Shown piece by piece: positions 1 to 64,000 of a stretch of DNA of 64,000 nt. Where the stretch lies: positions 84,114-148,113 of the forward strand of contig CAWDTQ010000010.1 in assembly GCA_963805315.1 (NCBI GenBank). Direction: 5' to 3'. The notes below the pieces were generated by a model that made no database searches, was not told where the DNA came from, and saw nothing but the letters and a program-made list of their open reading frames with translations. The translations under genes were made by a program, and so were the position numbers. Source of the DNA: an uncultured delta proteobacterium. GTDB lineage: Bacteria; Desulfobacterota; Binatia; Binatales; Binataceae. The stretch's first letter is position 1. Every line of letters begins with the position of its first letter.

Positions 1-7388: not shown

Positions 7389-10268
7389 GTGTTCAAAACC
7401 GGATTCTGGAAACTTGCCGCGCCGTGCCTGCTGATCGTCGCCGCTGCCGTTGCCACCCCGTCGATCGCGATGCAGGGTGACACGATCGCCGACATCGTGC
7501 TGGGCGAGCCGAATTTTTCCGACAATCCTCAGAACTTCATCAGCGCCCGCGGCCTTCACGGTCCTATCGCGGTGGCGATCGATGCGAGCGTGGTTCCGAA
7601 CCGCCTTTACGTCGCCGACAGCACGAACAACCGCATACTGGGTTACAAAGATGTAACCTCCTTGATGAACGGCAGCCTGGCCGATTTGGTGATTGGGCAG
7701 CCCGCCTTTTCTTCAAACGGGTGCAACACCGGCGGGTTGAGCGCCGCCAGCCTGTGCGTGCCTGACGGGGTTGCGGTGGACGCCGGCGGCAACCTGTACG
7801 TTACCGATAGCGAGAACAGCCGCGTGCTCGAGTACACCAGTCCGTTCGCTGGATGCGGCTCGTTCCCCTGCGTGGGCGCACCCGCAAGCCGGGTCTTCGG
7901 CCAAGGCGGAAGCTTCACCACCGCCGCCTGTAACACCGGCGGCATAAGCGCGAACAGCCTATGCGTCCCGTTCGGGGTTGCATTGGATGCCGCTGGCAAT
8001 CTCTACGTCTCGGATTCGGGCAATAGCCGCGTGCTTGAATACAACACTCCGCTTACGACCGACACAACTGCCGACAAAGTCTTCGGGCAAGGAGGAAACT
8101 TTTCTTCCGGCTCATGCGACGGCATCGGCGTCAGCGCGGACAGCCTCTGCGACCCTGCCGGAATCGCACTCGACGGCTCCAGCGATCTCTACATCGCCGA
8201 CGCCAGCAACAACCGCGTACTCGAATACAACACTCCGCTCAACTCCAATACGACTGCGGATACCGTCTTCGGGCAACTGGGCAGCTTCAATTCAAGCGTT
8301 TGCCGGGACGGCGGTTCGCCCTCAAGCAGCAATCTGTGCGCGCCTTCCGGCGTTGTGGTGGACAGCCGCAACAACGTCTACATCGCGGACTACATGGACA
8401 ACCGCGTACTCGAATACGCTAGTCCGCTCACCACCGACACCGTCGCAGACAAAGTGGTTGGCCAGTTCAATTTCTCCACCATCAATTTCAGCGGTTCCAA
8501 TGCAGAAAGCCTCTTCGCACCAGCAGGTCTCGCGCTGGACAGTAGCGGAAATCTGTACGTGGCCGACTATCGCGAGAACCGCGTGCTCCAATACAGGACG
8601 CCACTTCCGGTCAGCGGTGGTTTCGCCCATTTTGCCATCGGTCAGAACACCCTTTCCACTAACGTTATAAACACCGGTGTCACCACTTCTAGCTCCATCT
8701 ACTATCCCGCTTCCGTTGCGATTGACACCAGCGTTGTCCCCAACCGCCTCTATGTCGCCGACCAGTCGAACAGCAGAGTATTGGGCTGGAGAGATCTAAC
8801 GGCGCTTTCAAACAACGAGCCGGCTGACTTGGTGATCGGTCAGCCCGACTTTGTATCGTCGACCTGCGATAACGGTGGGCCTAGCGCTAGTAGTCTCTGC
8901 AACGCCAGCGACCTTGCCGTAGACGGCAGCGGCAACCTCTATGTCGGAGACAACGGCAATGCCCGCGTGCTCGAATACAACACGCCATTCGCGGCATGCA
9001 GTTCATTTCCGTGTGTTGGCGGTTCCGCCAATCTGGTATTAGGGCAGAGCAGCTTCACCGTCGGAATTTGCGACAACGGCGGTGTGACTGCGGCCACTAT
9101 GTGCGTCCCCGCCGGCCTGGCGACGGACTCCGCAGGCAACCTGTACGTTAGCGATGCCACCAACCATCGCGTGCTCGAGTTCAACGCGCCGCTGACTAGC
9201 GGTATGACCGCATCGATGGTGTTCGGCCAGGGCGGCAGTTTCACCTCGCATAGCTGCAACAACGGAGGTACGAACGCCGCTAGCCTGTGCGGACCCAATG
9301 GCCTCGCGGTGGATACCAGCGGCAATCTGTTTGTCGCCGACACCAGCAACTGCCGCGTCCTCGAATACGACAGCCCGCTTACCACCGACACGGTCGCGGA
9401 TCAGGTCTTCGGTCAGCCTGATTTTGTCTCCAGTACGTGCAACAACGGCGGGACCAGCGCCAGCAGCCTGTTTTTCCCGTTTGGAATCGGGCTGGATACC
9501 AGCGGCGATCTTTATATAGCCGACAACGACAACAATCGCGTGCTCGAGTACAACAATCCGCTAACTAACAATGCCGCAAATCTAGTGTTCGGACAGTCCG
9601 GAAACGTCACCTCTGGTACTTGCAATAACGGCGGAGTGAGTGCGAGCAGCCTCTGCGGTCCACTGGATGTAAGGGCGGACTCCAACGGCAATATCTACAT
9701 CGCCGACGCTCTCAACGGTCGCGTACTCGAATACGACCAGCCGCTGGCAACCCCAACGCCAACTCCAACGGCGACCGCAACTGCCACCGCGACGGCGACC
9801 GACGCGTCAACCGCAACTGCGACCGCCACCGCCACAGATACAACGACCGCGACTGCCACGGCTACCGCCACCGCGACGCCGACTGCTACACCTACGCCGA
9901 CCGGCGAAGGCCTCGAGGAGCTGGTAGTCAATCCCTCCCCACCTTCCAAACTCAACTTCGGCACCGTTAGCGTCGGCACCACCAGCGCCTCGCAGACCGC
10001 CACGATAACCAACGAATTCAACGACGACACGGTCGACTTCTTCGCAACCTTTCTGATGGCGAACTTCGTCGAGACCGGCAGCACCTGCAGTTCTTCGTTG
10101 GGACCCCTGCAATCGTGTCAGGTCGATTTCGCATGCAAACCGAAGACGACAGGGTCCATCATCGGAGCCTATGCGTTCCTGTATAGCTCCGTGGAGATAG
10201 CTGGACTTCGCGATGGCGACGATTACCTAAAGATCGGCGTAGCCCAGTTCACCTGCACCGGCAGCTAG
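7389..10268 (+). CDS. Secreted NHL-repeat protein (12 repeats) with Thr/Ala linker and C-terminal Ig-like domain
   Basis: Repeats of SLCxPxG(V/L)A(V/L)DxxGNLYVADxxNxRVLEY; TPTPTATAT linker; LNFGTVSVG Ig domain. Confidence 0.85.
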   Translation: MFKTGFWKLAAPCLLIVAAAVATPSIAMQGDTIADIVLGEPNFSDNPQNFISARGLHGPIAVAIDASVVPNRLYVADSTNNRILGYKDVTSLMNGSLADLVIGQPAFSSNGCNTGGLSAASLCVPDGVAVDAGGNLYVTDSENSRVLEYTSPFAGCGSFPCVGAPASRVFGQGGSFTTAACNTGGISANSLCVPFGVALDAAGNLYVSDSGNSRVLEYNTPLTTDTTADKVFGQGGNFSSGSCDGIGVSADSLCDPAGIALDGSSDLYIADASNNRVLEYNTPLNSNTTADTVFGQLGSFNSSVCRDGGSPSSSNLCAPSGVVVDSRNNVYIADYMDNRVLEYASPLTTDTVADKVVGQFNFSTINFSGSNAESLFAPAGLALDSSGNLYVADYRENRVLQYRTPLPVSGGFAHFAIGQNTLSTNVINTGVTTSSSIYYPASVAIDTSVVPNRLYVADQSNSRVLGWRDLTALSNNEPADLVIGQPDFVSSTCDNGGPSASSLCNASDLAVDGSGNLYVGDNGNARVLEYNTPFAACSSFPCVGGSANLVLGQSSFTVGICDNGGVTAATMCVPAGLATDSAGNLYVSDATNHRVLEFNAPLTSGMTASMVFGQGGSFTSHSCNNGGTNAASLCGPNGLAVDTSGNLFVADTSNCRVLEYDSPLTTDTVADQVFGQPDFVSSTCNNGGTSASSLFFPFGIGLDTSGDLYIADNDNNRVLEYNNPLTNNAANLVFGQSGNVTSGTCNNGGVSASSLCGPLDVRADSNGNIYIADALNGRVLEYDQPLATPTPTPTATATATATATDASTATATATATDTTTATATATATATPTATPTPTGEGLEELVVNPSPPSKLNFGTVSVGTTSASQTATITNEFNDDTVDFFATFLMANFVETGSTCSSSLGPLQSCQVDFACKPKTTGSIIGAYAFLYSSVEIAGLRDGDDYLKIGVAQFTCTGS

Positions 10269-10371
10269 AACTCACTCAACGCCGACGAGTACGGCGACGC
10301 CGCCAGCATCACAATGTCACCCTCACCGGCACCGGCTCGTGAGTTAGTGGAGGGCAAAATAAGTTCTAACA

Positions 10372-10455
10372 GGGGCGAAGCCCCGCATCTTTCCGGATAC
10401 TGGGTGCAGGGGTCACCCCTGCCCAGGGAAGTGTGAAACCCACGGCGGGTTTCAC
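10372..10455 (+). repeat. Family-1 triple-hairpin REP-like element, copy A
   Basis: ggggcgaagcccc / gcaggggtcacccctgc / gtgaaaccc-N5-gggtttcac; same 84-bp layout at 18116 and 20529. Confidence 0.9.
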
Positions 10456-10563
10456 ATTAGATGAAGTGATCTACCCTTCCCCGATCCGCTGGCGTCACGC
10501 TCGCAACTACTTTCAGCTCAAATTGGATATCTATAAAAGGTTGTTTCTCTTTTCAAGAGCTAT

Positions 10564-10592
10564 TTGACTTAAGATTAGCGTAATGGTATCTA
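10564..10592 (+). promoter_or_regulatory. Putative sigma70-type promoter of the first FG-GAP gene
   Basis: TTGACT-N17-TATCTA; the paralogous leader has TTGACT-N17-TAGCTT at 14797-14825. Confidence 0.4.
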
Positions 10593-10679
10593 AGAGTCAG
10601 ATATTTGCGACTAGCCAACCCTTGAGTCGCTTCTGAAACGCCGCGAAGGGGAATGCACTGCTGGTCGGGGGGCATTCGC

Positions 10680-13600
10680 GTGAAGCATAAGAGCCTGACA
10701 GCGACGATGGTATTGCTTGGGGGGGCCATTGCGTTTTCAGTGTGGGCCGATCCAACTGCGCTGAGTATCTCGAACGCCGGCGTTACTGTTACCGGCAGCT
10801 CGTCAACAACCCTTGATTTTCCGATCTCGCGCAGCGGCGATATCAGCTACGACGCCTTCGTTCAATACCAGACGCAGGATGGCACCGCGCTCGCCGGGAC
10901 CGACTACACATCGGCGATGGGGTCGATCGTGATTCCAGCCGGCAAGACCAGCGCGACGATTCCGGTGACGGTCGCCGGCGGTAGCGGCAACCCTCCTGAC
11001 AAAAACTTCCAGATGCTGTTGATGGGCGGCGGGGGTGCGGGAATGGGCTTCACCCCCAGCTTCGCCACGCAGCAGACCTTCGCCGTCGGCAGTGGCCCGC
11101 AGTCGGTGACGATGGCCGATGTCAACGGCGATGGCTTGCCCGATCTCGTCGTCGCAAACGAGAACGACAGCACGGTCTCTGTGCTGCTCAACACCACCCC
11201 CCCGGGTGCCGTCACGCCCAGCTTCGCCACGCAACAGACCTTCAGCACACCCGGCGGTCCGGTGTCGGTGACGGCGGCGGACGTCAACGGCGACGGCCGG
11301 CCCGACCTGATCGTCGCAAATTCGTCCCCGCCTGGCACGGTCTCGGTGCTGCTCAACACCACCGCTCCGGGCGCCACCACGCCCAGCTTTGCCACCCAGC
11401 AGACCTTTGCTGTGGGTAGCGCCCCCTTCTCGGTGACGGCAGCTGACGTTAACGGCGACGGCAAACCAGACCTGGTCGTGGCGAATCTCGACGACAGCAC
11501 GATCTCGGTACTGCTCAACACCACCGCCGCTGGAGCGGCCACGCTCAGCTTCGCCACTCAGCGGACCTTTGCCACGGGCGACGTGACGGGCGGCGAGCCG
11601 TTCTCAGTGACAGTGGCCGACGTCAACGGCGACGGCAAACCAGACATGATCGTGGCGAATTCGCTCGACAGCACGATCTCGGTTCTGCTCAACACCACCG
11701 CTTCGGGCGCGGCCACGCCCAGCTTCGCAACTCAGCAGACCTTTGCCACGGCTTTATCCCCGGTGTCGGTGGCGGTGGCCGACGTCAACGGCGATGGCAG
11801 GCCCGACCTGATCGCGGCGAACCGGGACGACAACACGGTCTCGGTGCTGCTCAACACCACCGCTCCGGGCGCTACCACACCCAGCTTTGCTACCCAGCAG
11901 ACCTTTGCTGCAGGCAGTGCCCCCTTCTCGGTAACGGCGGCTGACGTCAACGGTGACGGCAAGCCTGACCTGATCGTGACGAATTTCAGCGACAACACGG
12001 TTTCGGTGCTGCTCAACACCACCGCCCCGGGCGCCGCTTCCCCCAGCTTCACCAGACAGCAGACCTTTGCCACGGGTACCAACCCGCGCTCGGTGACGGC
12101 GACCAACGTCAACGGCGACGGCAAGCGCGATCTGATCGTTATTAATGAGGGTGACAACTCGGTCTCGGTGCTGCTCAACACCACTCCAGCCCCTGCGACG
12201 ACCTTAGGCGCCAACAGCTTCGCCACCCAGCAGACTTTCGATACGGGCAGCACGCCGTACTTGGTGACGGCCGCCAACGTCAACAGCGACGGCAAGCCCG
12301 ACCTGATCGTCGCGAATTTCAGCGACAACACGGTCTCGGTGCTGCTCAACACCACCGCCCCGGGCGCCATTGCCACTAGCTTCACCACCCAGCAGACCTT
12401 CGCCACGGGCAACTTTCCGCAGTCAGTTGCGGCTGCCGACCTCAACGGCGACGGCAGGCCCGACCTCATCGTGGCCAATGGGGGCGACAACACTGTATCA
12501 GTGCTGCTCAACACCACCGCTCCGGGCGCCACCACCCCCGGCTTCGCCACCGAGCAGGCCTTCACCACGGGCACCGAGCCGGTCTCGGCGACGGCCGCCG
12601 ATGTCAACGGCGACGGCAGGCCCGACCTGATCGTCGCGAATTCCACCGGCAATTCGGTCTCGGTTCTGCTCAACACCACCGCGCCGGGCGCGACCACGCC
12701 CAGCTTCGCCACCCAGCAGGCCTTTGCTGCGGGCAGCTTCCCGGAGTCAGCGACGGTGGCCGACGTAAACGGCGACGGCAAGCCCGACCTTATCGTCCCG
12801 AATGAAGGCGACAACACTGTCTCGGTGCTGCTCAACACCACTGCCCCGGGCGCCACCACCCCCAGCTTCGCCCCCCAGCAACCCTTTGCAACGGGTTTGA
12901 CCCCATTCTCTGTAATAGCAGCCGACGTCAACGGCGACGGCAAGCCCGATCTGATCGTGGCGAACACGGGCGACAACACGGTCTCGGTGCTGCTCAACAC
13001 CACCGCCCCGGGGGCGGCCACGCCCAGCTTCGCCACCCAGCAGACCTTCGCTGTTGGCGGCGGGCCGATCTCGGTGACCGCGGCGGAAGTCAACGGCGAT
13101 GGTAGGCCCGACCTCATCGTGGCGAATGAGTTCGACAACACGGTCTCGGTGCTGCTCAACACCACCGCCACGGGCGCCATCACGCCCAGCTTTGCCACCC
13201 AGCAGACCTTTGCTGTGGGCGCCAACCCGACTTGGGTGACGGCGGCCGACGTCAACGGCGACGGCAAGCCCGACCTGATCGTCACGAATGGAGCCGACAA
13301 CACGGTCTCCATGCTGCTCAACAGCCTGTACGCGGCCACCCTGTCTGGCAGCCCGGCAACCGGAACAATCCATTACAGCATGCCGCCAACGACCGCTTCG
13401 CTGTTGGCGCTTGCCTTCGGCAACGTTCCGGTTGAGGACACGGTCACTAGGAACATCACGGTCAGAAACACCGGCCACGCGCCACTTTACGTCGGCAACG
13501 TAACCTCGAGCGATGCTGAATTCGCAATCACGGGCGCCACTACGTGTCCCAGGGCGGACTCGCGCCCGGTCTGACCTGCACTATTGCGGTCAGCTTCACG

Positions 13601-14653
13601 CCGAGCGGGCTCGGGCCACATAGCGCGACGCTGTCGGTCACCGACAACACCGCGAGCAGTCCGCAGCATGTGGCGGCCAGCGGCACCGGCACCGCCGACA
13701 TGACGGTCGCGCCCGCGAGTTACGGGTTCGGCAGCGTCAAGGACGGCTCCAAGGCGGTCAAGGCGATCGTCGTGCACAACTATCAGACCAACCCGGTCTC
13801 GCTCAGTGAAAACTTCAGCGGACCCAACGCCGGCGATTTCTCGATCACCGGGGGTACCTGCACCGCGACCCTGGCCTCGAAGACAGTTTGTACGCTGGTC
13901 GTTACTTTCGCGCCAACATCTACCGGCACCGAATCGGCGACCATGACGGTTACCGACAGCCCCGATCCGCTCGGTCCGTACACGGTCTCATTCAGCGCGT
14001 CGGCAACCATTCCAGAATCGCTGTCGGCGCCGAAGTTGATCTTCGGCTATGTCTACCAGACGGCGTCCAAGACGTTGAACATCACTCTTACCAATAAGGC
14101 CACCAGCGGCGCGATCACGCTCACCGGAACGAACATCGGCGGCGCCAACTCAGGCGACTTCGCCGTGACGGGCGGGACATGCACCGGCACGCTGGCGGCG
14201 TCGTCGAGCTGCACCTACGCGCTGACGTTTACTCCGACCGAGACGGCGGAGAGCGGCACGCTTTCAATCGGCGTCGCGGAAGATCCCAATGGCGGCCCCC
14301 CGGCAGTCGGCCTGAGCGGAACCGGATTGGTGCCGCTTAGGGTAGTCCCGGCGAGCATCGCTTTCGGCACCGTCGCAGGCGGCCATTCCTCGATCAACAG
14401 GACCGTGACGGTGATCAACAGCGGCGGCGGATCGGTTTCATTGAGCGAGAGCGTCACCGGCGCCAACTTCGCCGACTTCGCGGTGACGGGAGGGACGTGC
14501 AATGGCACATTGGCGGGTGGCGGCGCATCATGCACCTATCTGCTGAAGTTCGCCCCGAGCATCGTCGGCGCCGAGAGCGCGACGCTCGGCGTCACCGCCG
14601 CCAGCGATGCAGCCAGCCCCCACAACGTAACCCTGACAGGCACCGGTAACTAG
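10680..14653 (+). CDS. Secreted Calx-beta plus 14 FG-GAP repeat protein with three C-terminal Ig-like domains; frameshift ~13555
   Basis: 14 x DVNGDG(K/R)PDLIVAN..NTVSVLLNT; Calx-beta YQTQDGTALAGTDY; ORFs 10653-13574 and 13544-14653 join; GTG 10680 matches the paralog start. Confidence 0.8.
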
Positions 14654-14672
14654 CCGGCTATCCCGATGACGA

Positions 14673-14705
14673 AACCGCCGGAGCGAATCAATCGCTCCGG
14701 CGGTT
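14673..14705 (+). terminator. Stem-loop, likely terminator
   Basis: aaccgccggagcga-atcaa-tcgctccggcggtt, 20 bp after the stop codon. Confidence 0.7.
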
Positions 14706-14916
14706 CAAGCCATACCTATCTGCCGGCGCGCCGCTTGGAACTACTTTCAGCTATAATTCGATACCTATAAGTCGTTTTTTCGTTTACAAGAGCTATTTGA
14801 CTTAATGCTAACGCGTCAGTAGCTTACGCCTCCAATATCTGCGACTAGTCCAGCCTCGGGTCGCTTCTGAAACGCTGCGAACGGGGGAATGCGCAGCTAG
14901 TCGGGGGGGAATTCGC

Positions 14917-17900
14917 GTGAGACATAAGAGCCTAACGGCGACGATACTGCTGCTCGCAGTGGGGATTGCGTTTTCGGTGTGGGGCGATCCCACCTCGATC
15001 AGCATATCGAACGGCAGCGCTACGGTAACCAGCAGTTCTTCAACCACACTTGATTTTCCAATCTCGCGCAGCGGCGATACCAGCTACGACGCCTTCGTTC
15101 AGTATCAGACTTTAGACGGCACCGCGATCGCCGGGACCGACTACACAGCGGCGAGCGGGTCGATTGTGATTCCGGCCGGCACGACCAGCTCGATGATTCC
15201 GGTGACGGTCGCCGGCAGCAACAGCAATTCCCCGACAAAACTTTTCAGATGCTATTGCTGGGCGGCGGCGGTGCAGCGAGGAGCTTCACGCCCAGCTTCG
15301 CCACCCAGCAGACCTTCGCCACGGGCAGCGTTCCGAAATCGGTGACGGCGGCGGACGTGAATGGTGACGGCAAACCCGACCTGATAGTCCGAATCTACGA
15401 CAGCAACACGGTTTCGGTGCTGCTCAACACCACCGCCCCGGGCGCCGCCACGCCCAGCTTCGCTACCCAGCAGACCTTCGCTGTTGGCAGCGAACCGCAA
15501 TTCGGTGACGGTGGCGGACATCAACGGCGACGGCAAGCCCGACCTGATCGTGGCGAACGAGGGTAGCAACACGGTCTCGGTGCTGCTCAACACCACCGCC
15601 CCGGGGGCCAGCCACGCCGAGCTTCGCCACCCAGCAGACTTTCGCCACGGGCAGCAGCCCGATTTCGGTGACGGCGGCCGACGTCAACGGCGACGGCAAG
15701 CCCGACCTGATCGTCGCGAATGCTAACGACAACACCGTATCGGTGCTGCTCAACACCACCGCGCCGGGTGCCAGCACCGCCAGCTTCGCGCCCAGCAGAC
15801 TTCGCCACTGGCAGCGAGCCCGCGGTCGGTGACGGCGGCGGACGTCAATGGCGACGGCAAGCCCGACCTGATCGTCGCGAACCAAACCGGCAACACGCGT
15901 CTCGGTGCTGCTCAACACCACCGCCCCGGGCGCCAGCCACACCCAGCTTCGCCGCCCAGCAAACCTTTGCCACCGGCAGGACCCGATTCTGTGATGGCGG
16001 CAGACGTCAACGGCGACGGCAAGCCCGACCTGATCGTAGCGAATCAAATCGGCACAGTTTCAGTGCTGCTCAACACCACCGCTCCCGGTGCGCCACGCCC
16101 AGCTTCGCCACTCAGCAGACCTTTACGACGGGCAGCACTCCGGTGTCGGTGACAACTGGCAGACCTCAACGGCGACGGCAAGCCGGACCTGATCACGGCC
16201 AACGCCGGCGGCAACACGGTCTCAGTGCTGCTCAACACCACTCGCGCCGACGGCGCCGACGCGCCTAGCTTCGCCACCCAGCAGACCTTCGCCACGGGCA
16301 GCGAGCCGCGCTCGGTGACGGTGGCCGACGTCAACGGCGACGGCAAGCCTGACCTGATCGTCGCGAATTACGCGAGCAACACGGTCTCGGTGCTGCTCAA
16401 CACCACCGCCCGCGCCGACGACGCCTTTGACGGCAATAGCTTCGCCACCCAGCAGACCTTCGCCACGGGCAACGATCCGGACTCGGTGACGGCGGCCGAC
16501 GTCAACGGCGACGGCAAGCCCGACCTGATCGTGGCGAATTCGGTACCGGCTGCGGCAACACGGTATCGGTGCTCCTCAACACCACCGCCCCAGGCGCCGC
16601 CACGCCCAGCTTCGCCACCCAGCAGACTTTTGCCACAGGCACCGGCCCGTCTTCGGTGACAGCTGCCGACATCAACGGCGACGGCAAACCCGACCTGATC
16701 GTAGCGAATTTGGAAGCCCCCAACACGGTGTCGGTGCTACTCAACACCACCGCCCCGGGAGCTACCACCCCCAGCTTCGCCACTCAGCAGACCTTTGCCA
16801 CAGGCAACAATCCAAGCTCAGTGACGGCGGTCGACGTAAACGGCGACGGCAGACCGGACCTAATCGTTGCGAACGGATTTGACTCCACGGTCTCGGTGCT
16901 GCTCAACACCACCGCCCCGGGTGCTGCCACGCTCAGCTTCGCCGCCCAGCACACCTTTGCTACGGGCAGTTTCGACCACCCGTTCTCGGTGACGGCAGCC
17001 GACGTCAACGGAGACGGCAAGCCCGACCTGATCGTTGCGGATGAAACCGCCACTGGTACGGTCTCGGTGCTGCTCAACACCACGGTGCCGGGAGCCACCA
17101 CTCCCAGCTTCGCCACCCAGCAGACTTTTGCCGTAGGCAGCTACGCGGCCTCGGTGACGGCGGCGGACGTCAACGGCGACGGCAAGCTGGACCTGATCGT
17201 CGCGAACGAAAACGACAGCACCGTATCGGTACTGCTCAACACGACGGCCCCGGGTGTCACCGCGCCCAGCTTCGCGACAGAGCAGACCTTCTCCACGGGC
17301 AGTTCCCCGACAGCGGTGACGATCGCCGACATCAACGGCGACGGCAAGCCCGACCTCATCGTGGCGAATGTGCTAGGCGGCACGGTCTCGGTGCTGCTCA
17401 ACAACCTGTACGGCACCAATCTGTCCGGCAGCCCGGCGACCGGAACAATCCACTACAGCGTACCGACGCCAACACCGACCGCGACCGCCACAGCTACTGC
17501 GACGGCCACTGCCACATCGACGGCCACCGCAACCGCAACGCCCACAGCTACTGCAACCGCCACGGCAACTGCTGTCGCGACCTCGACCGCCACCGCGACG
17601 GCCACCCCAACAGCCACGGTGACGCCGACTGCTACGCCTACGCCGACCGGTGAAGGCCTGGAGGAGCTGGTAGTCAATCCCTCACCCCCCTCCAAACTCA
17701 ACTTCGGCACCGTCAGCGTCGGCACCACCAGCGCCCCGCAGACCGCTACGATAACCAACGAATTCAACGACGACACGGTCGACTTCTTCGGGACCTTTCT
17801 CATGGCGAACTTCGTCAAGACCGGCAGCACCTGCGGTGCTAGTTTGGGACCCCTGCAATCGTGTCAGGTCATTTCGCATGCAAGCCGAAGACTACCGGCT

Positions 17901-18013
17901 CTCTCATCGGAGCCTATGCGTTCCTGTACAGCTCCGCGGAGATAGCTGGACTTCGCGATGGCGACGATTACCTAAAGATCGGCGTAGTCCAATTCACCTG
18001 CACTGGCGATTGA
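14917..18013 (+). CDS. Paralogous Calx-beta/FG-GAP protein with Thr/Ala linker and single Ig-like domain; many frameshifts (pseudogene or read errors)
   Basis: ORF fragments 14917, 15249, 15484, 15829, 16225, 16569 all carry the same FG-GAP unit; the C-terminus matches the NHL gene and ends GVVQFTCTGD at TGA 18011-18013. Confidence 0.7.
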
Positions 18014-18115
18014 AACTATTCAACGCCGACGAGTACAGCGACGCGGCCAGCCCGCACAACGTCACCCTCACCGGCACCGGCTCGTGAGTCAGTGGAGGCA
18101 AAATAAGTTCTAACA

Positions 18116-18199
18116 GGGGCGAAGCCCCGCATCTTTCCGGATACTGGGTGCAGGGGTCACCCCTGCCCAGGGAAGTGTGAAACCCACGGAGGGTTTCAC
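18116..18199 (+). repeat. Family-1 REP-like element, copy B
   Basis: Near-identical to 10372-10455. Confidence 0.9.
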
Positions 18200-18320
18200 A
18201 TTAGATGAAGTGATCTCCCCTTCCCCCTCCCTGCCCTGCCATTTTTCCTTTGCTCATTCACCTGCTAATGTTCACCCCGAAAATCGCCCCACCGTCGGTA
18301 CCGGAAAGGAGAACGCGACC

Positions 18321-18983
18321 ATGACCATCAAAGAGCGAATCGGGTTTGTGACCCTGACTCTCGCCGCCGCATTCGTCGGAGGCGCTGTGTCCGGCCATAT
18401 TTTCGCCGCCCGCGCCGTCGACGCTGCCGCCGCCCCTAGGATGATCACCGCGCAGAAGTTCATGCTCGTTGACTCCCGCGGCAAGACCCGCGGCGAGTTC
18501 AACGTCACCCGCAAAGGCGTCGCGCAAATCGCCGTCTTCGATGGAACCGGGACCTTGCGCGCCGGACTCGGCGTCGGCGCCGACGGCGCCCCCGCTCTCG
18601 GTATCTACGGCCGCGACGGCAAGCCGCGCGCCGAGGTCGGACTCACCCGCAGCGTCGCCCGCGTCGTGCTGTTCGACGCGAACGCCAATCCGCAAGCCAT
18701 GCTCGGCGTCGCTCCCGACGGCCAGAGCGGCATCGGCCTGATGGACACAAAAGGCAATCCGCGCGCCTCGATCATCGTGCAGCCCGACGGTACTCCCACG
18801 CTGCGCCTAGCCGACGAGCATCGCGGCCGCATCGGCATGGATATGACGCCCGACGGACGGCCCGGCCTCGCACTGCTCGGCAACGACGGCAAGACCCGCG
18901 CCTCGCTCACCCTCAATACCGACGGCGCGGGCGCGCTGACGTTGTTCGACGCCGGCGGCAACCCGGTCAACTCCGTCCCCTGA
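18321..18983 (+). CDS. Exported/membrane-anchored protein with ~22-aa beta-strand repeats (hypothetical)
   Basis: aaggag RBS before ATG 18321; N-terminal hydrophobic helix; repeats L.L.D..G..RA.L.V..DG.P. Confidence 0.75.
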   Translation: MTIKERIGFVTLTLAAAFVGGAVSGHIFAARAVDAAAAPRMITAQKFMLVDSRGKTRGEFNVTRKGVAQIAVFDGTGTLRAGLGVGADGAPALGIYGRDGKPRAEVGLTRSVARVVLFDANANPQAMLGVAPDGQSGIGLMDTKGNPRASIIVQPDGTPTLRLADEHRGRIGMDMTPDGRPGLALLGNDGKTRASLTLNTDGAGALTLFDAGGNPVNSVP

Positions 18984-18996
18984 TCGACGCTTCACA

Positions 18997-19024
18997 GGGC
19001 GGCCCGCATCGGCCGCCCTTTTTT
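18997..19024 (+). terminator. Rho-independent terminator
   Basis: gggcggcc-cgcatc-ggccgccc followed by tttttt. Confidence 0.85.
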
Positions 19025-19081
19025 CTCAGCGCAGCGAGTAACTAAGTTGTTGGATTACTAAAAAGAGTGGAAAAAGAACCA

Positions 19082-19576
19082 ATGCCACGACGCTCTTCCG
19101 CTCCACTCGTCCGCGTCCTGTTGATCGCCGCGCTTTCGGCCGCGCTCTTTGGATGCGGTTCGATCAAGCAATCAGTCGAGCCCCAGCCGCCGACGCCCCA
19201 GCAGCAGGCCGAGCAGCTCGAGCCGATGCTTTCTGCGGCCGGCTTCCGAATGCTTCCCGCGGACACTCCCGAGCGCCAGACCCAACTGCAGTCTCTGGTA
19301 CCGCTCCAGGTCAATTACTATGTCGGCAAGACCGGCAACCTGCACTACTACATGGCCGATCCTGACTACTGTAAGTGTATGTACATCGGCAGCGAGCAGG
19401 ACTATCAGCAGTTCGAGAAGTTGAAGCTCAACCAACAGTACCAGGCAAAGGAAGGCGAGATTTCACGCGAGAACCTGGAAGCCCAGCAGATGGAAGAGAT
19501 GCAGTTCCAGGAAGAGGCCTTCAATCCTTACGGCCTGGGCCTCGTCGGCCCGATGGGCCCTGCGATGTACTGGTGA
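19082..19576 (+). CDS. Putative lipoprotein
   Basis: Basic N-terminus, hydrophobic stretch, lipobox LFGC; ORF open from 19067. Confidence 0.7.
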   Translation: MPRRSSAPLVRVLLIAALSAALFGCGSIKQSVEPQPPTPQQQAEQLEPMLSAAGFRMLPADTPERQTQLQSLVPLQVNYYVGKTGNLHYYMADPDYCKCMYIGSEQDYQQFEKLKLNQQYQAKEGEISRENLEAQQMEEMQFQEEAFNPYGLGLVGPMGPAMYW

Positions 19577-19641
19577 CCACGACAACCACCGCCGTCCTCT
19601 CAGATTGATCTCGCAGCCGATTTCAACTTTCCTGAATCACA

Positions 19642-20457
19642 ATGCACTTTGACGCTTTCGTCGAGCGATGCCGCGCGCAATGGCCCGAGTTTGCCGACTC
19701 TCGCCGCCTCGCCCGCTCGACTCATCCCGCCGACCGCTCGCTCTCGCACATCCTCGACGAGATCCCCGCGATGGCCACCGAGAACAAGCTCCGCCTCCTC
19801 AATTGCGCGGTCGCGTCGCTCGACGCCGCCGGCGGCGAAGTTTACGTCGAAGTGGGATGCTACAAAGGTGCTTCTCTGGTCGGCGCCGCGGCCTCCAACC
19901 CGCGCGCACGCATCTTCGCATGCGACAATTTCTCGCAGTTCGACGGCGCCGCCGACGCGCTCCGCCGCACCCTCGACGCGCACACCGCGCCCGGCCAGGT
20001 CATCTTCCACGACCGCGACTTCCGCGACTTCCTCGCCGCCGCGCCATGGCGTCCCGCGCGCATCGGCGCCTACTTCTACGACGGCGGCCACTCCTTTGCC
20101 GATCAGTATGACGGCGTCGCACTCGCAATCCCTCACCTCGCCGACGACGCCCTCGTCATCATCGACGACACCAACAAACGCGCCGCGCGCTCCGCCAACC
20201 GCCTCGTCGCGCGCGCCGTCCCCGGCTTCGAGCTCGTCCTCGACTTGCGAACGCCGCGCAACCACTCTCCCACATGGTGGAACGGCGTGCAGGTCTTCCG
20301 CTATCGACGCCACCCGAACGACGCCGCGATTCGATTCCCCAACTCGGGCTTCGCGCTAAGAAAACTAATTTACGACGATATCTTCCTGAAAATGAAACAC
20401 AGCCGCCGAGCCCGCCGAGCACTCCGCAAATCGATCAAGCAGCGCACCAAGGCCTGA
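19642..20457 (+). CDS. Class I SAM-dependent methyltransferase (Methyltransf_24-like)
   Basis: YVEVGCYKGASL, FACDNF, YFYDGGH, VIIDD motifs. Confidence 0.8.
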   Translation: MHFDAFVERCRAQWPEFADSRRLARSTHPADRSLSHILDEIPAMATENKLRLLNCAVASLDAAGGEVYVEVGCYKGASLVGAAASNPRARIFACDNFSQFDGAADALRRTLDAHTAPGQVIFHDRDFRDFLAAAPWRPARIGAYFYDGGHSFADQYDGVALAIPHLADDALVIIDDTNKRAARSANRLVARAVPGFELVLDLRTPRNHSPTWWNGVQVFRYRRHPNDAAIRFPNSGFALRKLIYDDIFLKMKHSRRARRALRKSIKQRTKA

Positions 20458-20528
20458 CCTGTCTTGCGATTAAGCAGATGGCGACAAAAGTCGCCATCCG
20501 CGCGCAGCCCCCAACCCAACTTCGAACA

Positions 20529-20612
20529 GGGGCGAAGCCCCGCATCTTTCCTAACACTGGGTGCAGGGGTCACCCCTGCCGAAGGAAGCGTGAAACCCAC
20601 CGCGGGTTTCAC
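20529..20612 (+). repeat. Family-1 REP-like element, copy C
   Basis: Same three hairpins; ends 2 bp from the portal stop codon. Confidence 0.9.
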
Positions 20613-20614
20613 AT

Positions 20615-21987
20615 CTAATTAAGTTCCCCCGTCTCCTTGATCGCCCCGAGCACCGCCTCCCCCTCCCCCGCCTGCGCAATCCCCAACCTGTCGAGTATCG
20701 TCTTCTGACCGACTCTCAATCCCCTGTCCGCCAGCATCGCGACGATTTCCGCAAAGACCTTGGCATCGCTGTCGTCCGGCAAACCCAGCTCTATCTTCGG
20801 ATACTGGCGCTGCGGTCCCATGTTCAGCTCGACGATCGGCCGCACGAGATCGCGTGCGAGCGTCGCCGCCAGCCGTCGCGCATCGGCGCTCAAAATGTCC
20901 CGCCGCACTGCGTCATGCACCTGCGCCGCCGCTCGCGAGCCTCCCGAACTCGGCATCTCGGTAGTCAATGTCTGCCCGAGCACTGCCTTACTCACTTGCG
21001 CGTCTAGGTATTGGCAAAAACTCTGATACAACTCCGAGCTGCCATTCTGATGCGCCTCAGTGAACTCTATTACCATCGACTCCGGCATTATCGCCGCCGC
21101 GTCAGTGCCTATTCGCGATACCGCATTGAGTAATGCCTGCTTGTCCTGTTCCGACGCCCCCGGATGGTATTTGCCTACTCTCAATGGCTGCCCGAATACC
21201 TCGGTGAACGTTACCCAGTCCTTTAGTACGTAGTTCTTGAACAGGTATGCCCACCCGGCCGCGCGCGCCAGCCCGCCTCTTATCGGCAGACCGGCTTTCG
21301 CCTTGGCGATATGCGTGATGAACTTGAAGGGCGCGAGCGGCGCAGTCATCGGCTGTATTCCGATTCCGCGTCCATTGACGAATAGATCCCTTCTCCGCCA
21401 AAATGCGTCGGCTGTTGCGCGTGCGCATCGCCTGCGACCGGAATCGCCTCGCTTTTCAGCGTGCGCACCAGCATCTCCTCGCCCGAGATCCAGTCGAACG
21501 CGAACCAGCGCGGGTCGCGCCACTTCAATTGTGCGGGAAACCATTCTCGCCCAGAGGTATCCCACATTATCTCGGTCGCCGAAAATCCTTTGCCCACCGC
21601 GTCGAGCACGTCGAACAGCACGCTGTCGAGCTGCATCGGTCCCTCGCAGATCATCTCGCGCACCATAGCCGCCGCCCGTTGATCATCGGCGCCGCCCGAC
21701 GCCGCCCGCACCACGATCTCCAGTTGCGCGACCGCGTTCTTGCGAGTGCTGAGCACGGCCAGGTAATGGAGATCCTTTTCTTCAATTTCCTCGGCCAGCT
21801 CGAGATACAGATATGGGTCTCCGAACTCGGCCTGCCGGAGTATTCCCGACAGCCGTTCCGGCGTGAGCCCGATCGACGGATGCATCACCGAATATATATT
21901 TCGCACGCCGGCCATCGTCGGCGCAGCCTGCTCCTCGCGCAACATCCCTGTATCAACTTCGCGTCCGTATGCGTCATAGAGTGTCAT
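20615..21987 (-). CDS. Mu gp29-like portal protein (DUF935); frameshift ~21400
   Basis: LELAEEIEEKDLHY..VLSTRK.AV, RDPRWFAFD, LAPFKFITH, FTEVFGQPLRVGKY, ISKAVLGQTLTT-like, AQVHDAVRRDI motifs across two ORFs. Confidence 0.85.
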
Positions 21988-22004
21988 TGTATCTCTCCAG
22001 AGGA

Positions 22005-22154
22005 CTAGTCAGTTGTATGTTCTTTGGACGCCGCTTCGCCGATTTTCAAAAACCATTCGCCGCCGCACCGATGGCACGCGCCGGGAAGTCGAATAAGCGC
22101 GAGTATAAACTCATACCCACACTCCTCGCATTTCCATCTCCAGTAGCTATTCAT
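22005..22154 (-). CDS. Small CxxC-CxxC zinc-ribbon protein (49 aa)
   Basis: MNSYWRWKCEECGYEF...GACHRCGGEWF..., between terminase and portal. Confidence 0.55.
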   Translation of the reverse strand: MNSYWRWKCEECGYEFILALIRLPGACHRCGGEWFLKIGEAASKEHTTD

Positions 22155-22208
22155 CTGACTACAGCTGAGTGCATAGCGTGAACGCCACACATTCTCCGCG
22201 ATTGTGAA

Positions 22209-22239
22209 CCTTCCCTGAGGGAAGGGGTTAAAGGTTAGG
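22209..22239. repeat. Family-2 palindromic repeat right after the terminase stop
   Basis: ccttccctgagggaaggggttaaaggttagg, a variant of 4676-4709. Confidence 0.75.
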
Positions 22240-22242
22240 TTC

Positions 22243-23766
22243 CTAAAACCCACGAAGCCGCCCTCCAATGCTTTCGTCTTCCACCGGCGCCGCCCCAAAA
22301 GGATTCCCCAGCCCCTCGAAACCTTCCCGCTTACCGCGCTTGCGTGCCGCGATGTACGCGATCTGGCCCGCGTCCGCGCGCGACGCGAAGAACGCGAGCG
22401 CCGCCGCCATCGCCGCGTCGCCATGCCGTCCCTTGCCGTCGCTCCCCGCGCGCCGCTCGGAAATCTTCGCCACGCCACCCTCGAGCACGAACGCGCGATG
22501 GTCCGCGAGCACGTCGGCGTCCTTCGGAATTTCGATCGTGCCGTCCTCGAACGCCGCCTTATAGCGCGGCATATTTTCGCGATACCACGACTCCGACAGC
22601 ATCACCTGCACGATTCGCGCGCCGTAGCGCTGCGCCGCCGTCTCGGCCAGGTATTGTCCGTTGCCGCGCGCATCCATCGCGCCCGCGGTAAATCGCGGCA
22701 ACCGATCGGCGATATAGAAAAGCACCTGCTCCTGGTTGCGAAACGGGATATTGCGCAGCTCGACGACGAACGGCGTCCGTCGCGTCAGGTTCGGCGCGAT
22801 CTGCAGCGGCCAGATGACAGTCAGGTCTCCCGACCGTCCGAAATCTTCGCCGAAAAAACTTGTTAGCGACGCGTCGAGCGTCGCCAGCACCGGCCCGACA
22901 TTGTCCTCGCACCACGCCTGCGTCTCCGAGTAACGTTGCGCTTCCGGACGGCCCGAAAATTCCGCCGGCATTTCCCATCGCAGGATCGGGATACCCGCTT
23001 TCATCCGCGCCTCGATCAGCACCGAGCTCAGGTACGCGCCCGACGACGCGCGCGGGACACAGAACAACTCTTCGCCGACGTTGTCGCCGTAGTAATCGAC
23101 GATCTGCTGGCGCCACTCGCGCTGCTTGTCCTCGCTCCACTCGACTTCGCTCTGCTCGCAGATTTTTCTGTATAGTCCGTCCGCCAATGCGTCGTCGAAA
23201 GTAGTACGATGAAGTGAGTATGGGCGCCGGCCCGCGCGAATCTCACTGATTAGTTCATTGAAAGCATTGTTGGCGCCGTTGTGAGTACTAATTATCCGCA
23301 CCAGTCCGCCCCACATGGTAAACGCGAGCGCGGCTTTCAGCAGGCCCGGCAAGTCTTCATGGAACGCGGCTTCGTCGATAACCGCGCAGCCGTCCTTGCC
23401 GCGCAGATTCGAAGGGCGCGACGAAAGCGCTACGATTTTGTGTCCTGACGCGAAGCGGATTCGGTAGGCGAGGATATCGGCGCGCTCGTCCGCCAGCACG
23501 ATTTCCTCGACCGCCTCCGCCGCGCGGTTGAACTTCACGGCCCAGCGCGCCGCCGCCTCGACGAACTCCAGCGCCATGTCCTTGTTGTAGCCGATATACC
23601 AGCCGTCGATTCCGGCGCGCCCAGTCGTAGCCGCGCCCAACGCGCGATCGGCAGCCTCGGTCCAGGTGATGCCTATGCGCCGCGATTTCTCGCTGACCTT
23701 GACCTGCGACTGATCGGCCAGCCATCGCCGCTGATAGGGAAGTAGTATTGAGAGCGGTTCACTCAT
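22243..23766 (-). CDS. Mu gp28-like terminase large subunit
   Basis: LLPYQRRW, EKSRRIGITW (Walker A-like), AVIDEAAF (Walker B), IISTHNG, GEDFGRSGDLTV, MDARGNGQYLAE, GRHGDAAMA. Confidence 0.9.
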   Translation of the reverse strand: MSEPLSILLPYQRRWLADQSQVKVSEKSRRIGITWTEAADRALGAATTGRAGIDGWYIGYNKDMALEFVEAAARWAVKFNRAAEAVEEIVLADERADILAYRIRFASGHKIVALSSRPSNLRGKDGCAVIDEAAFHEDLPGLLKAALAFTMWGGLVRIISTHNGANNAFNELISEIRAGRRPYSLHRTTFDDALADGLYRKICEQSEVEWSEDKQREWRQQIVDYYGDNVGEELFCVPRASSGAYLSSVLIEARMKAGIPILRWEMPAEFSGRPEAQRYSETQAWCEDNVGPVLATLDASLTSFFGEDFGRSGDLTVIWPLQIAPNLTRRTPFVVELRNIPFRNQEQVLFYIADRLPRFTAGAMDARGNGQYLAETAAQRYGARIVQVMLSESWYRENMPRYKAAFEDGTIEIPKDADVLADHRAFVLEGGVAKISERRAGSDGKGRHGDAAMAAALAFFASRADAGQIAYIAARKRGKREGFEGLGNPFGAAPVEDESIGGRLRGF

Positions 23767-23827
23767 TAGTTAGTAGCTATTCCAGTACGATTAGCTACCC
23801 TTCGGATCGAGGGTTCTCCTGCATCTT

Positions 23828-23848
23828 CCTCTCCCTGTTAGGGAGAGG
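23828..23848. repeat. Family-2 hairpin cctctccctgttagggagagg
   Basis: Same core at 25668, 25955 and 26270. Confidence 0.8.
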
Positions 23849-24021
23849 ACAACCTGAGTCAGTTCGAGCGGTCGCGGTGAGTGAGTGCCAGTCAGCGCAA
23901 ATACTGCCTCTCGACTCGCACGACGACGAATCTGCGTCGCGATGACCTCTCCTTGCGCGCTCCTTCGACCGCGTCGACCTGCTCGGCCAAGGGAGGTGTC
24001 AGAAGTCTTCGATGAGCTCTC

Positions 24022-24658
24022 CTAAATCTCCAGCAGCACTGCCTTGATCTGCTCCGCCGCGTTCTTGCTCAGGCCCTTCGCCTGCGCCTCGTCGATCTTC
24101 TTCTCCGCCGCCGCTACTCCCGCGCGCGCCCTGTCTGCCCACTTCCGATGCTCCGTTTCTGCCCTCGCCAGTCCCGACACGCTGCGCGCCAGCGCCGTGA
24201 TATTCACCGGCGCGATCGTCGTCTCCTCTCCATTCGCGCCTTCCGTCGTTCTTCTCGTTCGCCGCCACCAGCACTTCGAACAACCGCGTCTGCACCATCC
24301 TCATCAGCGCGCTCTGCATCTGCTCGTCATCGCCTTTGAATTGCTCGCAAACGATTCGCGCCTGCTCCGTCGCCATCTGGATCGCGTCGAGCCGCCGCTC
24401 GAACTTCTGCCCATACTTGTGAATCGCCGCGTGCGAAATCTCGAAACCATTGTCCCCCAGCCACTTCGACAATTGCCGGCAGCTATGCATCGTCCCTCGC
24501 TAAGCATCTGGTCGAGCTGCTCTTTCAAATCCGGCGGCAGCTTTTTTATCTTCCACGTCTTGAACGGAATCGGATCGATCGGCACGCGTCTGGGATGTTT
24601 CCCGCTTCCGCTTCTCCTGAAGGGAGAGGGGCTTCGCGGCCTGGTTTTTCTTCTTCAT
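24022..24658 (-). CDS. Mu gp27-like (DUF3486) putative terminase small subunit; about three frameshifts
   Basis: Fragments KIKKLPPDLKEQLDQML / LSKWLGDNGFEISHAAIHKYGQKFERRL / LARSVSGLARAE...GLSKNAAEQIKAVLLEI; position just before terL. Confidence 0.7.
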
Positions 24659-24666
24659 CGCGCCGC

Positions 24667-24981
24667 TCACCAGTACTTGCGCGGGCGCGCTACTCCCGCC
24701 GGCGACGGGAAGTTGTATTCGACGACGTCGACGCCGCTGGCCGTCAGCTTCGCGAACCAGGTTTCCGTGCCCTCGCCTTCGAGTTCGAGCAGGCCGAGGT
24801 CGCGCAGGTAGGCGAGTTCGCGGCGGACAGTGTTGAGCGACAGCGCGAGCTTGATATCGGCGAGCACCCGCCAGATTATCTGCTCGGAGACCGCTATCGG
24901 CCGTCCGGCATCGACCACGCGCAGCATCCGCCACCGCGCTTCCTCGCGATTTTTTTGTTCGAGATCAATTCCGTCCGGCAT
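24667..24981 (-). CDS. Mu gp26-like winged-helix protein
   Basis: REEARWRMLRVV...RRELAYLRDLGLL...LTASGVDVVEY...GVARP pattern; position before gp27. Confidence 0.7.
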   Translation of the reverse strand: MPDGIDLEQKNREEARWRMLRVVDAGRPIAVSEQIIWRVLADIKLALSLNTVRRELAYLRDLGLLELEGEGTETWFAKLTASGVDVVEYNFPSPAGVARPRKYW

Positions 24982-25267
24982 AAAGCCTTTCCTTTACCTC
25001 ACCGATTTCTTCACGCATCTCTTCGCGCATCGCGTCCAATTTTGCGTCCAACGTCCCGCTGAACCTGATCCAGTCCTCGCGCCGCACGTATTCCAGCGGC
25101 AGCGACGCGCGCAGCTCGAACAGCAACCGCTCGACCTCCTGCCATCGTTCGGAATCGCGCTGAGAGGCCGTGCGATGACGGTCGAGCATCGATCGCACGG
25201 TCGCGATATTGATTCCCGCGAGCGTCACCAGCACCAGCAGGAAGGTCGCAATCGCGTCCCAGCTCAT
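24965..25267 (-). CDS. Mu gp25-like membrane-anchored coiled-coil protein
   Basis: N-terminal TM, LPLEYVRREDW...LDAKLD motif; start overlaps the upstream stop. Confidence 0.65.
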   Translation of the reverse strand: MSWDAIATFLLVLVTLAGINIATVRSMLDRHRTASQRDSERWQEVERLLFELRASLPLEYVRREDWIRFSGTLDAKLDAMREEMREEIGEVKERLYAGRN

Positions 25268-25545
25268 TGCTCGCCTCCGTCGCGATCGCTGCGCATCAGT
25301 TTCTCCATCTCGCGCGGCTCGGGCTCGGTCGATTTCTTCAGCATCACGGCGCCCGCCATCGCCAGCAGCACGATCCCCAGACCCTTGCCGTACGCGTCCG
25401 CGTCGGCGGGCTCGAAGCGGCGGACCTGCCAGACCTGGACGCACCAGAACGCGATATATGCGATCGCGCCGACGACCCCGACGACCCGCGCCGCGTCGAA
25501 GGTAAGATTGTCCTTGCCGGTCAGAATGTCGGTGAACAGCTTCAT
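25264..25545 (-). CDS. Putative holin (2 TM)
   Basis: ILTGKDNLTFDAARV, two hydrophobic helices, charged tail KKSTEP; lies in the lysis cluster. Confidence 0.55.
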   Translation of the reverse strand: MKLFTDILTGKDNLTFDAARVVGVVGAIAYIAFWCVQVWQVRRFEPADADAYGKGLGIVLLAMAGAVMLKKSTEPEPREMEKLMRSDRDGGEQ

Positions 25546-25628
25546 GATTTGAACAGGAAGTATCCCCAGACGATGCCGAAAATGCATAGTGCAATAGGTA
25601 TTGCTGAAATAGTAAGTGAGTACGTCAT
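25542..25628 (-). CDS. 28-aa single-TM peptide translationally coupled to the putative holin
   Basis: MTYSLTISAIPIALCIFGIVWGYFLFKS; its TGA overlaps the holin ATG (ATGA). Confidence 0.45.
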   Translation of the reverse strand: MTYSLTISAIPIALCIFGIVWGYFLFKS

Positions 25629-25667
25629 TTGATTAGCCTGTTGAGCGTTTGTGTGAGTATGTAATAG

Positions 25668-25975
25668 CCTCTCCCTGTCAGGGAGAGGCCGCGCCTCCGG
25701 CGCGGGTGAGGGTCCAATTACAAGATGACCTTCCGCGCGCACACGAATTCACCTACCACGGGAGTAAACCGCGCAGCTTACTGAGTAATGCGCCCGCAAA
25801 TGTCGGCGCGCTTGTAGTTGCGCCTTGAGGTCCCGCTGCTTTTTGTGTCATCCCGAGCGGAGTCTGCGGAGCGGCAGAGGCACTGGGCAAGCTTGCTTGA
25901 CGACACGCAAGAAGTCATCCGAAATTTGGACCCTCACCCGCGCCGGAGGCGCGGCCTCTCCCTGATAGGGAGAGG
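25668..25975. repeat. 48-bp inverted repeats (25668-25715 / 25928-25975) around a ~212-bp core; MITE/BIME-like
   Basis: cctctccctgtcagggagaggccgcgcctccggcgcgggtgagggtcc and its reverse complement, one mismatch. Confidence 0.85.
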
Positions 25976-26485
25976 CAATCGCAGCGGCGGCGCCGCGCAT
26001 CCTTTGAGGATCGCGTCGCGCTCCTCGACCGCGCTCTTCAGCACGTCCACCGTCGCGGCGTACGATCTAATCGTGTCCGCCGGCGCGGAGTCCGGAGTCA
26101 GCATCGCGATCGCCAACGGCGGTTGCTGCAACGCGGGCACATCGCAGTAGATCGGAGTGGCGACGGGAATCTTAACCATCACCGGCCGCGGCGCCGGCTC
26201 CGCCTGCGCCGCGCATCCTGCGAGGGCTAGCGCCAGAATGTAAGTGAGCGAACGCCGCTCCTTCTGTCCCCTCTCCCTGTTAGGGAGAGGATGAAGGTGA
26301 GGGTCCTTATACAGCGCGCTATTCTGCGCGCGATTCAGGATTCTGCCTTTCCTAACGCTGCGAGAGACGCAGAACCTAACCCCTAACCCCTTCCCGCGCG
26401 GGAAGGGGAACCGGACGCGCATTATACGCAACGCTCTCATGACGGCGAGAAAAGACAGACGGAGATCGGACAGAATCTTCACCAT
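25934..26485 (-). CDS. Putative outer-membrane spanin (Rz1-like lipoprotein) with in-frame palindromic insertions
   Basis: Lipobox LALAGC followed by Pro-rich VKIPVATPIYCDVP; ATG 26485 overlaps the i-spanin end; repeats at 26270-26306 and 26375-26408 lie inside the ORF. Confidence 0.5.
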   Translation of the reverse strand: MVKILSDLRLSFLAVMRALRIMRVRFPFPRGKGLGVRFCVSRSVRKGRILNRAQNSALYKDPHLHPLPNRERGQKERRSLTYILALALAGCAAQAEPAPRPVMVKIPVATPIYCDVPALQQPPLAIAMLTPDSAPADTIRSYAATVDVLKSAVEERDAILKGCAAPPLRLPLPIRERPRLRRG

Positions 26486-26880
26486 TGGCCTAGCTCCTGG
26501 GCCTGCTCGTTGCCCCATTTGATTGCGCCTGCGCAGTCTGCCGCGATCGGCGCGCTCTCGATCGCAGTCGCGCGGCGCGACTCTGTCGAGGCCGACGCAA
26601 CCGCTGCCGCCGCGACATTCGCCTGGCGCGTCTCGGCCGCCGCCGCCGCCTCGTCGGCCGCCGACTTCATCGCGGCGACGGCCTGGTTCTGCCGCGCGAC
26701 GGCCGCTTCGCACGCGGCCTCGGCGCTCTTCAGGTCGGCAACTTGCGCGGTCATCGTCGCAACTTGCGCGACGGCCGAGTTGCGCTCATGCACCAGCACG
26801 GCGCGGTAAACGAGCAGTCCCGCGAGCGCGAGCGCAATCGCGATCGGCTTCCAGTAAGTGAGCAACGCAATCGCCGGCAT
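26479..26880 (-). CDS. Putative inner-membrane spanin (Rz-like)
   Basis: N-terminal TM, long Ala-rich coiled coil, C-terminal Cys; follows the endolysin. Confidence 0.6.
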   Translation of the reverse strand: MPAIALLTYWKPIAIALALAGLLVYRAVLVHERNSAVAQVATMTAQVADLKSAEAACEAAVARQNQAVAAMKSAADEAAAAAETRQANVAAAAVASASTESRRATAIESAPIAADCAGAIKWGNEQAQELGQW

Positions 26881-26884
26881 CGCG

Positions 26885-27175
26885 TCAAACCTTCGGGGCG
26901 GCCGCGGCAGCCGCGGCGACAGCAGGCTGCGCCGCCGCGTGATGTCCGCTCACGGCGGCCGCCAGTTTTTCGGTCGCGGCGGCATGATGCTCGATCGCAA
27001 CGACCGCGGTGCTGGTGGCGACGGAGCTTTCGACCGTCGTCAGGCGCGCTTCGATTCCATGGATCGCCGCCTCGACATCGGCGACCAGCTTCTGTCCGAA
27101 CAGCGAGCCGAGGATAAAGCCGGCGAGGCCAACGATCGGATACGCACCGGCGGCCAATATTTCGAATACGCTCAT
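26885..27175 (-). CDS. Small TM plus coiled-coil protein of the lysis cluster
   Basis: Hydrophobic N-terminus GLAGFILGSLFG; Ala-rich tail. Confidence 0.55.
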   Translation of the reverse strand: MSVFEILAAGAYPIVGLAGFILGSLFGQKLVADVEAAIHGIEARLTTVESSVATSTAVVAIEHHAAATEKLAAAVSGHHAAAQPAVAAAAAAAPKV

Positions 27176-27245
27176 CTCGATTCACCTCTTCGAATATTTC
27201 GGGCAGTTTTTGCAGAAAGACATTTTGGAATTCGTTCGTCGAGTT

Positions 27246-27761
27246 TTATTCGTAGGCACGGTTCAACCATCCGTCGAGAAATTCGCGGTCGCCTGGAACG
27301 AGCGCGGCAGTGACGCGATAATGGCCGGCGGCTTCGGCGCGAATCGCCGCCATCAGCGCGGCCGGGTTGGCGCGGCCCGCCTCGAGCGCGGTGCCCTCCC
27401 CTATCACGCCGTCTTCCGTCACCCGCCGGCCGCATGCTCGCAGCGCGCGCTGCAGACATTCGATCGCATGGCCGGCGCCGATATTGACGGCGAGATCGAA
27501 GGTCTTGGCCGCGGCGGCGGCGGGCAGCCGCGCGAAGCCGAATTGCAGCCACCATTCGCGCCAGTAGATTTTCACGGCAGCGTCGCGGGTGAGCGCCGCG
27601 ATATTCACGCCGGGATTCGATCGCGCCGAAATCCCGAACCTGGTGGCGCCGCCGCGGTCGTCCGGATTCGACGAATAGCCGCCCTCGTCGGCGAGCACGC
27701 GCCCGACGGCGGCGAGGAATTCCGGGCTGTACGCGTCAGGAGCGCTGGCTGATGAGTCCAC
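27246..27761 (-). CDS. Glycoside hydrolase family 108 endolysin with PG-binding domain
   Basis: EGGYSSNPDDRGGATRFGIS, FDLAVNIG, LQRAL, DGVIG..T, FLDGWLNR. Confidence 0.9.
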   Translation of the reverse strand: MDSSASAPDAYSPEFLAAVGRVLADEGGYSSNPDDRGGATRFGISARSNPGVNIAALTRDAAVKIYWREWWLQFGFARLPAAAAAKTFDLAVNIGAGHAIECLQRALRACGRRVTEDGVIGEGTALEAGRANPAALMAAIRAEAAGHYRVTAALVPGDREFLDGWLNRAYE

Positions 27762-28239
27762 GTTTCAATCGCTCGTCGAGCGGCGCGGACGTTGGCGGAA
27801 ATGCGGCGGCGGCCGGCTCGGGTGCGCGTTTCAATGCGAGCACCTTGTACACGTAACGCTCGGTGCATCGGAGCTCGCGCGCGATGCGCGAGATGCTGAC
27901 GTTGTCAGCGCGCATCGCGACGATTCGCACGCGCCGGCGCAAATGATTGCTGGTGACGGGAACCAGGATGCGATCGCTGCCGAAGGTGTGCGCCATCGCC
28001 ATCGCCCCGCGCAGCCCGATCGAGCGCGCGATTTGATCGCCGGGCGCAGGAGCCATCGGGACATACAGGCGACGGCCGCCGAAGTCCGCGATCAGCTTGT
28101 CGGCAGCGTCCTCGCCGACCGAATGAACGATCAGATCGTAGAGCGTAGTGCGCTCGGTGGACGCGAACGGATCGAAAGCCGGCGCCCGCGACGGGACGTG
28201 GTTGCTGAATGCGGACAGCCGGCTGGGGATTGCGTTCAT
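27736..28239 (-). CDS. Mor/C-like late transcription activator
   Basis: LIADFGGRRLYVP and C-terminal HTH SISRIARELRCTERYVYKVL. Confidence 0.75.
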   Translation of the reverse strand: MNAIPSRLSAFSNHVPSRAPAFDPFASTERTTLYDLIVHSVGEDAADKLIADFGGRRLYVPMAPAPGDQIARSIGLRGAMAMAHTFGSDRILVPVTSNHLRRRVRIVAMRADNVSISRIARELRCTERYVYKVLALKRAPEPAAAAFPPTSAPLDERLKRGLISQRS

Positions 28240-28464
28240 AAGCCGTAGGCGAGTCGAAGATTGGAAGGAATCGATCCGATATGGCGGTCGCGATCGTAAA
28301 CCAGCCGCCAACTGATCTCGACGTTGTCGTGCACGCACCTGTGGCATAGGCCGTGGTTGCGCATTACCTCGGCCTGGGTGGCGGCTTCGTGACACCACAG
28401 ACAGGCGACGAGGCGACTAGCAACGGTGGGACGATCTTGATCGTCGAGAGGTCGCGGGTTCCAT
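28236..28464 (-). CDS. Small CxxC-CxxC zinc-finger protein coupled to Mor; one frameshift near the start
   Basis: ggagga RBS then ATG 28464; VACLWCH-x15-LCHRCVH; TGA overlaps the Mor ATG (ATGA). Confidence 0.5.
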
Positions 28465-28750
28465 AAATCCTCCGCGCGAGTTGGGGAGCGTCGAGTGCCG
28501 GCAGGGTGATCGAACTGTAGACAAATCGTGAATGCAGCGGCGGGCGCGAGGTCGCGAACTGAGGTAATAGTATTCAGGCGAGCTCGATCGGCGGCGCGCG
28601 ATGCGGGGCGAAGCGGTAACAGGCATGGATTGGTAACAGGGGGTGAGCAATCGCGATTTGGGTGGCGGGAAAATTGGGCTGGCGCCCGAGGGCGGATTGA
28701 TTGTGGCGAGATCATGCGCTTTATGAATCTTATTTCACATTAGGAGATTT

Positions 28751-29413
28751 ATGTCAACTACAGTAGTTGACGCCGCATTTCGCTCGCGGCTCACGCAAGT
28801 GATCCATTCGTTCGGCTCAGTGGTGGCGCTGGCGACGGCGGTCGGGGTTTCGGACAACGCAATCTACAAGTGGCTGTCGGGCCGTGGACAACCGAGCGTC
28901 GCGAACCTGGTGTCGTTGGCGCGAGCGGGGCGCGTGTCGGTCGAGTGGCTGGCGACGGGGGCCGAGCCGACGCAGGGGGCGCAGGCGATCAAGCGCGCGG
29001 TGGGGCACGGCGACTTCATCTTCATGCCGCGCAACCGGATGCGATTCTCGAGCGGGCGCGGCGGGACCCTTAGCAGCGAGCAGGTGGTCGATTCGATCGC
29101 GTTCCGGGCGGAGTGGGTGAAGCGGGTGCTCCACGCCGAGTCGCGCGACCTGATCCTGATCGAAGTGGTGGGCGATTCGATGGCGCCGACGATCGAGGAT
29201 TCGGACTTGATCGTCGCCAACCTGGCGGAGCCGCGCTTTCGACAGGACGGAATCTACCTGCTGCGCCACGACAGCGGGCTCACGGTGAAGCGAATCCAGC
29301 GGCGGCCGGACGGCAAGTTGATGATGCGCAGCGACAATCCGAAATACGAAACGATGGTGGTGGCGACGGTGAAAGTGATCGGGCGGGTGATCTGGATTGG
29401 CGGCTGCGTGTGA
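28751..29413 (+). CDS. CI/LexA-type repressor (XRE HTH plus S24 peptidase)
   Basis: aggag RBS; LATAVGVSDNAIYKWLSG HTH; VVGDSMAPTI and LTVKRIQ catalytic Ser/Lys; SDNPKY; IGRVIW. Confidence 0.9.
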   Translation: MSTTVVDAAFRSRLTQVIHSFGSVVALATAVGVSDNAIYKWLSGRGQPSVANLVSLARAGRVSVEWLATGAEPTQGAQAIKRAVGHGDFIFMPRNRMRFSSGRGGTLSSEQVVDSIAFRAEWVKRVLHAESRDLILIEVVGDSMAPTIEDSDLIVANLAEPRFRQDGIYLLRHDSGLTVKRIQRRPDGKLMMRSDNPKYETMVVATVKVIGRVIWIGGCV

Positions 29414-29424
29414 TAGGCGGCGCG

Positions 29425-29847
29425 TCAACGCGACTGCGCATCGGCGATGACGCCGAATTGAGTGATGAACAGAGCGCACGCGATCATGGCGAGGCCCTTG
29501 AGGAACATCGAGACGTTGACGCCGCGCATCACGGGATCGGAAAGCGTGACTATCGCGGTGCCGTGCACGACGATGGTGACGGGGATGAGAAAAATCACGA
29601 TGAGCCAGGCGCCGAGGCGCGGGCGATAGTTGAAGAGAATCATCGCGGCGCCGACGAGCTCGACGACGGCGGAAATCGTCACCCAGAATGCGCGAAATGG
29701 AATCGGCGCGGGCATCAGGTCGATGTAACTCTGCATCGCGGTGAAGTGCGTGATGCCGGAGAGAAAGAAAATCAGCGTGAAGAGAATGCGGGCGGTGAGG
29801 CCGATGGCGGGACTGATGATCTTCAGATCGTTGTCGTGGGTTTCCAT
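29425..29847 (-). CDS. DoxX family membrane protein
   Basis: ARILFTLIFFLSGITHF, VELVGA..IL, four hydrophobic segments. Confidence 0.8.
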   Translation of the reverse strand: METHDNDLKIISPAIGLTARILFTLIFFLSGITHFTAMQSYIDLMPAPIPFRAFWVTISAVVELVGAAMILFNYRPRLGAWLIVIFLIPVTIVVHGTAIVTLSDPVMRGVNVSMFLKGLAMIACALFITQFGVIADAQSR

Positions 29848-29930
29848 AGTCGGGGAACGATAGTGGATCGGGCGCGGCTATAGAAGAGAAGAGTTTTTGT
29901 CTTTCGGCGTTTGGGGACTATGATTCCGAT

Positions 29931-31514
29931 GTGAGTTCGCGAAACAAAGACACCGAGATTGTGCGAGCCGACCTGGCGGAGGTGATCGAGCGGCACGAAG
30001 TCGGGCTCGACGCGGCGCGGCCGGACGCGGTCGCTCGTCGGCGCAAGACGGGGCAGCGGACGGCGCGCGAGAATATCGAGGAGTTGTGCGACGCGGGCAC
30101 GTTCGTCGAGTACGGGCCAATCGTCGTCGCCGCGCAGCGCCGGCGCCGCAAGATGGACGACCTGATCAAGAACACGCCGGCCGACGGTCTCGTCACGGGG
30201 CTCGCGACGATCAATGGAAACCTGTTCGGGGCAGAGAAGGCGCGGGCCGTTGTCATGTCGTATGACTACACGGTGCTGGCCGGCACGCAGGGGCATCAGA
30301 ACCATCGCAAGAAAGATCGGATGTTCCAAATCGCGCGCGAGTTGCGATTGCCGCTGGTGCTGTTCGCGGAAGGCGGCGGCGGGCGGCCGGGAGACACCGA
30401 CGGCGGCTTTCACAATTCGCGATCGTTCCACGATTTTCCGAAGCTGAGCGGGCTGGTGCCGCTGGTCGGTATCACGTCGGGCAGGTGCTATGCGGGCAAC
30501 GCGTCGCTGCTGGGATGCTGCGACGTCGTGATCGCGACGACGCGCTCGAACATCGGGATGGGCGGGCCCGCGATGATCGAAGGCGGCGGGCTGGGCATCT
30601 TTCGTCCCGAAGAAATCGGGCCGATGGAGGTGCAGGTGCCCAACGGCGTCGTCGATATCGCGGTCGCCGACGAATCGGAAGCGGTGCAGGTGGCGCGCAA
30701 ATATCTTTCGTACTTCCAGGGCGCGGTGAGCGAGTGGGCGTGCGCGGATCAGCGGCTGCTGCGCAACATCATTCCGGAGAACCGGCTTCGCGTTTACGAC
30801 GTGCGCTCGGTTATCGAGACGATGGCGGATACCGGCTCGATGCTCGAGATTCGGCGCGACTTCGGGCTGACGATGATCGCGGCGTTTATCAGAATCGAGG
30901 GGCATCCGTTCGGAGTGGTCGCGAACAACCCTAAGCATCTGGCGGGCGCGATCGACAGCGACGGCGCGGACAAGGGCGCGCGCTTCATCCAGTTGTGCGA
31001 CGCGTTCGACATTCCGATTTTGTTTTTGTGCGACACGCCCGGCATCATGGTGGGCCCGGAAATCGAGAAGACGGCGCTGGTGCGGCATTCGTCGCGAATG
31101 TTCCTGACGGCGGCGAACGCGACGGTGCCGTTTTTCACGATCGTGCTGCGCAAGGCGTACGGACTGGGCGGGATCGCGATGGCCGGCGGGAGCTACGACG
31201 CTCCGCTATTCACGGTGGCGTGGCCGACGGGCGAATTCGGCCCGATGGGACTCGAGGGCGCGGTGAAGCTCGGCTACCGCAACGAACTGGCGGCGATCGC
31301 CGAACCGGCGGCGCGCAAGAAACGTTTCGACGAGATGGTCGCGACGATGTACCAGCGCGGGAAGGCGATCAACAACGCGTCGCACTTCGGAGTTGACGAC
31401 GTGATCGATCCGGCTGATTCGCGGAGATGGATCGCGGCGGGGCTGCGGTCGAGCGCTTCGTGGCCGCCGGAGCCGCGCGCCGGGAAGAAGCATCGGTACA
31501 TCGATAGTTGGTAG
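29931..31514 (+). CDS. Acyl-CoA carboxylase carboxyltransferase subunit
   Basis: TARENI..L.D.G.F.EYG, YDYTVLAGTQG, EGGGGRPGD, MGGPAMIEG, DTPGIMVG, VLRKAYG. Confidence 0.9.
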   Translation: MSSRNKDTEIVRADLAEVIERHEVGLDAARPDAVARRRKTGQRTARENIEELCDAGTFVEYGPIVVAAQRRRRKMDDLIKNTPADGLVTGLATINGNLFGAEKARAVVMSYDYTVLAGTQGHQNHRKKDRMFQIARELRLPLVLFAEGGGGRPGDTDGGFHNSRSFHDFPKLSGLVPLVGITSGRCYAGNASLLGCCDVVIATTRSNIGMGGPAMIEGGGLGIFRPEEIGPMEVQVPNGVVDIAVADESEAVQVARKYLSYFQGAVSEWACADQRLLRNIIPENRLRVYDVRSVIETMADTGSMLEIRRDFGLTMIAAFIRIEGHPFGVVANNPKHLAGAIDSDGADKGARFIQLCDAFDIPILFLCDTPGIMVGPEIEKTALVRHSSRMFLTAANATVPFFTIVLRKAYGLGGIAMAGGSYDAPLFTVAWPTGEFGPMGLEGAVKLGYRNELAAIAEPAARKKRFDEMVATMYQRGKAINNASHFGVDDVIDPADSRRWIAAGLRSSASWPPEPRAGKKHRYIDSW

Positions 31515-31590
31515 GTTTGTACTGGTGATACTCACTGAGGTATCCAAATTGCGCGTGGATGCGGAGAGCATTGGCCGAACTTTATTGTAT

Positions 31591-31675
31591 GTGAAACCCG
31601 CGGTGGGTTTCACACTTCCTTCGGCAGGGGTGACCCCTGCACCCAATATTAGGAGAAGATGCGGGACTTCGTCCC
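31591..31675 (-). repeat. Family-1 REP-like element, copy D (reverse orientation)
   Basis: Reverse complement of copy C; first hairpin reads gggacgaagtccc (compensatory pair change). Confidence 0.9.
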
Positions 31676-31747
31676 TGTTAGGAAGTTCGTTGGGAGAGGA
31701 GACAGAGGGACCCGATTGCTTTAAGTGATTATCGAAGGAGAGACGAT

Positions 31748-32533
31748 TTGATCACGTCGGCCGAGGAAATTGTCAGGGTTGCGGGCGCCAAGTTGGCGAT
31801 GGTCAAGGGAGGCTCGGGCAAGCCGCTGCTGATTTTTCATGATGAGCTTGGTTATCCGGGGTGGATGACCTGGAACGAGACCCTCGCGCATGAGCGGACG
31901 TTGTTGATTCCGCTGCAGCCTGGGTACGGCAAGACGCCGCGGCTGGAATGGGTGCGGACTTATCGGGATCTGGCGGGCTTCTATTCGCAGGTCGTGCGCG
32001 AGTTGCGGCTCGATCCGGTCGACGTAATCGGATATTCGGCGGGTGGATTTATTGCGGCTGAGATGGTTGCGGCCGATCCGAGGATCTTTTCGAAGATGGT
32101 TTTGGTCGCGCCGATGGGGATCAAGCCCGCCGAAGGCGAGATCATGGACATCTTTCCGATCACGATGCGCACGCATCTGCGCGCGACCGTCGCGGACCCG
32201 GCGGGCACGCCCGAGTTTCTCAAGCTGTACGGCGGCGAGATGACGCCCGAGCAATTCGAGGCGTTCGAGGACGCGCGCGCGGAGTCGGCGCGAATCGGAT
32301 GGGAACCTTATATGCACAATCCCGCCCTGCCGCATCTGCTGCGCGGAACCAGGACTCCGACGCTGCTGGTGTGGGGGACGCGCGACCGCGTCGTTCCCCG
32401 CGGATGTATCGACGCGTACAAGCAGGCGATTCCCGCGGCGAAGGTCGCTACGATTGAAAATGTCGGGCATCGGCCGGAAATTGAAAACTCAGACGAGTTC
32501 GATCGGGTAGTCAGTCGATTTCTCAGCGAATAG
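31748..32533 (+). CDS. Alpha/beta hydrolase fold protein
   Basis: PGYGKTP, nucleophile elbow GYSAGG, LVWGTRD, acid/His GHRPEIE. Confidence 0.85.
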   Translation: MITSAEEIVRVAGAKLAMVKGGSGKPLLIFHDELGYPGWMTWNETLAHERTLLIPLQPGYGKTPRLEWVRTYRDLAGFYSQVVRELRLDPVDVIGYSAGGFIAAEMVAADPRIFSKMVLVAPMGIKPAEGEIMDIFPITMRTHLRATVADPAGTPEFLKLYGGEMTPEQFEAFEDARAESARIGWEPYMHNPALPHLLRGTRTPTLLVWGTRDRVVPRGCIDAYKQAIPAAKVATIENVGHRPEIENSDEFDRVVSRFLSE

Positions 32534-32553
32534 CGACATCGCAGGAGTCGCTC

Positions 32554-33876
32554 ATGAAAATAGGATATTTCACCGAACGTCCGGTGCGCTGGATTCCCGA
32601 AGAAGTGATACTGCGCAACGGCGGACATTTCGCGGTCTCGAATAGCTACTTCGATCGCGAGCGGGCGGCCGAAGACTATAACTACTTCATCGACGAGAAC
32701 CTGTACGCCGAAGAACTGGGCTTCGACATCGTCGCGCTGAATGAGCATCACGGCAATCCGTTCTGCATGGGAAGCGTGATGAACGTCGAGGCCGCAATCC
32801 TGGCGCGGCTCACGAAGAAGGCGCGGATCCTGCTGATCGGCAACCCGCTGCCGGTGATCAAGCATCCGCTGCGGATGGCCGAAGAGCTGGCGGAGATCGA
32901 TTTGATCTCGCGCGGGCGCATGATCACCGGATGGGTGCGCGGCGCGGGCAGCGAGCAGTTTTTCAACAACGCCAATCCGACCTACAACCGCGAGCTGTTC
33001 GAGGAGGCGCACGATTTTATCGTGCAGGCGTGGACGCGGCCGGGGCCGTGGCGCTACGAGGGCAAGCATTTTCACTACCGGCACGTGAATCCGTGGGCGC
33101 TGCCGTATCAGAAGCCGTATCCGCCGATGTGGATACCGGGGACGCTCAGCCCGGAGACGGTGCGATGGTGCGCGGAAAAAAAATATCCATATTTCGGCTT
33201 GGGAACGTCGCTGGGGCCGACCTGCGACCTGTGGGATTACTACGCGGACGAGGCCGCCAAGCACGGATACGAGGCGGGTTCGGAAAATTTCGGCTACGTG
33301 CTGCCGACGTTCGTGGCCGAGACTGAAGAGCGGGCGCAGGAACTCGGCAAAGGTTTTCTGTTCGGCGGCGGGCAGAACTCGTTCGCGCGCGTCGAGCATA
33401 CGCTGCCGCCCGGATACAACTCCAAGGAGGCGATTCGAAAGCTCGCGAAGCAGCCGCAAGGCAGCTGGCTCGGAGTGAGCGGCGACAAGATGCGCCAGCA
33501 TGGCGAGGAGCAGGTAATCGATCCGGAAGCGGTTCGACAGAAGTTGATGCCGGGTTATCAGAAAGCGCAGAAGGCGATCCAACTCGTGATCGGCACGCCC
33601 AAGTCGGTGCTGCCGAAACTGAAGAGCATCCTGACCGTGCTGCGGCCGGGGTCGCTGGTGATCTTCAGCGTGCAAGGGCCGGTGCCCAACAAGGATCGCC
33701 AGACGAGCATGCGGCTGATCGCGCAGGAAATAATTCCCGCGCTGAAGGAACACGCGAAGTCGATCGACCTGGTCGACGCGCTCGAGCGCACGCCGGGGTC
33801 GATCAAGCTGACGGCGGGAACCTCGCGCGGCCCGGTTTCAGATCGAGGTCCACTCAAAGAATTGGGGCTGGCGTAG
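32554..33876 (+). CDS. LLM class flavin-dependent oxidoreductase
   Basis: AEELGFD...LNEHH, HPLRMAEELAEIDLISRGR, AWTRPGPWRYEGKHF, PYQKPYPPMW. Confidence 0.9.
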   Translation: MKIGYFTERPVRWIPEEVILRNGGHFAVSNSYFDRERAAEDYNYFIDENLYAEELGFDIVALNEHHGNPFCMGSVMNVEAAILARLTKKARILLIGNPLPVIKHPLRMAEELAEIDLISRGRMITGWVRGAGSEQFFNNANPTYNRELFEEAHDFIVQAWTRPGPWRYEGKHFHYRHVNPWALPYQKPYPPMWIPGTLSPETVRWCAEKKYPYFGLGTSLGPTCDLWDYYADEAAKHGYEAGSENFGYVLPTFVAETEERAQELGKGFLFGGGQNSFARVEHTLPPGYNSKEAIRKLAKQPQGSWLGVSGDKMRQHGEEQVIDPEAVRQKLMPGYQKAQKAIQLVIGTPKSVLPKLKSILTVLRPGSLVIFSVQGPVPNKDRQTSMRLIAQEIIPALKEHAKSIDLVDALERTPGSIKLTAGTSRGPVSDRGPLKELGLA

Positions 33877-33928
33877 GCAGGGGTGACCCCTGCACCCAGT
33901 ACCAGGAAAAGATGCGAGACTTCCTCCC
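33877..33928 (-). repeat. Family-1 REP-like element, partial copy E
   Basis: gcaggggtgacccctgcacccagt...aagatgcg starts at the base after the LLM stop. Confidence 0.8.
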
Positions 33929-33971
33929 TGTTAGGACGTTGACCGGGGCGGAGAATCAGATCAAATCGATT

Positions 33972-34313
33972 ATGAAGAAGGTGCTGATGGTGTGTACCGG
34001 CAACATGGATCGCAGTCCGACGGCCGCGATGGTGCTGGCGGAAATGTGCGCGCCGATGTGGGTGACGTCGGCAGGGACGGAGTCGTGGGCGAAGAATCCG
34101 GTGAGCCTGGAGCTGGTCGAGGAAGCGGACGTGATTTGCGTGATGGAGGAGGCGCACCGGCGCCATATTCGTGACCGCTTCGGCGCAGCGCACGCGGAGA
34201 AGGTCGTGGTGCTCGACGTTCCCGACAATTACGTCTGCTGGGAGGACAAGCTAATCCATCTGCTCAAAGGCAAGCTGCGAGCGGCATTGGGGCTGACCGG
34301 ATCGCGCAGGTAG
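33972..34313 (+). CDS. Low-molecular-weight phosphotyrosine phosphatase family protein
   Basis: VLMVCTGNMDRSPTA (CX5R), SAGT, LDVPDNY. Confidence 0.85.
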   Translation: MKKVLMVCTGNMDRSPTAAMVLAEMCAPMWVTSAGTESWAKNPVSLELVEEADVICVMEEAHRRHIRDRFGAAHAEKVVVLDVPDNYVCWEDKLIHLLKGKLRAALGLTGSRR

Positions 34314-34316
34314 CTG

Positions 34317-34745
34317 CTATCTGCCGACCGCGTGACGGACTGTATTGAGGATGTAGATGAAGTCGCGAGGCGATCGCACGTCGCCGAGCAGCGCCACGCG
34401 CGCCAACATTTCCATCTCGTCGCCCGAGATGTTGTGGATGCGCCTGAGCTGATCGTCCTTGCGAAAATCCTCCCACGCCGACTTCGCGTCGGTTTCAGGC
34501 TCGGGCGTGAGGAGCGCCTGCGCGCGCGGATTGGCGAGGAAAAATAGTTCGCGCCGGTCGAGTCCGAGCACTTCCGCCAGACGCGTCACGATCTTGTCGG
34601 ACGGGTGGCGCTTGGCCGACTCGAGATGCCCGATGTAGGGAGTGGAAGTTTTGATGCGCCGCGCCACCTCTTCCTGCGTCAGGTCGAGCTGGCGACGACG
34701 GTCGCGAAGTACTTGCCCGAAACTGCGTTCCTTGGTCCGTGCCAT
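34317..34745 (-). CDS. XRE family HTH transcriptional regulator
   Basis: LRDRRRQLDLTQEEVARRIKTSTPYIGHLESAKRHPS. Confidence 0.85.
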   Translation of the reverse strand: MARTKERSFGQVLRDRRRQLDLTQEEVARRIKTSTPYIGHLESAKRHPSDKIVTRLAEVLGLDRRELFFLANPRAQALLTPEPETDAKSAWEDFRKDDQLRRIHNISGDEMEMLARVALLGDVRSPRDFIYILNTVRHAVGR

Positions 34746-34844
34746 TTGATGTCGCCCCTAAAGAAGTCCCGTGCGTGGGATCAGCCGTGCTCCCAACCAA
34801 TTGGGTTATATTCGACGCTGTCAGTTTGTAGCATCCAGGCGACT

Positions 34845-35475
34845 TAAAGGCAATATTCCGCAGTGAAGCGGGCCGCGCTTGCGCTTCCTGAAGATCGCCG
34901 CCCTTCACGAGGGTTGACCACAGGTCCTTTGGATCGCTGAAAAGCAGGTCAGCCTTGGCCGGGACGACGTACCATGCGCCCGCCATTACTTCGCCGAGGA
35001 GCTGATCGCGCAGCCATTGGGCCTTGCCTAAAATGACGCGGAGGTCGGCGATGCGCGCGTCCTTGAGAACGGCGGCGATCGCGTCGCGGCCGCTTGCGAC
35101 GTAAATGTCGTCGAAAACTTTGGTCGCCGATCCGATTGCCGACGGCGCGCGAAAGATCACCGACACCTCGTCAGTTTCCACCGGCCCGCCGAGGTAGAGC
35201 GGCTCATTCGCGCCGCTCAACTGGCGCGCTTGCGCGAACATGTCGCTAACCCGCTGCTTGGTCGGGCTGTTAATTATGACGCCGGCAAGCAGCGGCGGTT
35301 CCGTCGACGGCAGCATCAGGATTACCGAGCGCTGAAACAGCGGGTCCTGCAGATCGCGCGTGGCAACCAGAAAGGAAGGTCCGGTCAGGTCCGTGCTCTG
35401 CGCATTTTGCGCTGTCGCAATCGTCGCGATCAGCGCCGCCGATGCGGCCAGGAGCTTGAAGCTGAATCCCCGCAT
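34845..35475 (-). CDS. YqgE/AlgH (DUF179)-like protein with N-terminal signal peptide; 3' end uncertain
   Basis: FLVATRDLQDPLFQRSVIL, GVIINSP, LYLGGPV, GKAQW...QL.GE...GAW. The ORF runs on to 34495 over the next gene, probably because of an indel. Confidence 0.65.
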
Positions 35476-35554
35476 ACCAAATCTACATATCGTCAACTCG
35501 GACCGGCGTTCAACGTCGAGGCGCTGACCTGAGGTTGCGGCAAATGCTATTGCT

Positions 35555-36722
35555 GTGATTGCTTTGCGAAATTATTTGGTGAGCGCAAATCGGAAAACGG
35601 ACGTGGCTGTCGTCGGCGCGGGCATACTGGGGCTCGCGCACGCTTACTTCGCGGCGAAACGCGGGCGATCGGTGGTCGTCTTCGAGCGCACGCCGAGAGC
35701 GCAAGGCGCGTCGGTGCGCAACTTCGGGATGATCTGGCCGATCGGGCAACGAGCGGGCGCCGTACATCAGATGGCGACGCGCAGTCGTCAAATCTGGAAT
35801 GAGATTCTCGACGCCGCCGGATTGCAGTATCGCCCCACCGGCTCGCTCCATGTCGTTTACCATCAGGACGAAGCCGACGTTGCGCGCGAGTTCGTCGAGC
35901 GCGGGCCGGGACTCGGCTACACCTGCACATGGCTGTCGCCCGCCGAGGTGCTGAAGAAGAGCCGGTCCGTTAATCCTGAAAAACTGCTCGGCGGCATCTG
36001 GAGTCCCGACCGAGCTGACTGTCGATCCACGCTTGATTCTCGCGCGGCTGCCGGCGTTTCTCACTGAGAAATTCGGCGTTCAGTTCCGTTTCGGAACCGC
36101 GGTGCGCTCGATTGAGCTGCCGCGCATCGAAGCCGGATCGGAAATCTGGCATGCGGAGCACGCAGTCGTTTGCGGCGGCGACGATTTCGAAACTCTCTTT
36201 TCAGAATTGTTTGCCGCTAGCGGGATAGACCGTTGCAAGCTGCAGATGATGCGCACAGCGCCGCAGAAAGACGGCTGGGAGCTGGGCCCTGCCCTCGCCG
36301 CCGGGCTCACGCTGCGCTTCTATCCCGCGTTTGAAATCTGCACGGCGACGCTGCCGAAATACAAAGAGCGAGTCGCGCGCGAGCTGGCCGACTACGATCG
36401 CTTCGCCATTCACACGCTCGTCTCGCAGACCGCGGACGGCGCGCTGACGCTGGGCGATTCGCACGAGTACGGTCGGGCAGTCGATGTCTTCAACAAAACC
36501 GAAATCGACGAGCTGGTGATGCGAAACGTGCGCGAGTTCCTGGTTGCGCCCGATCTTTCGATCGCGCAGCGATGGTACGGCGTGTACGCGAAGCATCCGG
36601 ACAAGTCCTGGGTCGCGATCGACGCAGCGCCCGGAGTTCGCATCGTCACGGCGGTCGGCGGTTCCGGGATGACGCTGTCGTTCGGGCTGGCCGAACAGAT
36701 GATTCGCGAGATGAATATATAA
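35555..36722 (+). CDS. TIGR03364-like FAD-dependent oxidoreductase (phosphonate-associated); one frameshift ~36010-36060
   Basis: VVGAGILGLAHA, GASVRNFGMIWP, CKLQMMRT, GLTLRFYPAF, VGGSGMTLSFG; TAATG overlap with phnX. Confidence 0.8.
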
Positions 36723-37542
36723 TGATGCAATCGTATTCGGGGCCGGTGCGGGCCGTCATTCTCGATTGGGCGGGAACGACGGTCGATCACGGCAGCCTCG
36801 CGCCGGTCCGCGTTCTGCAACAAGTGTTCGCCGGCCGCGGCGTGCCGATCTCGGAAGAAGAAGCGCGGCGCGACATGGGCATCCTCAAGAAGGATCACAT
36901 CAGAAAGATTCTGTTTGGGCCGGGCGTCGCGACCAGATGGCGCGTCGCCGCAGGGCACGAGCCGACGCGAAGCGGACGTCGAAGATCTGTTCGCGAATTT
37001 CGTGCCGCTACAGCTCGAATGCCTGGTCAGATACTCAAGCGTGATCGACGGAGTCGCGGAGACGGTCGCGCGCATCCGCAAACGCGGAATCAAAATCGGA
37101 AGCACGACAGGATACACGCGCGCGATGCTCGATATGATCCTGCGGCCTGCCGCCGAGCAGGGCTACGAGCCCGACTGCGCGATCACGCCGGATGAGGTCG
37201 GCGCGGGACGCCCGCATCCGTGGATGATCTACGCCAACGCAATTCGACTGCAGGTCGAGCCGCTCGCGGCTGTCGTGAAAGTCGGCGACACGCCCGTGGA
37301 TATCGAAGAGGGACTTGCGCGCGGGGGTGTGGACGGTCGGCGTCGCGCGCACCGGCAATATGATCGGAATGTCGGCGGAGGACTTCGCCGCGCTCGCAGC
37401 CGCGGAGCAGACGACTCGACTCGAGAATGCGCGGCGTCACCTCGCGGCAGCCGGCGCGCACGAAGTGATCGACGCGGTCGCCGACTGCGAGGCGGCGCTC
37501 GACGCGATCGAGGCGCGCATCCGCCGCGGCGAGCGTCCTTAG
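36722..37542 (+). CDS. phnX: Phosphonoacetaldehyde hydrolase (phosphonatase); two frameshifts
   Basis: VILDWAGTTVDHGSLAP, MGILKKDHIR (Schiff-base Lys), GSTTGYTR, GRPHPWM, VKVGDT..DIEEG..AGVWTVGV. Confidence 0.85.
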
Positions 37543-39066
37543 TAGCGCGGGGCGCGGCGGGTGATTGGGCCGTCGTCGCTTAGCATGATGTGCGTCAGCG
37601 TTTGCTCGTCGTGGTTCATGCGCCACGACAGGAGCTTCTGCGCGTACTCGAGTACCAGAGGCGCGTAGTCGGCGTCGTTCGCGAGGTTCACGAACTCGCC
37701 CGGGTCCTTCTCCAGATCGAAGAACAGGGGCGGCAGGTTCGTGAAATGAACGTACTTGTATCGATCGCCGCGAACGATGTTCATCGTGCATTGATGCATC
37801 GTGAGTCCCAGCGCGCGCTCCGCCGAGTCGTCGGCCGGATCGCGAAAGTCGAACTCCCAGTGCGCTTCGCTCCGCCATCTGACGGGACGTCCGCCACTCT
37901 TGATGAAGGGCTCGAGTGAAAGTCCGTCGCATTGCAGTGGAATTTCGGCGCCGATCGCTTCGAGCATCGTCGGCATGATATCGACGTTCTCGGTGAAGTC
38001 CGAAATCACCGCGCCGCGCGCTGAATCGGCTTGCGGCCGTGGATCGCGAACGATTAGCGGAATGTGGTACGAGCCGTCGAAATAGCCGCACTTGCCGATG
38101 AGCCAGTGGTCGCCAATCTGCTCGCCGTGATCCGAAGTAAAGATGATGAGCGTCGAGTCCCAGCGCCCCGATTCCTTGAGAAACCGAAGCCAGCCTTCCA
38201 ATCTCGGCATCCACGCGGCTCATCAGTCCGTAGTAAACGGCCTTCAGCCGCCGAAGTCGCTTCTCATTGTTCGTCGCTCTGAAGACCCGGCGCTGAAGCT
38301 GATGCGCGAGCCACGGATGCTGCCTTGCTTCATCTTCCGGCGTGGCCAGGCGCGTGAAACCCGGCACATCCGCGGGATCGTACATCGCATTGTACGGCTC
38401 GGGTGCGACGAACGGCGGATGAGGGCGAAGAATCGACAAGTGCGCGATGAAACGCCCAGACGCGTCGCGAATGTAGTCGATCGTCTTGCCGACCAGGAAC
38501 GCGGTGTCATCGAACTCAGCCGGATACTTGAGCGGCTTGGGATGCGCCGCGCCGTTTTCATAGTCGGGACCATCTTCACGATTGCCGTAGGCGAAGCGAA
38601 TATCCGCAGGCACCTCGAAACCGCGAGCGCGCAGCCAATCCGTCCACGGCGTCGGCCTGCCGATCATCAGACATACGGGCCGGATACCCGGCAGAGGACC
38701 TTCGTAACTTTTCAGCCACGGATCGCCCGCCGCCAGTCCGCGAGGATCCTGGCTCGTGTCGGTGTATCCGAACAGCACCGGATCGTAGCCATGAGCGGCG
38801 GCTTCCTTGGCCCAGTTGGTGTGACGCGCGTCGAGCGGGGTGCCGTTGGTGCCCGAGCGATGATTCTGAAGATACATCCCGGTGTGAAGCGACGCGCGGC
38901 TGGGACCGCACGGGACGGCGTTGGCGAAGTGACGACGGAAGAGCACGCCCTCGGCTGCGAGCGCGTCGAGATTCGGCGTACGAACTACAGGATGATCGAG
39001 CGCTGAGAGACAATCGCCGCGCCATTGGTCGGCGGTGATGAACAAAATATTGAGCGGCGATCCCAT
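37539..39066 (-). CDS. Alkaline phosphatase superfamily sulfatase-like enzyme, phosphonate monoester hydrolase type; frameshift ~38210
   Basis: NILFITADQWR, formylglycine motif CGPSRASLHTG, NGTPLD.RH, GYDPVLFGYT, TSDHGEQ.GDH. Confidence 0.8.
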
Positions 39067-39121
39067 GTTGCGACGGCTACGTCGCGGATAGTAGCCGCCG
39101 CCCGCGCTTTGCGTCCAGCGG

Positions 39122-39649
39122 CTATTGCGTCGACATCAGATCGGCCTTGCCGGTCGCGAGATCCACCGGAAATGAGTTGTGCTCGTGGACGATCAGCCAT
39201 TTCCCTTTGATCTTCTTCAGGCAGTCGGTGGTCCGTAAGACCATTTCGAACTTTTTGCCGCTCTTGTCAGTCGAAGTCATGTGGCTGGTGTAATGCGCGA
39301 AGGCGAGCTTGCCGTCGGTCACGATGTCGAGGTCGCTGATTTCATTGGTCACGGACCCGGCTGCGGCGGTCGAAAAGAAACCCTCGAAGTCCTTGCGGTA
39401 GGCGGCAGCGCCGACGTACTGGCGCGGAGGAATGACGTCGAACACAAACAGATCTTCACCGGGGGCATAGCACTGCATGATCTTGTCGAGATCCTTGGCT
39501 GCGATCGCCGCGGCCAACTGCTGTTCGAGCGCCTGGATTTGCGCCTTGTCGGCCGAAGCCGCTCCAGCGTTGAACGCGACGCCGAGTAAAACGACGGCAA
39601 CAGCTACAACTCCCAGAGCGAACGGCTTCCTTGCGTGACGAGCATTCAT
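39122..39649 (-). CDS. Exported SnoaL/NTF2-like protein
   Basis: gaggag RBS, signal peptide, FDVIPP.QY.G...YRK, KIKGKWLIVHEHNSFP. Confidence 0.8.
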   Translation of the reverse strand: MNARHARKPFALGVVAVAVVLLGVAFNAGAASADKAQIQALEQQLAAAIAAKDLDKIMQCYAPGEDLFVFDVIPPRQYVGAAAYRKDFEGFFSTAAAGSVTNEISDLDIVTDGKLAFAHYTSHMTSTDKSGKKFEMVLRTTDCLKKIKGKWLIVHEHNSFPVDLATGKADLMSTQ

Positions 39650-39864
39650 GCGACTCCTCCCTCTAGCTCTTTTGGATTCGGCTTCCCGGCTACTCAGGGA
39701 GCGAATAGTTGATGCCCCACTCACCGTCGGCCATGCTCGACGGGGCGGCGCTTAAAGTCAAGCGGGCGAGCGAGCTGGACGACTTGGGAAGACCCTGAAG
39801 TGTTTGCAGACGGCTGATGTCGGTGCGAGTCTGAAGTAGGAATCAGACGGCGGAGGGAGACCGG

Positions 39865-41337
39865 ATGAGTGCTCGTCAATCGGTGGTCGTAGTCGGCGCA
39901 GGGCTGGGCGGCCTGTGCGTCGGTGCGCATCTGAAGAAAGCCGGGATCGACGACTTCGTCATCCTGGAGAAAGCCAGCCGCGTCGGCGGAACTTGGCGCG
40001 AGAACACCTATCCCGGATGCGCCTGCGACACGCCGGTCGCGATGTACCAGTTCTCGTTCGCGCGGACGCTCAAGTGGAGCCATCTGTTTCCGCGCGCGGC
40101 GGAAGTTCAGCGCTATACCGAGGACCTGGCCGACATGTTCAACCTGCGGCCGCATCTGCGGATGAGCCAGGGTGCAGCGACGGCCGAGTGGGACGAGGCG
40201 CGCGCGCAGTGGCGGGTAAGGAGCACGAACGGCGAGACTTATGATGCGAACGCGGTGGTGATGGCGCTCGGACAACTCAACCGCCCGCAACTGCCGGAGA
40301 TCATCGGCCGCGACAGCTTTGCCGCGCCGTCATGGCATTCGGCGAATTGGAACCACGATGTCGATCTCGGCGGCAAGCGCGTCGGCGTGATCGGCTCCGC
40401 AGCGAGCGCCGTGCAGCTGATCCCCGAAGTCGCGAAGGTCGCAGGCCATCTGACGGTGTTTCAGCGGTCGCCGAACTGGATCCTGCCGCGGCTCGATCGC
40501 GAAGTAACCGAGGTCGAGCGGAGGGTCCTGGCAAACTCACCCGAAGTGAGCGCCTCGGAGCGCGAGCATCTGTACCTCACTTTCGACGCGCTGTTTTGGC
40601 AGATCTTCAGCTACACTGCGGCGGGACGCGAATTTTACACCGAACAGGCGCTCAACCACATGGCGATGCAGGTGCCCGATCCCGGATTGCGCCGCAAGCT
40701 CACGCCCGATTACCCGATAGGATGCAAGCGCGTGCTGTTCGCCGACGACTACTATCCGGCGCTGACACAGCAGAACGTCGCGCTGGTCACCAAGGGAATC
40801 GACCGGATCGTGCCGAAGGGCGTCGTCACGAAAGACGGCGTCACGCATGAATTGGACGCGCTCGTCTATGCGACCGGCTTCGAGACGACCGGCTGGCATT
40901 GGTCGGTCGATGTGATCGGAAAGGACGGCCTCCGGCTTCGCGATGCTTGGAAGAATGGTCCCGAGGCTTACCTCGGAATAATGGCGGCGAAGCTTCCCAA
41001 TCTCTTCATGATCTACGGCCCGAACACCAATCTGGGGCACAACACAATTACATTCATGATCGAACGGCAGACCGAGTATATCGTCCAATGCCTCGACGCG
41101 ATGCGCACCCGCAACCTGGCGGCGATCGAAGTGACGCAGGCCGCGCAAGACCGCTTCAACGCCGAGCTTCAGGCGCGCCTCAGCAAATCAACCTGGGCCG
41201 ATCCGAGCTGCGTGAGCTGGTACAAGAACGCCGACGGCCATATCACGCAGAACTGGGGCAGCGACACGCGCGAATACCGGCGCGCGACCAAGGAGGTGGC
41301 GTGGCTGGACTACGCCGTGCGTCGCAACGGCGCATAA
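39865..41337 (+). CDS. Baeyer-Villiger-type flavin monooxygenase
   Basis: GAGLGG, GGTWRENTYPGCACD, F..P.WHSANW fingerprint, GSAASA, ATGF. Confidence 0.9.
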   Translation: MSARQSVVVVGAGLGGLCVGAHLKKAGIDDFVILEKASRVGGTWRENTYPGCACDTPVAMYQFSFARTLKWSHLFPRAAEVQRYTEDLADMFNLRPHLRMSQGAATAEWDEARAQWRVRSTNGETYDANAVVMALGQLNRPQLPEIIGRDSFAAPSWHSANWNHDVDLGGKRVGVIGSAASAVQLIPEVAKVAGHLTVFQRSPNWILPRLDREVTEVERRVLANSPEVSASEREHLYLTFDALFWQIFSYTAAGREFYTEQALNHMAMQVPDPGLRRKLTPDYPIGCKRVLFADDYYPALTQQNVALVTKGIDRIVPKGVVTKDGVTHELDALVYATGFETTGWHWSVDVIGKDGLRLRDAWKNGPEAYLGIMAAKLPNLFMIYGPNTNLGHNTITFMIERQTEYIVQCLDAMRTRNLAAIEVTQAAQDRFNAELQARLSKSTWADPSCVSWYKNADGHITQNWGSDTREYRRATKEVAWLDYAVRRNGA

Positions 41338-41341
41338 CGGT

Positions 41342-41998
41342 ATGACACTCGAATACGATCTGTTCTGGTCCTTTCGGTCGCCATATTCCTATCTGGTTAC
41401 GCCGCGCCTGATTGAATTCGAGCGCGAGTACGACGTGAAGGCCAATGTCAGGCCGGTCTATCCGATCGCCGTCCGGATTCCCGGTTTTTTCAAGCAGGTC
41501 AATCCGATGTGGCCGCCGTATTTGATGCGCGACTGCTCGCGGATCGCGGAGATGCTGGGGATGCCCTTCGCCTGGCCCAGCCCCGATCCCATCGTCATGA
41601 ACATCGGCACCGGCGAGGTGCCGAAAGAGCAACCTTATATACACAGACTGACGAGGTTGGGCGTCGCCGCCACCGCGGCGGGCAAGGGACTGCCGTTCCT
41701 CGCGGCGGTGAGCGCCGTGATTTTCGGCGGAGTAAGAGACTGGCATCTCGGCGACCATCTCGCGGGCGCGGCGCGGCGCGCCGGGCTGGACCTCGCGAAA
41801 CTCGATTCGGAAATCGAGCGCGACCGGGACCGCTACGAAGCCGCGATCGCCGAAAATGAATCCGCGCAGAAACGCGCCGGCCATTGGGGCGTCCCATTGA
41901 TGGTCTTCAACGGCGAGCCGTTTTTCGGACAGGACCGCTTCGATCTGCTGCGATGGCGCATGCAGCGAAACGGGCTTTCCCGCCGCAAAGCGGCATAA
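41342..41998 (+). CDS. DsbA family 2-hydroxychromene-2-carboxylate isomerase-like protein
   Basis: FWSFRSPYSYL, GHWGVPLMVFNGEPFFGQDR. Confidence 0.85.
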   Translation: MTLEYDLFWSFRSPYSYLVTPRLIEFEREYDVKANVRPVYPIAVRIPGFFKQVNPMWPPYLMRDCSRIAEMLGMPFAWPSPDPIVMNIGTGEVPKEQPYIHRLTRLGVAATAAGKGLPFLAAVSAVIFGGVRDWHLGDHLAGAARRAGLDLAKLDSEIERDRDRYEAAIAENESAQKRAGHWGVPLMVFNGEPFFGQDRFDLLRWRMQRNGLSRRKAA

Positions 41999-42134
41999 GC
42001 GCGATACAAGCCCGCAGCGCCGGGAAGAATTGTGGCCGGCGCTACGGGCGCAAAACGGCCACAAGACCATACATTTAGTCAGGTAATCCTACTTACCGCT
42101 TGCTTCGCTCCGTAGTACCGTTTAGTAATAAAAT

Positions 42135-45100
42135 ATGACAATGTGGCGGGCCCCGCTTCGGGGCACGGTGGCGGTGTGGGCTGTGGTTGTCTGCGGCATG
42201 GTCCTGGCGGGACCGTCTTACGCCGCGGGGCCGTCGAAAATTCACGGAAACCATCCCGCGGATATCGCCAATCTTACTGCGATGCGGGCCGACGGCAGCG
42301 CGCCGCTCGAACTCAGCGTCGTGCTGGGCCTGCACAATCAGGCCGCGCTGGAGAAGTTGCTGGCCGCGCAGCAGGATCCAAACTCGCCCGAATACCATCA
42401 CTGGCTGAGCGCGGCGGAATTTAATGCGCGCTTCGGCCCGACCGCGGCGCAAATCGACGCGGTAAAGAACTGGCTCGCGGATGCGGGTTTCGTCGTCGCC
42501 AAAGTCGATGGCCGCTCGCGAACCATCACCGTCACGGGCAGCGTCGCGACCGCCGAGGCGGCCTTTGCCACCGAGATTGTCACCGACGGATCCAATTTCG
42601 GGAACACATCCGATCCGTCGGTGCCGGCCGAGCTGGACGGCTTGATCGCGGACATCCGCGGACTGGACAACATGCGCGCGCTCGCGCCCGCAGGGCTGCA
42701 TCAGACACTGTCAATTGCGCCCTCGACAGCTCATTCGCCGACCGAGCTGGTGCTCGCGCTGGCCGACGCGGCCGATCCGAACCCGTCCAACGAAAACGAA
42801 AGTGCACCGCCCGATCCGGGCGTCAAGTTTGGCGGATCGACGGCCTTCGGCCCGTTCGATATCGAGACGTTTTACGACGAGGCTCCGCTGATAACCGCGG
42901 GAGATAGCGGCACTGCGTCGCCCGATTGCGTCGCGCTGGCCGAGGACTCCGACTATCTCGATGCCGCACCGGCGTTGTTCGATTCGGATTTCGGCTTTCC
43001 CGCGATCAACCTCACTCGAGTGCTGCCCACCGGCACCTCGCCCGGCACCAATGCCAACGAGACCGAGGCGCAACTGGATATCGACTACGCGCACGCGACG
43101 GCGCCCGCGACGCCGATTCACGTTTACGTCAACTCGAACCTCGAAACCTCGATCTCTTCTGCCATTTCCGACAACATCTGCGGCGCGATAAGCATCAGCT
43201 TCATCTACTGCAGCTCGACGAATTCATTTTTTACCGGACTGGATACGTGGTTCTCGCAGGCGGCGGCGCAGGGACAATCGGTGTTCATAAGCTCGGGCGA
43301 TTGGGGCGCGGCCGGACTGCAATACGATTCGACCACCAACGCCTGCGTGACCGGCACGAGCAAGAATCCAAGCGAGATGGCGTCCAGTCCACACGTCACC
43401 GCGGTCGGCGGAACGCAGTTCTCGCCGCAATATAATAGTTCCGGCAACGACATCAGCGTGATTGGAGTGGCGCCAGGCGGAATCGAAACGGCGTGGGGCT
43501 CGAGTGGCGGGGGCGTCAGCAACATATTTTCGAAGCCGTCGTGGCAGACCGGCACCTTCAACGACAACATGCGCGACATTCCCGATATTTCGATGATCGC
43601 GTCGTCGCCCGGCGTCTTCATCGGCGCCGATTCGTCCGGCACCGCGATTATTCAGTGCTGCTGGGGCGGCACCAGCTTGTCGGCTCCGTTGTGGGCCGGC
43701 TTTACGCGGGTGATCGCGCGCAAAGAAGGCACCGCGCGCCTCGGTCTCGTCAATCCCACCACTTACGCGCTGGCCAACGCGGGCGCAGCCGCCAACGGGT
43801 TGATCGATGTGACCAGCGGCAACAACACCTTCAACGGCGTGACGGGTTATCCCGCCGGCGTCGGCTTCGATCTGGTCACCGGATGGGGCAGCCCCGACAT
43901 GACCAAGTTCGCCAACGCTTACGCAAGCGCGCCGCATCCCAGCCCGACACAGACACCGACCGCGACGGCGACTCCGACGCGCACGGCCACTAGCACAGCG
44001 ACTGCAACTGCAACGTCCACCGGGACTGCTACAGCCAGTCCAACGCCGACCATCACGGCGACTACGACAGCAACCTCGACGCGCACGCCGACTGCGACGG
44101 CGACAGCTACGTCCACCGCGACGCCGACCGCAACCGCGACAGCCACATCAACTGCAACGCCGACCGCCACCGCAACAGCAACCTCGACGCGGACGGCGAC
44201 GGCGACCGCCACATCAACTGCAACTGCGACCGCCACATCAACTGCAACGCCGACCACAACTGCCACGGCCAGCGCGACGAAGACTGCGACGGCGACGGCA
44301 ACCTCGACGCGGACGGCGACCGCAACATCAACTGCAACGCCGACCACGACTGCGACCGCCACTGCGACTCAGACGGCGACGGTGACCGCTACATCAACCG
44401 CAACGCCGACTGCCACAGCGACGACAACTGCCACGGCAACCTCGACCCGCACGGCGACTGCGACAGCGACCGCCACATCAACCGCAACCCCGACCACAAG
44501 CGCAACGTTGACTGCGACGGCTACGGCAACCTCGACGCGGACTGCGACTCAGACGGCGACGGCAACTGCCACATCAACTGCAACGCCGACTGCCACAGCG
44601 ACGACAACTGCCACGGCAACCTCGACCCGCACGGCGACTGCGACAGCGACCGCCACATCAACCGCAACCCCGACCACAAGCGCAACGACTGCCACGGCTA
44701 CGGCAACCTCGACGCGACGGCGACTCAGACGGCGACGGCAACTGCCACATCAACTGCAACGCCGACTGCCACAGCGACGACAACTGCCACGGCAACGACA
44801 ACCTCGACCCGCACGGCGACTGCGACAGCGACCGCCACAGCGACCGCAACGCCGACCACGACTGCAACCGCCACTGCGACTCAGACGGCGACGGTAACTG
44901 CCACATCAACCGCAACCCCGACCACAAGCGCAACGTTGACCGCGACGGCGACCTCGACGCTGACTGCGACGGCTACATCAACCGCAACGCAGACTGCCAC
45001 GGCAACGACAACTGCCACGGCGACGACAACCTCGACGCAGACTGCGACAGCGACCGCCACATCAACTGCAACGCAGACCGTCACCGCAACGCCGACCGCA

Positions 45101-46411
45101 ACCCCGACCACAAGCGCAACGACAACTGCCACAGCGACGACAACCTCGACGCAGACGGCGACGCAGACTGCGACAGCGACCGGAACATCAACCGCAACGC
45201 CGACCACAAGCGCAACGTTTACCGCGACCGCGACCTCGACGCAGACGGCGACCGACACATCAACCGCGACGCCGACTGCAACGCAAACTCAGACCGCCTC
45301 TGCCACGGCGACCTCTACTCCGACTGCGACCTCTACTCCGACGGCGACGCCAACCGTGACCGCAACGGCAAGTGCAACCGCAACCACAACGGCAACTCCA
45401 ACCGCGACAGCCACCGCGACGGCGACTACTACACCGACCGCAGCGCCGACTACTTCGATGTCGGTTACTTCTTCGCTCGGGTTCGGCAATGTGGCCGTAG
45501 GCCAGACTTCCGCCAAGACCGTGACGGTGTCTAACAAGGGCAGGAAACATCCGCTGATGGTCTCGAGCGCGACGATGTCGGATCCGGAATATGCTTTGAG
45601 CGGGAAAGGAACCTGCGGTGCGATTCCCGTGACGGTTGCACCGCGGAAGTCCTGCTCGCTTGGCCTCACATTCACGCCCGCTTCGCTCGGGTTGCACAGC
45701 GCTACGCTTGCGCTCAGCGACAACACCATGACCAGTGCGCAGCATGTGGCGCTCTCCGGCACCGGCATTGGCGGCTTGAGTACCTCGAGCACCAGCTCGG
45801 TGTTCGGGATTGTGACGTTCGGCTCGACGGCGGCGAACAGCCTCACGGTTACCAACAATCAGGCGCAGCCGGTGACGCTGAGCGAGAGTTTCAGCGGGAC
45901 CAACGCCGCCGACTTCTCGATTACCGGCGGCACCTGCCCCAACGCCCCGGCCACGCTTGCGGCCAAGACCTCGTGCAAGGTCACAGTGACCTTCAAGCCG
46001 GGTGCGCTGGGAGCAGAATCCGCGACGCTGTCGATGTCCGACACTCCCGATTCGCTGGGCCCTTACGACGTCGCACTAACTACTGGCGCGACCGTTCCGG
46101 CCGCCGTCACGCCGACGTCGATGCGCTACGGCACCGTCTCGCGCGCGTCGTCGAAGACGCTCTCCGCTACCGTCACGAACATGTCGCCATTCACGCTGTC
46201 GCTTGACAGTACTGTCGACGGCCTCAATGCGGGCGACTTCCCGATCACTGGCGGCACCTGCGGCTCGACGCTTGCGGGCAACTCGTCATGCACGGTCGCG
46301 GTAATGTTCAAACCGACCAAGAAGACGACCGAGAGCGCCACGCTGGCAGGCACGGTCAGCTCCGATCCGACCAGCCCGCATAAAGTCGCCCTCAAAGGCA
46401 AAGGCTCGTGA
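42135..46411 (+). CDS. Secreted S53 (sedolisin/kumamolisin) protease with ~500-aa Thr/Ala stalk and three Ig-like domains; frameshift ~44715
   Basis: Pro-domain (F...F.PT....DAVKNWL..AGF), EAQLDIDY, SSGDWG, GGTSLSAP, FDLVTGWGSP; ORFs 42135-44897 and 44936-46411. Confidence 0.85.
44364..44900 (+). repeat. Tandem ~180-bp units in the stalk
   Basis: gcgactcagacggcgacgg recurs at 44364, 44544, 44720 and 44876 (periods 180, 176, 156). Confidence 0.8.
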
Positions 46412-46464
46412 GCGAGGGCGGGACGTCGAAGCGGAAGTTGCAAGTTAATTCGGAGACGCGACAG

Positions 46465-48608
46465 TTAGCGGATTTCGTAAACTTTCGCTTCGTAGCCGTC
46501 AAACTGGTCTTCGAACGTCAGGCCATCCTTAATTTCAATTTTTTTCATTCCGCGGCGGACCGTAACCGATCGCGCGGGGGATTGCAGGACGAACCGGGCC
46601 GACGCCGTATCGATCCCTTGATTGTATGCAATCACATAACGGGTACCGTCCGCGCCGATTTTCTCGCGCGTGACGATGTCCTGAGATGGCTTGGCGCTCA
46701 GGACTTGCGCGTCGGGCCGCAGTAGCACCGGCTCGAGATCCTTGATCTCGTTGGTCACGCGGATCAGCGAACCCCAGAGCGCCGCCTTTTGCGCCGGATT
46801 CCGCACCCAGCCGAGCGCACGAATCCCATGCGACCAGTAGAAGACTCCGGTCGCGCCCTCCGCGATCGCCATCCAGCTCATATCGTGCAGTTGCTGCTCG
46901 GTTGGCCAGGAGGAGATGGCGTCCGCCTGGAAAAACTGGATGACCGTCCAGACCGGTCTGGAAGCATGGACCGCCTGCACCGCCATCCTGGTCCAATCGC
47001 CCACTTCACCAATGTAGTTGTCGGCCGGCAGCCACACCGGATAGGGATCAACGCCAAGGACATCCACCGAATCCTTCCAGAACGGCAGGTCAAGCGGATG
47101 GTCGAGCACCACCAAATTGAAACCCGAAGGATCGTTCGCTTTGATCAGCGAATATTGATGAAACGTTTGGCGGCTGCGCGGTGATCGCGGGCTCGTCCTG
47201 AACGTAGTATCCCACCACGCCGGGGTCGGACGCTGAGAGGTGGAGACGTAGTCGGAAATCAGCCGATCCGGATCGTCGGTGCCAAACTGGTCGGCGATAG
47301 GCTTTCGGGAAGCTGCGTTGCCCTTGTAGAAATCGCTGACGGCGGGCAGAAACGAAGATCCCAAATTGCTTCATCGCCGCGGTGTACGCGGTGACCGCGC
47401 TGTCGGCGCGTTGGTGATGAAAGTAGTTGATGATCATGTTGATCGGCGCTTGCGCGATCGCGCCGAGCTCCTTCTCGTATGTGAGCCGCGCAAGATAGGA
47501 CCAGTCCGGTCGTGTCGTAGATTCCGAGCACGAAGTGAGGGTTGCCGTCGATGAAATGTGCGCGGTTGCGATCGTCGATCCACGCCTTCAGAAAGTCCCC
47601 AGGCTCCGAATCAACCTTCACGACCCGGTACGGCGGCTGCTCGAACAGAACCTTTCCGCCTGTGCTGAGAAGCTTTCCGCGCACCTGGTAAACGCCGGCT
47701 GGCAGTTGGCTGAAGTCCAGGGTCGCCGTGAAATCATCGGCGGGTGACTTGTAGGTGTGGTCGGTTTTTGTTCCTGAGTCGGTGCGCATCGCCTCGAACT
47801 GAAAGACGAGATCTTCGCGGCGCAGGTCGGGGCCGCGATTGAGCGTCACTGCCGCGCGCACTTCCTGAGGCGCGTCGGCAAAGAGGTATCCGCGATAGTT
47901 CGGATAGAGCATGAACGATGGTGAAGAGCGGCGCGATTTCCTCTCGCACGTACATGTTGGCGAACCACGCCGAGCCGGATGTTCTGCCGTCGACTGCGAG
48001 CCGAAATGGGGAGCGGGTGCCGGGCGCGACGACGCAGTGCCTGCTGTCGAACTTTTGCCAATCGCCGGCGCCGTTTCCGAAATCTGTCTCGCAGCGCGGT
48101 GAACAAATCCATTCCCGTTCCGGCGACCAGCTTCTCTTTCGGCAGATCCGAGAGTTTTAATTTCACCGCCAATCGAATAAACGCCGGGCGGGGCCACGAA
48201 CTCGTTTACCGCCTGCTTCGTGAACGGCCCGCATGAGTCGGGGTTCTCTATCTTCAGGCTTGGATTTCCGTTGGGAGCGCGAGTTGACGAGTCCGGCCGG
48301 AAACATCGCCGCCGAAACACGCCAGCCATCCAAGCCCGCTGCGAGAAGTCGCCATTGACGAGCAGGTTCTCGCCCAAAGTCCATCCGGTTTCGGAAGCTT
48401 CAAGGCCGCCTGCCGGAATGTTCGTGCTCTTGCGCTGGCTGGGGCTCTTGGAATCAGGCGATGCTTCTTGTGCGGGATACTGTGCGCGCCGCTCGTTGGA
48501 TGCTTTGAGCGCCGAGTCGGTGCCCGACGAACATCCCCCTGTCAGCAGCGATGATGCAAATATGCCGACTCCGGCGACGCGAAAGATGCCGCGCTTGCGC
48601 CAGTGCAT
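46465..48608 (-). CDS. Probable lipoprotein with carbohydrate-binding-like and glycoside-hydrolase-like domains; several frameshifts
   Basis: LLTGGC lipobox-like, ENLLVNGDFS, GYYVQDEP, DVLGVDPYP, MAIAEGATGVFYW spread over several frames. Confidence 0.55.
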
Positions 48609-48701
48609 CGGCGACTATTCCTCTGCGACCAAATGTTGGTCTCGGTTGTTTCCGAAGGTCGACGGCAGAAGGTTCTATTACTGGGGTTCCTTAGGAAATC
48701 A

Positions 48702-49484
48702 TTATTCGTGCCGGACAAAACTGACGCACTGGCCTTGATTCTTGAAGCAAGCGAATTGTCGCCAGCCGCCATTTTTGCACTGATCGACTGAAGTCGGCGC
48801 CGAGGAGCACGTCGGCGTGGGTTGTGGGGTCGGGAATTTTCGTTTGTGGCTCTCTGGTTCCCCTTCGCCCGCCACCGTCCCTGTCGTTCCCTGCGCAACC
48901 TCGACGCCGCGGTCGGGCGCCGATGCCTGCGCCAGGTTGACAGTGCCATCGATCACGGCAACCTCGGTGTAGTGAGAGACTCCAGGAAGGTTGCCGGTTT
49001 GGGGCGAGCTTCCGCTGTAAGAGGTGTAAAAGGCCGTGCCGCGCGCGGTCACGATCGCGTTGGGCGTGCGCACCTGAAAGTTTGCCGGAGCTCCAGCGGT
49101 CTTCTTCACCGCCGATTTCAATATTCCGGAAGCGAGTCCGACCCGCGTCGGCGTGGCGCCGCCACTGGTGTACTGGTCGAGCGCGATGGTGGTCGAAGGG
49201 CTGAGTTCAAGCTGGCTCCCGTCGCTCAGGATTATTACGGCGACCCCTTCCGCGCCGGAACCAATCTTGTCGCCCCGGTAAACCGGTGCGCCCGGTGCGG
49301 CCGCCAGGACGCCGCCGCCGCGCTGTATCTGCACCCCTCCGCTTGCACTGGAGATTGTCCCGGCAGCGCTCTGCGCTCGGGCCGTACCTGCGCCGACGAT
49401 CGCGCAGGCGGCAATGAGAAACACCCCCGCGCGAACTAGCCGATCATGACGGTGAGGGTTTGACCGCACAGGACAGTACTTCAC
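48702..49484 (-). CDS. Exported FecR-domain protein
   Basis: Signal peptide; GDKI.SG..G...I.LSDGSQL.L...T, FQVRTPNA..TARGT.F, VAVIDGTV. Confidence 0.8.
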   Translation of the reverse strand: MKYCPVRSNPHRHDRLVRAGVFLIAACAIVGAGTARAQSAAGTISSASGGVQIQRGGGVLAAAPGAPVYRGDKIGSGAEGVAVIILSDGSQLELSPSTTIALDQYTSGGATPTRVGLASGILKSAVKKTAGAPANFQVRTPNAIVTARGTAFYTSYSGSSPQTGNLPGVSHYTEVAVIDGTVNLAQASAPDRGVEVAQGTTGTVAGEGEPESHKRKFPTPQPTPTCSSAPTSVDQCKNGGWRQFACFKNQGQCVSFVRHE

Positions 49485-49702
49485 TCCGGGACTTCCGTTT
49501 TGACTCTCTCAGTCTTCTCCGATCAATCGATTCACACGCCCCAGCCAAGTTACCGATAGCCCAACTCTATCCTCCGCCGCAAGGGTCAGGTCTCTTCCTT
49601 CGTCTTGCATAGAACTGGCGCACGGTACTGCTTCGCGAGTGCCTCCTATGATAGTTGGGACGGTATGGGTGACGATCCGGCCTATGCGGGGCTTCGCGGC
49701 GA

Positions 49703-51160
49703 TTGCTGATGGGTTCCGGGCGAAATTTTCGGCGGGTTGCGATAATCGGCGGAGGTATTAGCGGACTCGCCGCCGCATACCGCTTGCGCGAACTCACGGC
49801 GGCGCGTGAATTTCCGCTCGAAGTCTCGCTGTTCGAAAAGGGACCCGACCTCGGCCGCGCGCTCGCGACCGTTCGCGAAGACGGCTTTGTCATCGAGACC
49901 GGCGCCGATTCGTTTCTCTCCGAGAAGCCGTGGGCGCTCGATCTCGCAAAACGGCTCGGCCTCGAGCACGAGCTGATCAGAACCGACGAGCGCTTCCGCA
50001 AGACCTACGTCGTGCGCGCCGGGCGGCTGGTGGAAATTCCGGAAGGGTTCAGCCTGCTCGCGCCCACCAGGTTCCTTCCGATCGTGACGAGCCCACTGTT
50101 CAGCATCCGCGGCAAGCTGCGCATGGGGCTCGAACCGCTGATGCCGGTGCGGCGCGATGCGAGCGATGAAAGCCTGGCCGCGTTCGTCACCCGCCGGCTC
50201 GGCCGCGAAGTGCTGGATCGCGTCGCGCAGCCGCTGGCCGGCGGAATCTATACCGCCGATCCCGAGTCGCTGAGCCTGATGGCCACGATGCCGCGGTTCA
50301 TCGAGATGGAACGCCGCTACGGCAGCCTTTACAAAGGGCTCAGGGCGACGAGCCGCAGCATCCCCGTCCAGTCCAAAGGCACAAGCGGCGCGCGATGGAG
50401 CCTGTTTCTGAGCTTTCGCGGCGGGATTCGCGCGCTCGTGGACGCGCTCGCTGCCCGGCTCGGCGAGTGCGTTCGCATGCGCACCGCGGTCACGACGCTT
50501 GCACGTCCCGGCGGCGACAGCGACAGCGGCGGATGGCGCATCGAGATGGCCGACGGCGCGCGGTTCGATGCGGACGCGGTGATCGTCGCGACGCCGGCCT
50601 ACGACGCGGCGCGCCTGCTGATGCCGCACGACGCGGAACTCGCCGGCCTGCTTGGCGAGATCCGGTATTCTTCCGCCGCGTCGGTCAACCTCGCCTATCG
50701 CGCGGCGGATATTCCACGCCTGCCCGAGAGCTTCGGCTTCGTCGTGCCGGTCAAGGAGCGCCGCAAGATCATCGCCTGCACATTCTCGAGCGTGAAGTTC
50801 GCCCATCGCGCGCCGGATGGAACCGTGCTGATGCGCACGTTTCTCGGCGGCGCATTGCAATCTGAGATGATGGCGCTGGAGGACACCGCGCTGGTTGCCG
50901 CGGCGCGCGAGGAAATCGCCGCGTTGCTAGGCGTCAGGGCCGAACCGATCCTGACTCGTGTCCAGCGATGGCCCCAGCAGATGCCGCAGTACTCGCTCGG
51001 CCATCTCGACCGCGTCGCTCGGATCGAGCGCCTCGCGTCCACACTCCCCGGCCTGGCGCTGGCCGGCGCAGCATATCGCGGCGTGGGCATCCCGGATTGC
51101 GTGCACAGTGGCGAGCAGGCGGCAGAGGCCGTGCTCGACTATCTGCAGCGCGGAACATAG
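49703..51160 (+). CDS. hemG: Protoporphyrinogen/coproporphyrinogen oxidase (HemY-type)
   Basis: IIGGGISGLAAA, IETGADSFL, PLAGGIY..D...LSL.ATMP, PQYSLGH, AYRGVGIPDCV. Confidence 0.9.
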   Translation: MLMGSGRNFRRVAIIGGGISGLAAAYRLRELTAAREFPLEVSLFEKGPDLGRALATVREDGFVIETGADSFLSEKPWALDLAKRLGLEHELIRTDERFRKTYVVRAGRLVEIPEGFSLLAPTRFLPIVTSPLFSIRGKLRMGLEPLMPVRRDASDESLAAFVTRRLGREVLDRVAQPLAGGIYTADPESLSLMATMPRFIEMERRYGSLYKGLRATSRSIPVQSKGTSGARWSLFLSFRGGIRALVDALAARLGECVRMRTAVTTLARPGGDSDSGGWRIEMADGARFDADAVIVATPAYDAARLLMPHDAELAGLLGEIRYSSAASVNLAYRAADIPRLPESFGFVVPVKERRKIIACTFSSVKFAHRAPDGTVLMRTFLGGALQSEMMALEDTALVAAAREEIAALLGVRAEPILTRVQRWPQQMPQYSLGHLDRVARIERLASTLPGLALAGAAYRGVGIPDCVHSGEQAAEAVLDYLQRGT

Positions 51161-51483
51161 TCGCGTCCAGTGACGCCGCTGGCTGGCGGCGGTCGCGGTG
51201 CGTGGCTCTGCAAGCCGCGTAGAGCGCATCGATGGCGCCGCAGCGAGCCAGCTCCTTAAGACGAACCACGTTACCTGATATAAGCACAGCTAAACTAAGC
51301 CAAATCGAGATTCCCGATCCGCGAACGATTTGGTCCTGACACGGCAGGATTGGCTGCACTAGCTTTATGCACGCCGAGGTAAGATACTCGACTGCACAGA
51401 CTGCTTGCCAATTTTACGTTGATGGGTAACAATTCCCGCCCTACGTTTTGTAGCATCCGCACCGCATAGATGGAGGTAGCGCC

Positions 51484-52803
51484 ATGAAATTCACATTGAG
51501 AGCCAAGGTCGCATCACTAACGCTGGCATTTCTATTCGCCGGTTGGGCCAGCGCACATGCGGGCGTCATACCCAATGGCACCGTGATGGTCGGAACCGGG
51601 AATGGCTTTGTCACCGAATTCGATCAGAACGGAAATATGCTGGGGCAACTGGACACGACGACCGGTTCCAATGAAGAGACCGGGGGAGCATTTGATTCGA
51701 CCGGTAACTTTTTTGTCACCGACTTTCAGGCAAATATGGTGACGAAATTCGATCCGAGCGGGACATTGATCGGCGCCTTCGGCAGTGGCTACAACAATCC
51801 GGAATCCATCGTTTTCGATGCGAGCGGAAATGTTTATGTGGGTAATGCGGGTCCTGATGCCCCAGGTGGAGCCCGGCCCGTTCTCGAGTTCAATCCCTCC
51901 GGCGCCCTTCTGAATACATTTCTTCCGGCCGTGGAGAGTAGGGGTACCGATTGGGTCGATTTGGCTGCCGACAATTGTACGCTCTTCTATACCTCGGAAG
52001 GCACACTCGTGAAGCGCTACAATCTCTGCACTAACACGCAGTTGGCTGACTTCAACGCGACACCCCTTCCCGGCGACGAGGCGTTTGCGCACCGGATCCT
52101 GCTTCCATTTCAGTTTGGAGCCGGCGGCGTGCTGGTCGCGGACACTGAAACGGTGCAGCGCCTGGACGCGTCAGGCAATGTAGTCCAGACTTACACGTTC
52201 CCTGGCTTCACTGATCTCTTCGCGCTGAATCTGGATCCCGACACCACCTCCTTCTGGACGGCCGATGGAAATTCGGGTCAGGTATTCAAGGTGGACATCC
52301 AGACCGGTACGGTGTTGCAGAGTTGGAGCTCCGCCGGCGCGCCCAATTTCGTGGATGTAGGAGGACTCGTCGTCAAAGGGGAGCTCACCGCTCCCGTGCC
52401 TGGGACGACGCCGCCGGTCTGCGGCGTGGCCACTGCCAGCGCACCCCAGCTGTGGCCGCCCAATCACAAATTCGTCTCTGAAACAGTTGAGGGCGTGACC
52501 TCGGTCAATGGACCGGTCACTATCGACATCACCGGCATCTTTCAGGATCAATCGCCGACGGTCAAAGGCAGCGGACACACTTGCCCCGATGGCAAGGGCG
52601 TTGGGACTTCGACTGCGATGGTTCGCGCCGAACGAGCCGGCGGGATTGACGATGGCCGAGTTTACCATATCGACTTCACGGCCACCGACCAGACGGGCCA
52701 AACCTGTACGGGCGATGTGACGGTCTGTGTGCCTCACGATCAGGGGAAGGATAAGACCTGTGTGGATCACGGACCGCTGTTCGATTCGACAGTGTGCCCG
52801 TAA
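51484..52803 (+). CDS. Secreted beta-propeller protein with C-terminal LWPPNHK-type domain (paralog A)
   Basis: ggagg RBS, signal peptide, propeller blades, LWPPNHK...RAERAGG..DGRVYHI...VCVPHD. Confidence 0.75.
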   Translation: MKFTLRAKVASLTLAFLFAGWASAHAGVIPNGTVMVGTGNGFVTEFDQNGNMLGQLDTTTGSNEETGGAFDSTGNFFVTDFQANMVTKFDPSGTLIGAFGSGYNNPESIVFDASGNVYVGNAGPDAPGGARPVLEFNPSGALLNTFLPAVESRGTDWVDLAADNCTLFYTSEGTLVKRYNLCTNTQLADFNATPLPGDEAFAHRILLPFQFGAGGVLVADTETVQRLDASGNVVQTYTFPGFTDLFALNLDPDTTSFWTADGNSGQVFKVDIQTGTVLQSWSSAGAPNFVDVGGLVVKGELTAPVPGTTPPVCGVATASAPQLWPPNHKFVSETVEGVTSVNGPVTIDITGIFQDQSPTVKGSGHTCPDGKGVGTSTAMVRAERAGGIDDGRVYHIDFTATDQTGQTCTGDVTVCVPHDQGKDKTCVDHGPLFDSTVCP

Positions 52804-52812
52804 CTGCATTTT

Positions 52813-52843
52813 GCGCGAAGCGCGGGGCCCTCAACGGGCCCTG
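52813..52843 (+). terminator. GC hairpin after paralog A, repeated after paralog B (~54357-54388)
   Basis: gcggggccctcaacgggccctgc within a duplicated 3' flank; no U-run. Confidence 0.45.
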
Positions 52844-53030
52844 CGTACTTCCGCGAATTGAGATTCCCAGAAATGATCGGTTCTGACACGGCCGGATTGG
52901 CTGCACCAGTTTATACACGGAGAGGTAACATACTTGAGTGCATAAACTGCTTGACTAATTTTACGTTGAGGGTAACAATCCCCGGCCCTACGTTCTGTAG
53001 CATCGGCACCGCGTACATGGAGGTAGCGCC

Positions 53031-54347
53031 ATGAGATTCACATTGAGAGCCAAGGTCGCATCACTAACGCTGGCATTTCTATTTGCCTGTTGGGCCAGCG
53101 CACATGCGGGCGTCATAGCCAATGGCACCGTGCTGGTCGGGACCGGGAATGGCTTTGTCACCGAATTCGATCAGACTGGAGCGATGCTGGGGCAACTGAA
53201 CACAATGACCGGCGCCCCAGGCGATGAGCAGACCGGAGGAGCATTTGATTCGAGCGGTAACTATTTTGTCACCGACTTTGAGGAAAATATGGTGACGAAA
53301 TTCGATCCAACCGGGGCTCTGATCGGATCCTTCGGCAGTGGCTACAACAATCCGGAATCCATCGTTTTCGATGCGAGCGGAAATGCTTATGTGGGTAATG
53401 CGGGTCCTGCTGTACCAGGTGGAGCCCGCCCCGTTCTCGAGTTCAATTCCTCCGGAACCCTTCTGAATACATTTCTTCCGGCCGTGGAGAGTAGGGGTAC
53501 CGATTGGGTCGATTTGGCTGCCGACAATTGTACGCTCTTCTATACCTCGGAAGGCACACACGTGAAGCGCTTCAATGTCTGCACCAACACGCAGTTGACC
53601 GACTTCAACGCGACACCCCTCCCGGGCACCAACGCATTTGCGCACCGAGTCCTGCTTCCATTTCAGTTTGGAGCCGGCGGCGTGTTGGTCGCGGACAATG
53701 CGACGGTGGAGCGCCTGGACGCGTCAGGCAATGACGTCCAGACCTACACGTTCCCTGGCTTCGTTAACCTCTTCGCGCTGAATCTGGATCCCGACGGCAC
53801 CTCGTTCTGGACGGCCGATTCAGCTTCAGGTCAAGTATTCAAGGTGAACATCCAGACCGGCGCGGTGTTGCAGAATTGGAGCTCCGCCGGCGCGCCCAAT
53901 TTCGTGGATGCAGCTGGACTCACCGTCAAGGGCGAGCTCACCGCTCCTCTGCCTCCGCCGGATTGCAGCATGGCCGCTGCCAGCGCACCCCGGCTGTGGC
54001 CGCCCAATCACAAATTTGTCTCTGAAAAAGTTGACGGCGTGACCGCGGTCAATGGACCGGTAACCATCGACATCACCGGCATCTTTCAGGATCAATCGCC
54101 GACGGTCAAAGGCAGCGGACACACTTGCCCCGATGGCAAGGGTGTCGGGACTTCCACGGCTATGGTTCGCGCCGAACGAGCCGGCGGGATTGACGATGGC
54201 CGAGTTTACCATATCGACTTCACGGCCACCGACCAGAAAGGCCAAACCTGTACGGGCGATGTGACGGTCTGTGTGCCTCACGATCAGGGGAAGGATAAGA
54301 CCTGCGTAGATCACGGACCGCTGTTCGATTCGACAGTGTGCCCGTAA
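53031..54347 (+). CDS. Tandem paralog B of 51484-52803
   Basis: Same leader, signal peptide and nearly identical C-terminal domain. Confidence 0.75.
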   Translation: MRFTLRAKVASLTLAFLFACWASAHAGVIANGTVLVGTGNGFVTEFDQTGAMLGQLNTMTGAPGDEQTGGAFDSSGNYFVTDFEENMVTKFDPTGALIGSFGSGYNNPESIVFDASGNAYVGNAGPAVPGGARPVLEFNSSGTLLNTFLPAVESRGTDWVDLAADNCTLFYTSEGTHVKRFNVCTNTQLTDFNATPLPGTNAFAHRVLLPFQFGAGGVLVADNATVERLDASGNDVQTYTFPGFVNLFALNLDPDGTSFWTADSASGQVFKVNIQTGAVLQNWSSAGAPNFVDAAGLTVKGELTAPLPPPDCSMAAASAPRLWPPNHKFVSEKVDGVTAVNGPVTIDITGIFQDQSPTVKGSGHTCPDGKGVGTSTAMVRAERAGGIDDGRVYHIDFTATDQKGQTCTGDVTVCVPHDQGKDKTCVDHGPLFDSTVCP

Positions 54348-54423
54348 CTGCATTTTGCGCGAAGCGCGGGGCCCTCAACGGGGCCCTGCGTACTTCCGCG
54401 CAGCCATTCGCGTCATAGAGGAG

Positions 54424-54541
54424 TTTCCCGGGCGTGGCGGGCGCCGCATATCGCGGCGTGGGCATCGCCGATTGCGTGCACAGCGGCGAGCAGGCCGCAG
54501 AGGTGTCCTCGACTACCCGCAGCGCGGAAGATAATCGCGTC
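54424..54541 (+). pseudogene. Degenerate copy of the hemG 3' end
   Basis: gcatatcgcggcgtgggcatc..gattgcgtgcacag.ggcgagcaggc.gcagagg matches 51044-51167. Confidence 0.85.
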
Positions 54542-54585
54542 GCGATCCGGACCGAACTTCTCCTGAAAGACGAGCGCCGACCTCT

Positions 54586-57327
54586 CTACTTCACTGCGTA
54601 AAATTTCACCCCGTTCCCGTTGTCGCAGACGAAGGAGGTCGAAAGACCCGTGCAAGTGCCGGCGGGCAGCGCCGTGGATATCGCAGAGGGGTTGCTCTGC
54701 AGGGTGGCGAGATTGATCTGCACCAGGAAGTCGTCGGCACTGTTCAACACATAGCCGAGATTGTTCGTCACATCGACGATGGTCGCGTATGGGATACCCT
54801 GCGCCGAGAACGGGCTGGCAGCGGGAGTGTTTGGAATCGAAGAATGCGCCAAGGCCGTGACGTTGGCCGAGGTCAACTGAGTAAGCGTCGAAGTCGGCAA
54901 ACCCAGAAGTGCGATCGATGGACCATGGTACTCAGTTAGAAAGGCCTGATGGGTGATAGGGTTGACCGTGACTGAAGGCATATTGGTGCCGGTTCCGGTG
55001 TCGATATTCACCGAATTGGGCGGAGTGCCACCTTCGTTGAGTGTGCAAGGTGAGACCATCTCGTCGAAGGTCGCGCCGTTCAAATTGATCACGGTTGCGC
55101 TCGGCGAATTGAAATTCCCGATCACGGCGAGATGGGTCGTGGGATCGTATCCGGCAGTGTCAGGGTCAGCGGCAAGGGTGTTGACACTGCCGTCGGAGAT
55201 TATGCACCCGCCGGAATTGGCGAGATCGATCGCATTCATCCCTACCCCCGTTCCAACACCCGGGTCCAACGTATCCGATGGCGCGATTATCGTCCCGCTG
55301 AATGCGTCCAGCCCAAATGCGTCCGGCAGCGCCGCCTGGATTACGGGGCTGTACAGCTGGGTCGACAGGTTAAACGACGCAAACCCGGTACAGGTACCCG
55401 CAGTCGGACAAGTGGCGGCGTCTCCAGTCGACACGATCGCAGTATTGTTCATCGCATCGTAAAGAACCTGCCCAACAGCGCCGCCGCTTGTGATCCCGGT
55501 GACCTCCGAGTCGGCTCCTGTGGGAAACGCAAAAGGTGAACCGCTCTTCAAACTGAGAGTGTTCTCATCGATGAGATCGAGAAAGCCGCCATTGCCGGAC
55601 AAACCGCTGCTCACCATGACCAGATGGCCGGTCGGGTTAACGGCGACGCCCCCCGGTAGGTCGGCATGACCGAGATCGATGATCGTCACTCGGGGGTCAC
55701 TCTGATCAGGATCAACGCCGACGTTGATCACTGCGACCTGACCGTGGCCGGCCGTGTTAAACGTCGGCAGGGCTACGAAGGCAAGGTGTGCTGTCGGATC
55801 GACCGCAAAAACACTCGAATTGGTCGAAATCTGAGGAACTGACGGCGTCGGGGTCGCAGTCGCGGTTGCGGTCGATGTGGCCGTCGCCGTTGCGGTCCGG
55901 GTCGCAGTTGCGGTCGCTGTCGATGTGGCCGTCGCCGTTGCAGTTGCAGTCCGGGTCGCGGTTGCGGTCGATGTGGCCGTTGCGGTCCGGGTCGCAGTTG
56001 CGCTCGCCGTCGCCGTCGTGGTTGCCGTCGCGGTTGCAGTTGCCGTCGAAGTCGCGGTCGGCGTGGCGGTCGCAGTCTTGGTTGCTGTGGCGGTCGGACT
56101 CGCGGTCGCGGTGGCCGTCTGTGTAACCGTCGCGCTCGCTGTGGCTGTAGCCGTCGCGGTCGCTGTCGCCGTCCTGGTCGCCGTCGCGGTTGGACTCGTG
56201 GTCGAGGTCGCTGTCGAAGTTGGCGTGACGGTCGCCGTTGCTGTAGGCGTCGAAGTCGCGGTGTTGGTTGTGGTCGCCGTGGCTGTAGCCGTCGCGGTCG
56301 CCGTCGCAGTCCTAGTCGCCGTCGCGGTTGAACTCGTGGTCGAGGTCGCCGTCGAAGTCGCAGTGCTGGTTGTGGTCGCCGTGGGCGTAGCCGTCGACGT
56401 CGCAGTCCTGGTCGCCGTGGCCGTTGGACTCGTGGTCGAGGTCGCGGTCGAAGTCGGGGTGGCGGTCGCAGTCCTGGTTGCGGTGGCGGTGGCCGTCTGC
56501 GTGACGGTTGCGCTCGCGGTTGCCGTAGCCGTCGACGTCGCTGTCCTGGTTGCCGTCGCAGTTGGACTCGTGGACGAAGTCGCCGTCGAGGTTGGCGTCA
56601 CGGTGGCAGTCGCCGTTGGCGTCGGCGTCGCAGTGTTGGTTGTGGTCGCCGTGGGCGTTGCTGTCGACGTCGCAGTCCTGGTCGATGTCGCGGTACTGGT
56701 CGCCGTCGCTGTTGGACTCGTGGACGAGGTCGCCGTCGACGTTGGCGTGACGGTGGCAGTTGCCGTTGCGGTCGCCGTCTTGCTCGTAGTCGCGGTCGCC
56801 GTCGCGGTGGTGGTCGGCGTCGATGTCGTGGTCGCAGTTGCGCTCGACGTCGGCGTCGATGTCGCAGTCGCGGTGGGCGTCGGCGTCGCACCCACACCCG
56901 TACAGCTCAGACCGACTGTCTGCGTCTGTTGGTTGCGGGGTCCGACGGTGAAGATGAACGTGAGCGTCCCGGTTACAGTCCCGGTCGCCGTCGGCTGGCA
57001 CTCGACGTTAATTTGACACGACTGCGCGCCGCCCAGTGAGCTGTCGCAAGTGTCACCAACCTTTAGGAATGGTGATGAAGCGGCGATGCTCGCAAGATCG
57101 ATCGTGGCTTTTTTGGAGCTGTTAGAGACCAGCACCGTTTGCGGCGCGCTAGCCGTCCCCGCGTCCACATTACCGAAGTTAAGGCTCTTGGGACTGAACT
57201 TCAGGTGCGCGTTTCCTGCGAATTGCGCGAAGGCTGGTGCAGGTGCGGCCAATCCGATCGCAAGAAGAAATGCGACCGTCAGAACCGAAAATCCAGCGAT
57301 GTACGAATCCGGACGCGACATGCACAC
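54586..57327 (-). CDS. Secreted protein: N-terminal Ig-like domain, ~345-aa Thr/Ala stalk, C-terminal YVTN-like propeller
   Basis: Signal peptide; FSPKSLNFGNV..G..S...TV.VSN; stalk 55845-56895; blades AVDPTAHLAFVA, AVNPTGHLVMV, VTVNPITHQAFL. Confidence 0.75.
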   Translation of the reverse strand: MCMSRPDSYIAGFSVLTVAFLLAIGLAAPAPAFAQFAGNAHLKFSPKSLNFGNVDAGTASAPQTVLVSNSSKKATIDLASIAASSPFLKVGDTCDSSLGGAQSCQINVECQPTATGTVTGTLTFIFTVGPRNQQTQTVGLSCTGVGATPTPTATATSTPTSSATATTTSTPTTTATATATTSKTATATATATVTPTSTATSSTSPTATATSTATSTRTATSTATPTATTTNTATPTPTATATVTPTSTATSSTSPTATATRTATSTATATASATVTQTATATATRTATATPTSTATSTTSPTATATRTATSTATPTATTTSTATSTATSTTSSTATATRTATATATATATATTTNTATSTPTATATVTPTSTATSTTSPTATATRTATATATATATASATVTQTATATASPTATATKTATATPTATSTATATATATTTATASATATRTATATSTATATRTATATATATSTATATATRTATATATSTATATATPTPSVPQISTNSSVFAVDPTAHLAFVALPTFNTAGHGQVAVINVGVDPDQSDPRVTIIDLGHADLPGGVAVNPTGHLVMVSSGLSGNGGFLDLIDENTLSLKSGSPFAFPTGADSEVTGITSGGAVGQVLYDAMNNTAIVSTGDAATCPTAGTCTGFASFNLSTQLYSPVIQAALPDAFGLDAFSGTIIAPSDTLDPGVGTGVGMNAIDLANSGGCIISDGSVNTLAADPDTAGYDPTTHLAVIGNFNSPSATVINLNGATFDEMVSPCTLNEGGTPPNSVNIDTGTGTNMPSVTVNPITHQAFLTEYHGPSIALLGLPTSTLTQLTSANVTALAHSSIPNTPAASPFSAQGIPYATIVDVTNNLGYVLNSADDFLVQINLATLQSNPSAISTALPAGTCTGLSTSFVCDNGNGVKFYAVK

Positions 57328-58285
57328 CCCCCTGACGAACAGGGCCTGAACGAACGTCTTCTAAAGCACCCACCATCACCTTCCCGCCCAAACAAATTTG
57401 CCAATTGGTGTCAGAATGGGAACAAGCCCAGCTAGGCTCAAATCCCGATACGTAACCGTAATATGGCTTAGCATCTGGACGGGTTTGCTGCAAATGGAAA
57501 ATTCGAGGCGCCCGGGTTGTGCTTTTTGAACGAATTCGCGGGTTTCGGCGGTCACACGGCACTGACTGTCACGCCGGTCCGTGCTCCCGTCCCCAGCCAC
57601 AGGAAGAAAACGAAATAGTGAGAGTCGCAGCATATTGCTGAACCGATCGATCCGTCTGACGGTGGTGGTCAATGCGGCTGCCACGAGCATGATCGCAAGA
57701 ATAATTCATATCCACGACGCGGCGGTCGAGGCTCCCAGGACCCGACGCATCATCGGGATCCAGGCATGACAGACAGTTGATGTGTGCCGACACTTGGTAG
57801 AGACAACAGGCACGGGGCAGGCGAGCGTTGCATGATGCGGCCGATTTATGCCTGTGGAAAATCAGCGAATTCCTTTTAGCGACCATTCCCATGCGTCAAT
57901 GTACGGACCCAACTTACCATGGGACCATTTGTGTTTAATGATTTTTATTTGACTCACCGCACGTCGTTAAAAATTTGACTTAGTCTTGGACGAGGGTGAT
58001 TGTGTTTGCGAACGAAAGCAAGTTTACTGGCTGCGGGAGGAACGCTGACGGTGAGCCGCGTCAGTTGCCGGCAGTCAGCGATCGTCCGTGTGGTGGTGGA
58101 GGAGATAGGGCGCGTTACGAATCCGCCCGAAGTCAAAAGCGGGCACTTGCACTAACGCTGGGAGGGGATCATGAAGCATTGTGTTTTCTTATGCAGCGGC
58201 GGTTATCTCCGTGTTGATGCGTCTCTAGTTGTAAAGTGACAGCAGTGTTGCTGCCCACACGGACACATAGAGGAAGGAGTCCATC

Positions 58286-58630
58286 GTGAAAATTCTGAGT
58301 TCCCGAAGTGGACGGGTTTTGTTGAGCGCCGCGACGATCTTCGCCGTGGTCGCGGTAGGCATGCAGCGGGGTCAGATTGTGCTGGCCGTGGCGTCCGCCC
58401 AGACCCCGAACGATAGCAATAGCAACCTCAATGCTCAGAAAGAGGAACAACTCCGCAAACTTCAAGAGAAGGAGTTCATCCGCGAGCATTCGGATGCTTC
58501 CGGAAAGCTGCGGCCGGACCTTTGGCGCAATGGGATAGAGCAGCAGAAGAAGATGCAGGTCGCACCCTACATCGGCTGGCATCCACCGTCCGAGAGCGCA
58601 GCAAAGTCGTCGCCCGCCGCCACCAAGTAG
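58286..58630 (+). CDS. Small exported protein resembling a pro-region
   Basis: aaggag RBS before GTG; signal peptide; EFIREHSDASGKLRPDLWRNGIEQQKKM. Confidence 0.6.
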   Translation: MKILSSRSGRVLLSAATIFAVVAVGMQRGQIVLAVASAQTPNDSNSNLNAQKEEQLRKLQEKEFIREHSDASGKLRPDLWRNGIEQQKKMQVAPYIGWHPPSESAAKSSPAATK

Positions 58631-58701
58631 CGGTGAGCTAGTCACTCGTACTCTCTTCGGGGGAAGGGCGTGGTTCTGCCGATTTCTGGGAGGACAAAAT
58701 A

Positions 58702-61700
58702 GTGCGTCGACAAATTCTTGTTGTAGTCACATTCGTAGCGGTGGTTCTGATGGCCGGGACGGCGACGTTCCTGGCAGTTTTGCACGCGGGCGGGTCTCCG
58801 GGCGTGCAATGGAATCAGATCGGACCGGCCCCGGAGCAAATCGATTCCCCAGACTGTTGCCAAGGTAGTCTGGACGTCTCGGGTGAGACCGTCGATGTCG
58901 CGATCGATCCGCGCGGATCGTCGGACCAAATCATCTTCATCGCAACGCAGGATGGCGGCATCTGGCAGTCACAGGACGGCGGAACTACCTGGCGCACGAC
59001 CACGGATTTTCTGAGCTCACTCTCGATGGGGTCGGTGGCGCTGGATCCGGGCAATCCCTCCGTCGTCTACGCGGGCACTGGCGATCCGGCGCAGACCGGC
59101 TTTTTCAAAGGAATCGGAATCTACCAAGTCAACTGACGACGGCAACACCTGGACGCTGGTTCCCGCAAACGGCTTCAATTTCAACCGTCAAGGGGTCCGG
59201 CGTATCGCGATGCCAAATCCGAACACGCTGCTGGCCGCCACCGGCGCCGGACTGGCACTGTCGATAGACGGAGGTAATAACTTCACGACCGTGCTGCTCG
59301 GGGCTATCGACGATATCCACGTAGACACAGCGGCGACGACCACCTCAGCGACACCGCAGACGGTTTACGCGGCGGTTGACAGCACTGGAATCTTCCGCAC
59401 CCCCGATAGCGGCGCGACCTGGACGAACTTGTGGACCGTATCCAACGGTTCACCGCTCAGCGTGGCGAATTTTACGCCCGGGTTTATTTCGTTCAGCCAA
59501 TCGACCCAGCCGAACAACCAGACGATATATGCCAGCGTCCAGAACACAAACGGATTGGCTGTAAATCCCAAGTGGGGTTTGTTCGTTTCGACCGACAGCG
59601 GGGCTACCTGGACCCAGGCAGCCGCGAGCGGGAATCCGAGCAACAATTGCACCCAGTGCGGTTACGACCAAACGATCGGAGTCGAGCCGCGCGACGCTAC
59701 GAAGGTTTTTCTCGGTTTTGTGGACGATTGGCAATCAACCGATAGTGGCGCGACCTTTACCGAGATCGGCCACGGCGTGGTTCACAACGACCACCATGCA
59801 CTAGTCTTCAGCCCGCACGTACCGGGTTCCGGCTCGACGCCATTTTATGACGGCCAGGACGGCGGGATCGCACTATTTAACGGGAGCACCTTCAGCTCGC
59901 TCAACGGGCCGAATCCGGGTGCCGGAAAAGCGTTAGCCACCAACCTGCTTCGCAACATGGATATCGGGCGCGGCAGCTCGGCCAACAACAAGTTTACCTA
60001 TGGCGGCATGCAGGACACGGGAACGGCGCAGTTCACTTCTTCGAGCACGCCGACAACCTGGCATCTGAATCTCGGCGGCGACGGCGCAGGAGTTGCGGTC
60101 GATCCGTTTAATCCGATGCACGCGGTAGGAATGGCGGACGCGTGTTTGAACGTCACCACCAACGGCGGTGGCGGTTGGTCCGGCGCGAGCATACCTGGCT
60201 TCGTGGGGGCCCTCGGTTTCAACTTCGGAAACACTCTGGCCTTCGACCAGGTTAGCAGCGCCGGTCCGACCGACAATACGGTGTATGCTTCAACCCTGGT
60301 GGCGACTTCGGCGCCGGTAGCCAGTTGCTTCGGGATTTGCTTCGGTTTTGGGAATACAGGTACATGCACCGGGCCGGAGCTGTTCAGGAGCACCGACGGT
60401 GGATCGACTTACGCGCAGTTCGGAACTCCGGTAACGTACCCGGCGCAGATCAACGCAATCGCGACGGTGAAGATCGATCCAGCCACCGTCTGGCTCGCCC
60501 TTAACGACGGCACACTTCGAGTTAGCACGAACGCGACCAGCGGATCGCCGAGCTTTGCGGCGCCGCCGACGCAGCCATCGGTAGGCGGAGCGCCGGCCAC
60601 AGCGCTTGCGATCGATCCGAGCGACACCAAAACAGTGGTGGTCACGTTCGGCTCGCCGACGGTTCAGGTCGAAATGACCACCGATGGCGGGCTGACGTGG
60701 ACGGATATCAGCGCCGGACTGCCTTCCCTGCCGGCGCACGCGGTGGTGATCGATCCGAGCACCAATCCGCACACGATCATTATCAGCAATGATGCTGGCG
60801 TCCTGCAGACCGCCGACAGTGGCTTGACATGGCAAGTGCTGGGCATCGGGATGCCGACCGTAGATGTGGTTTCGCTGCAGCTCGACGCGAGCGTGACGCC
60901 GGAGGTGCTGCGCGCGGGAACCTTCGGGCGCAGTGCTTTCGACTTGGGACCGCCAACGGGGCCGCTGATAGCGGTCAACAGCACTTTCAACTTCGGCACG
61001 CTTTGCCCGGGGCAGACGCCAACCGAACTGTTGCAGATATTCAATGTGGGGACTTCAGACTTGAAAATTTCGAGTATCACCCCGATTCCAGTGAATCCCG
61101 ATTTCGCGCTGAGCGGGCCGGGCTTTCCGGTGACGATACCAGCGGGTGAGGAGGTCGACTTTACGATCAGCTTCACACCGACGCTGCTGCAGGAAGGAAC
61201 GACCCAGACGCAGACCTACCAGATCAACAGCAACAGCGTGGTCAATCCGAGCGACTCGGTAACCTACACAGCGATGGTGGGGGAGCCTATGATTAACGTG
61301 ACCGGCACTGGGATTTTTGGCTCCGCGGTCTGCACCGGAACGTCTCCCGCTCCAGAGCAAATGCTGGAAATCAACAACCTCGGCACCTGCGACCTCAACG
61401 TGAAGGGGTCGCCCATGACGATGATCATCTGTCCTGGGGGTTTCCCAGACTTCACGCTGGTGAATCCCAACGAGTTCCCGGCGACGATTAGTCCTGACTC
61501 GGGCCTCGGAGTCGGCGTCAACTTCACGCCCACGTCGACAGGACTAAAGTCGTGCAATCTCACGATCATCAGCAATGACCCGACCGGTCCCACAGTTATT
61601 CCGTTGACCGGCACCGAGGGTTCCGGAAGCATCAGCGTAACCGGCAGCGGCGATTTCGGTAACGAGGTTTGCGGCGGTAAGGCTCCGCCGCAGACGCTGC

Positions 61701-62742
61701 GGATCAACAACCTCGGCCCTTGCAACCTACATGTGAACGGGTTTCCGATGACGCAGATCGTCTGTCCCATTACAGTCAACAATCCAAGCGGTCTGCCCCA
61801 ATTCACTCTGGTTAACCCGCTTGAGTTCCCCGCGAACATCAGTGCGGACTCGGGCCTTGACGTCGGCATCAACTTCACGCCGACACAAGCGGGAGTACAG
61901 ACATGCACTCTCGAAATCTCAAGCGACGATCCGACCGTTATTGGCACACAAATATAACTCTGACTGGGGGTACGCCGCTCGGTTCGTCTGAGGTGAAGGT
62001 GACGGTGCCGCCGGGATTAACCTTCCCGCCGACCGTCATTCAGCAGAATGCGGCGTGTTCCTCGACGGTGGGTGTGCCGATCACCAACGCAGGCGCGTGT
62101 CCGGTAAACTTCCCGGCGCAGCCACCGAGCCCGGGTGGAGACGTCGACATCCTTACCCAATCCAGTACCAACCCTCCGGGCTTCGACTATATGCTGACCG
62201 GAGTCCCCGGATTGACCAGCCCGACGCTGGGGGGACCGGTCGCGCAGATACTCGAACCGGGCGGTCAACTTGGTGCGGGAGATCTGAATCTGGTCTTCGC
62301 GCCGTTCCAGATAAGGCGTCAGAGCACGGGTACAGTGACCGTCCAGTTCGAAGACGATCCGATCCTTCACACTATCGCTACCGATCTTGTGCCGGTCTGT
62401 GGCGAGGCCGTCCAGCGCGGGCTGCGCGTGCTGGTAACTCGTGGTGGAGTTGCGGTACCGGTGGTGACGAAAATCGAGCTGCAGACCACGTTCGCACCGC
62501 ACCAGCCCTTTACCCATCAGACCATCCAGAACGCGCTGTTGAGGACCATATCCGGCACACCGCCCTGCGCGTCGTTCCAGTACCACGCGGAATTTGGCGG
62601 CAACACCAATTCCGCACAGCTCAAACCCGGAGTGTATCGCCTGAAGGTCTGGCTCAAGGTCGGCAAGAAAACCTTGACGTCGATCGTCCGAGTCAACCTC
62701 GACCAGTGCACCTTCAACCAGAATGTCATAGTGGCGTTCTGA
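58702..62742 (+). CDS. Secreted BNR/Vps10-like beta-propeller protein with Ig-like domains; frameshifts ~59130 and ~61950
   Basis: WNQIGPAP, Asp-boxes (SQDGGTTW, STDSGATW, TTDGGLTW), LRAGTFGRSAF, then FGTLCPG...IFNVGTSDL.I repeats. Confidence 0.8.
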
Positions 62743-62757
62743 TCGTGTAAAAACGCC

Positions 62758-62790
62758 GGGGCGGCCGCGAGTTTAACCTCGCGGCCGCCC
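62758..62790. terminator. Hairpin between convergent genes
   Basis: gggcggccgcgag-tttaac-ctcgcggccgccc; T-run follows on the minus strand. Confidence 0.7.
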
Positions 62791-62901
62791 TGAAAGCTCA
62801 CGCCGCAAACTCCTCTGCGGCAGGCGTTCTATCAAGGTTTCCGCGCTCGTCATTCAGGATAAGGTTTTGAGCGGCTGCGCAGCGCTGCTCGATTTGAGCG
62901 C

Positions 62902-64000
62902 TCACTCGTAGCGCAGCGCCTCGATGGGATCGAGCCTTGAGGCTTTGCGCGCCGGATACCATCCGAAGAACAGCCCGACCGCCGCCGCGAAGGCAAACCC
63001 GCCGAACACTGCAGTCGGCGAAATCAGGGTCGGCCAGGACGCGAGCGCGGACAGTATCTTGGACGCGACTATTCCCAGCACGACGCCCGCGAGTCCTCCC
63101 ACGATGCTGAGCAGGGCGGACTCCACCAGGAACTGAAGAAGTATCTGCAAACGGCGCGCTCCGACCGCCATGCGGATTCCGATCTCTCGCGTTCGCTCAG
63201 TAACCGATACCAGCATGATGTTCATGATTCCGATTCCGCCGACCAGCAGCGAAATCGACGCAACAGCAGCCAGGAGGAGCGTCATCACTGCGCTGGCGCT
63301 TTCCGAGGCTTGTGCTATTTCGCTCAGGCTGCGGACGGTGAAGTCGTCGTCCTCACGAGGACCGATGCGATGACGCCGATGCAACAATTGCTGGACCTGC
63401 CTTTGCACCGAATCGACTTCCTGGGCGGTACGAGCCTTGATGAAGAGCAGATTCACTACGCCCGAGATCTTTGACGAACCACCGAATGGGCTGATCATCG
63501 TGATACTTGCTGCATAGATCGGACTGGTGGCGGTGGTGCTCGGCACACCGACGTACGGGTTGAGCACAGGATTGCTCGATCCGGTGGAGCTTGCGGGAAC
63601 GCTCGCTGTTACTTGGGAGGTTCCCAGTACCTTTCGCTCCGCGGTGTTGAAGGGAAGGAGGACCACGTCGTCCTGATCAGTGCCGAAGCTGGACTGCCCC
63701 TTGACGCCGAGGACACCGACCACGCGCAGGGGGAAATTCTTCACCCGGACGACCATGCCGACCGGATCCTCACCCGGACCGAACAGATTGTTCACCACCG
63801 TGCGTCCAAGCAGGCACACCGGCGCGGCGCTGCGCTCTTCCTCGTCCGTAAAGTTGCGCCCATCGACCACCGGCCAGTCGCGAATCGTCAGGTAGATGGG
63901 AGTAGTGCCGGCGATGCTGGTGCTCCAGTTCTGATGCGCGTACACGACCTGCGCCACTTGGTGGTTCGCATAGCTGACCGCTGCAGCGCCGAGCACTTCT
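62902..64000 (-). CDS. MacB/FtsX-family ABC transporter permease (5' end outside the window)
   Basis: GRNFT..E, VSLLVGGIGIMNIMLVSVTERTREIGIRMAVGA-type motif, YPARKASRLDPIEALRYE. Confidence 0.92.
   Translation of the reverse strand, partial: EVLGAAAVSYANHQVAQVVYAHQNWSTSIAGTTPIYLTIRDWPVVDGRNFTDEEERSAAPVCLLGRTVVNNLFGPGEDPVGMVVRVKNFPLRVVGVLGVKGQSSFGTDQDDVVLLPFNTAERKVLGTSQVTASVPASSTGSSNPVLNPYVGVPSTTATSPIYAASITMISPFGGSSKISGVVNLLFIKARTAQEVDSVQRQVQQLLHRRHRIGPREDDDFTVRSLSEIAQASESASAVMTLLLAAVASISLLVGGIGIMNIMLVSVTERTREIGIRMAVGARRLQILLQFLVESALLSIVGGLAGVVLGIVASKILSALASWPTLISPTAVFGGFAFAAAVGLFFGWYPARKASRLDPIEALRYE

What the first reader, a model, noticed from the sequence alone, without database searches (positions are those of the whole stretch)
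9875..18228. ~600-bp direct repeat gives an NHL gene and an FG-GAP gene the same tail, scar and REP
9875-10485 and 17622-18228 are near-identical. Each covers the end of the stalk, the single-Ig anchor (EGLEELVVNPSPPSKLNFG...QFTCTG), a downstream relic and a family-1 REP. The two FG-GAP genes lie between the repeats. This is direct evidence of head swapping onto a shared anchor, and it predicts RecA-mediated deletion or amplification of the 7.7 kb between them.
Basis: partly seen in the sequence, partly recalled or inferred. Interest (0 to 1): 0.65.

Follow-up and report, generated by a model that had tools for sequence, protein, structure and literature searches.

The report
Shared gene tail at surface-protein hotspot
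Two unrelated secreted-protein genes of an uncultured soil bacterium (Candidatus Binatus) carry the same 610-bp 3' end, consisting of a small Ig-like end domain, a 16-codon leftover of an older tail and a genome-wide hairpin repeat; this is a clear recombination scar showing how tails are exchanged between surface-protein genes, and it is an instructive case of ordinary genome evolution.

Summary
The repeat is real: 9875-10483 and 17622-18227 align over 610 columns with 44 mismatches and 4 gap columns (92%, so not "near-identical"). The right edge is sharp, at the end of a REP element. The left edge fades into the Thr/Ala/Pro linker.

Each copy holds five parts:
- the linker end
- a 121-aa C-terminal Ig domain of the ASH / choice-of-anchor-D type (the "anchor")
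- 23-24 nt of that domain's own 3' flank
- a 16-codon relic of a displaced multi-Ig tail
- one copy of a 145-member REP family

Related genomes show that the locus is a hotspot next to a conserved core block. One relative has only the NHL gene there and another only an FG-GAP gene. Both of those genes end in a multi-Ig tail, then the REP, then the core block. Copy B's relic and REP are therefore in their ancestral place. The anchor replaced an older tail once, joining at a (G)GCGAC microhomology. The composite 3' end was then shared between the two genes by ectopic recombination, with the linker and the REP as arms.

So it was the tail that moved, not the heads. The assembly has indel errors, so the "broken" FG-GAP gene may not be a pseudogene.

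The parts
7389..10268 (+). NHL-repeat secreted protein (959 aa, intact): signal peptide, about 10 NHL blades, Thr/Ala/Pro linker, terminal Ig domain
   Evidence: ORF and translation. Pfam NHL 3.3e-70. The head orthologue in L004 is 75% nt identical over window 7374-9903.
9742..9902 (+). Thr/Ala/Pro linker of the NHL gene. The last ~28 nt (from 9875) belong to the shared block. The linker end ...TPTATPTPT-GEG is conserved in anchor-bearing proteins of other genomes.
   Evidence: D7; P0006, P0010, P0013, P0014, P0016.
9875..10483 (+). Repeat copy A (609 nt)
9903..10268 (+). Terminal Ig domain A ('anchor', GEGLEELVV...QFTCTGS) plus TAG stop
   Evidence: NF012200 choice_anch_D scores 44.8 bits against a cut-off of 45. 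Pfam ASH 1.7e-4. AF2 model pLDDT 80, 8-strand beta sandwich. Best PDB matches are the VesB Ig-fold domain and HYDIN/CEP192 ASH domains.
10269..10292 (+). Native 3' flank of the anchor cassette (AACTCACTCAACGCCGACGAGTAC)
   Evidence: The same flank follows the anchor stop in G024 (through GGCGAC) and, in diverged form, in G009, L068, L069 and L071.
10293..10342 (+). Relic A: the last 16 codons (GDAAS-HNVTLTGTGS) plus TGA of a displaced multi-Ig tail. It has a 1-nt deletion, lies out of frame with the anchor, and is untranslated.
   Evidence: It matches the ends of FG-GAP1 (14603-14653), C7:465566 and the L001 NHL homologue.
10357..10483 (+). REP A: a three-hairpin member of a 145-copy genomic repeat family
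   Evidence: nhmmer. RNA fold -61.5 kcal/mol, z = -3.2. No Rfam family.
10484..10652 (+). Upstream region U1 of FG-GAP gene 1, homologous to 14715-14916 and to the FG-GAP upstream region of G021
   Evidence: (D15, D17).
10653..14653 (+). FG-GAP gene 1: Calx-beta, 14 FG-GAP units and four choice-of-anchor-D Ig domains ending ...SDAASPHNVTLTGTGN*. One frame break at the CCC run near 13546, which is probably an assembly error.
14917..18013 (+). FG-GAP gene 2: same head type (80% nt identical to gene 1 at the 5' end), then linker and terminal Ig domain B. At least 10 frame breaks, 9 of them within 15230-16550.
17622..18227 (+). Repeat copy B (606 nt): linker end, anchor 17649-18013 (1-nt deletion after 17870), native flank 18014-18036, relic 18037-18087 (SDAASPHNVTLTGTGS*, frame intact), REP 18101-18227
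18228..20500 (+). Start of a conserved core block, present in 43 of 47 Binatus genomes at about 80-83% nt identity. In G009, G018, G021 and L004 it is preceded by a REP at the same site.

Best explanation
The block is the shared 3' module of two secreted-protein genes at a variable surface-protein hotspot. The hotspot abuts a conserved core block.

Step 1 (inferred from the scar). The gene next to the core block originally ended in linker, multi-Ig (choice-of-anchor D) tail, stop, about 13 nt, and then the REP, as its counterparts in G021 and L004 still do. A cassette taken from another gene replaced that tail. The cassette consisted of a linker end, a 121-aa terminal Ig domain, its stop codon and about 24 nt of its own 3' flank. 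The left joint lies in the repetitive Thr/Ala/Pro linker. The right joint is illegitimate, at a 5-6 nt (G)GCGAC microhomology 16 codons before the old stop, which fits homology-facilitated illegitimate recombination. The last 16 codons of the old tail and the REP were left behind as the untranslated relic.

Step 2 (shown that it happened; direction inferred). The composite 3' end came to sit on both the NHL gene and FG-GAP gene 2 by non-reciprocal homologous recombination (gene conversion). The linker served as the left arm and the relic/REP as the right arm. That is why identity stops exactly at the REP end. This happened after the two FG-GAP genes duplicated: the block is 92% identical, against 80% for the FG-GAP 5' regions.

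Step 3 (suggested). The four anchor copies in the genome keep exchanging short patches.

The same logic, in which C-terminal Ig tails are exchanged among unrelated heads at the linker, recurs elsewhere in this window and in related genomes.
For: Repeat anatomy and its sharp right edge at the REP end.

The REPs are mutual nearest relatives: 98.4%, against a family median of 82%.

The relic matches multi-Ig tail ends: 14 of 16 residues shared with the FG-GAP1 end, and 69-82% nt identity to three tail ends.

The native 3' flank of the anchor is conserved in G024 through GGCGAC. After that point the window copies switch to tail sequence.

Synteny:
- G021 has Phi1-like gene | FG-GAP-linker-multi-Ig tail (...PHQVNLTGTGS*) | REP | core.
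- L004 has Phi1-like gene | NHL-linker-multi-Ig tail | REP | core.
- G009 and G018 have the REP at the same junction.
- The core block starts at 18228 in 43 of 47 genomes.

Tail distribution:
- Orthologues of both heads elsewhere carry multi-Ig tails.
- Within the genus the anchor occurs only in G000 (4 copies), G009 and G024, and in G009 and G024 it sits on CSLREA beta-helix heads.
- In metagenomes it ends proteins of at least 7 head types.

Timing: the FG1/FG2 5' regions are 80% identical, against 92% for the block.

Mosaic anchors: quartet site patterns are 7/6/7 with clustered patches, for example five linked sites at 10148-10158.

Parallel cases:
- triple-Ig tails 3480-4461 and 45430-46411 are about 90% identical on unrelated heads
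- tail-sharing pairs elsewhere in the genome
- shared tails on adjacent genes in L004 and L005
Against: The direction of step 2 is not settled. The NHL orthologue in L004 also ends in multi-Ig tail plus REP directly on the core block. Copy A's relic and REP could therefore be the NHL gene's own, homogenised later (see the stacking rival).

The microhomology joint rests mainly on one outgroup flank (G024).

A formal recombination test on the anchors was not significant (PHI p = 0.25). With dS of 0.25-0.7, homoplasy could produce some of the mosaic pattern.

The REP (98.4%) is more conserved than the coding part (91%). This needs either patchy conversion of the anchors from the C1 copies or a separate, later conversion of the right end.

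No read-level data were available.
Confidence: 0.6

Rival explanations
1. Allele stacking made the repeat. The resident arrangement was NHL-linker-tail-REP directly on the core block, as in L004. An incoming FG-GAP cassette, as in G021, was added rather than swapped in. Its left arm (another gene's Ig-tail end plus REP) recombined with the resident NHL tail-REP, and its right arm recombined with the core block. The tail-end/REP duplication dates from that insertion, and the anchor spread to both copies later by conversion.
For: The L004 and G021 haplotypes each have one of the two gene types abutting REP plus core. Tails of neighbouring genes are alike, and REPs follow them in L004. An earlier follow-up in this same genome reported a stacked allele with a displaced 3' end (e1-2805239).
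Against: The block (92%) is younger than the FG1/FG2 duplication (80%), so a later conversion between A and B is needed in any case. In G021 the FG-GAP upstream region is not preceded by a REP. The donor would have needed the composite module twice, or the anchor must have been copied afterwards.
Confidence: 0.25
2. Unequal crossing-over (tandem segmental duplication) between the linkers of the NHL gene and an FG-GAP gene duplicated the block together with the DNA between the copies. A later deletion trimmed the second unit.
For: The linkers are long (ACN GCN)n-like repeats that could misalign (D7). The FG-GAP genes are themselves a tandem pair.
Against: The sequence after copy B (18228 onward) is the conserved core block, not a second copy of 10484 onward (32% identity). 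This model therefore needs an extra deletion that ends exactly at the REP end. The block is also younger than the FG-GAP duplication.
Confidence: 0.05
3. The REP, or an enzyme acting on it, mobilised the adjacent DNA, so that the anchor-relic-REP unit moved as a REP-linked mobile unit.
For: The right edge coincides with the REP end to the base. All four anchor genes have a family-1 REP within 400 nt downstream, against 4% of all long ORFs. L068 and L069 differ by the presence or absence of a REP at the same site.
Against: No Y1 (RAYT-type) transposase was found in the genome, which is 88% complete. There are no target duplications or inverted ends around the block. REP B is at an orthologous site in four other genomes, so it did not arrive with the anchor. 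The left edge is diffuse inside a linker.
Confidence: 0.05
4. Assembly artefact: the block was duplicated or mis-joined in a metagenome-assembled genome.
For: The genome is a 16-contig MAG with demonstrable indel errors in essential genes. The reads could not be inspected.
Against: The copies differ at 44 positions and 4 indel columns, mostly synonymous in the coding part (dN/dS 0.19). Each copy is continuous with a different head and a different flank. The REP B-core junction is orthologous in G009, G018, G021 and L004. There are no Ns or contig ends nearby.
Confidence: 0.03

Closest known systems
Homology-facilitated illegitimate recombination (HFIR; described in Acinetobacter baylyi and Streptococcus pneumoniae, from my own knowledge)
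   Same: One joint lies in a homologous or repetitive segment (the linker). The other is an illegitimate joint at a 5-6 nt microhomology ((G)GCGAC). The end of the replaced gene is left behind as a scar.
   Different: Here the 'anchor' homology is a low-complexity coding linker rather than flanking genomic homology. The donor may be a paralogue in the same genome rather than transforming DNA. The event is inferred from one scar and was not observed.
Gene conversion and concerted evolution of C-terminal modules among bacterial surface-protein paralogues, and C-terminal displacement in rhs/cdiA loci (from my own knowledge)
   Same: Non-reciprocal copying of a 3' module between genes with different N-terminal parts. 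An old C-terminal end is displaced downstream of the new stop codon.
   Different: There is no toxin/immunity pair. The relic is only 16 codons, not an orphan module. The exchanged module is a structural Ig domain. The tract includes non-coding DNA and a REP.
REP / REPIN elements (repetitive extragenic palindromes)
   Same: A 125-nt multi-hairpin intergenic repeat with 145 copies in both orientations, usually just downstream of stop codons.
   Different: No RAYT-type transposase was detected and there is no Rfam family. Here the REP serves at most as a passive homology arm or boundary.
Choice-of-anchor D / ASH (HYDIN, CEP192) / VesB Ig-fold domain
   Same: Sequence matches (NF012200 at 44.8 bits, ASH 1.7e-4) and fold matches (VesB 4lk4, TM-score 0.66 normalised to the query; HYDIN; CEP192).
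   Different: It is a distinct subfamily that always sits at the extreme C-terminus and ends ...QFTCTG[SG]. It has four invariant Cys and no sorting signal after it, unlike VesB, which ends in GlyGly-CTERM.
T9SS C-terminal domains (shared beta-sandwich CTDs on many cargo heads)
   Same: A small terminal beta sandwich joined through linkers to many unrelated secreted heads.
   Different: No sequence or fold match to T9SS CTDs was seen. Whether Binatia possess a T9SS was not examined. This is an analogy only.

Membership tests
Choice-of-anchor D domain (NCBIfam NF012200) | Score at or above the curated cut-off (45 bits) against the domain model | tested here: inconclusive
   The isolated anchor scores 44.8 bits (E 1.5e-11), 0.2 bits below the cut-off. 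The multi-Ig tail of FG-GAP1 scores 179 bits with 4 domains.
ASH / HYDIN-VesB-like Ig fold | Seven- to eight-stranded PapD-like beta sandwich superposable on solved ASH/VesB domains | tested here: met
   AF2 model with pLDDT 80 and 8 strands. Foldseek top hits are VesB 4lk4 (E 2e-6, TMq 0.66), HYDIN, and CEP192 SPD-2/ASH. Pfam ASH is below its gathering score (22 against 27 bits).
REP/REPIN with RAYT | Short palindromic intergenic repeat in many copies | tested here: met
   145 nhmmer hits, 90 of them near full length, on both strands. Stable multi-hairpin fold.
REP/REPIN with RAYT | A cognate Y1 (RAYT) transposase in the genome | tested here: not met
   PF01797 has no match in G000, while the positive controls respond. 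The genome is only 88% complete.
Gene conversion between paralogous segments | A contiguous tract of raised identity bounded by sequence that both loci already share, with unrelated DNA beyond | tested here: met
   The tract is 92% identical and bounded by the linker (left) and the REP end (right). Identity is 32% beyond the right edge. The heads are unrelated.
Gene conversion between paralogous segments | Phylogenetic incongruence or mosaicism along the tract | tested here: inconclusive
   Quartet patterns are 7/6/7 with clustered patches, but PHI gives p = 0.25.
Homology-facilitated illegitimate recombination | An illegitimate joint at a short microhomology opposite a homologous joint | tested here: inconclusive
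   The cassette flank (G024) and the tail ends (L001, C7) overlap at GGCGAC, exactly where the window sequence switches from one to the other. This rests on a single outgroup.
Rhs/CdiA-type C-terminal displacement | Displaced orphan C-terminal toxin modules with immunity genes downstream | tested here: not met
   Only a 16-codon relic follows the stop, and the next feature is a REP. There are no toxin or immunity domains.
Tandem segmental duplication | The sequence after the second repeat copy repeats the sequence after the first | tested here: not met
   10484 onward and 18228 onward are 32% identical. 18228 onward is the conserved core block.

The most novel reading that the evidence does not exclude
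In Binataceae, secreted-protein genes may be built as exchangeable cassettes of upstream region, head, Thr-rich linker, Ig tail and REP. In this reading, the conserved linker end and the tail-end/REP module act as portable homology arms. Whole genes or tails could then be stacked, swapped or lost at hotspots without any dedicated recombinase, giving an integron-like diversification system that runs on homologous recombination. The FTCTG-terminal Ig domain would be a new lineage-specific C-terminal attachment or export module.
Probability: 0.15. Interest if true: 0.6.

Novelty: new member of a known kind. Interest (0 to 1): 0.35.

Why it matters
This is an unusually legible record of how modular surface proteins are rebuilt in an uncultured soil phylum. 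One scar shows the donor cassette with its own 3' flank, the microhomology joint, the leftover of the replaced tail and the boundary repeat. Three related haplotypes show the same locus holding different genes (NHL only, FG-GAP only, or both).

It gives a concrete and testable model: linkers and REPs act as recombination arms for tail exchange. It also defines a small terminal Ig domain (ending ...QFTCTG[SG]) found on at least 7 head types, whose function is unknown.

It does not reveal a new mechanism. Gene conversion, illegitimate recombination and domain shuffling are well known.

Tried and rejected
- **Other assemblies of the same population.** Exact-protein look-ups for two core-block genes found nothing. 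The NHL protein is known from this contig only.
- **Metagenome scan for the anchor.** It gave only 4 short loci. None has the relic.
- **Rfam.** No family matches the REP or anything else in 9000-19500 apart from a sub-threshold chance hit.
- **RAYT transposase.** Absent.
- **PHI recombination test on the anchors.** Not significant.
- **Promoter/terminator scan.** No more sites than in shuffled sequence.
- **Literature.** Nothing on Binatia surface proteins or on exchange of choice-of-anchor cassettes.
- **Treating FG-GAP gene 2 as a proven pseudogene.** Rejected. The assembly carries 1-nt insertions in purA and a serA-like gene and splits a Cu-ATPase gene, about 5 frame breaks in 76 kb of conserved coding sequence. 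FG-GAP arrays are also broken in several other Binatus MAGs.
- **A firm B-to-A direction.** I considered this after seeing G021 and softened it after L004 showed that NHL can also abut REP plus core.
Full report
**Observation**

The repeat finder, a pairwise alignment and blastn against the whole assembly all recover the repeat. A global alignment with coordinate bookkeeping gives 9875-10483 against 17622-18227: 610 columns, 44 mismatches and 4 gap columns, or 92.1% identity. Identity collapses to 32% immediately after 10483/18227. On the left it decays to about 63% inside the Thr/Ala/Pro linker. The longest identical runs are 93, 50 and 43 nt. The window is C10:84114-148113 of a 4.25-Mb, 16-contig assembly. 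The genus is Candidatus Binatus, family Binataceae (source names).

**Anatomy**

Copy A ends the intact NHL gene 7389-10268 (959 aa). Copy B ends FG-GAP gene 2 (14917-18013). Each copy has the following parts, in order:

- The last ~28 nt of the linker.
- A 121-aa terminal Ig domain, GEGLEELVV...QFTCTGS/D, plus its stop codon (A 9903-10268, B 17649-18013).
- 24/23 nt that also follow the same domain's stop codon in other genomes (A 10269-10292, B 18014-18036). G024 matches through GGCGAC, and G009, L068, L069 and L071 match in diverged form.
- A relic of 16 codons plus TGA (A 10293-10342, B 18037-18087). It reads (G/S)DAAS(P)HNVTLTGTGS*.
- A short spacer.
- A 125-nt REP (A 10357-10483, B 18101-18227).

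The relic has the same ending as the four-domain choice-of-anchor-D tail of FG-GAP gene 1 (...SDAASPHNVTLTGTGN*, 14653), a tail at C7:465566, and the NHL homologue in L001 (...GDAASPHNVSLTGTGS*). It is out of frame with the anchor in both copies, and in A it carries a 1-nt deletion.

The REP belongs to a family with 145 nhmmer hits in the genome, 90 of them near full length. It folds into three hairpins and matches no Rfam family. REP A and REP B are mutual nearest neighbours: 98.4%, against 91% for the next and a family median of 82%.

**The terminal domain**

- It scores 44.8 bits on NF012200 (choice-of-anchor D), against a cut-off of 45. It is a weak Pfam ASH match.
- An AlphaFold model built on a 15-sequence alignment has pLDDT 80 and is an eight-stranded beta sandwich.
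- Its best PDB neighbours are the Ig-fold domain of Vibrio VesB and the HYDIN/CEP192 ASH domains.
- It has four invariant cysteines and always ends the protein with ...QFTCTG[SG]. No hydrophobic segment or known sorting signal follows, so 'anchor' is only a label.
- The genome has four close copies: A, B and two on contig C1. C1b sits on an NHL paralogue whose head is 53.5% identical to the window gene. C1a sits on a CSLREA beta-helix protein.
- Among the 41 genomes searched (24 other Binatus genomes and 16 from other families of the class), only G009 and G024 have the close full-length form. Each has a single copy on a CSLREA head.
- In the 5.8-billion-protein collection it ends proteins with CSLREA/PMP, NHL, Kelch, PQQ-like, TIGR03803-repeat, beta-helix and unassigned heads. 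These often have the same linker end...TPTATPTPT-GEG.

**Comparative evidence, which decides most of the interpretation**

The DNA to the right of copy B (18228 onward) is a conserved core block. It is found in 43 of 47 Binatus genomes at about 80-83% identity, and homology often starts within a few bases of 18228. The left flank is not syntenic.

In G009, G018, G021 and L004, a family-1 REP sits at the same place directly upstream of this block. Three haplotypes of the locus are visible:

- **L004** (MAG MFD10064.bin.1.24): orthologue of window gene 1642-4461 | NHL orthologue (75% nt identical to window 7374-9903) with linker and multi-Ig tail | REP | core.
- **G021:** the same first gene | FG-GAP orthologue (79% nt identical to window 14742-17403) with linker and multi-Ig tail ending ...PHQVNLTGTGS* | about 13 nt | REP | core.
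- **The window:** the same first gene | two extra genes | NHL-block A | FG-GAP1 with multi-Ig tail | FG-GAP2-block B | core.

Three conclusions follow:

- Copy B's relic and REP are where the end of a multi-Ig tail and its REP lie in relatives. They are in situ.
- Both head types normally carry multi-Ig tails, so the single-Ig anchor is the newcomer on both genes.
- The arrangement expected from a deletion between A and B, with NHL directly on REP plus core, exists as a natural haplotype in a relative, though with a different tail.

**Mechanism**

The anchor arrived with 24 nt of its own 3' flank. The sequence switches from that flank to tail sequence at (G)GCGAC, a motif present both in the G024 flank and in tail ends. 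This indicates one illegitimate joint at a microhomology, while the other joint lies in the repetitive linker. That pattern fits homology-facilitated illegitimate recombination.

Because A and B share this unique joint, it arose once. The composite module then came to sit on both genes by ectopic homologous recombination. The linker on the left and the relic/REP on the right were the only sequences the two loci could share, which explains the sharp right edge.

The block (92%) is younger than the duplication of the two FG-GAP genes, whose upstream and 5' regions are 80% identical. So a conversion between A and B after that duplication is required under any scenario.

Whether A's relic and REP were copied from B, or are the NHL gene's own and were homogenised later (the allele-stacking rival), cannot be decided. 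NHL in L004 also ends in tail-REP-core.

A simple tandem duplication is unlikely because the sequence after B is the core block, not a repeat of 10484 onward.

REP-driven transposition is unlikely for three reasons. No RAYT-type gene was found. REP B is orthologous across species. And another tail-sharing pair in this window ends exactly at the stop codon with no REP involved: the triple-Ig tails 3480-4461 and 45430-46411, about 90% identical with no gaps.

**Age and selection**

- For the anchors, A against B gives dS 0.25 and dN/dS 0.19. Both copies therefore evolved under purifying selection for a considerable time, and the pair is not recent.
- Site patterns among the four genomic anchors are reticulate. 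AB|C1aC1b has 7 sites, A-C1a|B-C1b has 6 and A-C1b|B-C1a has 7, and they are spatially clustered, for example five linked sites at 10148-10158.
- This fits short-patch conversion among paralogues. It would also explain why the coding part (91%) is more diverged than the REP (98.4%). However, a PHI test was not significant.

**Assembly quality and the 'broken' genes**

FG-GAP gene 2 needs at least 10 frame changes, nine of them within 15230-16550. FG-GAP gene 1 needs one, at a CCC run. Anchor B needs one.

I compared 57 conserved ORFs from related loci with this assembly. About five are split between frames, including 1-nt insertions in purA and a serA-like gene. Single frameshifts here are therefore not evidence of pseudogenes.

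The cluster in FG-GAP2 is far above that background. However, FG-GAP arrays are also fragmented in several other Binatus MAGs. I leave open whether this is real decay or a consensus error in the tandem array.

Misassembly of the repeat itself is very unlikely. The copies have 48 differences, mostly synonymous in the coding part. Each has distinct flanks. The REP B-core junction is orthologous in four other genomes.

**What could not be done**

The predicted deletion or amplification of the 7.7 kb therefore remains untested. A 93-nt identical run is enough for RecA-type exchange, but 8% divergence and the long coexistence of the copies argue that it is rare.

**Verdict**

- The phenomenon is a well-preserved instance of known processes (illegitimate plus homologous recombination, domain shuffling, concerted evolution) at a surface-protein hotspot in an uncultured lineage.
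- The more ambitious reading is not excluded, but it is not shown. In that reading, linker-tail-REP modules work as a general, recombinase-free cassette system, and the FTCTG domain is a new export or attachment module.

Noticed in passing
window 3480-4461 and 45430-46411: A second tail-sharing pair. Triple-Ig (choice-of-anchor D type) tails on two unrelated heads are about 90% identical without gaps. Homology starts in the linker end and stops at the stop codon.
   Followed up: partly
window 7233-7285: A ~53-nt element just upstream of the NHL gene. It recurs at 90-98% identity in many copies in nearly every Binatus genome searched, and in G000 at C14:744268. It is a different, highly conserved small repeat family.
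   Followed up: no
G000 C14:~292388 (purA), C14:~288840 (serA-like), C14:381364-381401 (Cu-ATPase), C2:172241-172288: Conserved housekeeping genes are split between reading frames, with 1-nt insertions relative to a close relative. The assembly therefore carries indel errors at roughly one per 15 kb of coding sequence, which affects every 'pseudogene' call in this genome.
   Followed up: partly
G000 C1:218408-220181 and C1:226074-229121: Two more genes end in the same terminal Ig domain (85-89% aa identity). One has a CSLREA beta-helix head and the other an NHL paralogue head. Neither has the relic. All four anchor genes have a family-1 REP within 400 nt downstream, against 4% of all long ORFs.
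   Followed up: partly
L004 7175-9610 and 9914-15283; L005 6943-8904 and 9881-12658: In two related MAGs, adjacent genes with different heads carry nearly identical Ig tails behind similar linker ends. Tail homogenisation between neighbouring genes therefore looks common in Binataceae.
   Followed up: no
L068 against L069 (JGI soil metagenome contigs): Two contigs share the anchor gene end and 40 nt downstream. They then differ by the presence or absence of a family-1 REP, which looks like a REP insertion polymorphism.
   Followed up: no
G000 C10:170560-173995 (outside the window), and G057, G014, G041, G051: A third FG-GAP paralogue lies in this genome. FG-GAP homologues in other Binatus MAGs are often fragmented into short open frames. 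This is either recurrent decay or systematic consensus errors in 162-nt tandem arrays.
   Followed up: no

Follow-up and report, generated by a model that had tools for sequence, protein, structure and literature searches.

The stretch of DNA analysed in this study (the window) comprises 64,000 nucleotides from the genome of Candidatus Binatus (assembly G000), a member of the Binataceae, which are abundant, uncultured soil and peat bacteria. Positions 20615-29413 of the window, referred to as locus A, carry the genes for a repressor, a zinc-ribbon protein, the activator Mor, a GH108 endolysin, holin and spanin proteins, gp25-27 (gp27 being TerS), TerL and a Mu-type portal. The genes were identified by matches to Pfam and PHROG profiles and by their identity to proteins of the Burkholderia phage BcepMu. 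The matches agreed in gene content, boundaries and positions with an earlier sequence-only reading of this DNA. The features of locus A and its flanks are as follows:

19642-20457, host gene with a Methyltransf_24 domain, flank on the portal side
20496-20638, no strand, host REP-type repeat with 131 other genomic copies, covering the last portal codons and marking the end of locus A
20615-21987, minus strand, Mu-type portal (PF06074, Portal_Mu, E 1e-75 and 1e-25 on two pieces)
22243-23766, minus strand, TerL, intact, 507 aa (phrog_2; 58% identity to BcepMu gp28)
24022-24585, minus strand, TerS (Mu gp27, DUF3486; PF11985 E 6e-19 on the middle piece)
24667-24981, minus strand, Mu gp26-like protein (phrog_436 E 8.5e-27)
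24965-25267, minus strand, Mu gp25-like small membrane protein (phrog_462 E 1.2e-13)
25264-25587, minus strand, holin-like protein, 107 aa, two membrane helices
25934-27175, minus strand, lysis accessory block, comprising the next three proteins
lipobox at 26236, minus strand, o-spanin-like lipoprotein, its gene interrupted by two REP copies (26253-26419)
26479-26880, minus strand, predicted i-spanin-like protein
26885-27175, minus strand, 96-aa protein with one membrane helix
27246-27761, minus strand, endolysin (PF05838, GH108, E 6e-20; PF09374, PG_binding_3, E 4e-8)
27736-28239, minus strand, late transcriptional activator of the Mor/C family, 167 aa from MNAIPSRL, start mapped (PF08765 E 1.2e-7; phrog_836 E 3e-19)
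28236-28464, minus strand, zinc-ribbon protein (CxxC...CxxC), first cistron, 73 aa in relatives
28465-28750, no strand, divergent control region, aligned in 11 species
28751-29413, plus strand, repressor (N-terminal HTH_3 E 2.4e-8; C-terminal Peptidase_S24 E 1.4e-18)
29425-29847, host gene DoxX, flank on the repressor side, followed by a carboxyltransferase gene

The repressor gene is transcribed away from the operon. The S24 domain of its product belongs to the LexA/cI-type class of self-cleaving peptidases and has both the GDSM and the VKR motifs. The protein is 71-89% identical to the repressors of congeners and 34% identical to the repressor of a separate Mu-like remnant on contig C13 of the same genome. 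In the alignment of 11 species, about 48 nt of the control region beside the repressor start were nearly invariant and the middle was poorly conserved; the region ends with a conserved RBS and the ATG of the first cistron in all 11 species. A scan of the control region detected neither a match to the sigma-70 consensus nor a terminator. The zinc-ribbon protein encoded by the first cistron had no match in Pfam or PHROG. Its stop codon overlaps the Mor start (ATGA), and the end of mor in turn overlaps the start of the endolysin gene.

The endolysin contains the EGGY motif (dN/dS 0.27). The roles within the lysis accessory block are predictions made from position, membrane segments and the lipobox; Pfam and PHROG provided no matches for the 96-aa, i-spanin-like and 107-aa holin-like proteins, nor elsewhere in the block. 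Many congeners have other small lipoprotein genes in its place. The holin-like protein is 53-80% identical in the relatives retaining the gene, including those with the unsplit elements described below.

Among the packaging genes, the gp25-like protein keeps its C-terminal half in all relatives, and the gp26-like protein shows 83-97% identity within the genus (dN/dS 0.10). The earlier reading regarded all genes as intact, which does not hold for this assembly. A deletion of 1 nt near 21364 breaks the portal gene in two, whereas relatives have a single ORF of 457-461 aa. TerS is spread over three frames by two indels, one of -1 near 24496 and one of +1 near 24248; each of the pieces is clean and conserved, and the intact orthologues in relatives have about 200 aa (phrog_426 E 1e-34). 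The zinc-ribbon ORF contains a 7-nt insertion that shifts the frame after about codon 6, as seen in the 11-species alignment. These three genes are unbroken in most relatives. Since rpoB and rpoC are likewise frameshifted in the same assembly, the indels are probably consensus errors; if they were real, this copy could not package DNA. The same indels can be read as signs of a decaying Mu-like prophage which has lost its early and head/tail genes by deletion and whose remainder is drifting. Other genomes show losses of this kind: the portal gene is deleted in G453, the closest sampled relative, which also carries several frameshifts, and G018 has lost baseplate and tape-measure genes over about 5 kb.

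The operon was found to end at the portal stop with host genes on either side, as had been described. The GC content of locus A (62.3% against 61.4% for the genome) and three host REP-type repeats inside it, with 131, 24 and 57 further genomic copies, likewise bear out the proposed host-like composition and the presence of host palindromes. Locus A contains no capsid, tail or transposase genes, and no integrase, replication or excision genes.

The structural genes absent from locus A lie on a different contig, at C14:304548-318545, where they are also flanked by host genes. This is the unlinked locus for a Mu-like protease, gpT capsid and tail that the sequence-only reading had led one to look for, and it is referred to as locus B. 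It runs from the Mu protease and the gpT capsid through to the tail fibres and encodes a protease/scaffold (Mu-like_Pro E 1e-71), a virion protein, the capsid (Mu-like_gpT E 2e-93), Gp36, Gp37, the sheath, the tube, a chaperone, a short tape measure, the baseplate proteins U, X, D, V, W, J and I and two short fibre proteins. Further family matches were obtained for Gp36, Gp37, GpU, Baseplate_J, Phage_tube and GPW_gp25. The tape measure is fast-evolving (dN/dS 0.51), and the distal fibre is the most variable of the conserved structural genes (52-82% identity, dN/dS 0.32).

In several other genera of the Binataceae the two halves are contiguous and form one 25-kb element (G489, G210, G504, G554, G569, L098 and L108). 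The protease gene directly follows the portal gene in these unsplit copies, whereas in Binatus 5-40 kb of host DNA, consisting of variable surface-protein genes (NHL, FG-GAP and Thr-rich stalk cassettes), separates the two. The whole element measures 23-25 kb, and the two loci in Binatus span 28-53 kb or lie far apart.

Taken by itself, locus A with its terminase, portal and lysis genes and without a capsid might be taken for a packaging satellite in need of a helper, or for a programmed-lysis module acting independently of locus B. Either is extremely improbable: locus A is fixed between host genes, has none of the integrase, replication or excision genes named above, is found together with locus B throughout the family, in several genera as a single stretch. 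The proposed dependence on a helper found no support, as the element encodes a complete virion of its own, and a module serving lysis only would leave the selection on terminase, portal and capsid unexplained. A PICI-like satellite was also rejected, given the lack of integrase and replication genes and the presence of the element's own capsid and tail genes in the genome, contiguous elsewhere.

Both loci are present in nearly all 47 Binatus species, and their host flanks are unchanged in all sampled congeners. The capsid gene was found in all 47 Binatus species and, across the Binataceae, in 121 of 165 species and 22 of 30 genera, in most cases as a single intact copy with 76-99% identity, and TerL in 44 of the 47 and about 120 of the 165 species. 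By hand count, about 111 of the 165 species have both genes and 35 have neither; the element is absent from eight genera. Outside the Binataceae, a capsid of 38-45% identity was detected in 23 of 396 sampled genomes. Synteny is thus conserved across Binatus, and most of the family shares the gene set.

The median dN/dS values were 0.13 for TerL, 0.13 for the portal, 0.06 for the capsid, 0.05 for the tube, 0.11 for the sheath and 0.17 for the repressor. Values for the element mostly fall between 0.05 and 0.3 at dS of about 0.5-1, like those of the flanking host genes (medians 0.09-0.26), and are far below 1, in keeping with the prediction of the earlier reading. Its expectation of vertical inheritance was met as well: pairwise distances of the element correlated with those of the flanking host genes (r 0.77-0.99), and genus-level identities with those of RpoB (rho 0.79 and 0.70). 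The element thus appears to be transmitted vertically within the cellular genome. Host flanks are not syntenic between genera, so at family depth vertical descent is correlative and rests on the distance correlations, not on synteny.

These data bear on the question of decay. The same truncated layout occurs in at least 44 Binatus species and most of the family, the dN/dS values are low at considerable dS, and the genes missing from locus A are intact at locus B. The true Mu-like remnant on C13, in contrast, which has a transposase, is patchy and occurs in just 3 of 24 congeners. A drifting prophage remnant is therefore very improbable, and simple decay can be dismissed both for the whole element and at family level, with a few lineages (G018, G453) showing real losses.

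The closest sequenced phages are BcepMu (Bcepmuvirus) and Mu. In addition to TerL, the sheath (44% identity to BcepMu gp39), gpJ (43%) and the tube (38%) can be aligned with BcepMu proteins, and the gene order is that of BcepMu and Mu, both from lysis genes through gp25, gp26, TerS and TerL to the portal and from the protease to the tail fibres. The element differs from these phages in that host genes separate the portal from the protease genes, in that its tape measure has 269 aa instead of 846 aa (about a third), and in the lack of a transposase, MuB, DUF3164, gemA and the Mu F and G genes; it is not mobile. A tblastn search of the genome with BcepMu gp30 and gp31 and a search with PF04233 found no F or G, so that the late genes keep the Mu order without these two. 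Neither locus A, with its repressor-mor interval, nor locus B nor the unsplit elements contained a DDE transposase or MuB-type ATPase, and the unsplit elements also lack F and G. The only Mu-type transposase and MuB copies in the genome belong to the C13 remnant, in agreement with the expected absence of MuA and MuB from the element. The gene content indicates that the element derives from a Mu/BcepMu-like contractile-tailed phage by the loss of transposition and replication genes and of Mu F and G.

Locus A is therefore likely to be one half of a Mu/BcepMu-derived particle system fixed in the chromosome, namely the half for control, lysis and packaging, with locus B as the other half. This assignment is based on gene content, the two-locus layout, retention across the family, purifying selection, co-divergence with the host and the absence of mobility genes. 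As to function, we infer induction, activation in trans, packaging of host DNA and any transfer from the gene set. The S24-type repressor would keep the leftward operon silent until its self-cleavage, probably triggered by DNA damage, allows the zinc-ribbon protein and Mor to be made. Mor would then activate late transcription, acting in trans on locus B as well. Heads and contractile tails would assemble, and TerS and TerL would fill the heads with DNA from the chromosome by way of the portal. Lysis of the producer cell by endolysin, holin and spanins would release particles acting as gene transfer agents (GTAs) or as killer particles of the PBSX type.

One conserved sequence bears on the activation of locus B. 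This dyad lies upstream of the protease gene, and the same 29-mer occurs at seven other loci, one of them preceding a uvrC-like gene. The assignment of the dyad as an SOS box was not supported; the sequence upstream of recA lacks it, and lexA was not located by pattern. As a shared Mor site, the dyad had no counterpart within 6 mismatches in the 64-kb window, and with no such site in locus A, the control of locus B by Mor is putative. In L074, which belongs to another genus, one dyad-like site lies in the mor-lys interval.

PBSX, a defective prophage of Bacillus subtilis (Firmicutes), occupies one contiguous locus. Like PBSX, the element is repressor-controlled and probably damage-inducible, contains the genes for a complete contractile-tailed particle, a terminase and lysis, and is conserved within a host group. 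The regulatory layout is also similar, with a repressor divergent from a late operon which opens with a positive factor and in PBSX continues with terminase, portal, head, tail and lysis genes. The element might accordingly be a domesticated system kept for killing competing strains, with DNA packaging as a by-product. The variability of the distal fibre is what would be expected of a specificity determinant. A tail alone would suffice for killing, yet the most constrained genes include TerS, TerL, portal, protease and capsid; PBSX itself retains packaging and head genes, however, which makes this constraint compatible with killing. The likeness noted here is one of layout. Unlike PBSX, the element stems from a Mu-like phage, lies in two parts in Binatus and is conserved over the whole family. 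We consider killing as the retained function unlikely, though it deserves attention. A tailocin, which consists of tail and lysis genes only, was rejected in view of the strongly constrained capsid, protease, portal, TerS and TerL.

With respect to the defining features of GTAs (PMC9662315), loci A and B together provide, at the level of genes, the full set for a tailed-phage-like particle, from head, portal and terminase to the contractile tail with its baseplate and fibres, and for lysis. Formally classified GTA lineages whose genetic basis is known number only three (PMC9662315). None of them descends from a transposable phage, and none is from Binatota. The GTAs closest to the element are RcGTA of Rhodobacter capsulatus (Rhodogtaviriformidae), BaGTA of Bartonella and VSH-1 of Brachyspira. 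The element shares with GTAs the phage-derived head, tail, packaging and lysis genes, the lack of replication and integration genes, vertical inheritance with the host chromosome and purifying selection, and with RcGTA the division of genes over more than one locus. In contrast to the known GTAs, it is Mu/BcepMu-derived, has a contractile tail and occurs in Binatota, and it retains a phage-type S24 repressor and Mor, whereas RcGTA is controlled by host regulators. GTAs are also characterised by host-controlled induction in a minor fraction of the cells (PMC9662315); the only regulators recognised in the element are the phage-type repressor and Mor. In the literature we found no paper connecting Binatota or Binatia with GTAs or domesticated prophages. 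The domesticated element is a strong candidate for a new GTA, known here from its genes alone. The split GTA with head and tail genes elsewhere, as proposed by the sequence-only reading, was supported by every genomic test, namely the finding of locus B, the absence of MuA and MuB, synteny, co-divergence and dN/dS.

A more specific version of the GTA reading assumes that the element has retained the way in which Mu packages directly out of the chromosome, with one set starting site close to the repressor. Headfuls would then begin in locus A and cross the portal-protease interval, and the element would act directionally, with preferential exchange of the cargo in this interval between cells. 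We hold this version to be improbable. GTAs in general are further characterised by packaging mostly host DNA and at best a part of their own genome (PMC9662315). With the two loci of Binatus spanning 28-53 kb or lying far apart, one head would be too small for both, unless it were large. An unsplit 23-25-kb copy might fit into one head if the Mu-like capacity has been kept, which would distinguish it from classical GTAs and weigh against the GTA reading.

If this interpretation is true, the element is a natural example of the conversion of a Mu-like phage into a host organelle. The proposed path would involve the loss of the transposition genes first and the split second, at an operon boundary of phage Mu. 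The retained switch of repressor and Mor would offer a simple handle on induction. Since selection has maintained the element in about two thirds of the Binataceae, it likely matters to the biology of its hosts. If the particles do move host DNA, they would be a major means by which genes are exchanged in a phylum for which there are no genetic tools.

The genes at window positions 20615-29413 (locus A) comprise an operon and a divergent repressor gene, accompanied by repeats of the host genome.

Features of locus A (window coordinates)
28751-29413, divergent from the operon: repressor with HTH and S24 peptidase domains
28464 down to 20615, minus strand: operon, zinc-ribbon ORF first and portal last
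Operon, minus strand, first: small zinc-ribbon ORF
Operon, minus strand: Mor (PF08765; phrog_836)
Operon, minus strand: endolysin (GH108 and peptidoglycan-binding domain)
Operon, minus strand: 96-aa membrane protein
Operon, minus strand: i-spanin-like and o-spanin-like genes
Operon, minus strand: 107-aa protein with two membrane helices
Operon, minus strand: gp25-like and gp26-like genes
Operon, minus strand: Gp27/TerS
Operon, minus strand: TerL
End of operon, to 20615, minus strand: Mu-type portal
26253-26419 and 20496-20638: REP-type repeats of three families, in or beside coding sequence of the element

Judged by TerL, the closest sequenced phage is Burkholderia phage BcepMu (58% identity to gp28), in which the genes from lysis to portal are arranged alike. 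Host genes border the locus tightly, with a Methyltransf_24 gene past the portal stop and a DoxX gene 11 nt past the repressor stop. These domain matches, the shared order and the host flanks confirmed the gene content and boundaries proposed by the sequence-only reading. The GC content is host-like, and the three REP-type host repeats within the locus have 24, 57 and 131 other genomic copies; one of them spans the portal stop. In relatives, the same repeats are translated as FPFPRGKGLGVRF-like stretches within lipoprotein ORFs. The slot between the endolysin and gp25 genes is a variable lysis accessory block (extracted loci L012, L013, L015 and L018), where many congeners carry two to four small lipoprotein genes and a Big_2-like protein instead of the 96-aa, i-spanin-like and 107-aa genes, and one congener a permuted-papain-like protein.

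The earlier description was largely right, including its hypothesis that head and tail genes lie elsewhere (see below), except that the portal, TerS and zinc-ribbon genes are frame-shifted in this assembly. The portal is split by a 1-nt deletion near 21364 (a single ORF of 457-461 aa in relatives), TerS by two indels, −1 near 24496 and +1 near 24248 (intact and of about 200 aa in relatives), and 7 nt are inserted in the zinc-ribbon ORF. All the displaced reading-frame pieces within the window are clean and conserved. In the same assembly rpoB is frameshifted, with an open frame of 1341 aa vs 1370 aa in relatives and its N-terminus in another frame, as is rpoC (both at C11:306694-316000), and host genes are split in many related MAGs that are long-read assemblies. 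The lesions are therefore probably consensus errors, although they may be real in this particular copy of locus A. The rpoB and rpoC shifts point to frequent consensus indels, which may explain the completeness estimate of 87.7% for this 16-contig genome.

When the whole genome (G000) was searched by tblastn with BcepMu proteins, a further cluster (locus B) came to light on a different contig (C14:304548-318545), flanked by murF on one side and an ABC ATPase gene on the other. The genes listed are all intact.

Features of locus B
Mu-like protease I (E 1e-71)
Virion protein (phrog_1731)
Mu gpT capsid (E 2e-93)
Gp36, Gp37, sheath and tube
Tail chaperone
C14:311463-311744 (11463-11744 of extracted locus L112), minus strand: RRM_1 RNA-binding protein gene, 93 aa (E 7.5e-22)
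C14:310617-311426: tape measure, 269 aa
GpU, tail protein X, gpD, spike V, gpW, Baseplate_J and gpI
Two short fibre proteins

The tape measure has 269 aa vs 846 aa in BcepMu, so the contractile tail is predicted to be unusually short; among relatives the length of the protein is variable and its identity low (36-49%). The RRM_1 gene, which separates the chaperone gene from the tape-measure gene in the tail module, is kept genus-wide (dN/dS 0.07) and is also present in several unsplit elements of other genera.

Candidatus Binatus and its family, Binataceae, are uncultured bacteria of soil and peat. In most Binatus species the two loci are colinear on a single contig, 5-30 kb apart, in the order repressor, operon to portal, methyltransferase gene, host genes, ABC gene, protease to fibres, murF. 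The DNA inserted between them carries genes for a lipoprotein, a membrane protein and NHL-repeat surface proteins. In other Binataceae genera the element is a contiguous block of about 25 kb, with the protease gene directly after the portal gene, the repressor near Mor and the RRM gene usually in place; no transposase, MuB, gemA, F or G was found in these blocks. In two such genera examined (g18 and g287) the first cistron encodes a DnaA_C-like HTH protein, not a zinc ribbon. The late genes of Mu lie in separate operons: one begins with lys, includes the portal gene and ends with G, and the protease gene opens the next. The host DNA in Binatus is inserted exactly at this boundary. Window positions 1-19600, left of the methyltransferase gene, hold genes for a lipoprotein and for surface proteins of the NHL, FG-GAP and Thr-rich types, matching the insert that parts the two halves in other species; in G000 it is within this repeat-rich region that the halves are broken apart.

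Of the 24 congeners first sampled, all have both loci between the same host genes except G004, in which a contig end falls inside the locus A flank. The capsid gene, mostly a single intact copy (76-99% identity), is present in 121 of 165 Binataceae species, 47/47 Binatus species and 22 of 30 genera, and TerL in about 120 of the 165. By hand count, 111 of these genomes have both genes, 35 neither and 19 only one, many of the last being incomplete MAGs. When the phylum was sampled evenly, a close capsid homologue occurred only in Binataceae, and ordinary Mu-like capsids (38-45% identity) in 23 of the other 396 genomes.

Median pairwise dN/dS (NG86, pairs with dS 0.05-2) in locus A was 0.13 for TerL and for the N-terminal part of the portal, 0.10 for gp26, 0.17 for the repressor and 0.27 for the endolysin, and in locus B 0.06 for the capsid, 0.05 for the tube, 0.11 for the sheath, 0.17 for the protease and 0.12 for gpJ; the highest values listed were 0.32 (distal fibre) and 0.51 (tape measure). 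Flanking host genes gave 0.09-0.26, and their pairwise protein distances correlate with those of the element (Pearson 0.77-0.99). At the genus level, identity to G000 follows RpoB identity (rho 0.79 for TerL, 0.70 for the capsid).

As a control we used a Mu-like early-region remnant outside the window (C13:262719-272862; L113), which comprises an S24-type repressor, a divergent 646-aa transposase, a MuB-like ATPase, gemA and a 647-aa tape-measure-like gene. Among 24 congeners only three carry this remnant, and at other positions, which is the pattern of a mobile or decaying prophage in these genomes, whereas loci A and B resemble host genes. This patchiness also indicates that related transposable phages still circulate in Binatus. 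A second TerL (51-68% identity) in some Binataceae (G015:C140, G557:C36, G535:C1, L093, L095 and L097) adjoins gemA and Mu F in L095 and so identifies prophages of the ordinary Mu-like type that are relatives of the domesticated element.

The element has retained its gene set and has no means of replication or movement; the rest of its mechanism is read from known family roles. S24 repressors cleave themselves on activated RecA, and Mor/C proteins activate the middle and late promoters of Mu; the repressor would likewise self-cleave with activated RecA, and Mor would activate the promoters of the element. Upstream of the protease gene, a stretch of about 70 nt hardly varies within the genus and includes a 17-nt palindrome, GGCTGAAC-W-GTTCAGCC. 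The surrounding 29-mer occurs there (C14:318579-318607) and at seven other sites in G000 (C14:164840, C14:341947, C14:48983, C7:394566, C15:161624, C15:203173 and C16:16612); a search of this genome did not find it in locus A. At the eight loci a start codon follows about 35-40 nt downstream of it, with about one match expected by chance, and its targets include the protease/head operon and a uvrC-like gene. It looks like a candidate site of a regulator with element and host targets.

GTAs are recognized by virion-like gene content, vertical transmission, partial self-packaging and induction in a subpopulation (PMC9662315). The first two are features that genomes can show, and both were found here; the other two are functional. 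Assignment to transposable phages, tailocins or satellites was rejected, the element having failed the tests for each. A PBSX-like killer role may be considered beside gene transfer, since sequence alone does not separate the two. Within the limits of genomic evidence, the proposal that locus A is one part of a split GTA is supported by the head and tail genes on C14, retention, low dN/dS and host-tracking descent. A literature search on GTAs and domesticated prophages found no paper that connects either with Binatota or Binatia. Real losses were seen in G018, whose locus B is short of about 5 kb, beginning with the chaperone gene and extending into gpJ, in G453, the closest sampled relative of G000 (portal gene absent, several frameshifts), and in eight Binataceae genera from which the element is absent; its function is therefore dispensable in some lineages. 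Judged from its genes, the element is a new, Mu-derived form of the GTA/defective-prophage kind, conserved across Binataceae and with a predicted function.

Follow-up and report, generated by a model that had tools for sequence, protein, structure and literature searches.

A repeated hemY tail on both sides of an insertion in the genome of a soil Binataceae bacterium

Prophages and genomic islands that settle at the ends of genes are typically flanked by an imperfect repeat of the last ~100–165 bp of the target, and the displaced tail persists beyond the insert as a pseudogene fragment. In Escherichia coli, e14 and phage 21 reportedly insert at the 3′ end of icd and supply a replacement end for the gene. 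In animal mitochondrial genomes, changes in gene order are explained by tandem duplication followed by random loss of the superfluous copies. For the arrays of T6SS effectors and for Rhs loci, a homology-anchored displacement that leaves orphaned 3′ ends behind has been suggested (PMC5361080). Finally, integration by one-sided homology, either as a Campbell-type single crossover of a recircularised fragment or as homology-facilitated illegitimate recombination (HFIR), has been described in Acinetobacter, S. pneumoniae, P. stutzeri and E. coli; in the last of these, most integrants obtained with one-sided-homology substrates are single crossovers of recircularised molecules, in which a homologous segment of 109–950 bp is duplicated (PMC3240628).

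The locus described here lies on a 261-kb contig of a metagenome-assembled genome (87.7% complete, 3.5% contamination) of an uncultured soil Binataceae bacterium, from which a stretch of 64,000 nucleotides, hereafter the window, was analysed. When positions 50500–55000 are compared with themselves by BLASTN, the 3′ end of hemY (R) is found again 3.3 kb downstream (R′), 51052–51167 matching 54428–54541 with 87.1% identity over 116 columns (E 5.5e-34), far above chance; the longest identical run spans 21 nt (GCATATCGCGGCGTGGGCATC) and the right limit of the repeat falls 7 nt past the hemY stop. The initial annotation had placed this recurrence at 51044–51167 and, in degenerate form, at 54424–54541, within a few bases of these limits. 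The same comparison reveals a second repeat between R and R′, in which 51332–52855 corresponds to 52879–54400 (90.5% over 1533 nt) and which by eye extends to the limits of the two units listed in Table 1, a head-to-tail tandem duplication with a single novel junction.

Table 1. Features of the hemY locus, with positions in the window and the short designations used in the text.
Feature	Position	Strand	Description	Evidence
hemY	49703..51160	+	FAD-dependent protoporphyrinogen/coproporphyrinogen oxidase, 485 aa, intact	PF01593, TIGR00562, dN/dS
R	51052..51167	+	Working hemY 3′ end: last 108 nt plus 7 nt past the stop; C-terminal FAD-binding motif AGAAYRGVGIPDC	self-BLASTN
a	51168..51302	+	Left flank of the insert; from 51276 onward homologous to U-gene upstream regions in L103; imperfect palindrome ~51179–51252	
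Tandem unit 1	51303..52855	+	Promoter-like region, gene U1, GC-rich hairpin 52825–52841	
U1	51484..52803	+	Signal peptide, NHL/SGL six-bladed propeller, Cys-rich C-terminal domain	
Tandem unit 2	52856..54400	+	Same module as unit 1, with gene U2 (53031–54347)	
c	54401..54433	+	Native downstream flank of the U module, common to L103 U_a; terminal CCCGGGC alignable to L103 or to hemY	
R′	54428..54541	+	Displaced, decaying original hemY 3′ end; frameshift, P-to-A, L-to-P, T-to-R	self-BLASTN; joined to native downstream flank
d	54542..54585	+	Native sequence 3′ of hemY	88% to L150, 96% to L149 (first 27 nt), 76% to L103
913-aa gene	54586..57327	−	Secreted protein with Thr/Ala-rich linker, convergent with hemY; last 48 codons also 3′ of hemY in L103	
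z	62712..62794	+	Last ~10 codons and terminator hairpin of a 279-aa gene (61903–62742); directly 3′ of U_a and c in L103	L103 2811–2892, 88%

The gene carrying the repeated tail had been named hemG. Flavodoxin-like HemG is a protein of ~180 aa, and the only Pfam domains found in the present product are FAD/NAD Rossmann-type oxidase domains, a composition to which the name does not apply. The protein matches PF01593 (1.1e-63) and scores 311.9 bits against TIGR00562, above the cut-off of 97.85, and with this FAD amine-oxidase fold it is a HemY-type FAD protoporphyrinogen oxidase, an essential enzyme of haem synthesis. Its dN/dS in comparison with relatives is 0.16–0.20, and it appears to be the only HemY-type protoporphyrinogen oxidase of the genome, in a search scoped to the HemY type as distinct from HemG and HemJ.

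The two copies of the tail have had different fates. In R, every private change relative to the close relatives is synonymous. R′ has undergone a 1-nt deletion causing the frameshift, together with non-synonymous changes, and it retains a stop at the same place (TAA; TAG in R); its private changes amount to a neutral change of ~5–8%. R stays under purifying selection and completes the enzyme; R′ is decaying. An apparent bias of the R/R′ differences to synonymous positions, which might have indicated selection in two lineages, was discarded when polarisation with outgroups placed the bulk of the changes on the R′ branch, the frameshift and the non-synonymous substitutions among them.

Close relatives of this locus were found in three metagenome contigs from related Binataceae populations, namely L103 (JGI sample 3300043654), L149 (3300079385) and L150 (3300048088), of which L103 is a 3.6-kb contig assembled from short reads and possibly a chimera. 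In L150 (2142–2300 = window 54428–54584) the end of hemY runs directly into d, and the same empty site is found in L149 (1963–2095 = window 54431–54561); in L103, positions 594–893 correspond to window 54431–54729 and continue from the hemY end to the 3′ end of the gene at 54586. The expectation of the initial annotation that some relatives would have hemY joined directly to this gene is thus borne out by L103, with L149 and L150 showing the join to d, and a plain tandem duplication of hemY and its neighbour, which it had named as evidence against an insertion, was found in none of the relatives. Because hemY and d are contiguous in all three contigs, R′ followed by d is the native end of hemY, and the junctions of R with a and of c with R′ are novel. 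These comparisons show that the block flanked by the repeats was inserted and that the distal repeat represents the original 3′ end, now displaced.

An assembly artefact, with strain variants stitched in tandem, might be suspected in a MAG of this completeness and contamination at a locus that is polymorphic among populations. Nevertheless, R′ is frameshifted and 13% diverged, and does not resemble an allele; the long contig has clean junctions; and two tandem U copies next to hemY are also present in L103, an independent JGI contig. We regard this explanation as scarcely credible.

The block, described initially as holding only two secreted-protein genes, consists of one gene module, tandemly duplicated, whose product is a secreted NHL beta-propeller. 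In L103 the order is hemY, d, 144 nt of the 913-aa gene, a stretch called y, and U, the last lying ~350 bp further downstream than in the window and with different junctions; there the U module (copies U_a and U_b, the latter directly after z, the terminator of the 279-aa gene) stands in place of window 54730–62711 (~8 kb), and no target is duplicated. The right end c nearly coincides in the two arrangements, within about 10–13 nt (window 54395–54433 = L103 2764–2802, 87%, with the motif CAGCCATTCGCGTCAT...GGAGTTTC), and the left ends differ. The leftmost part of a, 51168–51275, resembles y weakly in a local alignment (p ~0.016, as good a score being obtained in 16 of 1000 shuffles) and forms a weak hairpin (fold z = −1.7), and it has no other match in the genome or in any fetched locus.

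Considered broadly, the locus is read here as the scar of non-site-specific recombination or replication in a hypervariable locus, an island of genes for secreted proteins, with a probability of about 0.85. The specific route that we favour, tentatively and at somewhat less than an even chance, is an insertion anchored by one-sided homology, by way of a Campbell-type crossover or of a homologous plus an illegitimate join. In the lineage of this genome hemY originally ended in R′ and d, facing the 913-aa gene, and a piece of ~1.7 kb consisting of a, U and c (one secreted NHL-propeller gene accompanied by a promoter region and a terminator of its own) was later joined into the 3′ end of hemY, whose tail of ~112–116 nt now stands on both sides. 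The incoming DNA would already have consisted of a hemY tail fused to a, U and c, and the donor was probably a related population with U adjoining hemY, nearly as in L103. It could have entered as a recircularised fragment by a single Campbell-type crossover or, alternatively, by a homologous crossover in hemY combined with an illegitimate join at the CCCGG/GGC shared by the end of c and hemY (51047–51058); both routes would duplicate the homologous segment. This shared sequence may represent microhomology at the junction of c and R′, short and ambiguous in alignment owing to a small deletion. HemY stayed whole because the insertion duplicated its last ~115 bases. Since the gene apparently encodes the sole HemY-type oxidase, and the duplicated stretch encodes the C-terminal FAD-binding motif, products of recombination that lacked a complete gene could not have persisted.

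The resemblance to the Campbell/HFIR systems consists in foreign DNA placed beside a homologous anchor, with no dedicated recombinase needed, and in the duplication that flanks the insert, which with ~116 bp lies inside the 109–950 bp range reported for E. coli (PMC3240628). Classical HFIR, in contrast, usually pairs the insertion with a deletion, and the hemY case is deduced from sequence. The initial annotation had offered homologous recombination of a circle as a fallback for a block devoid of an integrase, and this part of it agrees with the experimental outcome of one-sided homology (PMC3240628). The locus also recalls the Rhs and T6SS arrays, in which new DNA arrives behind a conserved gene part and the old 3′ end is pushed downstream as an orphan; unlike these, where the new tail changes function and creates diversity, hemY is a housekeeping enzyme rather than a polymorphic toxin, it has received the same tail again, and the cargo is a separate gene.

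Several observations weigh against the favoured route. The near-coincidence of the c end in the window and in L103 could mean a defined module end. The postulated donor, with a and U beginning 7 nt after the hemY stop, was found in no contig, the nearest arrangement being that of L103 with d, the remnant of the 913-aa gene and y between hemY and U; in a metagenome scan with hemY, the close matches were contigs ending inside or just past the gene. R is not demonstrably imported, because substitutions confined to this genome are distributed uniformly over hemY and the gene shows no mosaic breakpoint. Lastly, the possible microhomology is short and ambiguous, and the left junction, with 51168–51275 of uncertain origin beside it, does not lend itself to scoring.

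The suggestion that the repeats are att-like recalls an element, or the stump of a decayed island, targeting the 3′ end of hemY with a replacement tail, its recombinase being encoded elsewhere or lost. Direct repeats of the target 3′ end just past the stop, a restored gene with its old tail displaced, empty sites in relatives and a block whose right end nearly coincides in the window and L103 speak for such an element, and the suggestion holds as regards the insertion and the displacement of the original tail. As with e14 and phage 21, a gene-tail repeat flanks the insert and the gene is intact; those elements, however, have an integrase beside an att site and are found there again in many strains, whereas the hemY insert shows no integrase and no recurrence and its cargo stands at another junction in a sister population. 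Several tyrosine recombinases are encoded elsewhere in the genome, but all matches to PF00589 lie outside the window, the nearest being a pseudogene (C10:62325) ~71 kb away, and no recombinase domain was detected with Pfam in 15 proteins encoded by the main ORFs of the 39.8–64 kb interval; neither the block nor its vicinity contains a recombinase gene. tRNA and Rfam scans near the locus were both empty. Furthermore, no second hemY tail occurs within about 9–10 kb of hemY in any of the 46 hemY loci whose 3′ end is complete, the site is not occupied in them, and the other cargo that the initial annotation proposed to look for is absent within 10 kb of hemY in these 46 relatives; the integrases that it thought might adjoin the gene were not encountered either, nothing integrase-like being found in 95 other hemY loci totalling 1.1 Mb, in a tblastn search of limited sensitivity with five recombinases of this genome. 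In L103 the module lies elsewhere, has another left end and replaces 8 kb rather than duplicating a target. The R copy shares the lineage-private divergence of hemY, so it does not look element-borne, and the cargo is one ordinary chromosomal gene with orthologues in a conserved locus elsewhere. A site-specific element is thus considered improbable.

Even further down the scale is a variant in which the U module and its short conserved right end c form a non-autonomous cassette, moved between the 3′ ends of Binataceae genes by an unlinked recombinase that rebuilds the target tail each time, with the hemY site and the L103 site beside the tail remnant of the 279-aa gene as two landing sites; we hold it to be highly improbable. 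An integron gene cassette finds no support, the window containing no tyrosine recombinase and the module closing in a plain GC-rich hairpin of the terminator type. Recombination between paralogous C-terminal modules was also set aside, since the 913-aa, 279-aa and U proteins each carry a tail that is unique in the genome.

A rival explanation is a large tandem duplication with reciprocal loss. In this scheme, a stretch that began inside the 3′ end of hemY and closed with a U module, at that time situated beyond the 913-aa gene and its neighbours, was duplicated, the first copy lost d, the 913-aa gene and what follows, and the second copy lost U, leaving the order hemY, R, a, U, c, R′, d and the 913-aa gene. 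Like the duplication and random loss of mitochondrial genomes, this would explain an apparent translocation with a partial gene copy at its boundary. The position of U_b in L103, right after z, makes an ancestral U to the right of the 279-aa gene plausible, and an upstream segment of ~95 nt, retained by U_a and by the outgroup L154, is missing from U1, U2 and U_b alike; tandem gene duplicates are common throughout this genome, and the apparent ages of the two repeats are similar (~5–8% neutral change in R′; dS 0.154 between U1 and U2, with dN/dS 0.44, thus dS/2 = 0.077). On the other hand, a duplication of >11 kb and at least two or three clean deletions are needed, several extra steps for which no intermediate was found; no U remnant is present to the right of 62794, and past the hairpin the window and L103 are no longer homologous; 51168–51275 finds no match in the sequence that precedes U_b in L103; and the right breakpoint would nearly coincide with the older L103 junction in c. 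This course of events is unlikely. A version with one large duplication in an ancestor shared by this genome and L103 is disfavoured, since the private changes of R′ (~5–8%) fall short of the neutral divergence that separates the window from L103 (24% in d).

Within one genome, a template switch in replication or unequal end-joining would require synthesis to leave hemY 7 nt past the stop for a U module elsewhere in the locus, to copy it, possibly twice, and to re-enter hemY ~112 nt upstream of the point of exit, so that a single event makes both the R duplication and the tandem U. The novel junctions (51167/51168, 52855/52856 and ~54433/54434) all lie in one 3.3-kb block, R/R′ and U1/U2 are about equally old, a short microhomology is possible between c and R′, and the U module stands mere hundreds of bases from hemY in L103. 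Yet the copied original is gone from the genome, therefore an extra deletion is needed, and the microhomologies have too few bases for scoring. The sequences that precede U1 and U2, moreover, are just 77% alike, more diverged than the coding parts and no closer to each other than either is to the L103 copies, unlike the product of a single recent copying event. Such an origin is unlikely.

With regard to the favoured insertion by one-sided homology, a donor in a related population finds some echo in the alleles of the locus. The 3′ part of R′ and d are nearly identical to the L149 allele (three shared states; 26/27 nt in d) and R is L103/L150-like, a sharing that rests on 3–4 sites; R is 94.5% identical to L103 and the 3′ 700 nt of hemY 90.2%, and the dS of U between the window and L103 (0.19) is below that of hemY (0.275). 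These values give hints of exchange between populations. The stronger proposal that R is demonstrably foreign was dropped, with no breakpoint visible in hemY and the private divergence of R the same as that of the rest of the gene.

The surroundings of hemY are fluid in this Binataceae locus. Its neighbours differ in nearly every relative, and among GTDB species representatives synteny is limited to hemY itself, the nearest genomes (81–83% HemY protein identity) having other neighbours. Window 46512–49627 is missing from L149 and L150, the more distant U orthologues (67–72%) occur in a quite different, conserved locus, and the best homologue of the 913-aa gene (66%) in an unrelated one. In this clean natural case a housekeeping gene has come through an insertion in its own coding end because that end was duplicated in the process, and the locus indicates that an att-like gene-tail repeat can arise without an integrase, a caution for island-finding methods that use such repeats; beyond the fluidity of the hemY locus, this is ordinary genome plasticity. 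In the same region, hemY is uncoupled from its radical-SAM neighbour, and genes for secreted propeller proteins are shuffled and duplicated around it.

The gene to the left of the block had been named hemG in the initial annotation; since it matches PF01593 and scores above the cut-off of TIGR00562, the equivalog model for protoporphyrinogen oxidase, the encoded oxidase is of the HemY type and not flavodoxin-like HemG, and the gene is referred to here as hemY. Self-comparison of 50500-55000 returned two significant direct repeats (see the table), and the claim that a repeated gene tail flanks a two-gene block was confirmed. The working copy of the tail, R, covers the final 108 nt of hemY, within which the C-terminal FAD-binding motif is encoded, plus the stop codon and a further 7 nt; its displaced counterpart, R', differs from it by a 1-nt deletion and several amino-acid-changing differences, and the in-register stop codon is kept. 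The window corresponds to C10:84114-148113 of a metagenome-assembled genome (4.25 Mb, 16 contigs) that belongs to Binataceae according to the records of its relatives; a misassembly is considered highly improbable.

GTDB species representatives share with the window hemY alone, at ≤83% amino-acid identity. Much closer populations were found by protein look-ups in metagenome assemblies, and three of their contigs (L150, L149 and L103) join hemY directly to d, the 44 nt that follow R' in the window, the direct junction expected of relatives in which the site is empty; the check for such relatives proposed in the initial annotation therefore had a positive outcome. These comparisons show that R' is the native end of hemY and that the block between R and R' is an insertion; as hemY and d are contiguous in the relatives, the novel junctions are those of R with the left flank of the insert (51167|51168) and of its right flank with R' (~54433|54434).

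Coordinates of the features discussed (window positions unless a contig or locus is named)
Feature	Position	Strand	Evidence or remark
hemY, 485-aa FAD oxidase	49703-51160	+	PF01593 1.1e-63; TIGR00562 311.9 bits (cut-off 97.85)
R = R', direct repeat	51052-51167 = 54428-54541		87.1% over 116 columns, E 5.5e-34 (self-comparison)
Tandem repeat	51332-52855 = 52879-54400		90.5% over 1533 nt (self-comparison)
Tandem units 1 and 2	51303-52855; 52856-54400		Extents from reading the junction
U1 gene	51484-52803
U2 gene	53031-54347
913-aa gene, convergent, 44 nt (d) after R'	54586-57327	-
ORFs over 46512-49627	46465-47364; 47259-48608; 48702-49484 (FecR-like)	-
L150 (JGI 3300048088), hemY 93% nt to window	L150 2142-2300 = 54428-54584		hemY end to d directly, then unrelated genes
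L149 (JGI 3300079385), hemY 91% nt to window	L149 1963-2095 = 54431-54561		hemY end to d directly, then unrelated genes
L103 (JGI 3300043654), hemY 90% nt to window	L103 594-893 = 54431-54729		85.5%; hemY end to d and last 144 nt of 913-aa gene
Examples of tandem duplicates elsewhere in the genome	C15:49969-53094; C15:145359-148665; C10:170932-173191; C1:75875-78112; C7:127581-130013

Each tandem unit of the insert consists of a promoter-like region, one gene and a GC-rich hairpin. The gene, U, encodes a protein in which a Sec-type signal peptide is combined with an NHL/SGL six-bladed propeller and a Cys-rich C-terminal domain (~130 aa); among solved structures, the best relatives of the propeller are the sensor domain of PknD and the "Pizza" proteins, whose design started from that domain. 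The original insert, prior to the tandem duplication, was ~1.7 kb long and had one gene: it was formed by the left flank (a, 51168-51302), U and the downstream flank (c, 54401-54433). The G+C content of U is 57.8% versus 67.3% in hemY (GC3 65% versus 81%), and U resembles other nearby accessory genes in this respect. Just past the hemY stop, inside the part of flank a (51168-51275) that is of uncertain origin, lies an imperfect GC-rich palindrome (51179-51252), which folds weakly better than shuffles (z = -1.7) and has no second copy elsewhere in the genome.

The initial annotation had interpreted the block as a mobile element with an att site, inserted so as to restore the end of the gene; this is partly supported, as the restoring insertion is borne out by the contiguity of hemY and d in the three relatives, but the evidence does not favour a mobile element with an att site. 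No recombinase domain was detected by Pfam in 15 proteins from the major ORFs of 39.8-64 kb; PF00589 is absent from the window and occurs in 9 places genome-wide, the nearest being a pseudogene ~71 kb from hemY; and neither tRNA genes nor Rfam families were found nearby. Of 46 hemY loci that include the whole 3' end, examined over as much as 10 kb downstream, none had a second copy of the gene's own tail, and recombinase-like sequence turned up in 0 of 95 hemY loci (1.1 Mb), in a tblastn search of limited sensitivity with five of this genome's recombinases. Moreover, the private substitutions of this genome occur at an even density along hemY, R included (~2.3 per 100 nt), and no mosaic boundary is visible within the gene; R therefore does not resemble an element-borne surrogate tail. 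A site-specific system acting in trans is accordingly regarded as very unlikely.

Downstream of what is left of the 913-aa gene, L103 has, in this order, 160 nt (y), a first U copy (U_a), c, z and a second copy (U_b) that runs off the contig. U_a (81% amino-acid identity) is 90.4% identical in nucleotides to window unit 2, and z (L103 2811-2892 = window 62712-62794, 88%) corresponds to the last ~10 codons and terminator of the 279-aa gene of the window. In window coordinates, the U module of L103 replaces 54730-62711, whereas the window has U between R and R'; the right ends of c nearly coincide in the two (to within ~10-13 nt), but the left ends differ. The regions upstream of the four U copies are all ~75-79% alike, a ~95-nt upstream segment is kept in U_a and the outgroup L154 and is missing from U1, U2 and U_b, and the coding parts are closer within each genome than between genomes; these patterns therefore indicate a reticulate history. 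More distant orthologues (67-72%; L104 8938-10287, L105 857-2206, L159 10001-11347) lie in a conserved neighbourhood, where U comes after the gene of a luciferase-like oxidoreductase and is followed by convergent genes for 740-760-aa and DUF3142 proteins; this neighbourhood is absent from this genome and is probably the older home of U. In L153 a U homologue has yet other flanks, and homology ends exactly at the terminator hairpin.

Compared with L149, L150 and L103, R carries 4 private changes, all synonymous, and R' ~5-6, including a frameshift, P-to-A and L-to-P. The dS values of hemY between the window and L150, L149 and L103 are 0.19, 0.26 and 0.28, respectively, and those of U are 0.15 (U1-U2) and 0.19 (U2-U_a). 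The duplications of R and of U1/U2 are therefore of similar, considerable age; both took place on this lineage's terminal branch, and neither is recent. For hemY, dN/dS is 0.16-0.20; for U it is 0.33-0.49. In the tandem paralogues, which evolve fast, it is 0.44 (U1/U2) and ~0.97 in the first 146 codons of U_a versus U_b (L103 1392-2714 versus 3216-3653), compared with 0.17 for hemY, which suggests that selection on the propeller is relaxed or diversifying.

The structure could have arisen if an entering molecule carrying a copy of R had integrated by a Campbell-type single crossover, which would leave R-insert-R' with R' on the native flank, or by a homologous crossover in hemY combined with illegitimate joining at a point upstream of where the homology ends. 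The DNA would come from a relative with U already beside the hemY end, an arrangement that was not observed. In Escherichia coli, substrates with one-sided homology mostly integrated after recircularisation, duplicating 109-950 bp of the homologous segment (PMC3240628), a range in which the ~116-bp duplication falls; for T6SS effector arrays and Rhs loci, displacement that is anchored by homology and orphans 3' ends has been put forward (PMC5361080). Three weak hints point to possible exchange with an L103-like population: R is L103/L150-like while R' and d are L149-like (R' shares a G, AGA and TAA with L149 only; identity to L149 is 96% over the first 27 nt of d, compared with 88% to L150, over a match of 50 nt, and 76% to L103); R matches L103 at 94.5%, the remainder of the hemY 3' part at 90.2%; and the window and L103 diverge less in U than in hemY. 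Structure, precedent and hints together favour a homology-anchored insertion of a relative's DNA in which U already adjoined the hemY end (probability about 0.45). A large tandem duplication with reciprocal losses would fit L103, where U_b lies on the right of z, but this route calls for several additional events, no remnant of it is left, and it is considered unlikely; template switching or unequal end-joining within one genome is rather improbable. That the scar belongs to the non-site-specific class comprising these three routes is highly probable. The insertion at hemY adds a new case to a known kind of event, and its main value is one of caution: gene-tail repeats around an insert do not alone indicate an integrase.

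Instability extends over the whole locus. Relatives at 81-87% identity (L070, L073, L151, L152) have hemY immediately after a radical-SAM gene (~390 aa) that in this genome is on another contig (C7:607981-609165, in the region C7:601929-609165); in L073 the block of both genes sits between two genes that are 76 bp apart here (C2:69336-69412). Within the clade, hemY has been uncoupled from the radical-SAM gene and has moved. On the opposite side of hemY, ~3.1 kb with three genes (46512-49627) are missing from L149 and L150, the two closest contigs, in which hemY abuts a homologue of the Ig-like gene at 44936-46411; this is a second insertion/deletion polymorphism. Genes are commonly duplicated in tandem in this genome, whose self-comparison revealed many head-to-tail gene duplicates (76-84% identical, gaps <30 nt), and duplication of hemY occurs within the family, because a related genome (G063, the source of L077) has two full-length copies (C10:487732-489111 and C10:702378-703764; 72% and 70% nt to the window gene).

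The genes around hemY encode secreted proteins, namely a kumamolisin-like protease, Ig-like ASH/Cep192-domain proteins and propellers. The 3' part of the Ig-like gene (45817-46511) has a close paralogous copy at 3858-4462, both matching L149/L150 at 84-87%. A 915-aa ORF (59210-61957; BNR/sortilin-like propeller and Ig-like domains) overlaps the 279-aa ORF (61903-62742) by 55 nt on the same strand, and the two may represent a single gene, interrupted by a frameshift or by an assembly error. Finally, long Thr/Ala/Ser/Pro low-complexity linkers at 55800-57000, within the 913-aa gene, and at 44000-45450 have weak DNA matches, dozens in number and lying on both strands, across related genomes and can mislead similarity searches.
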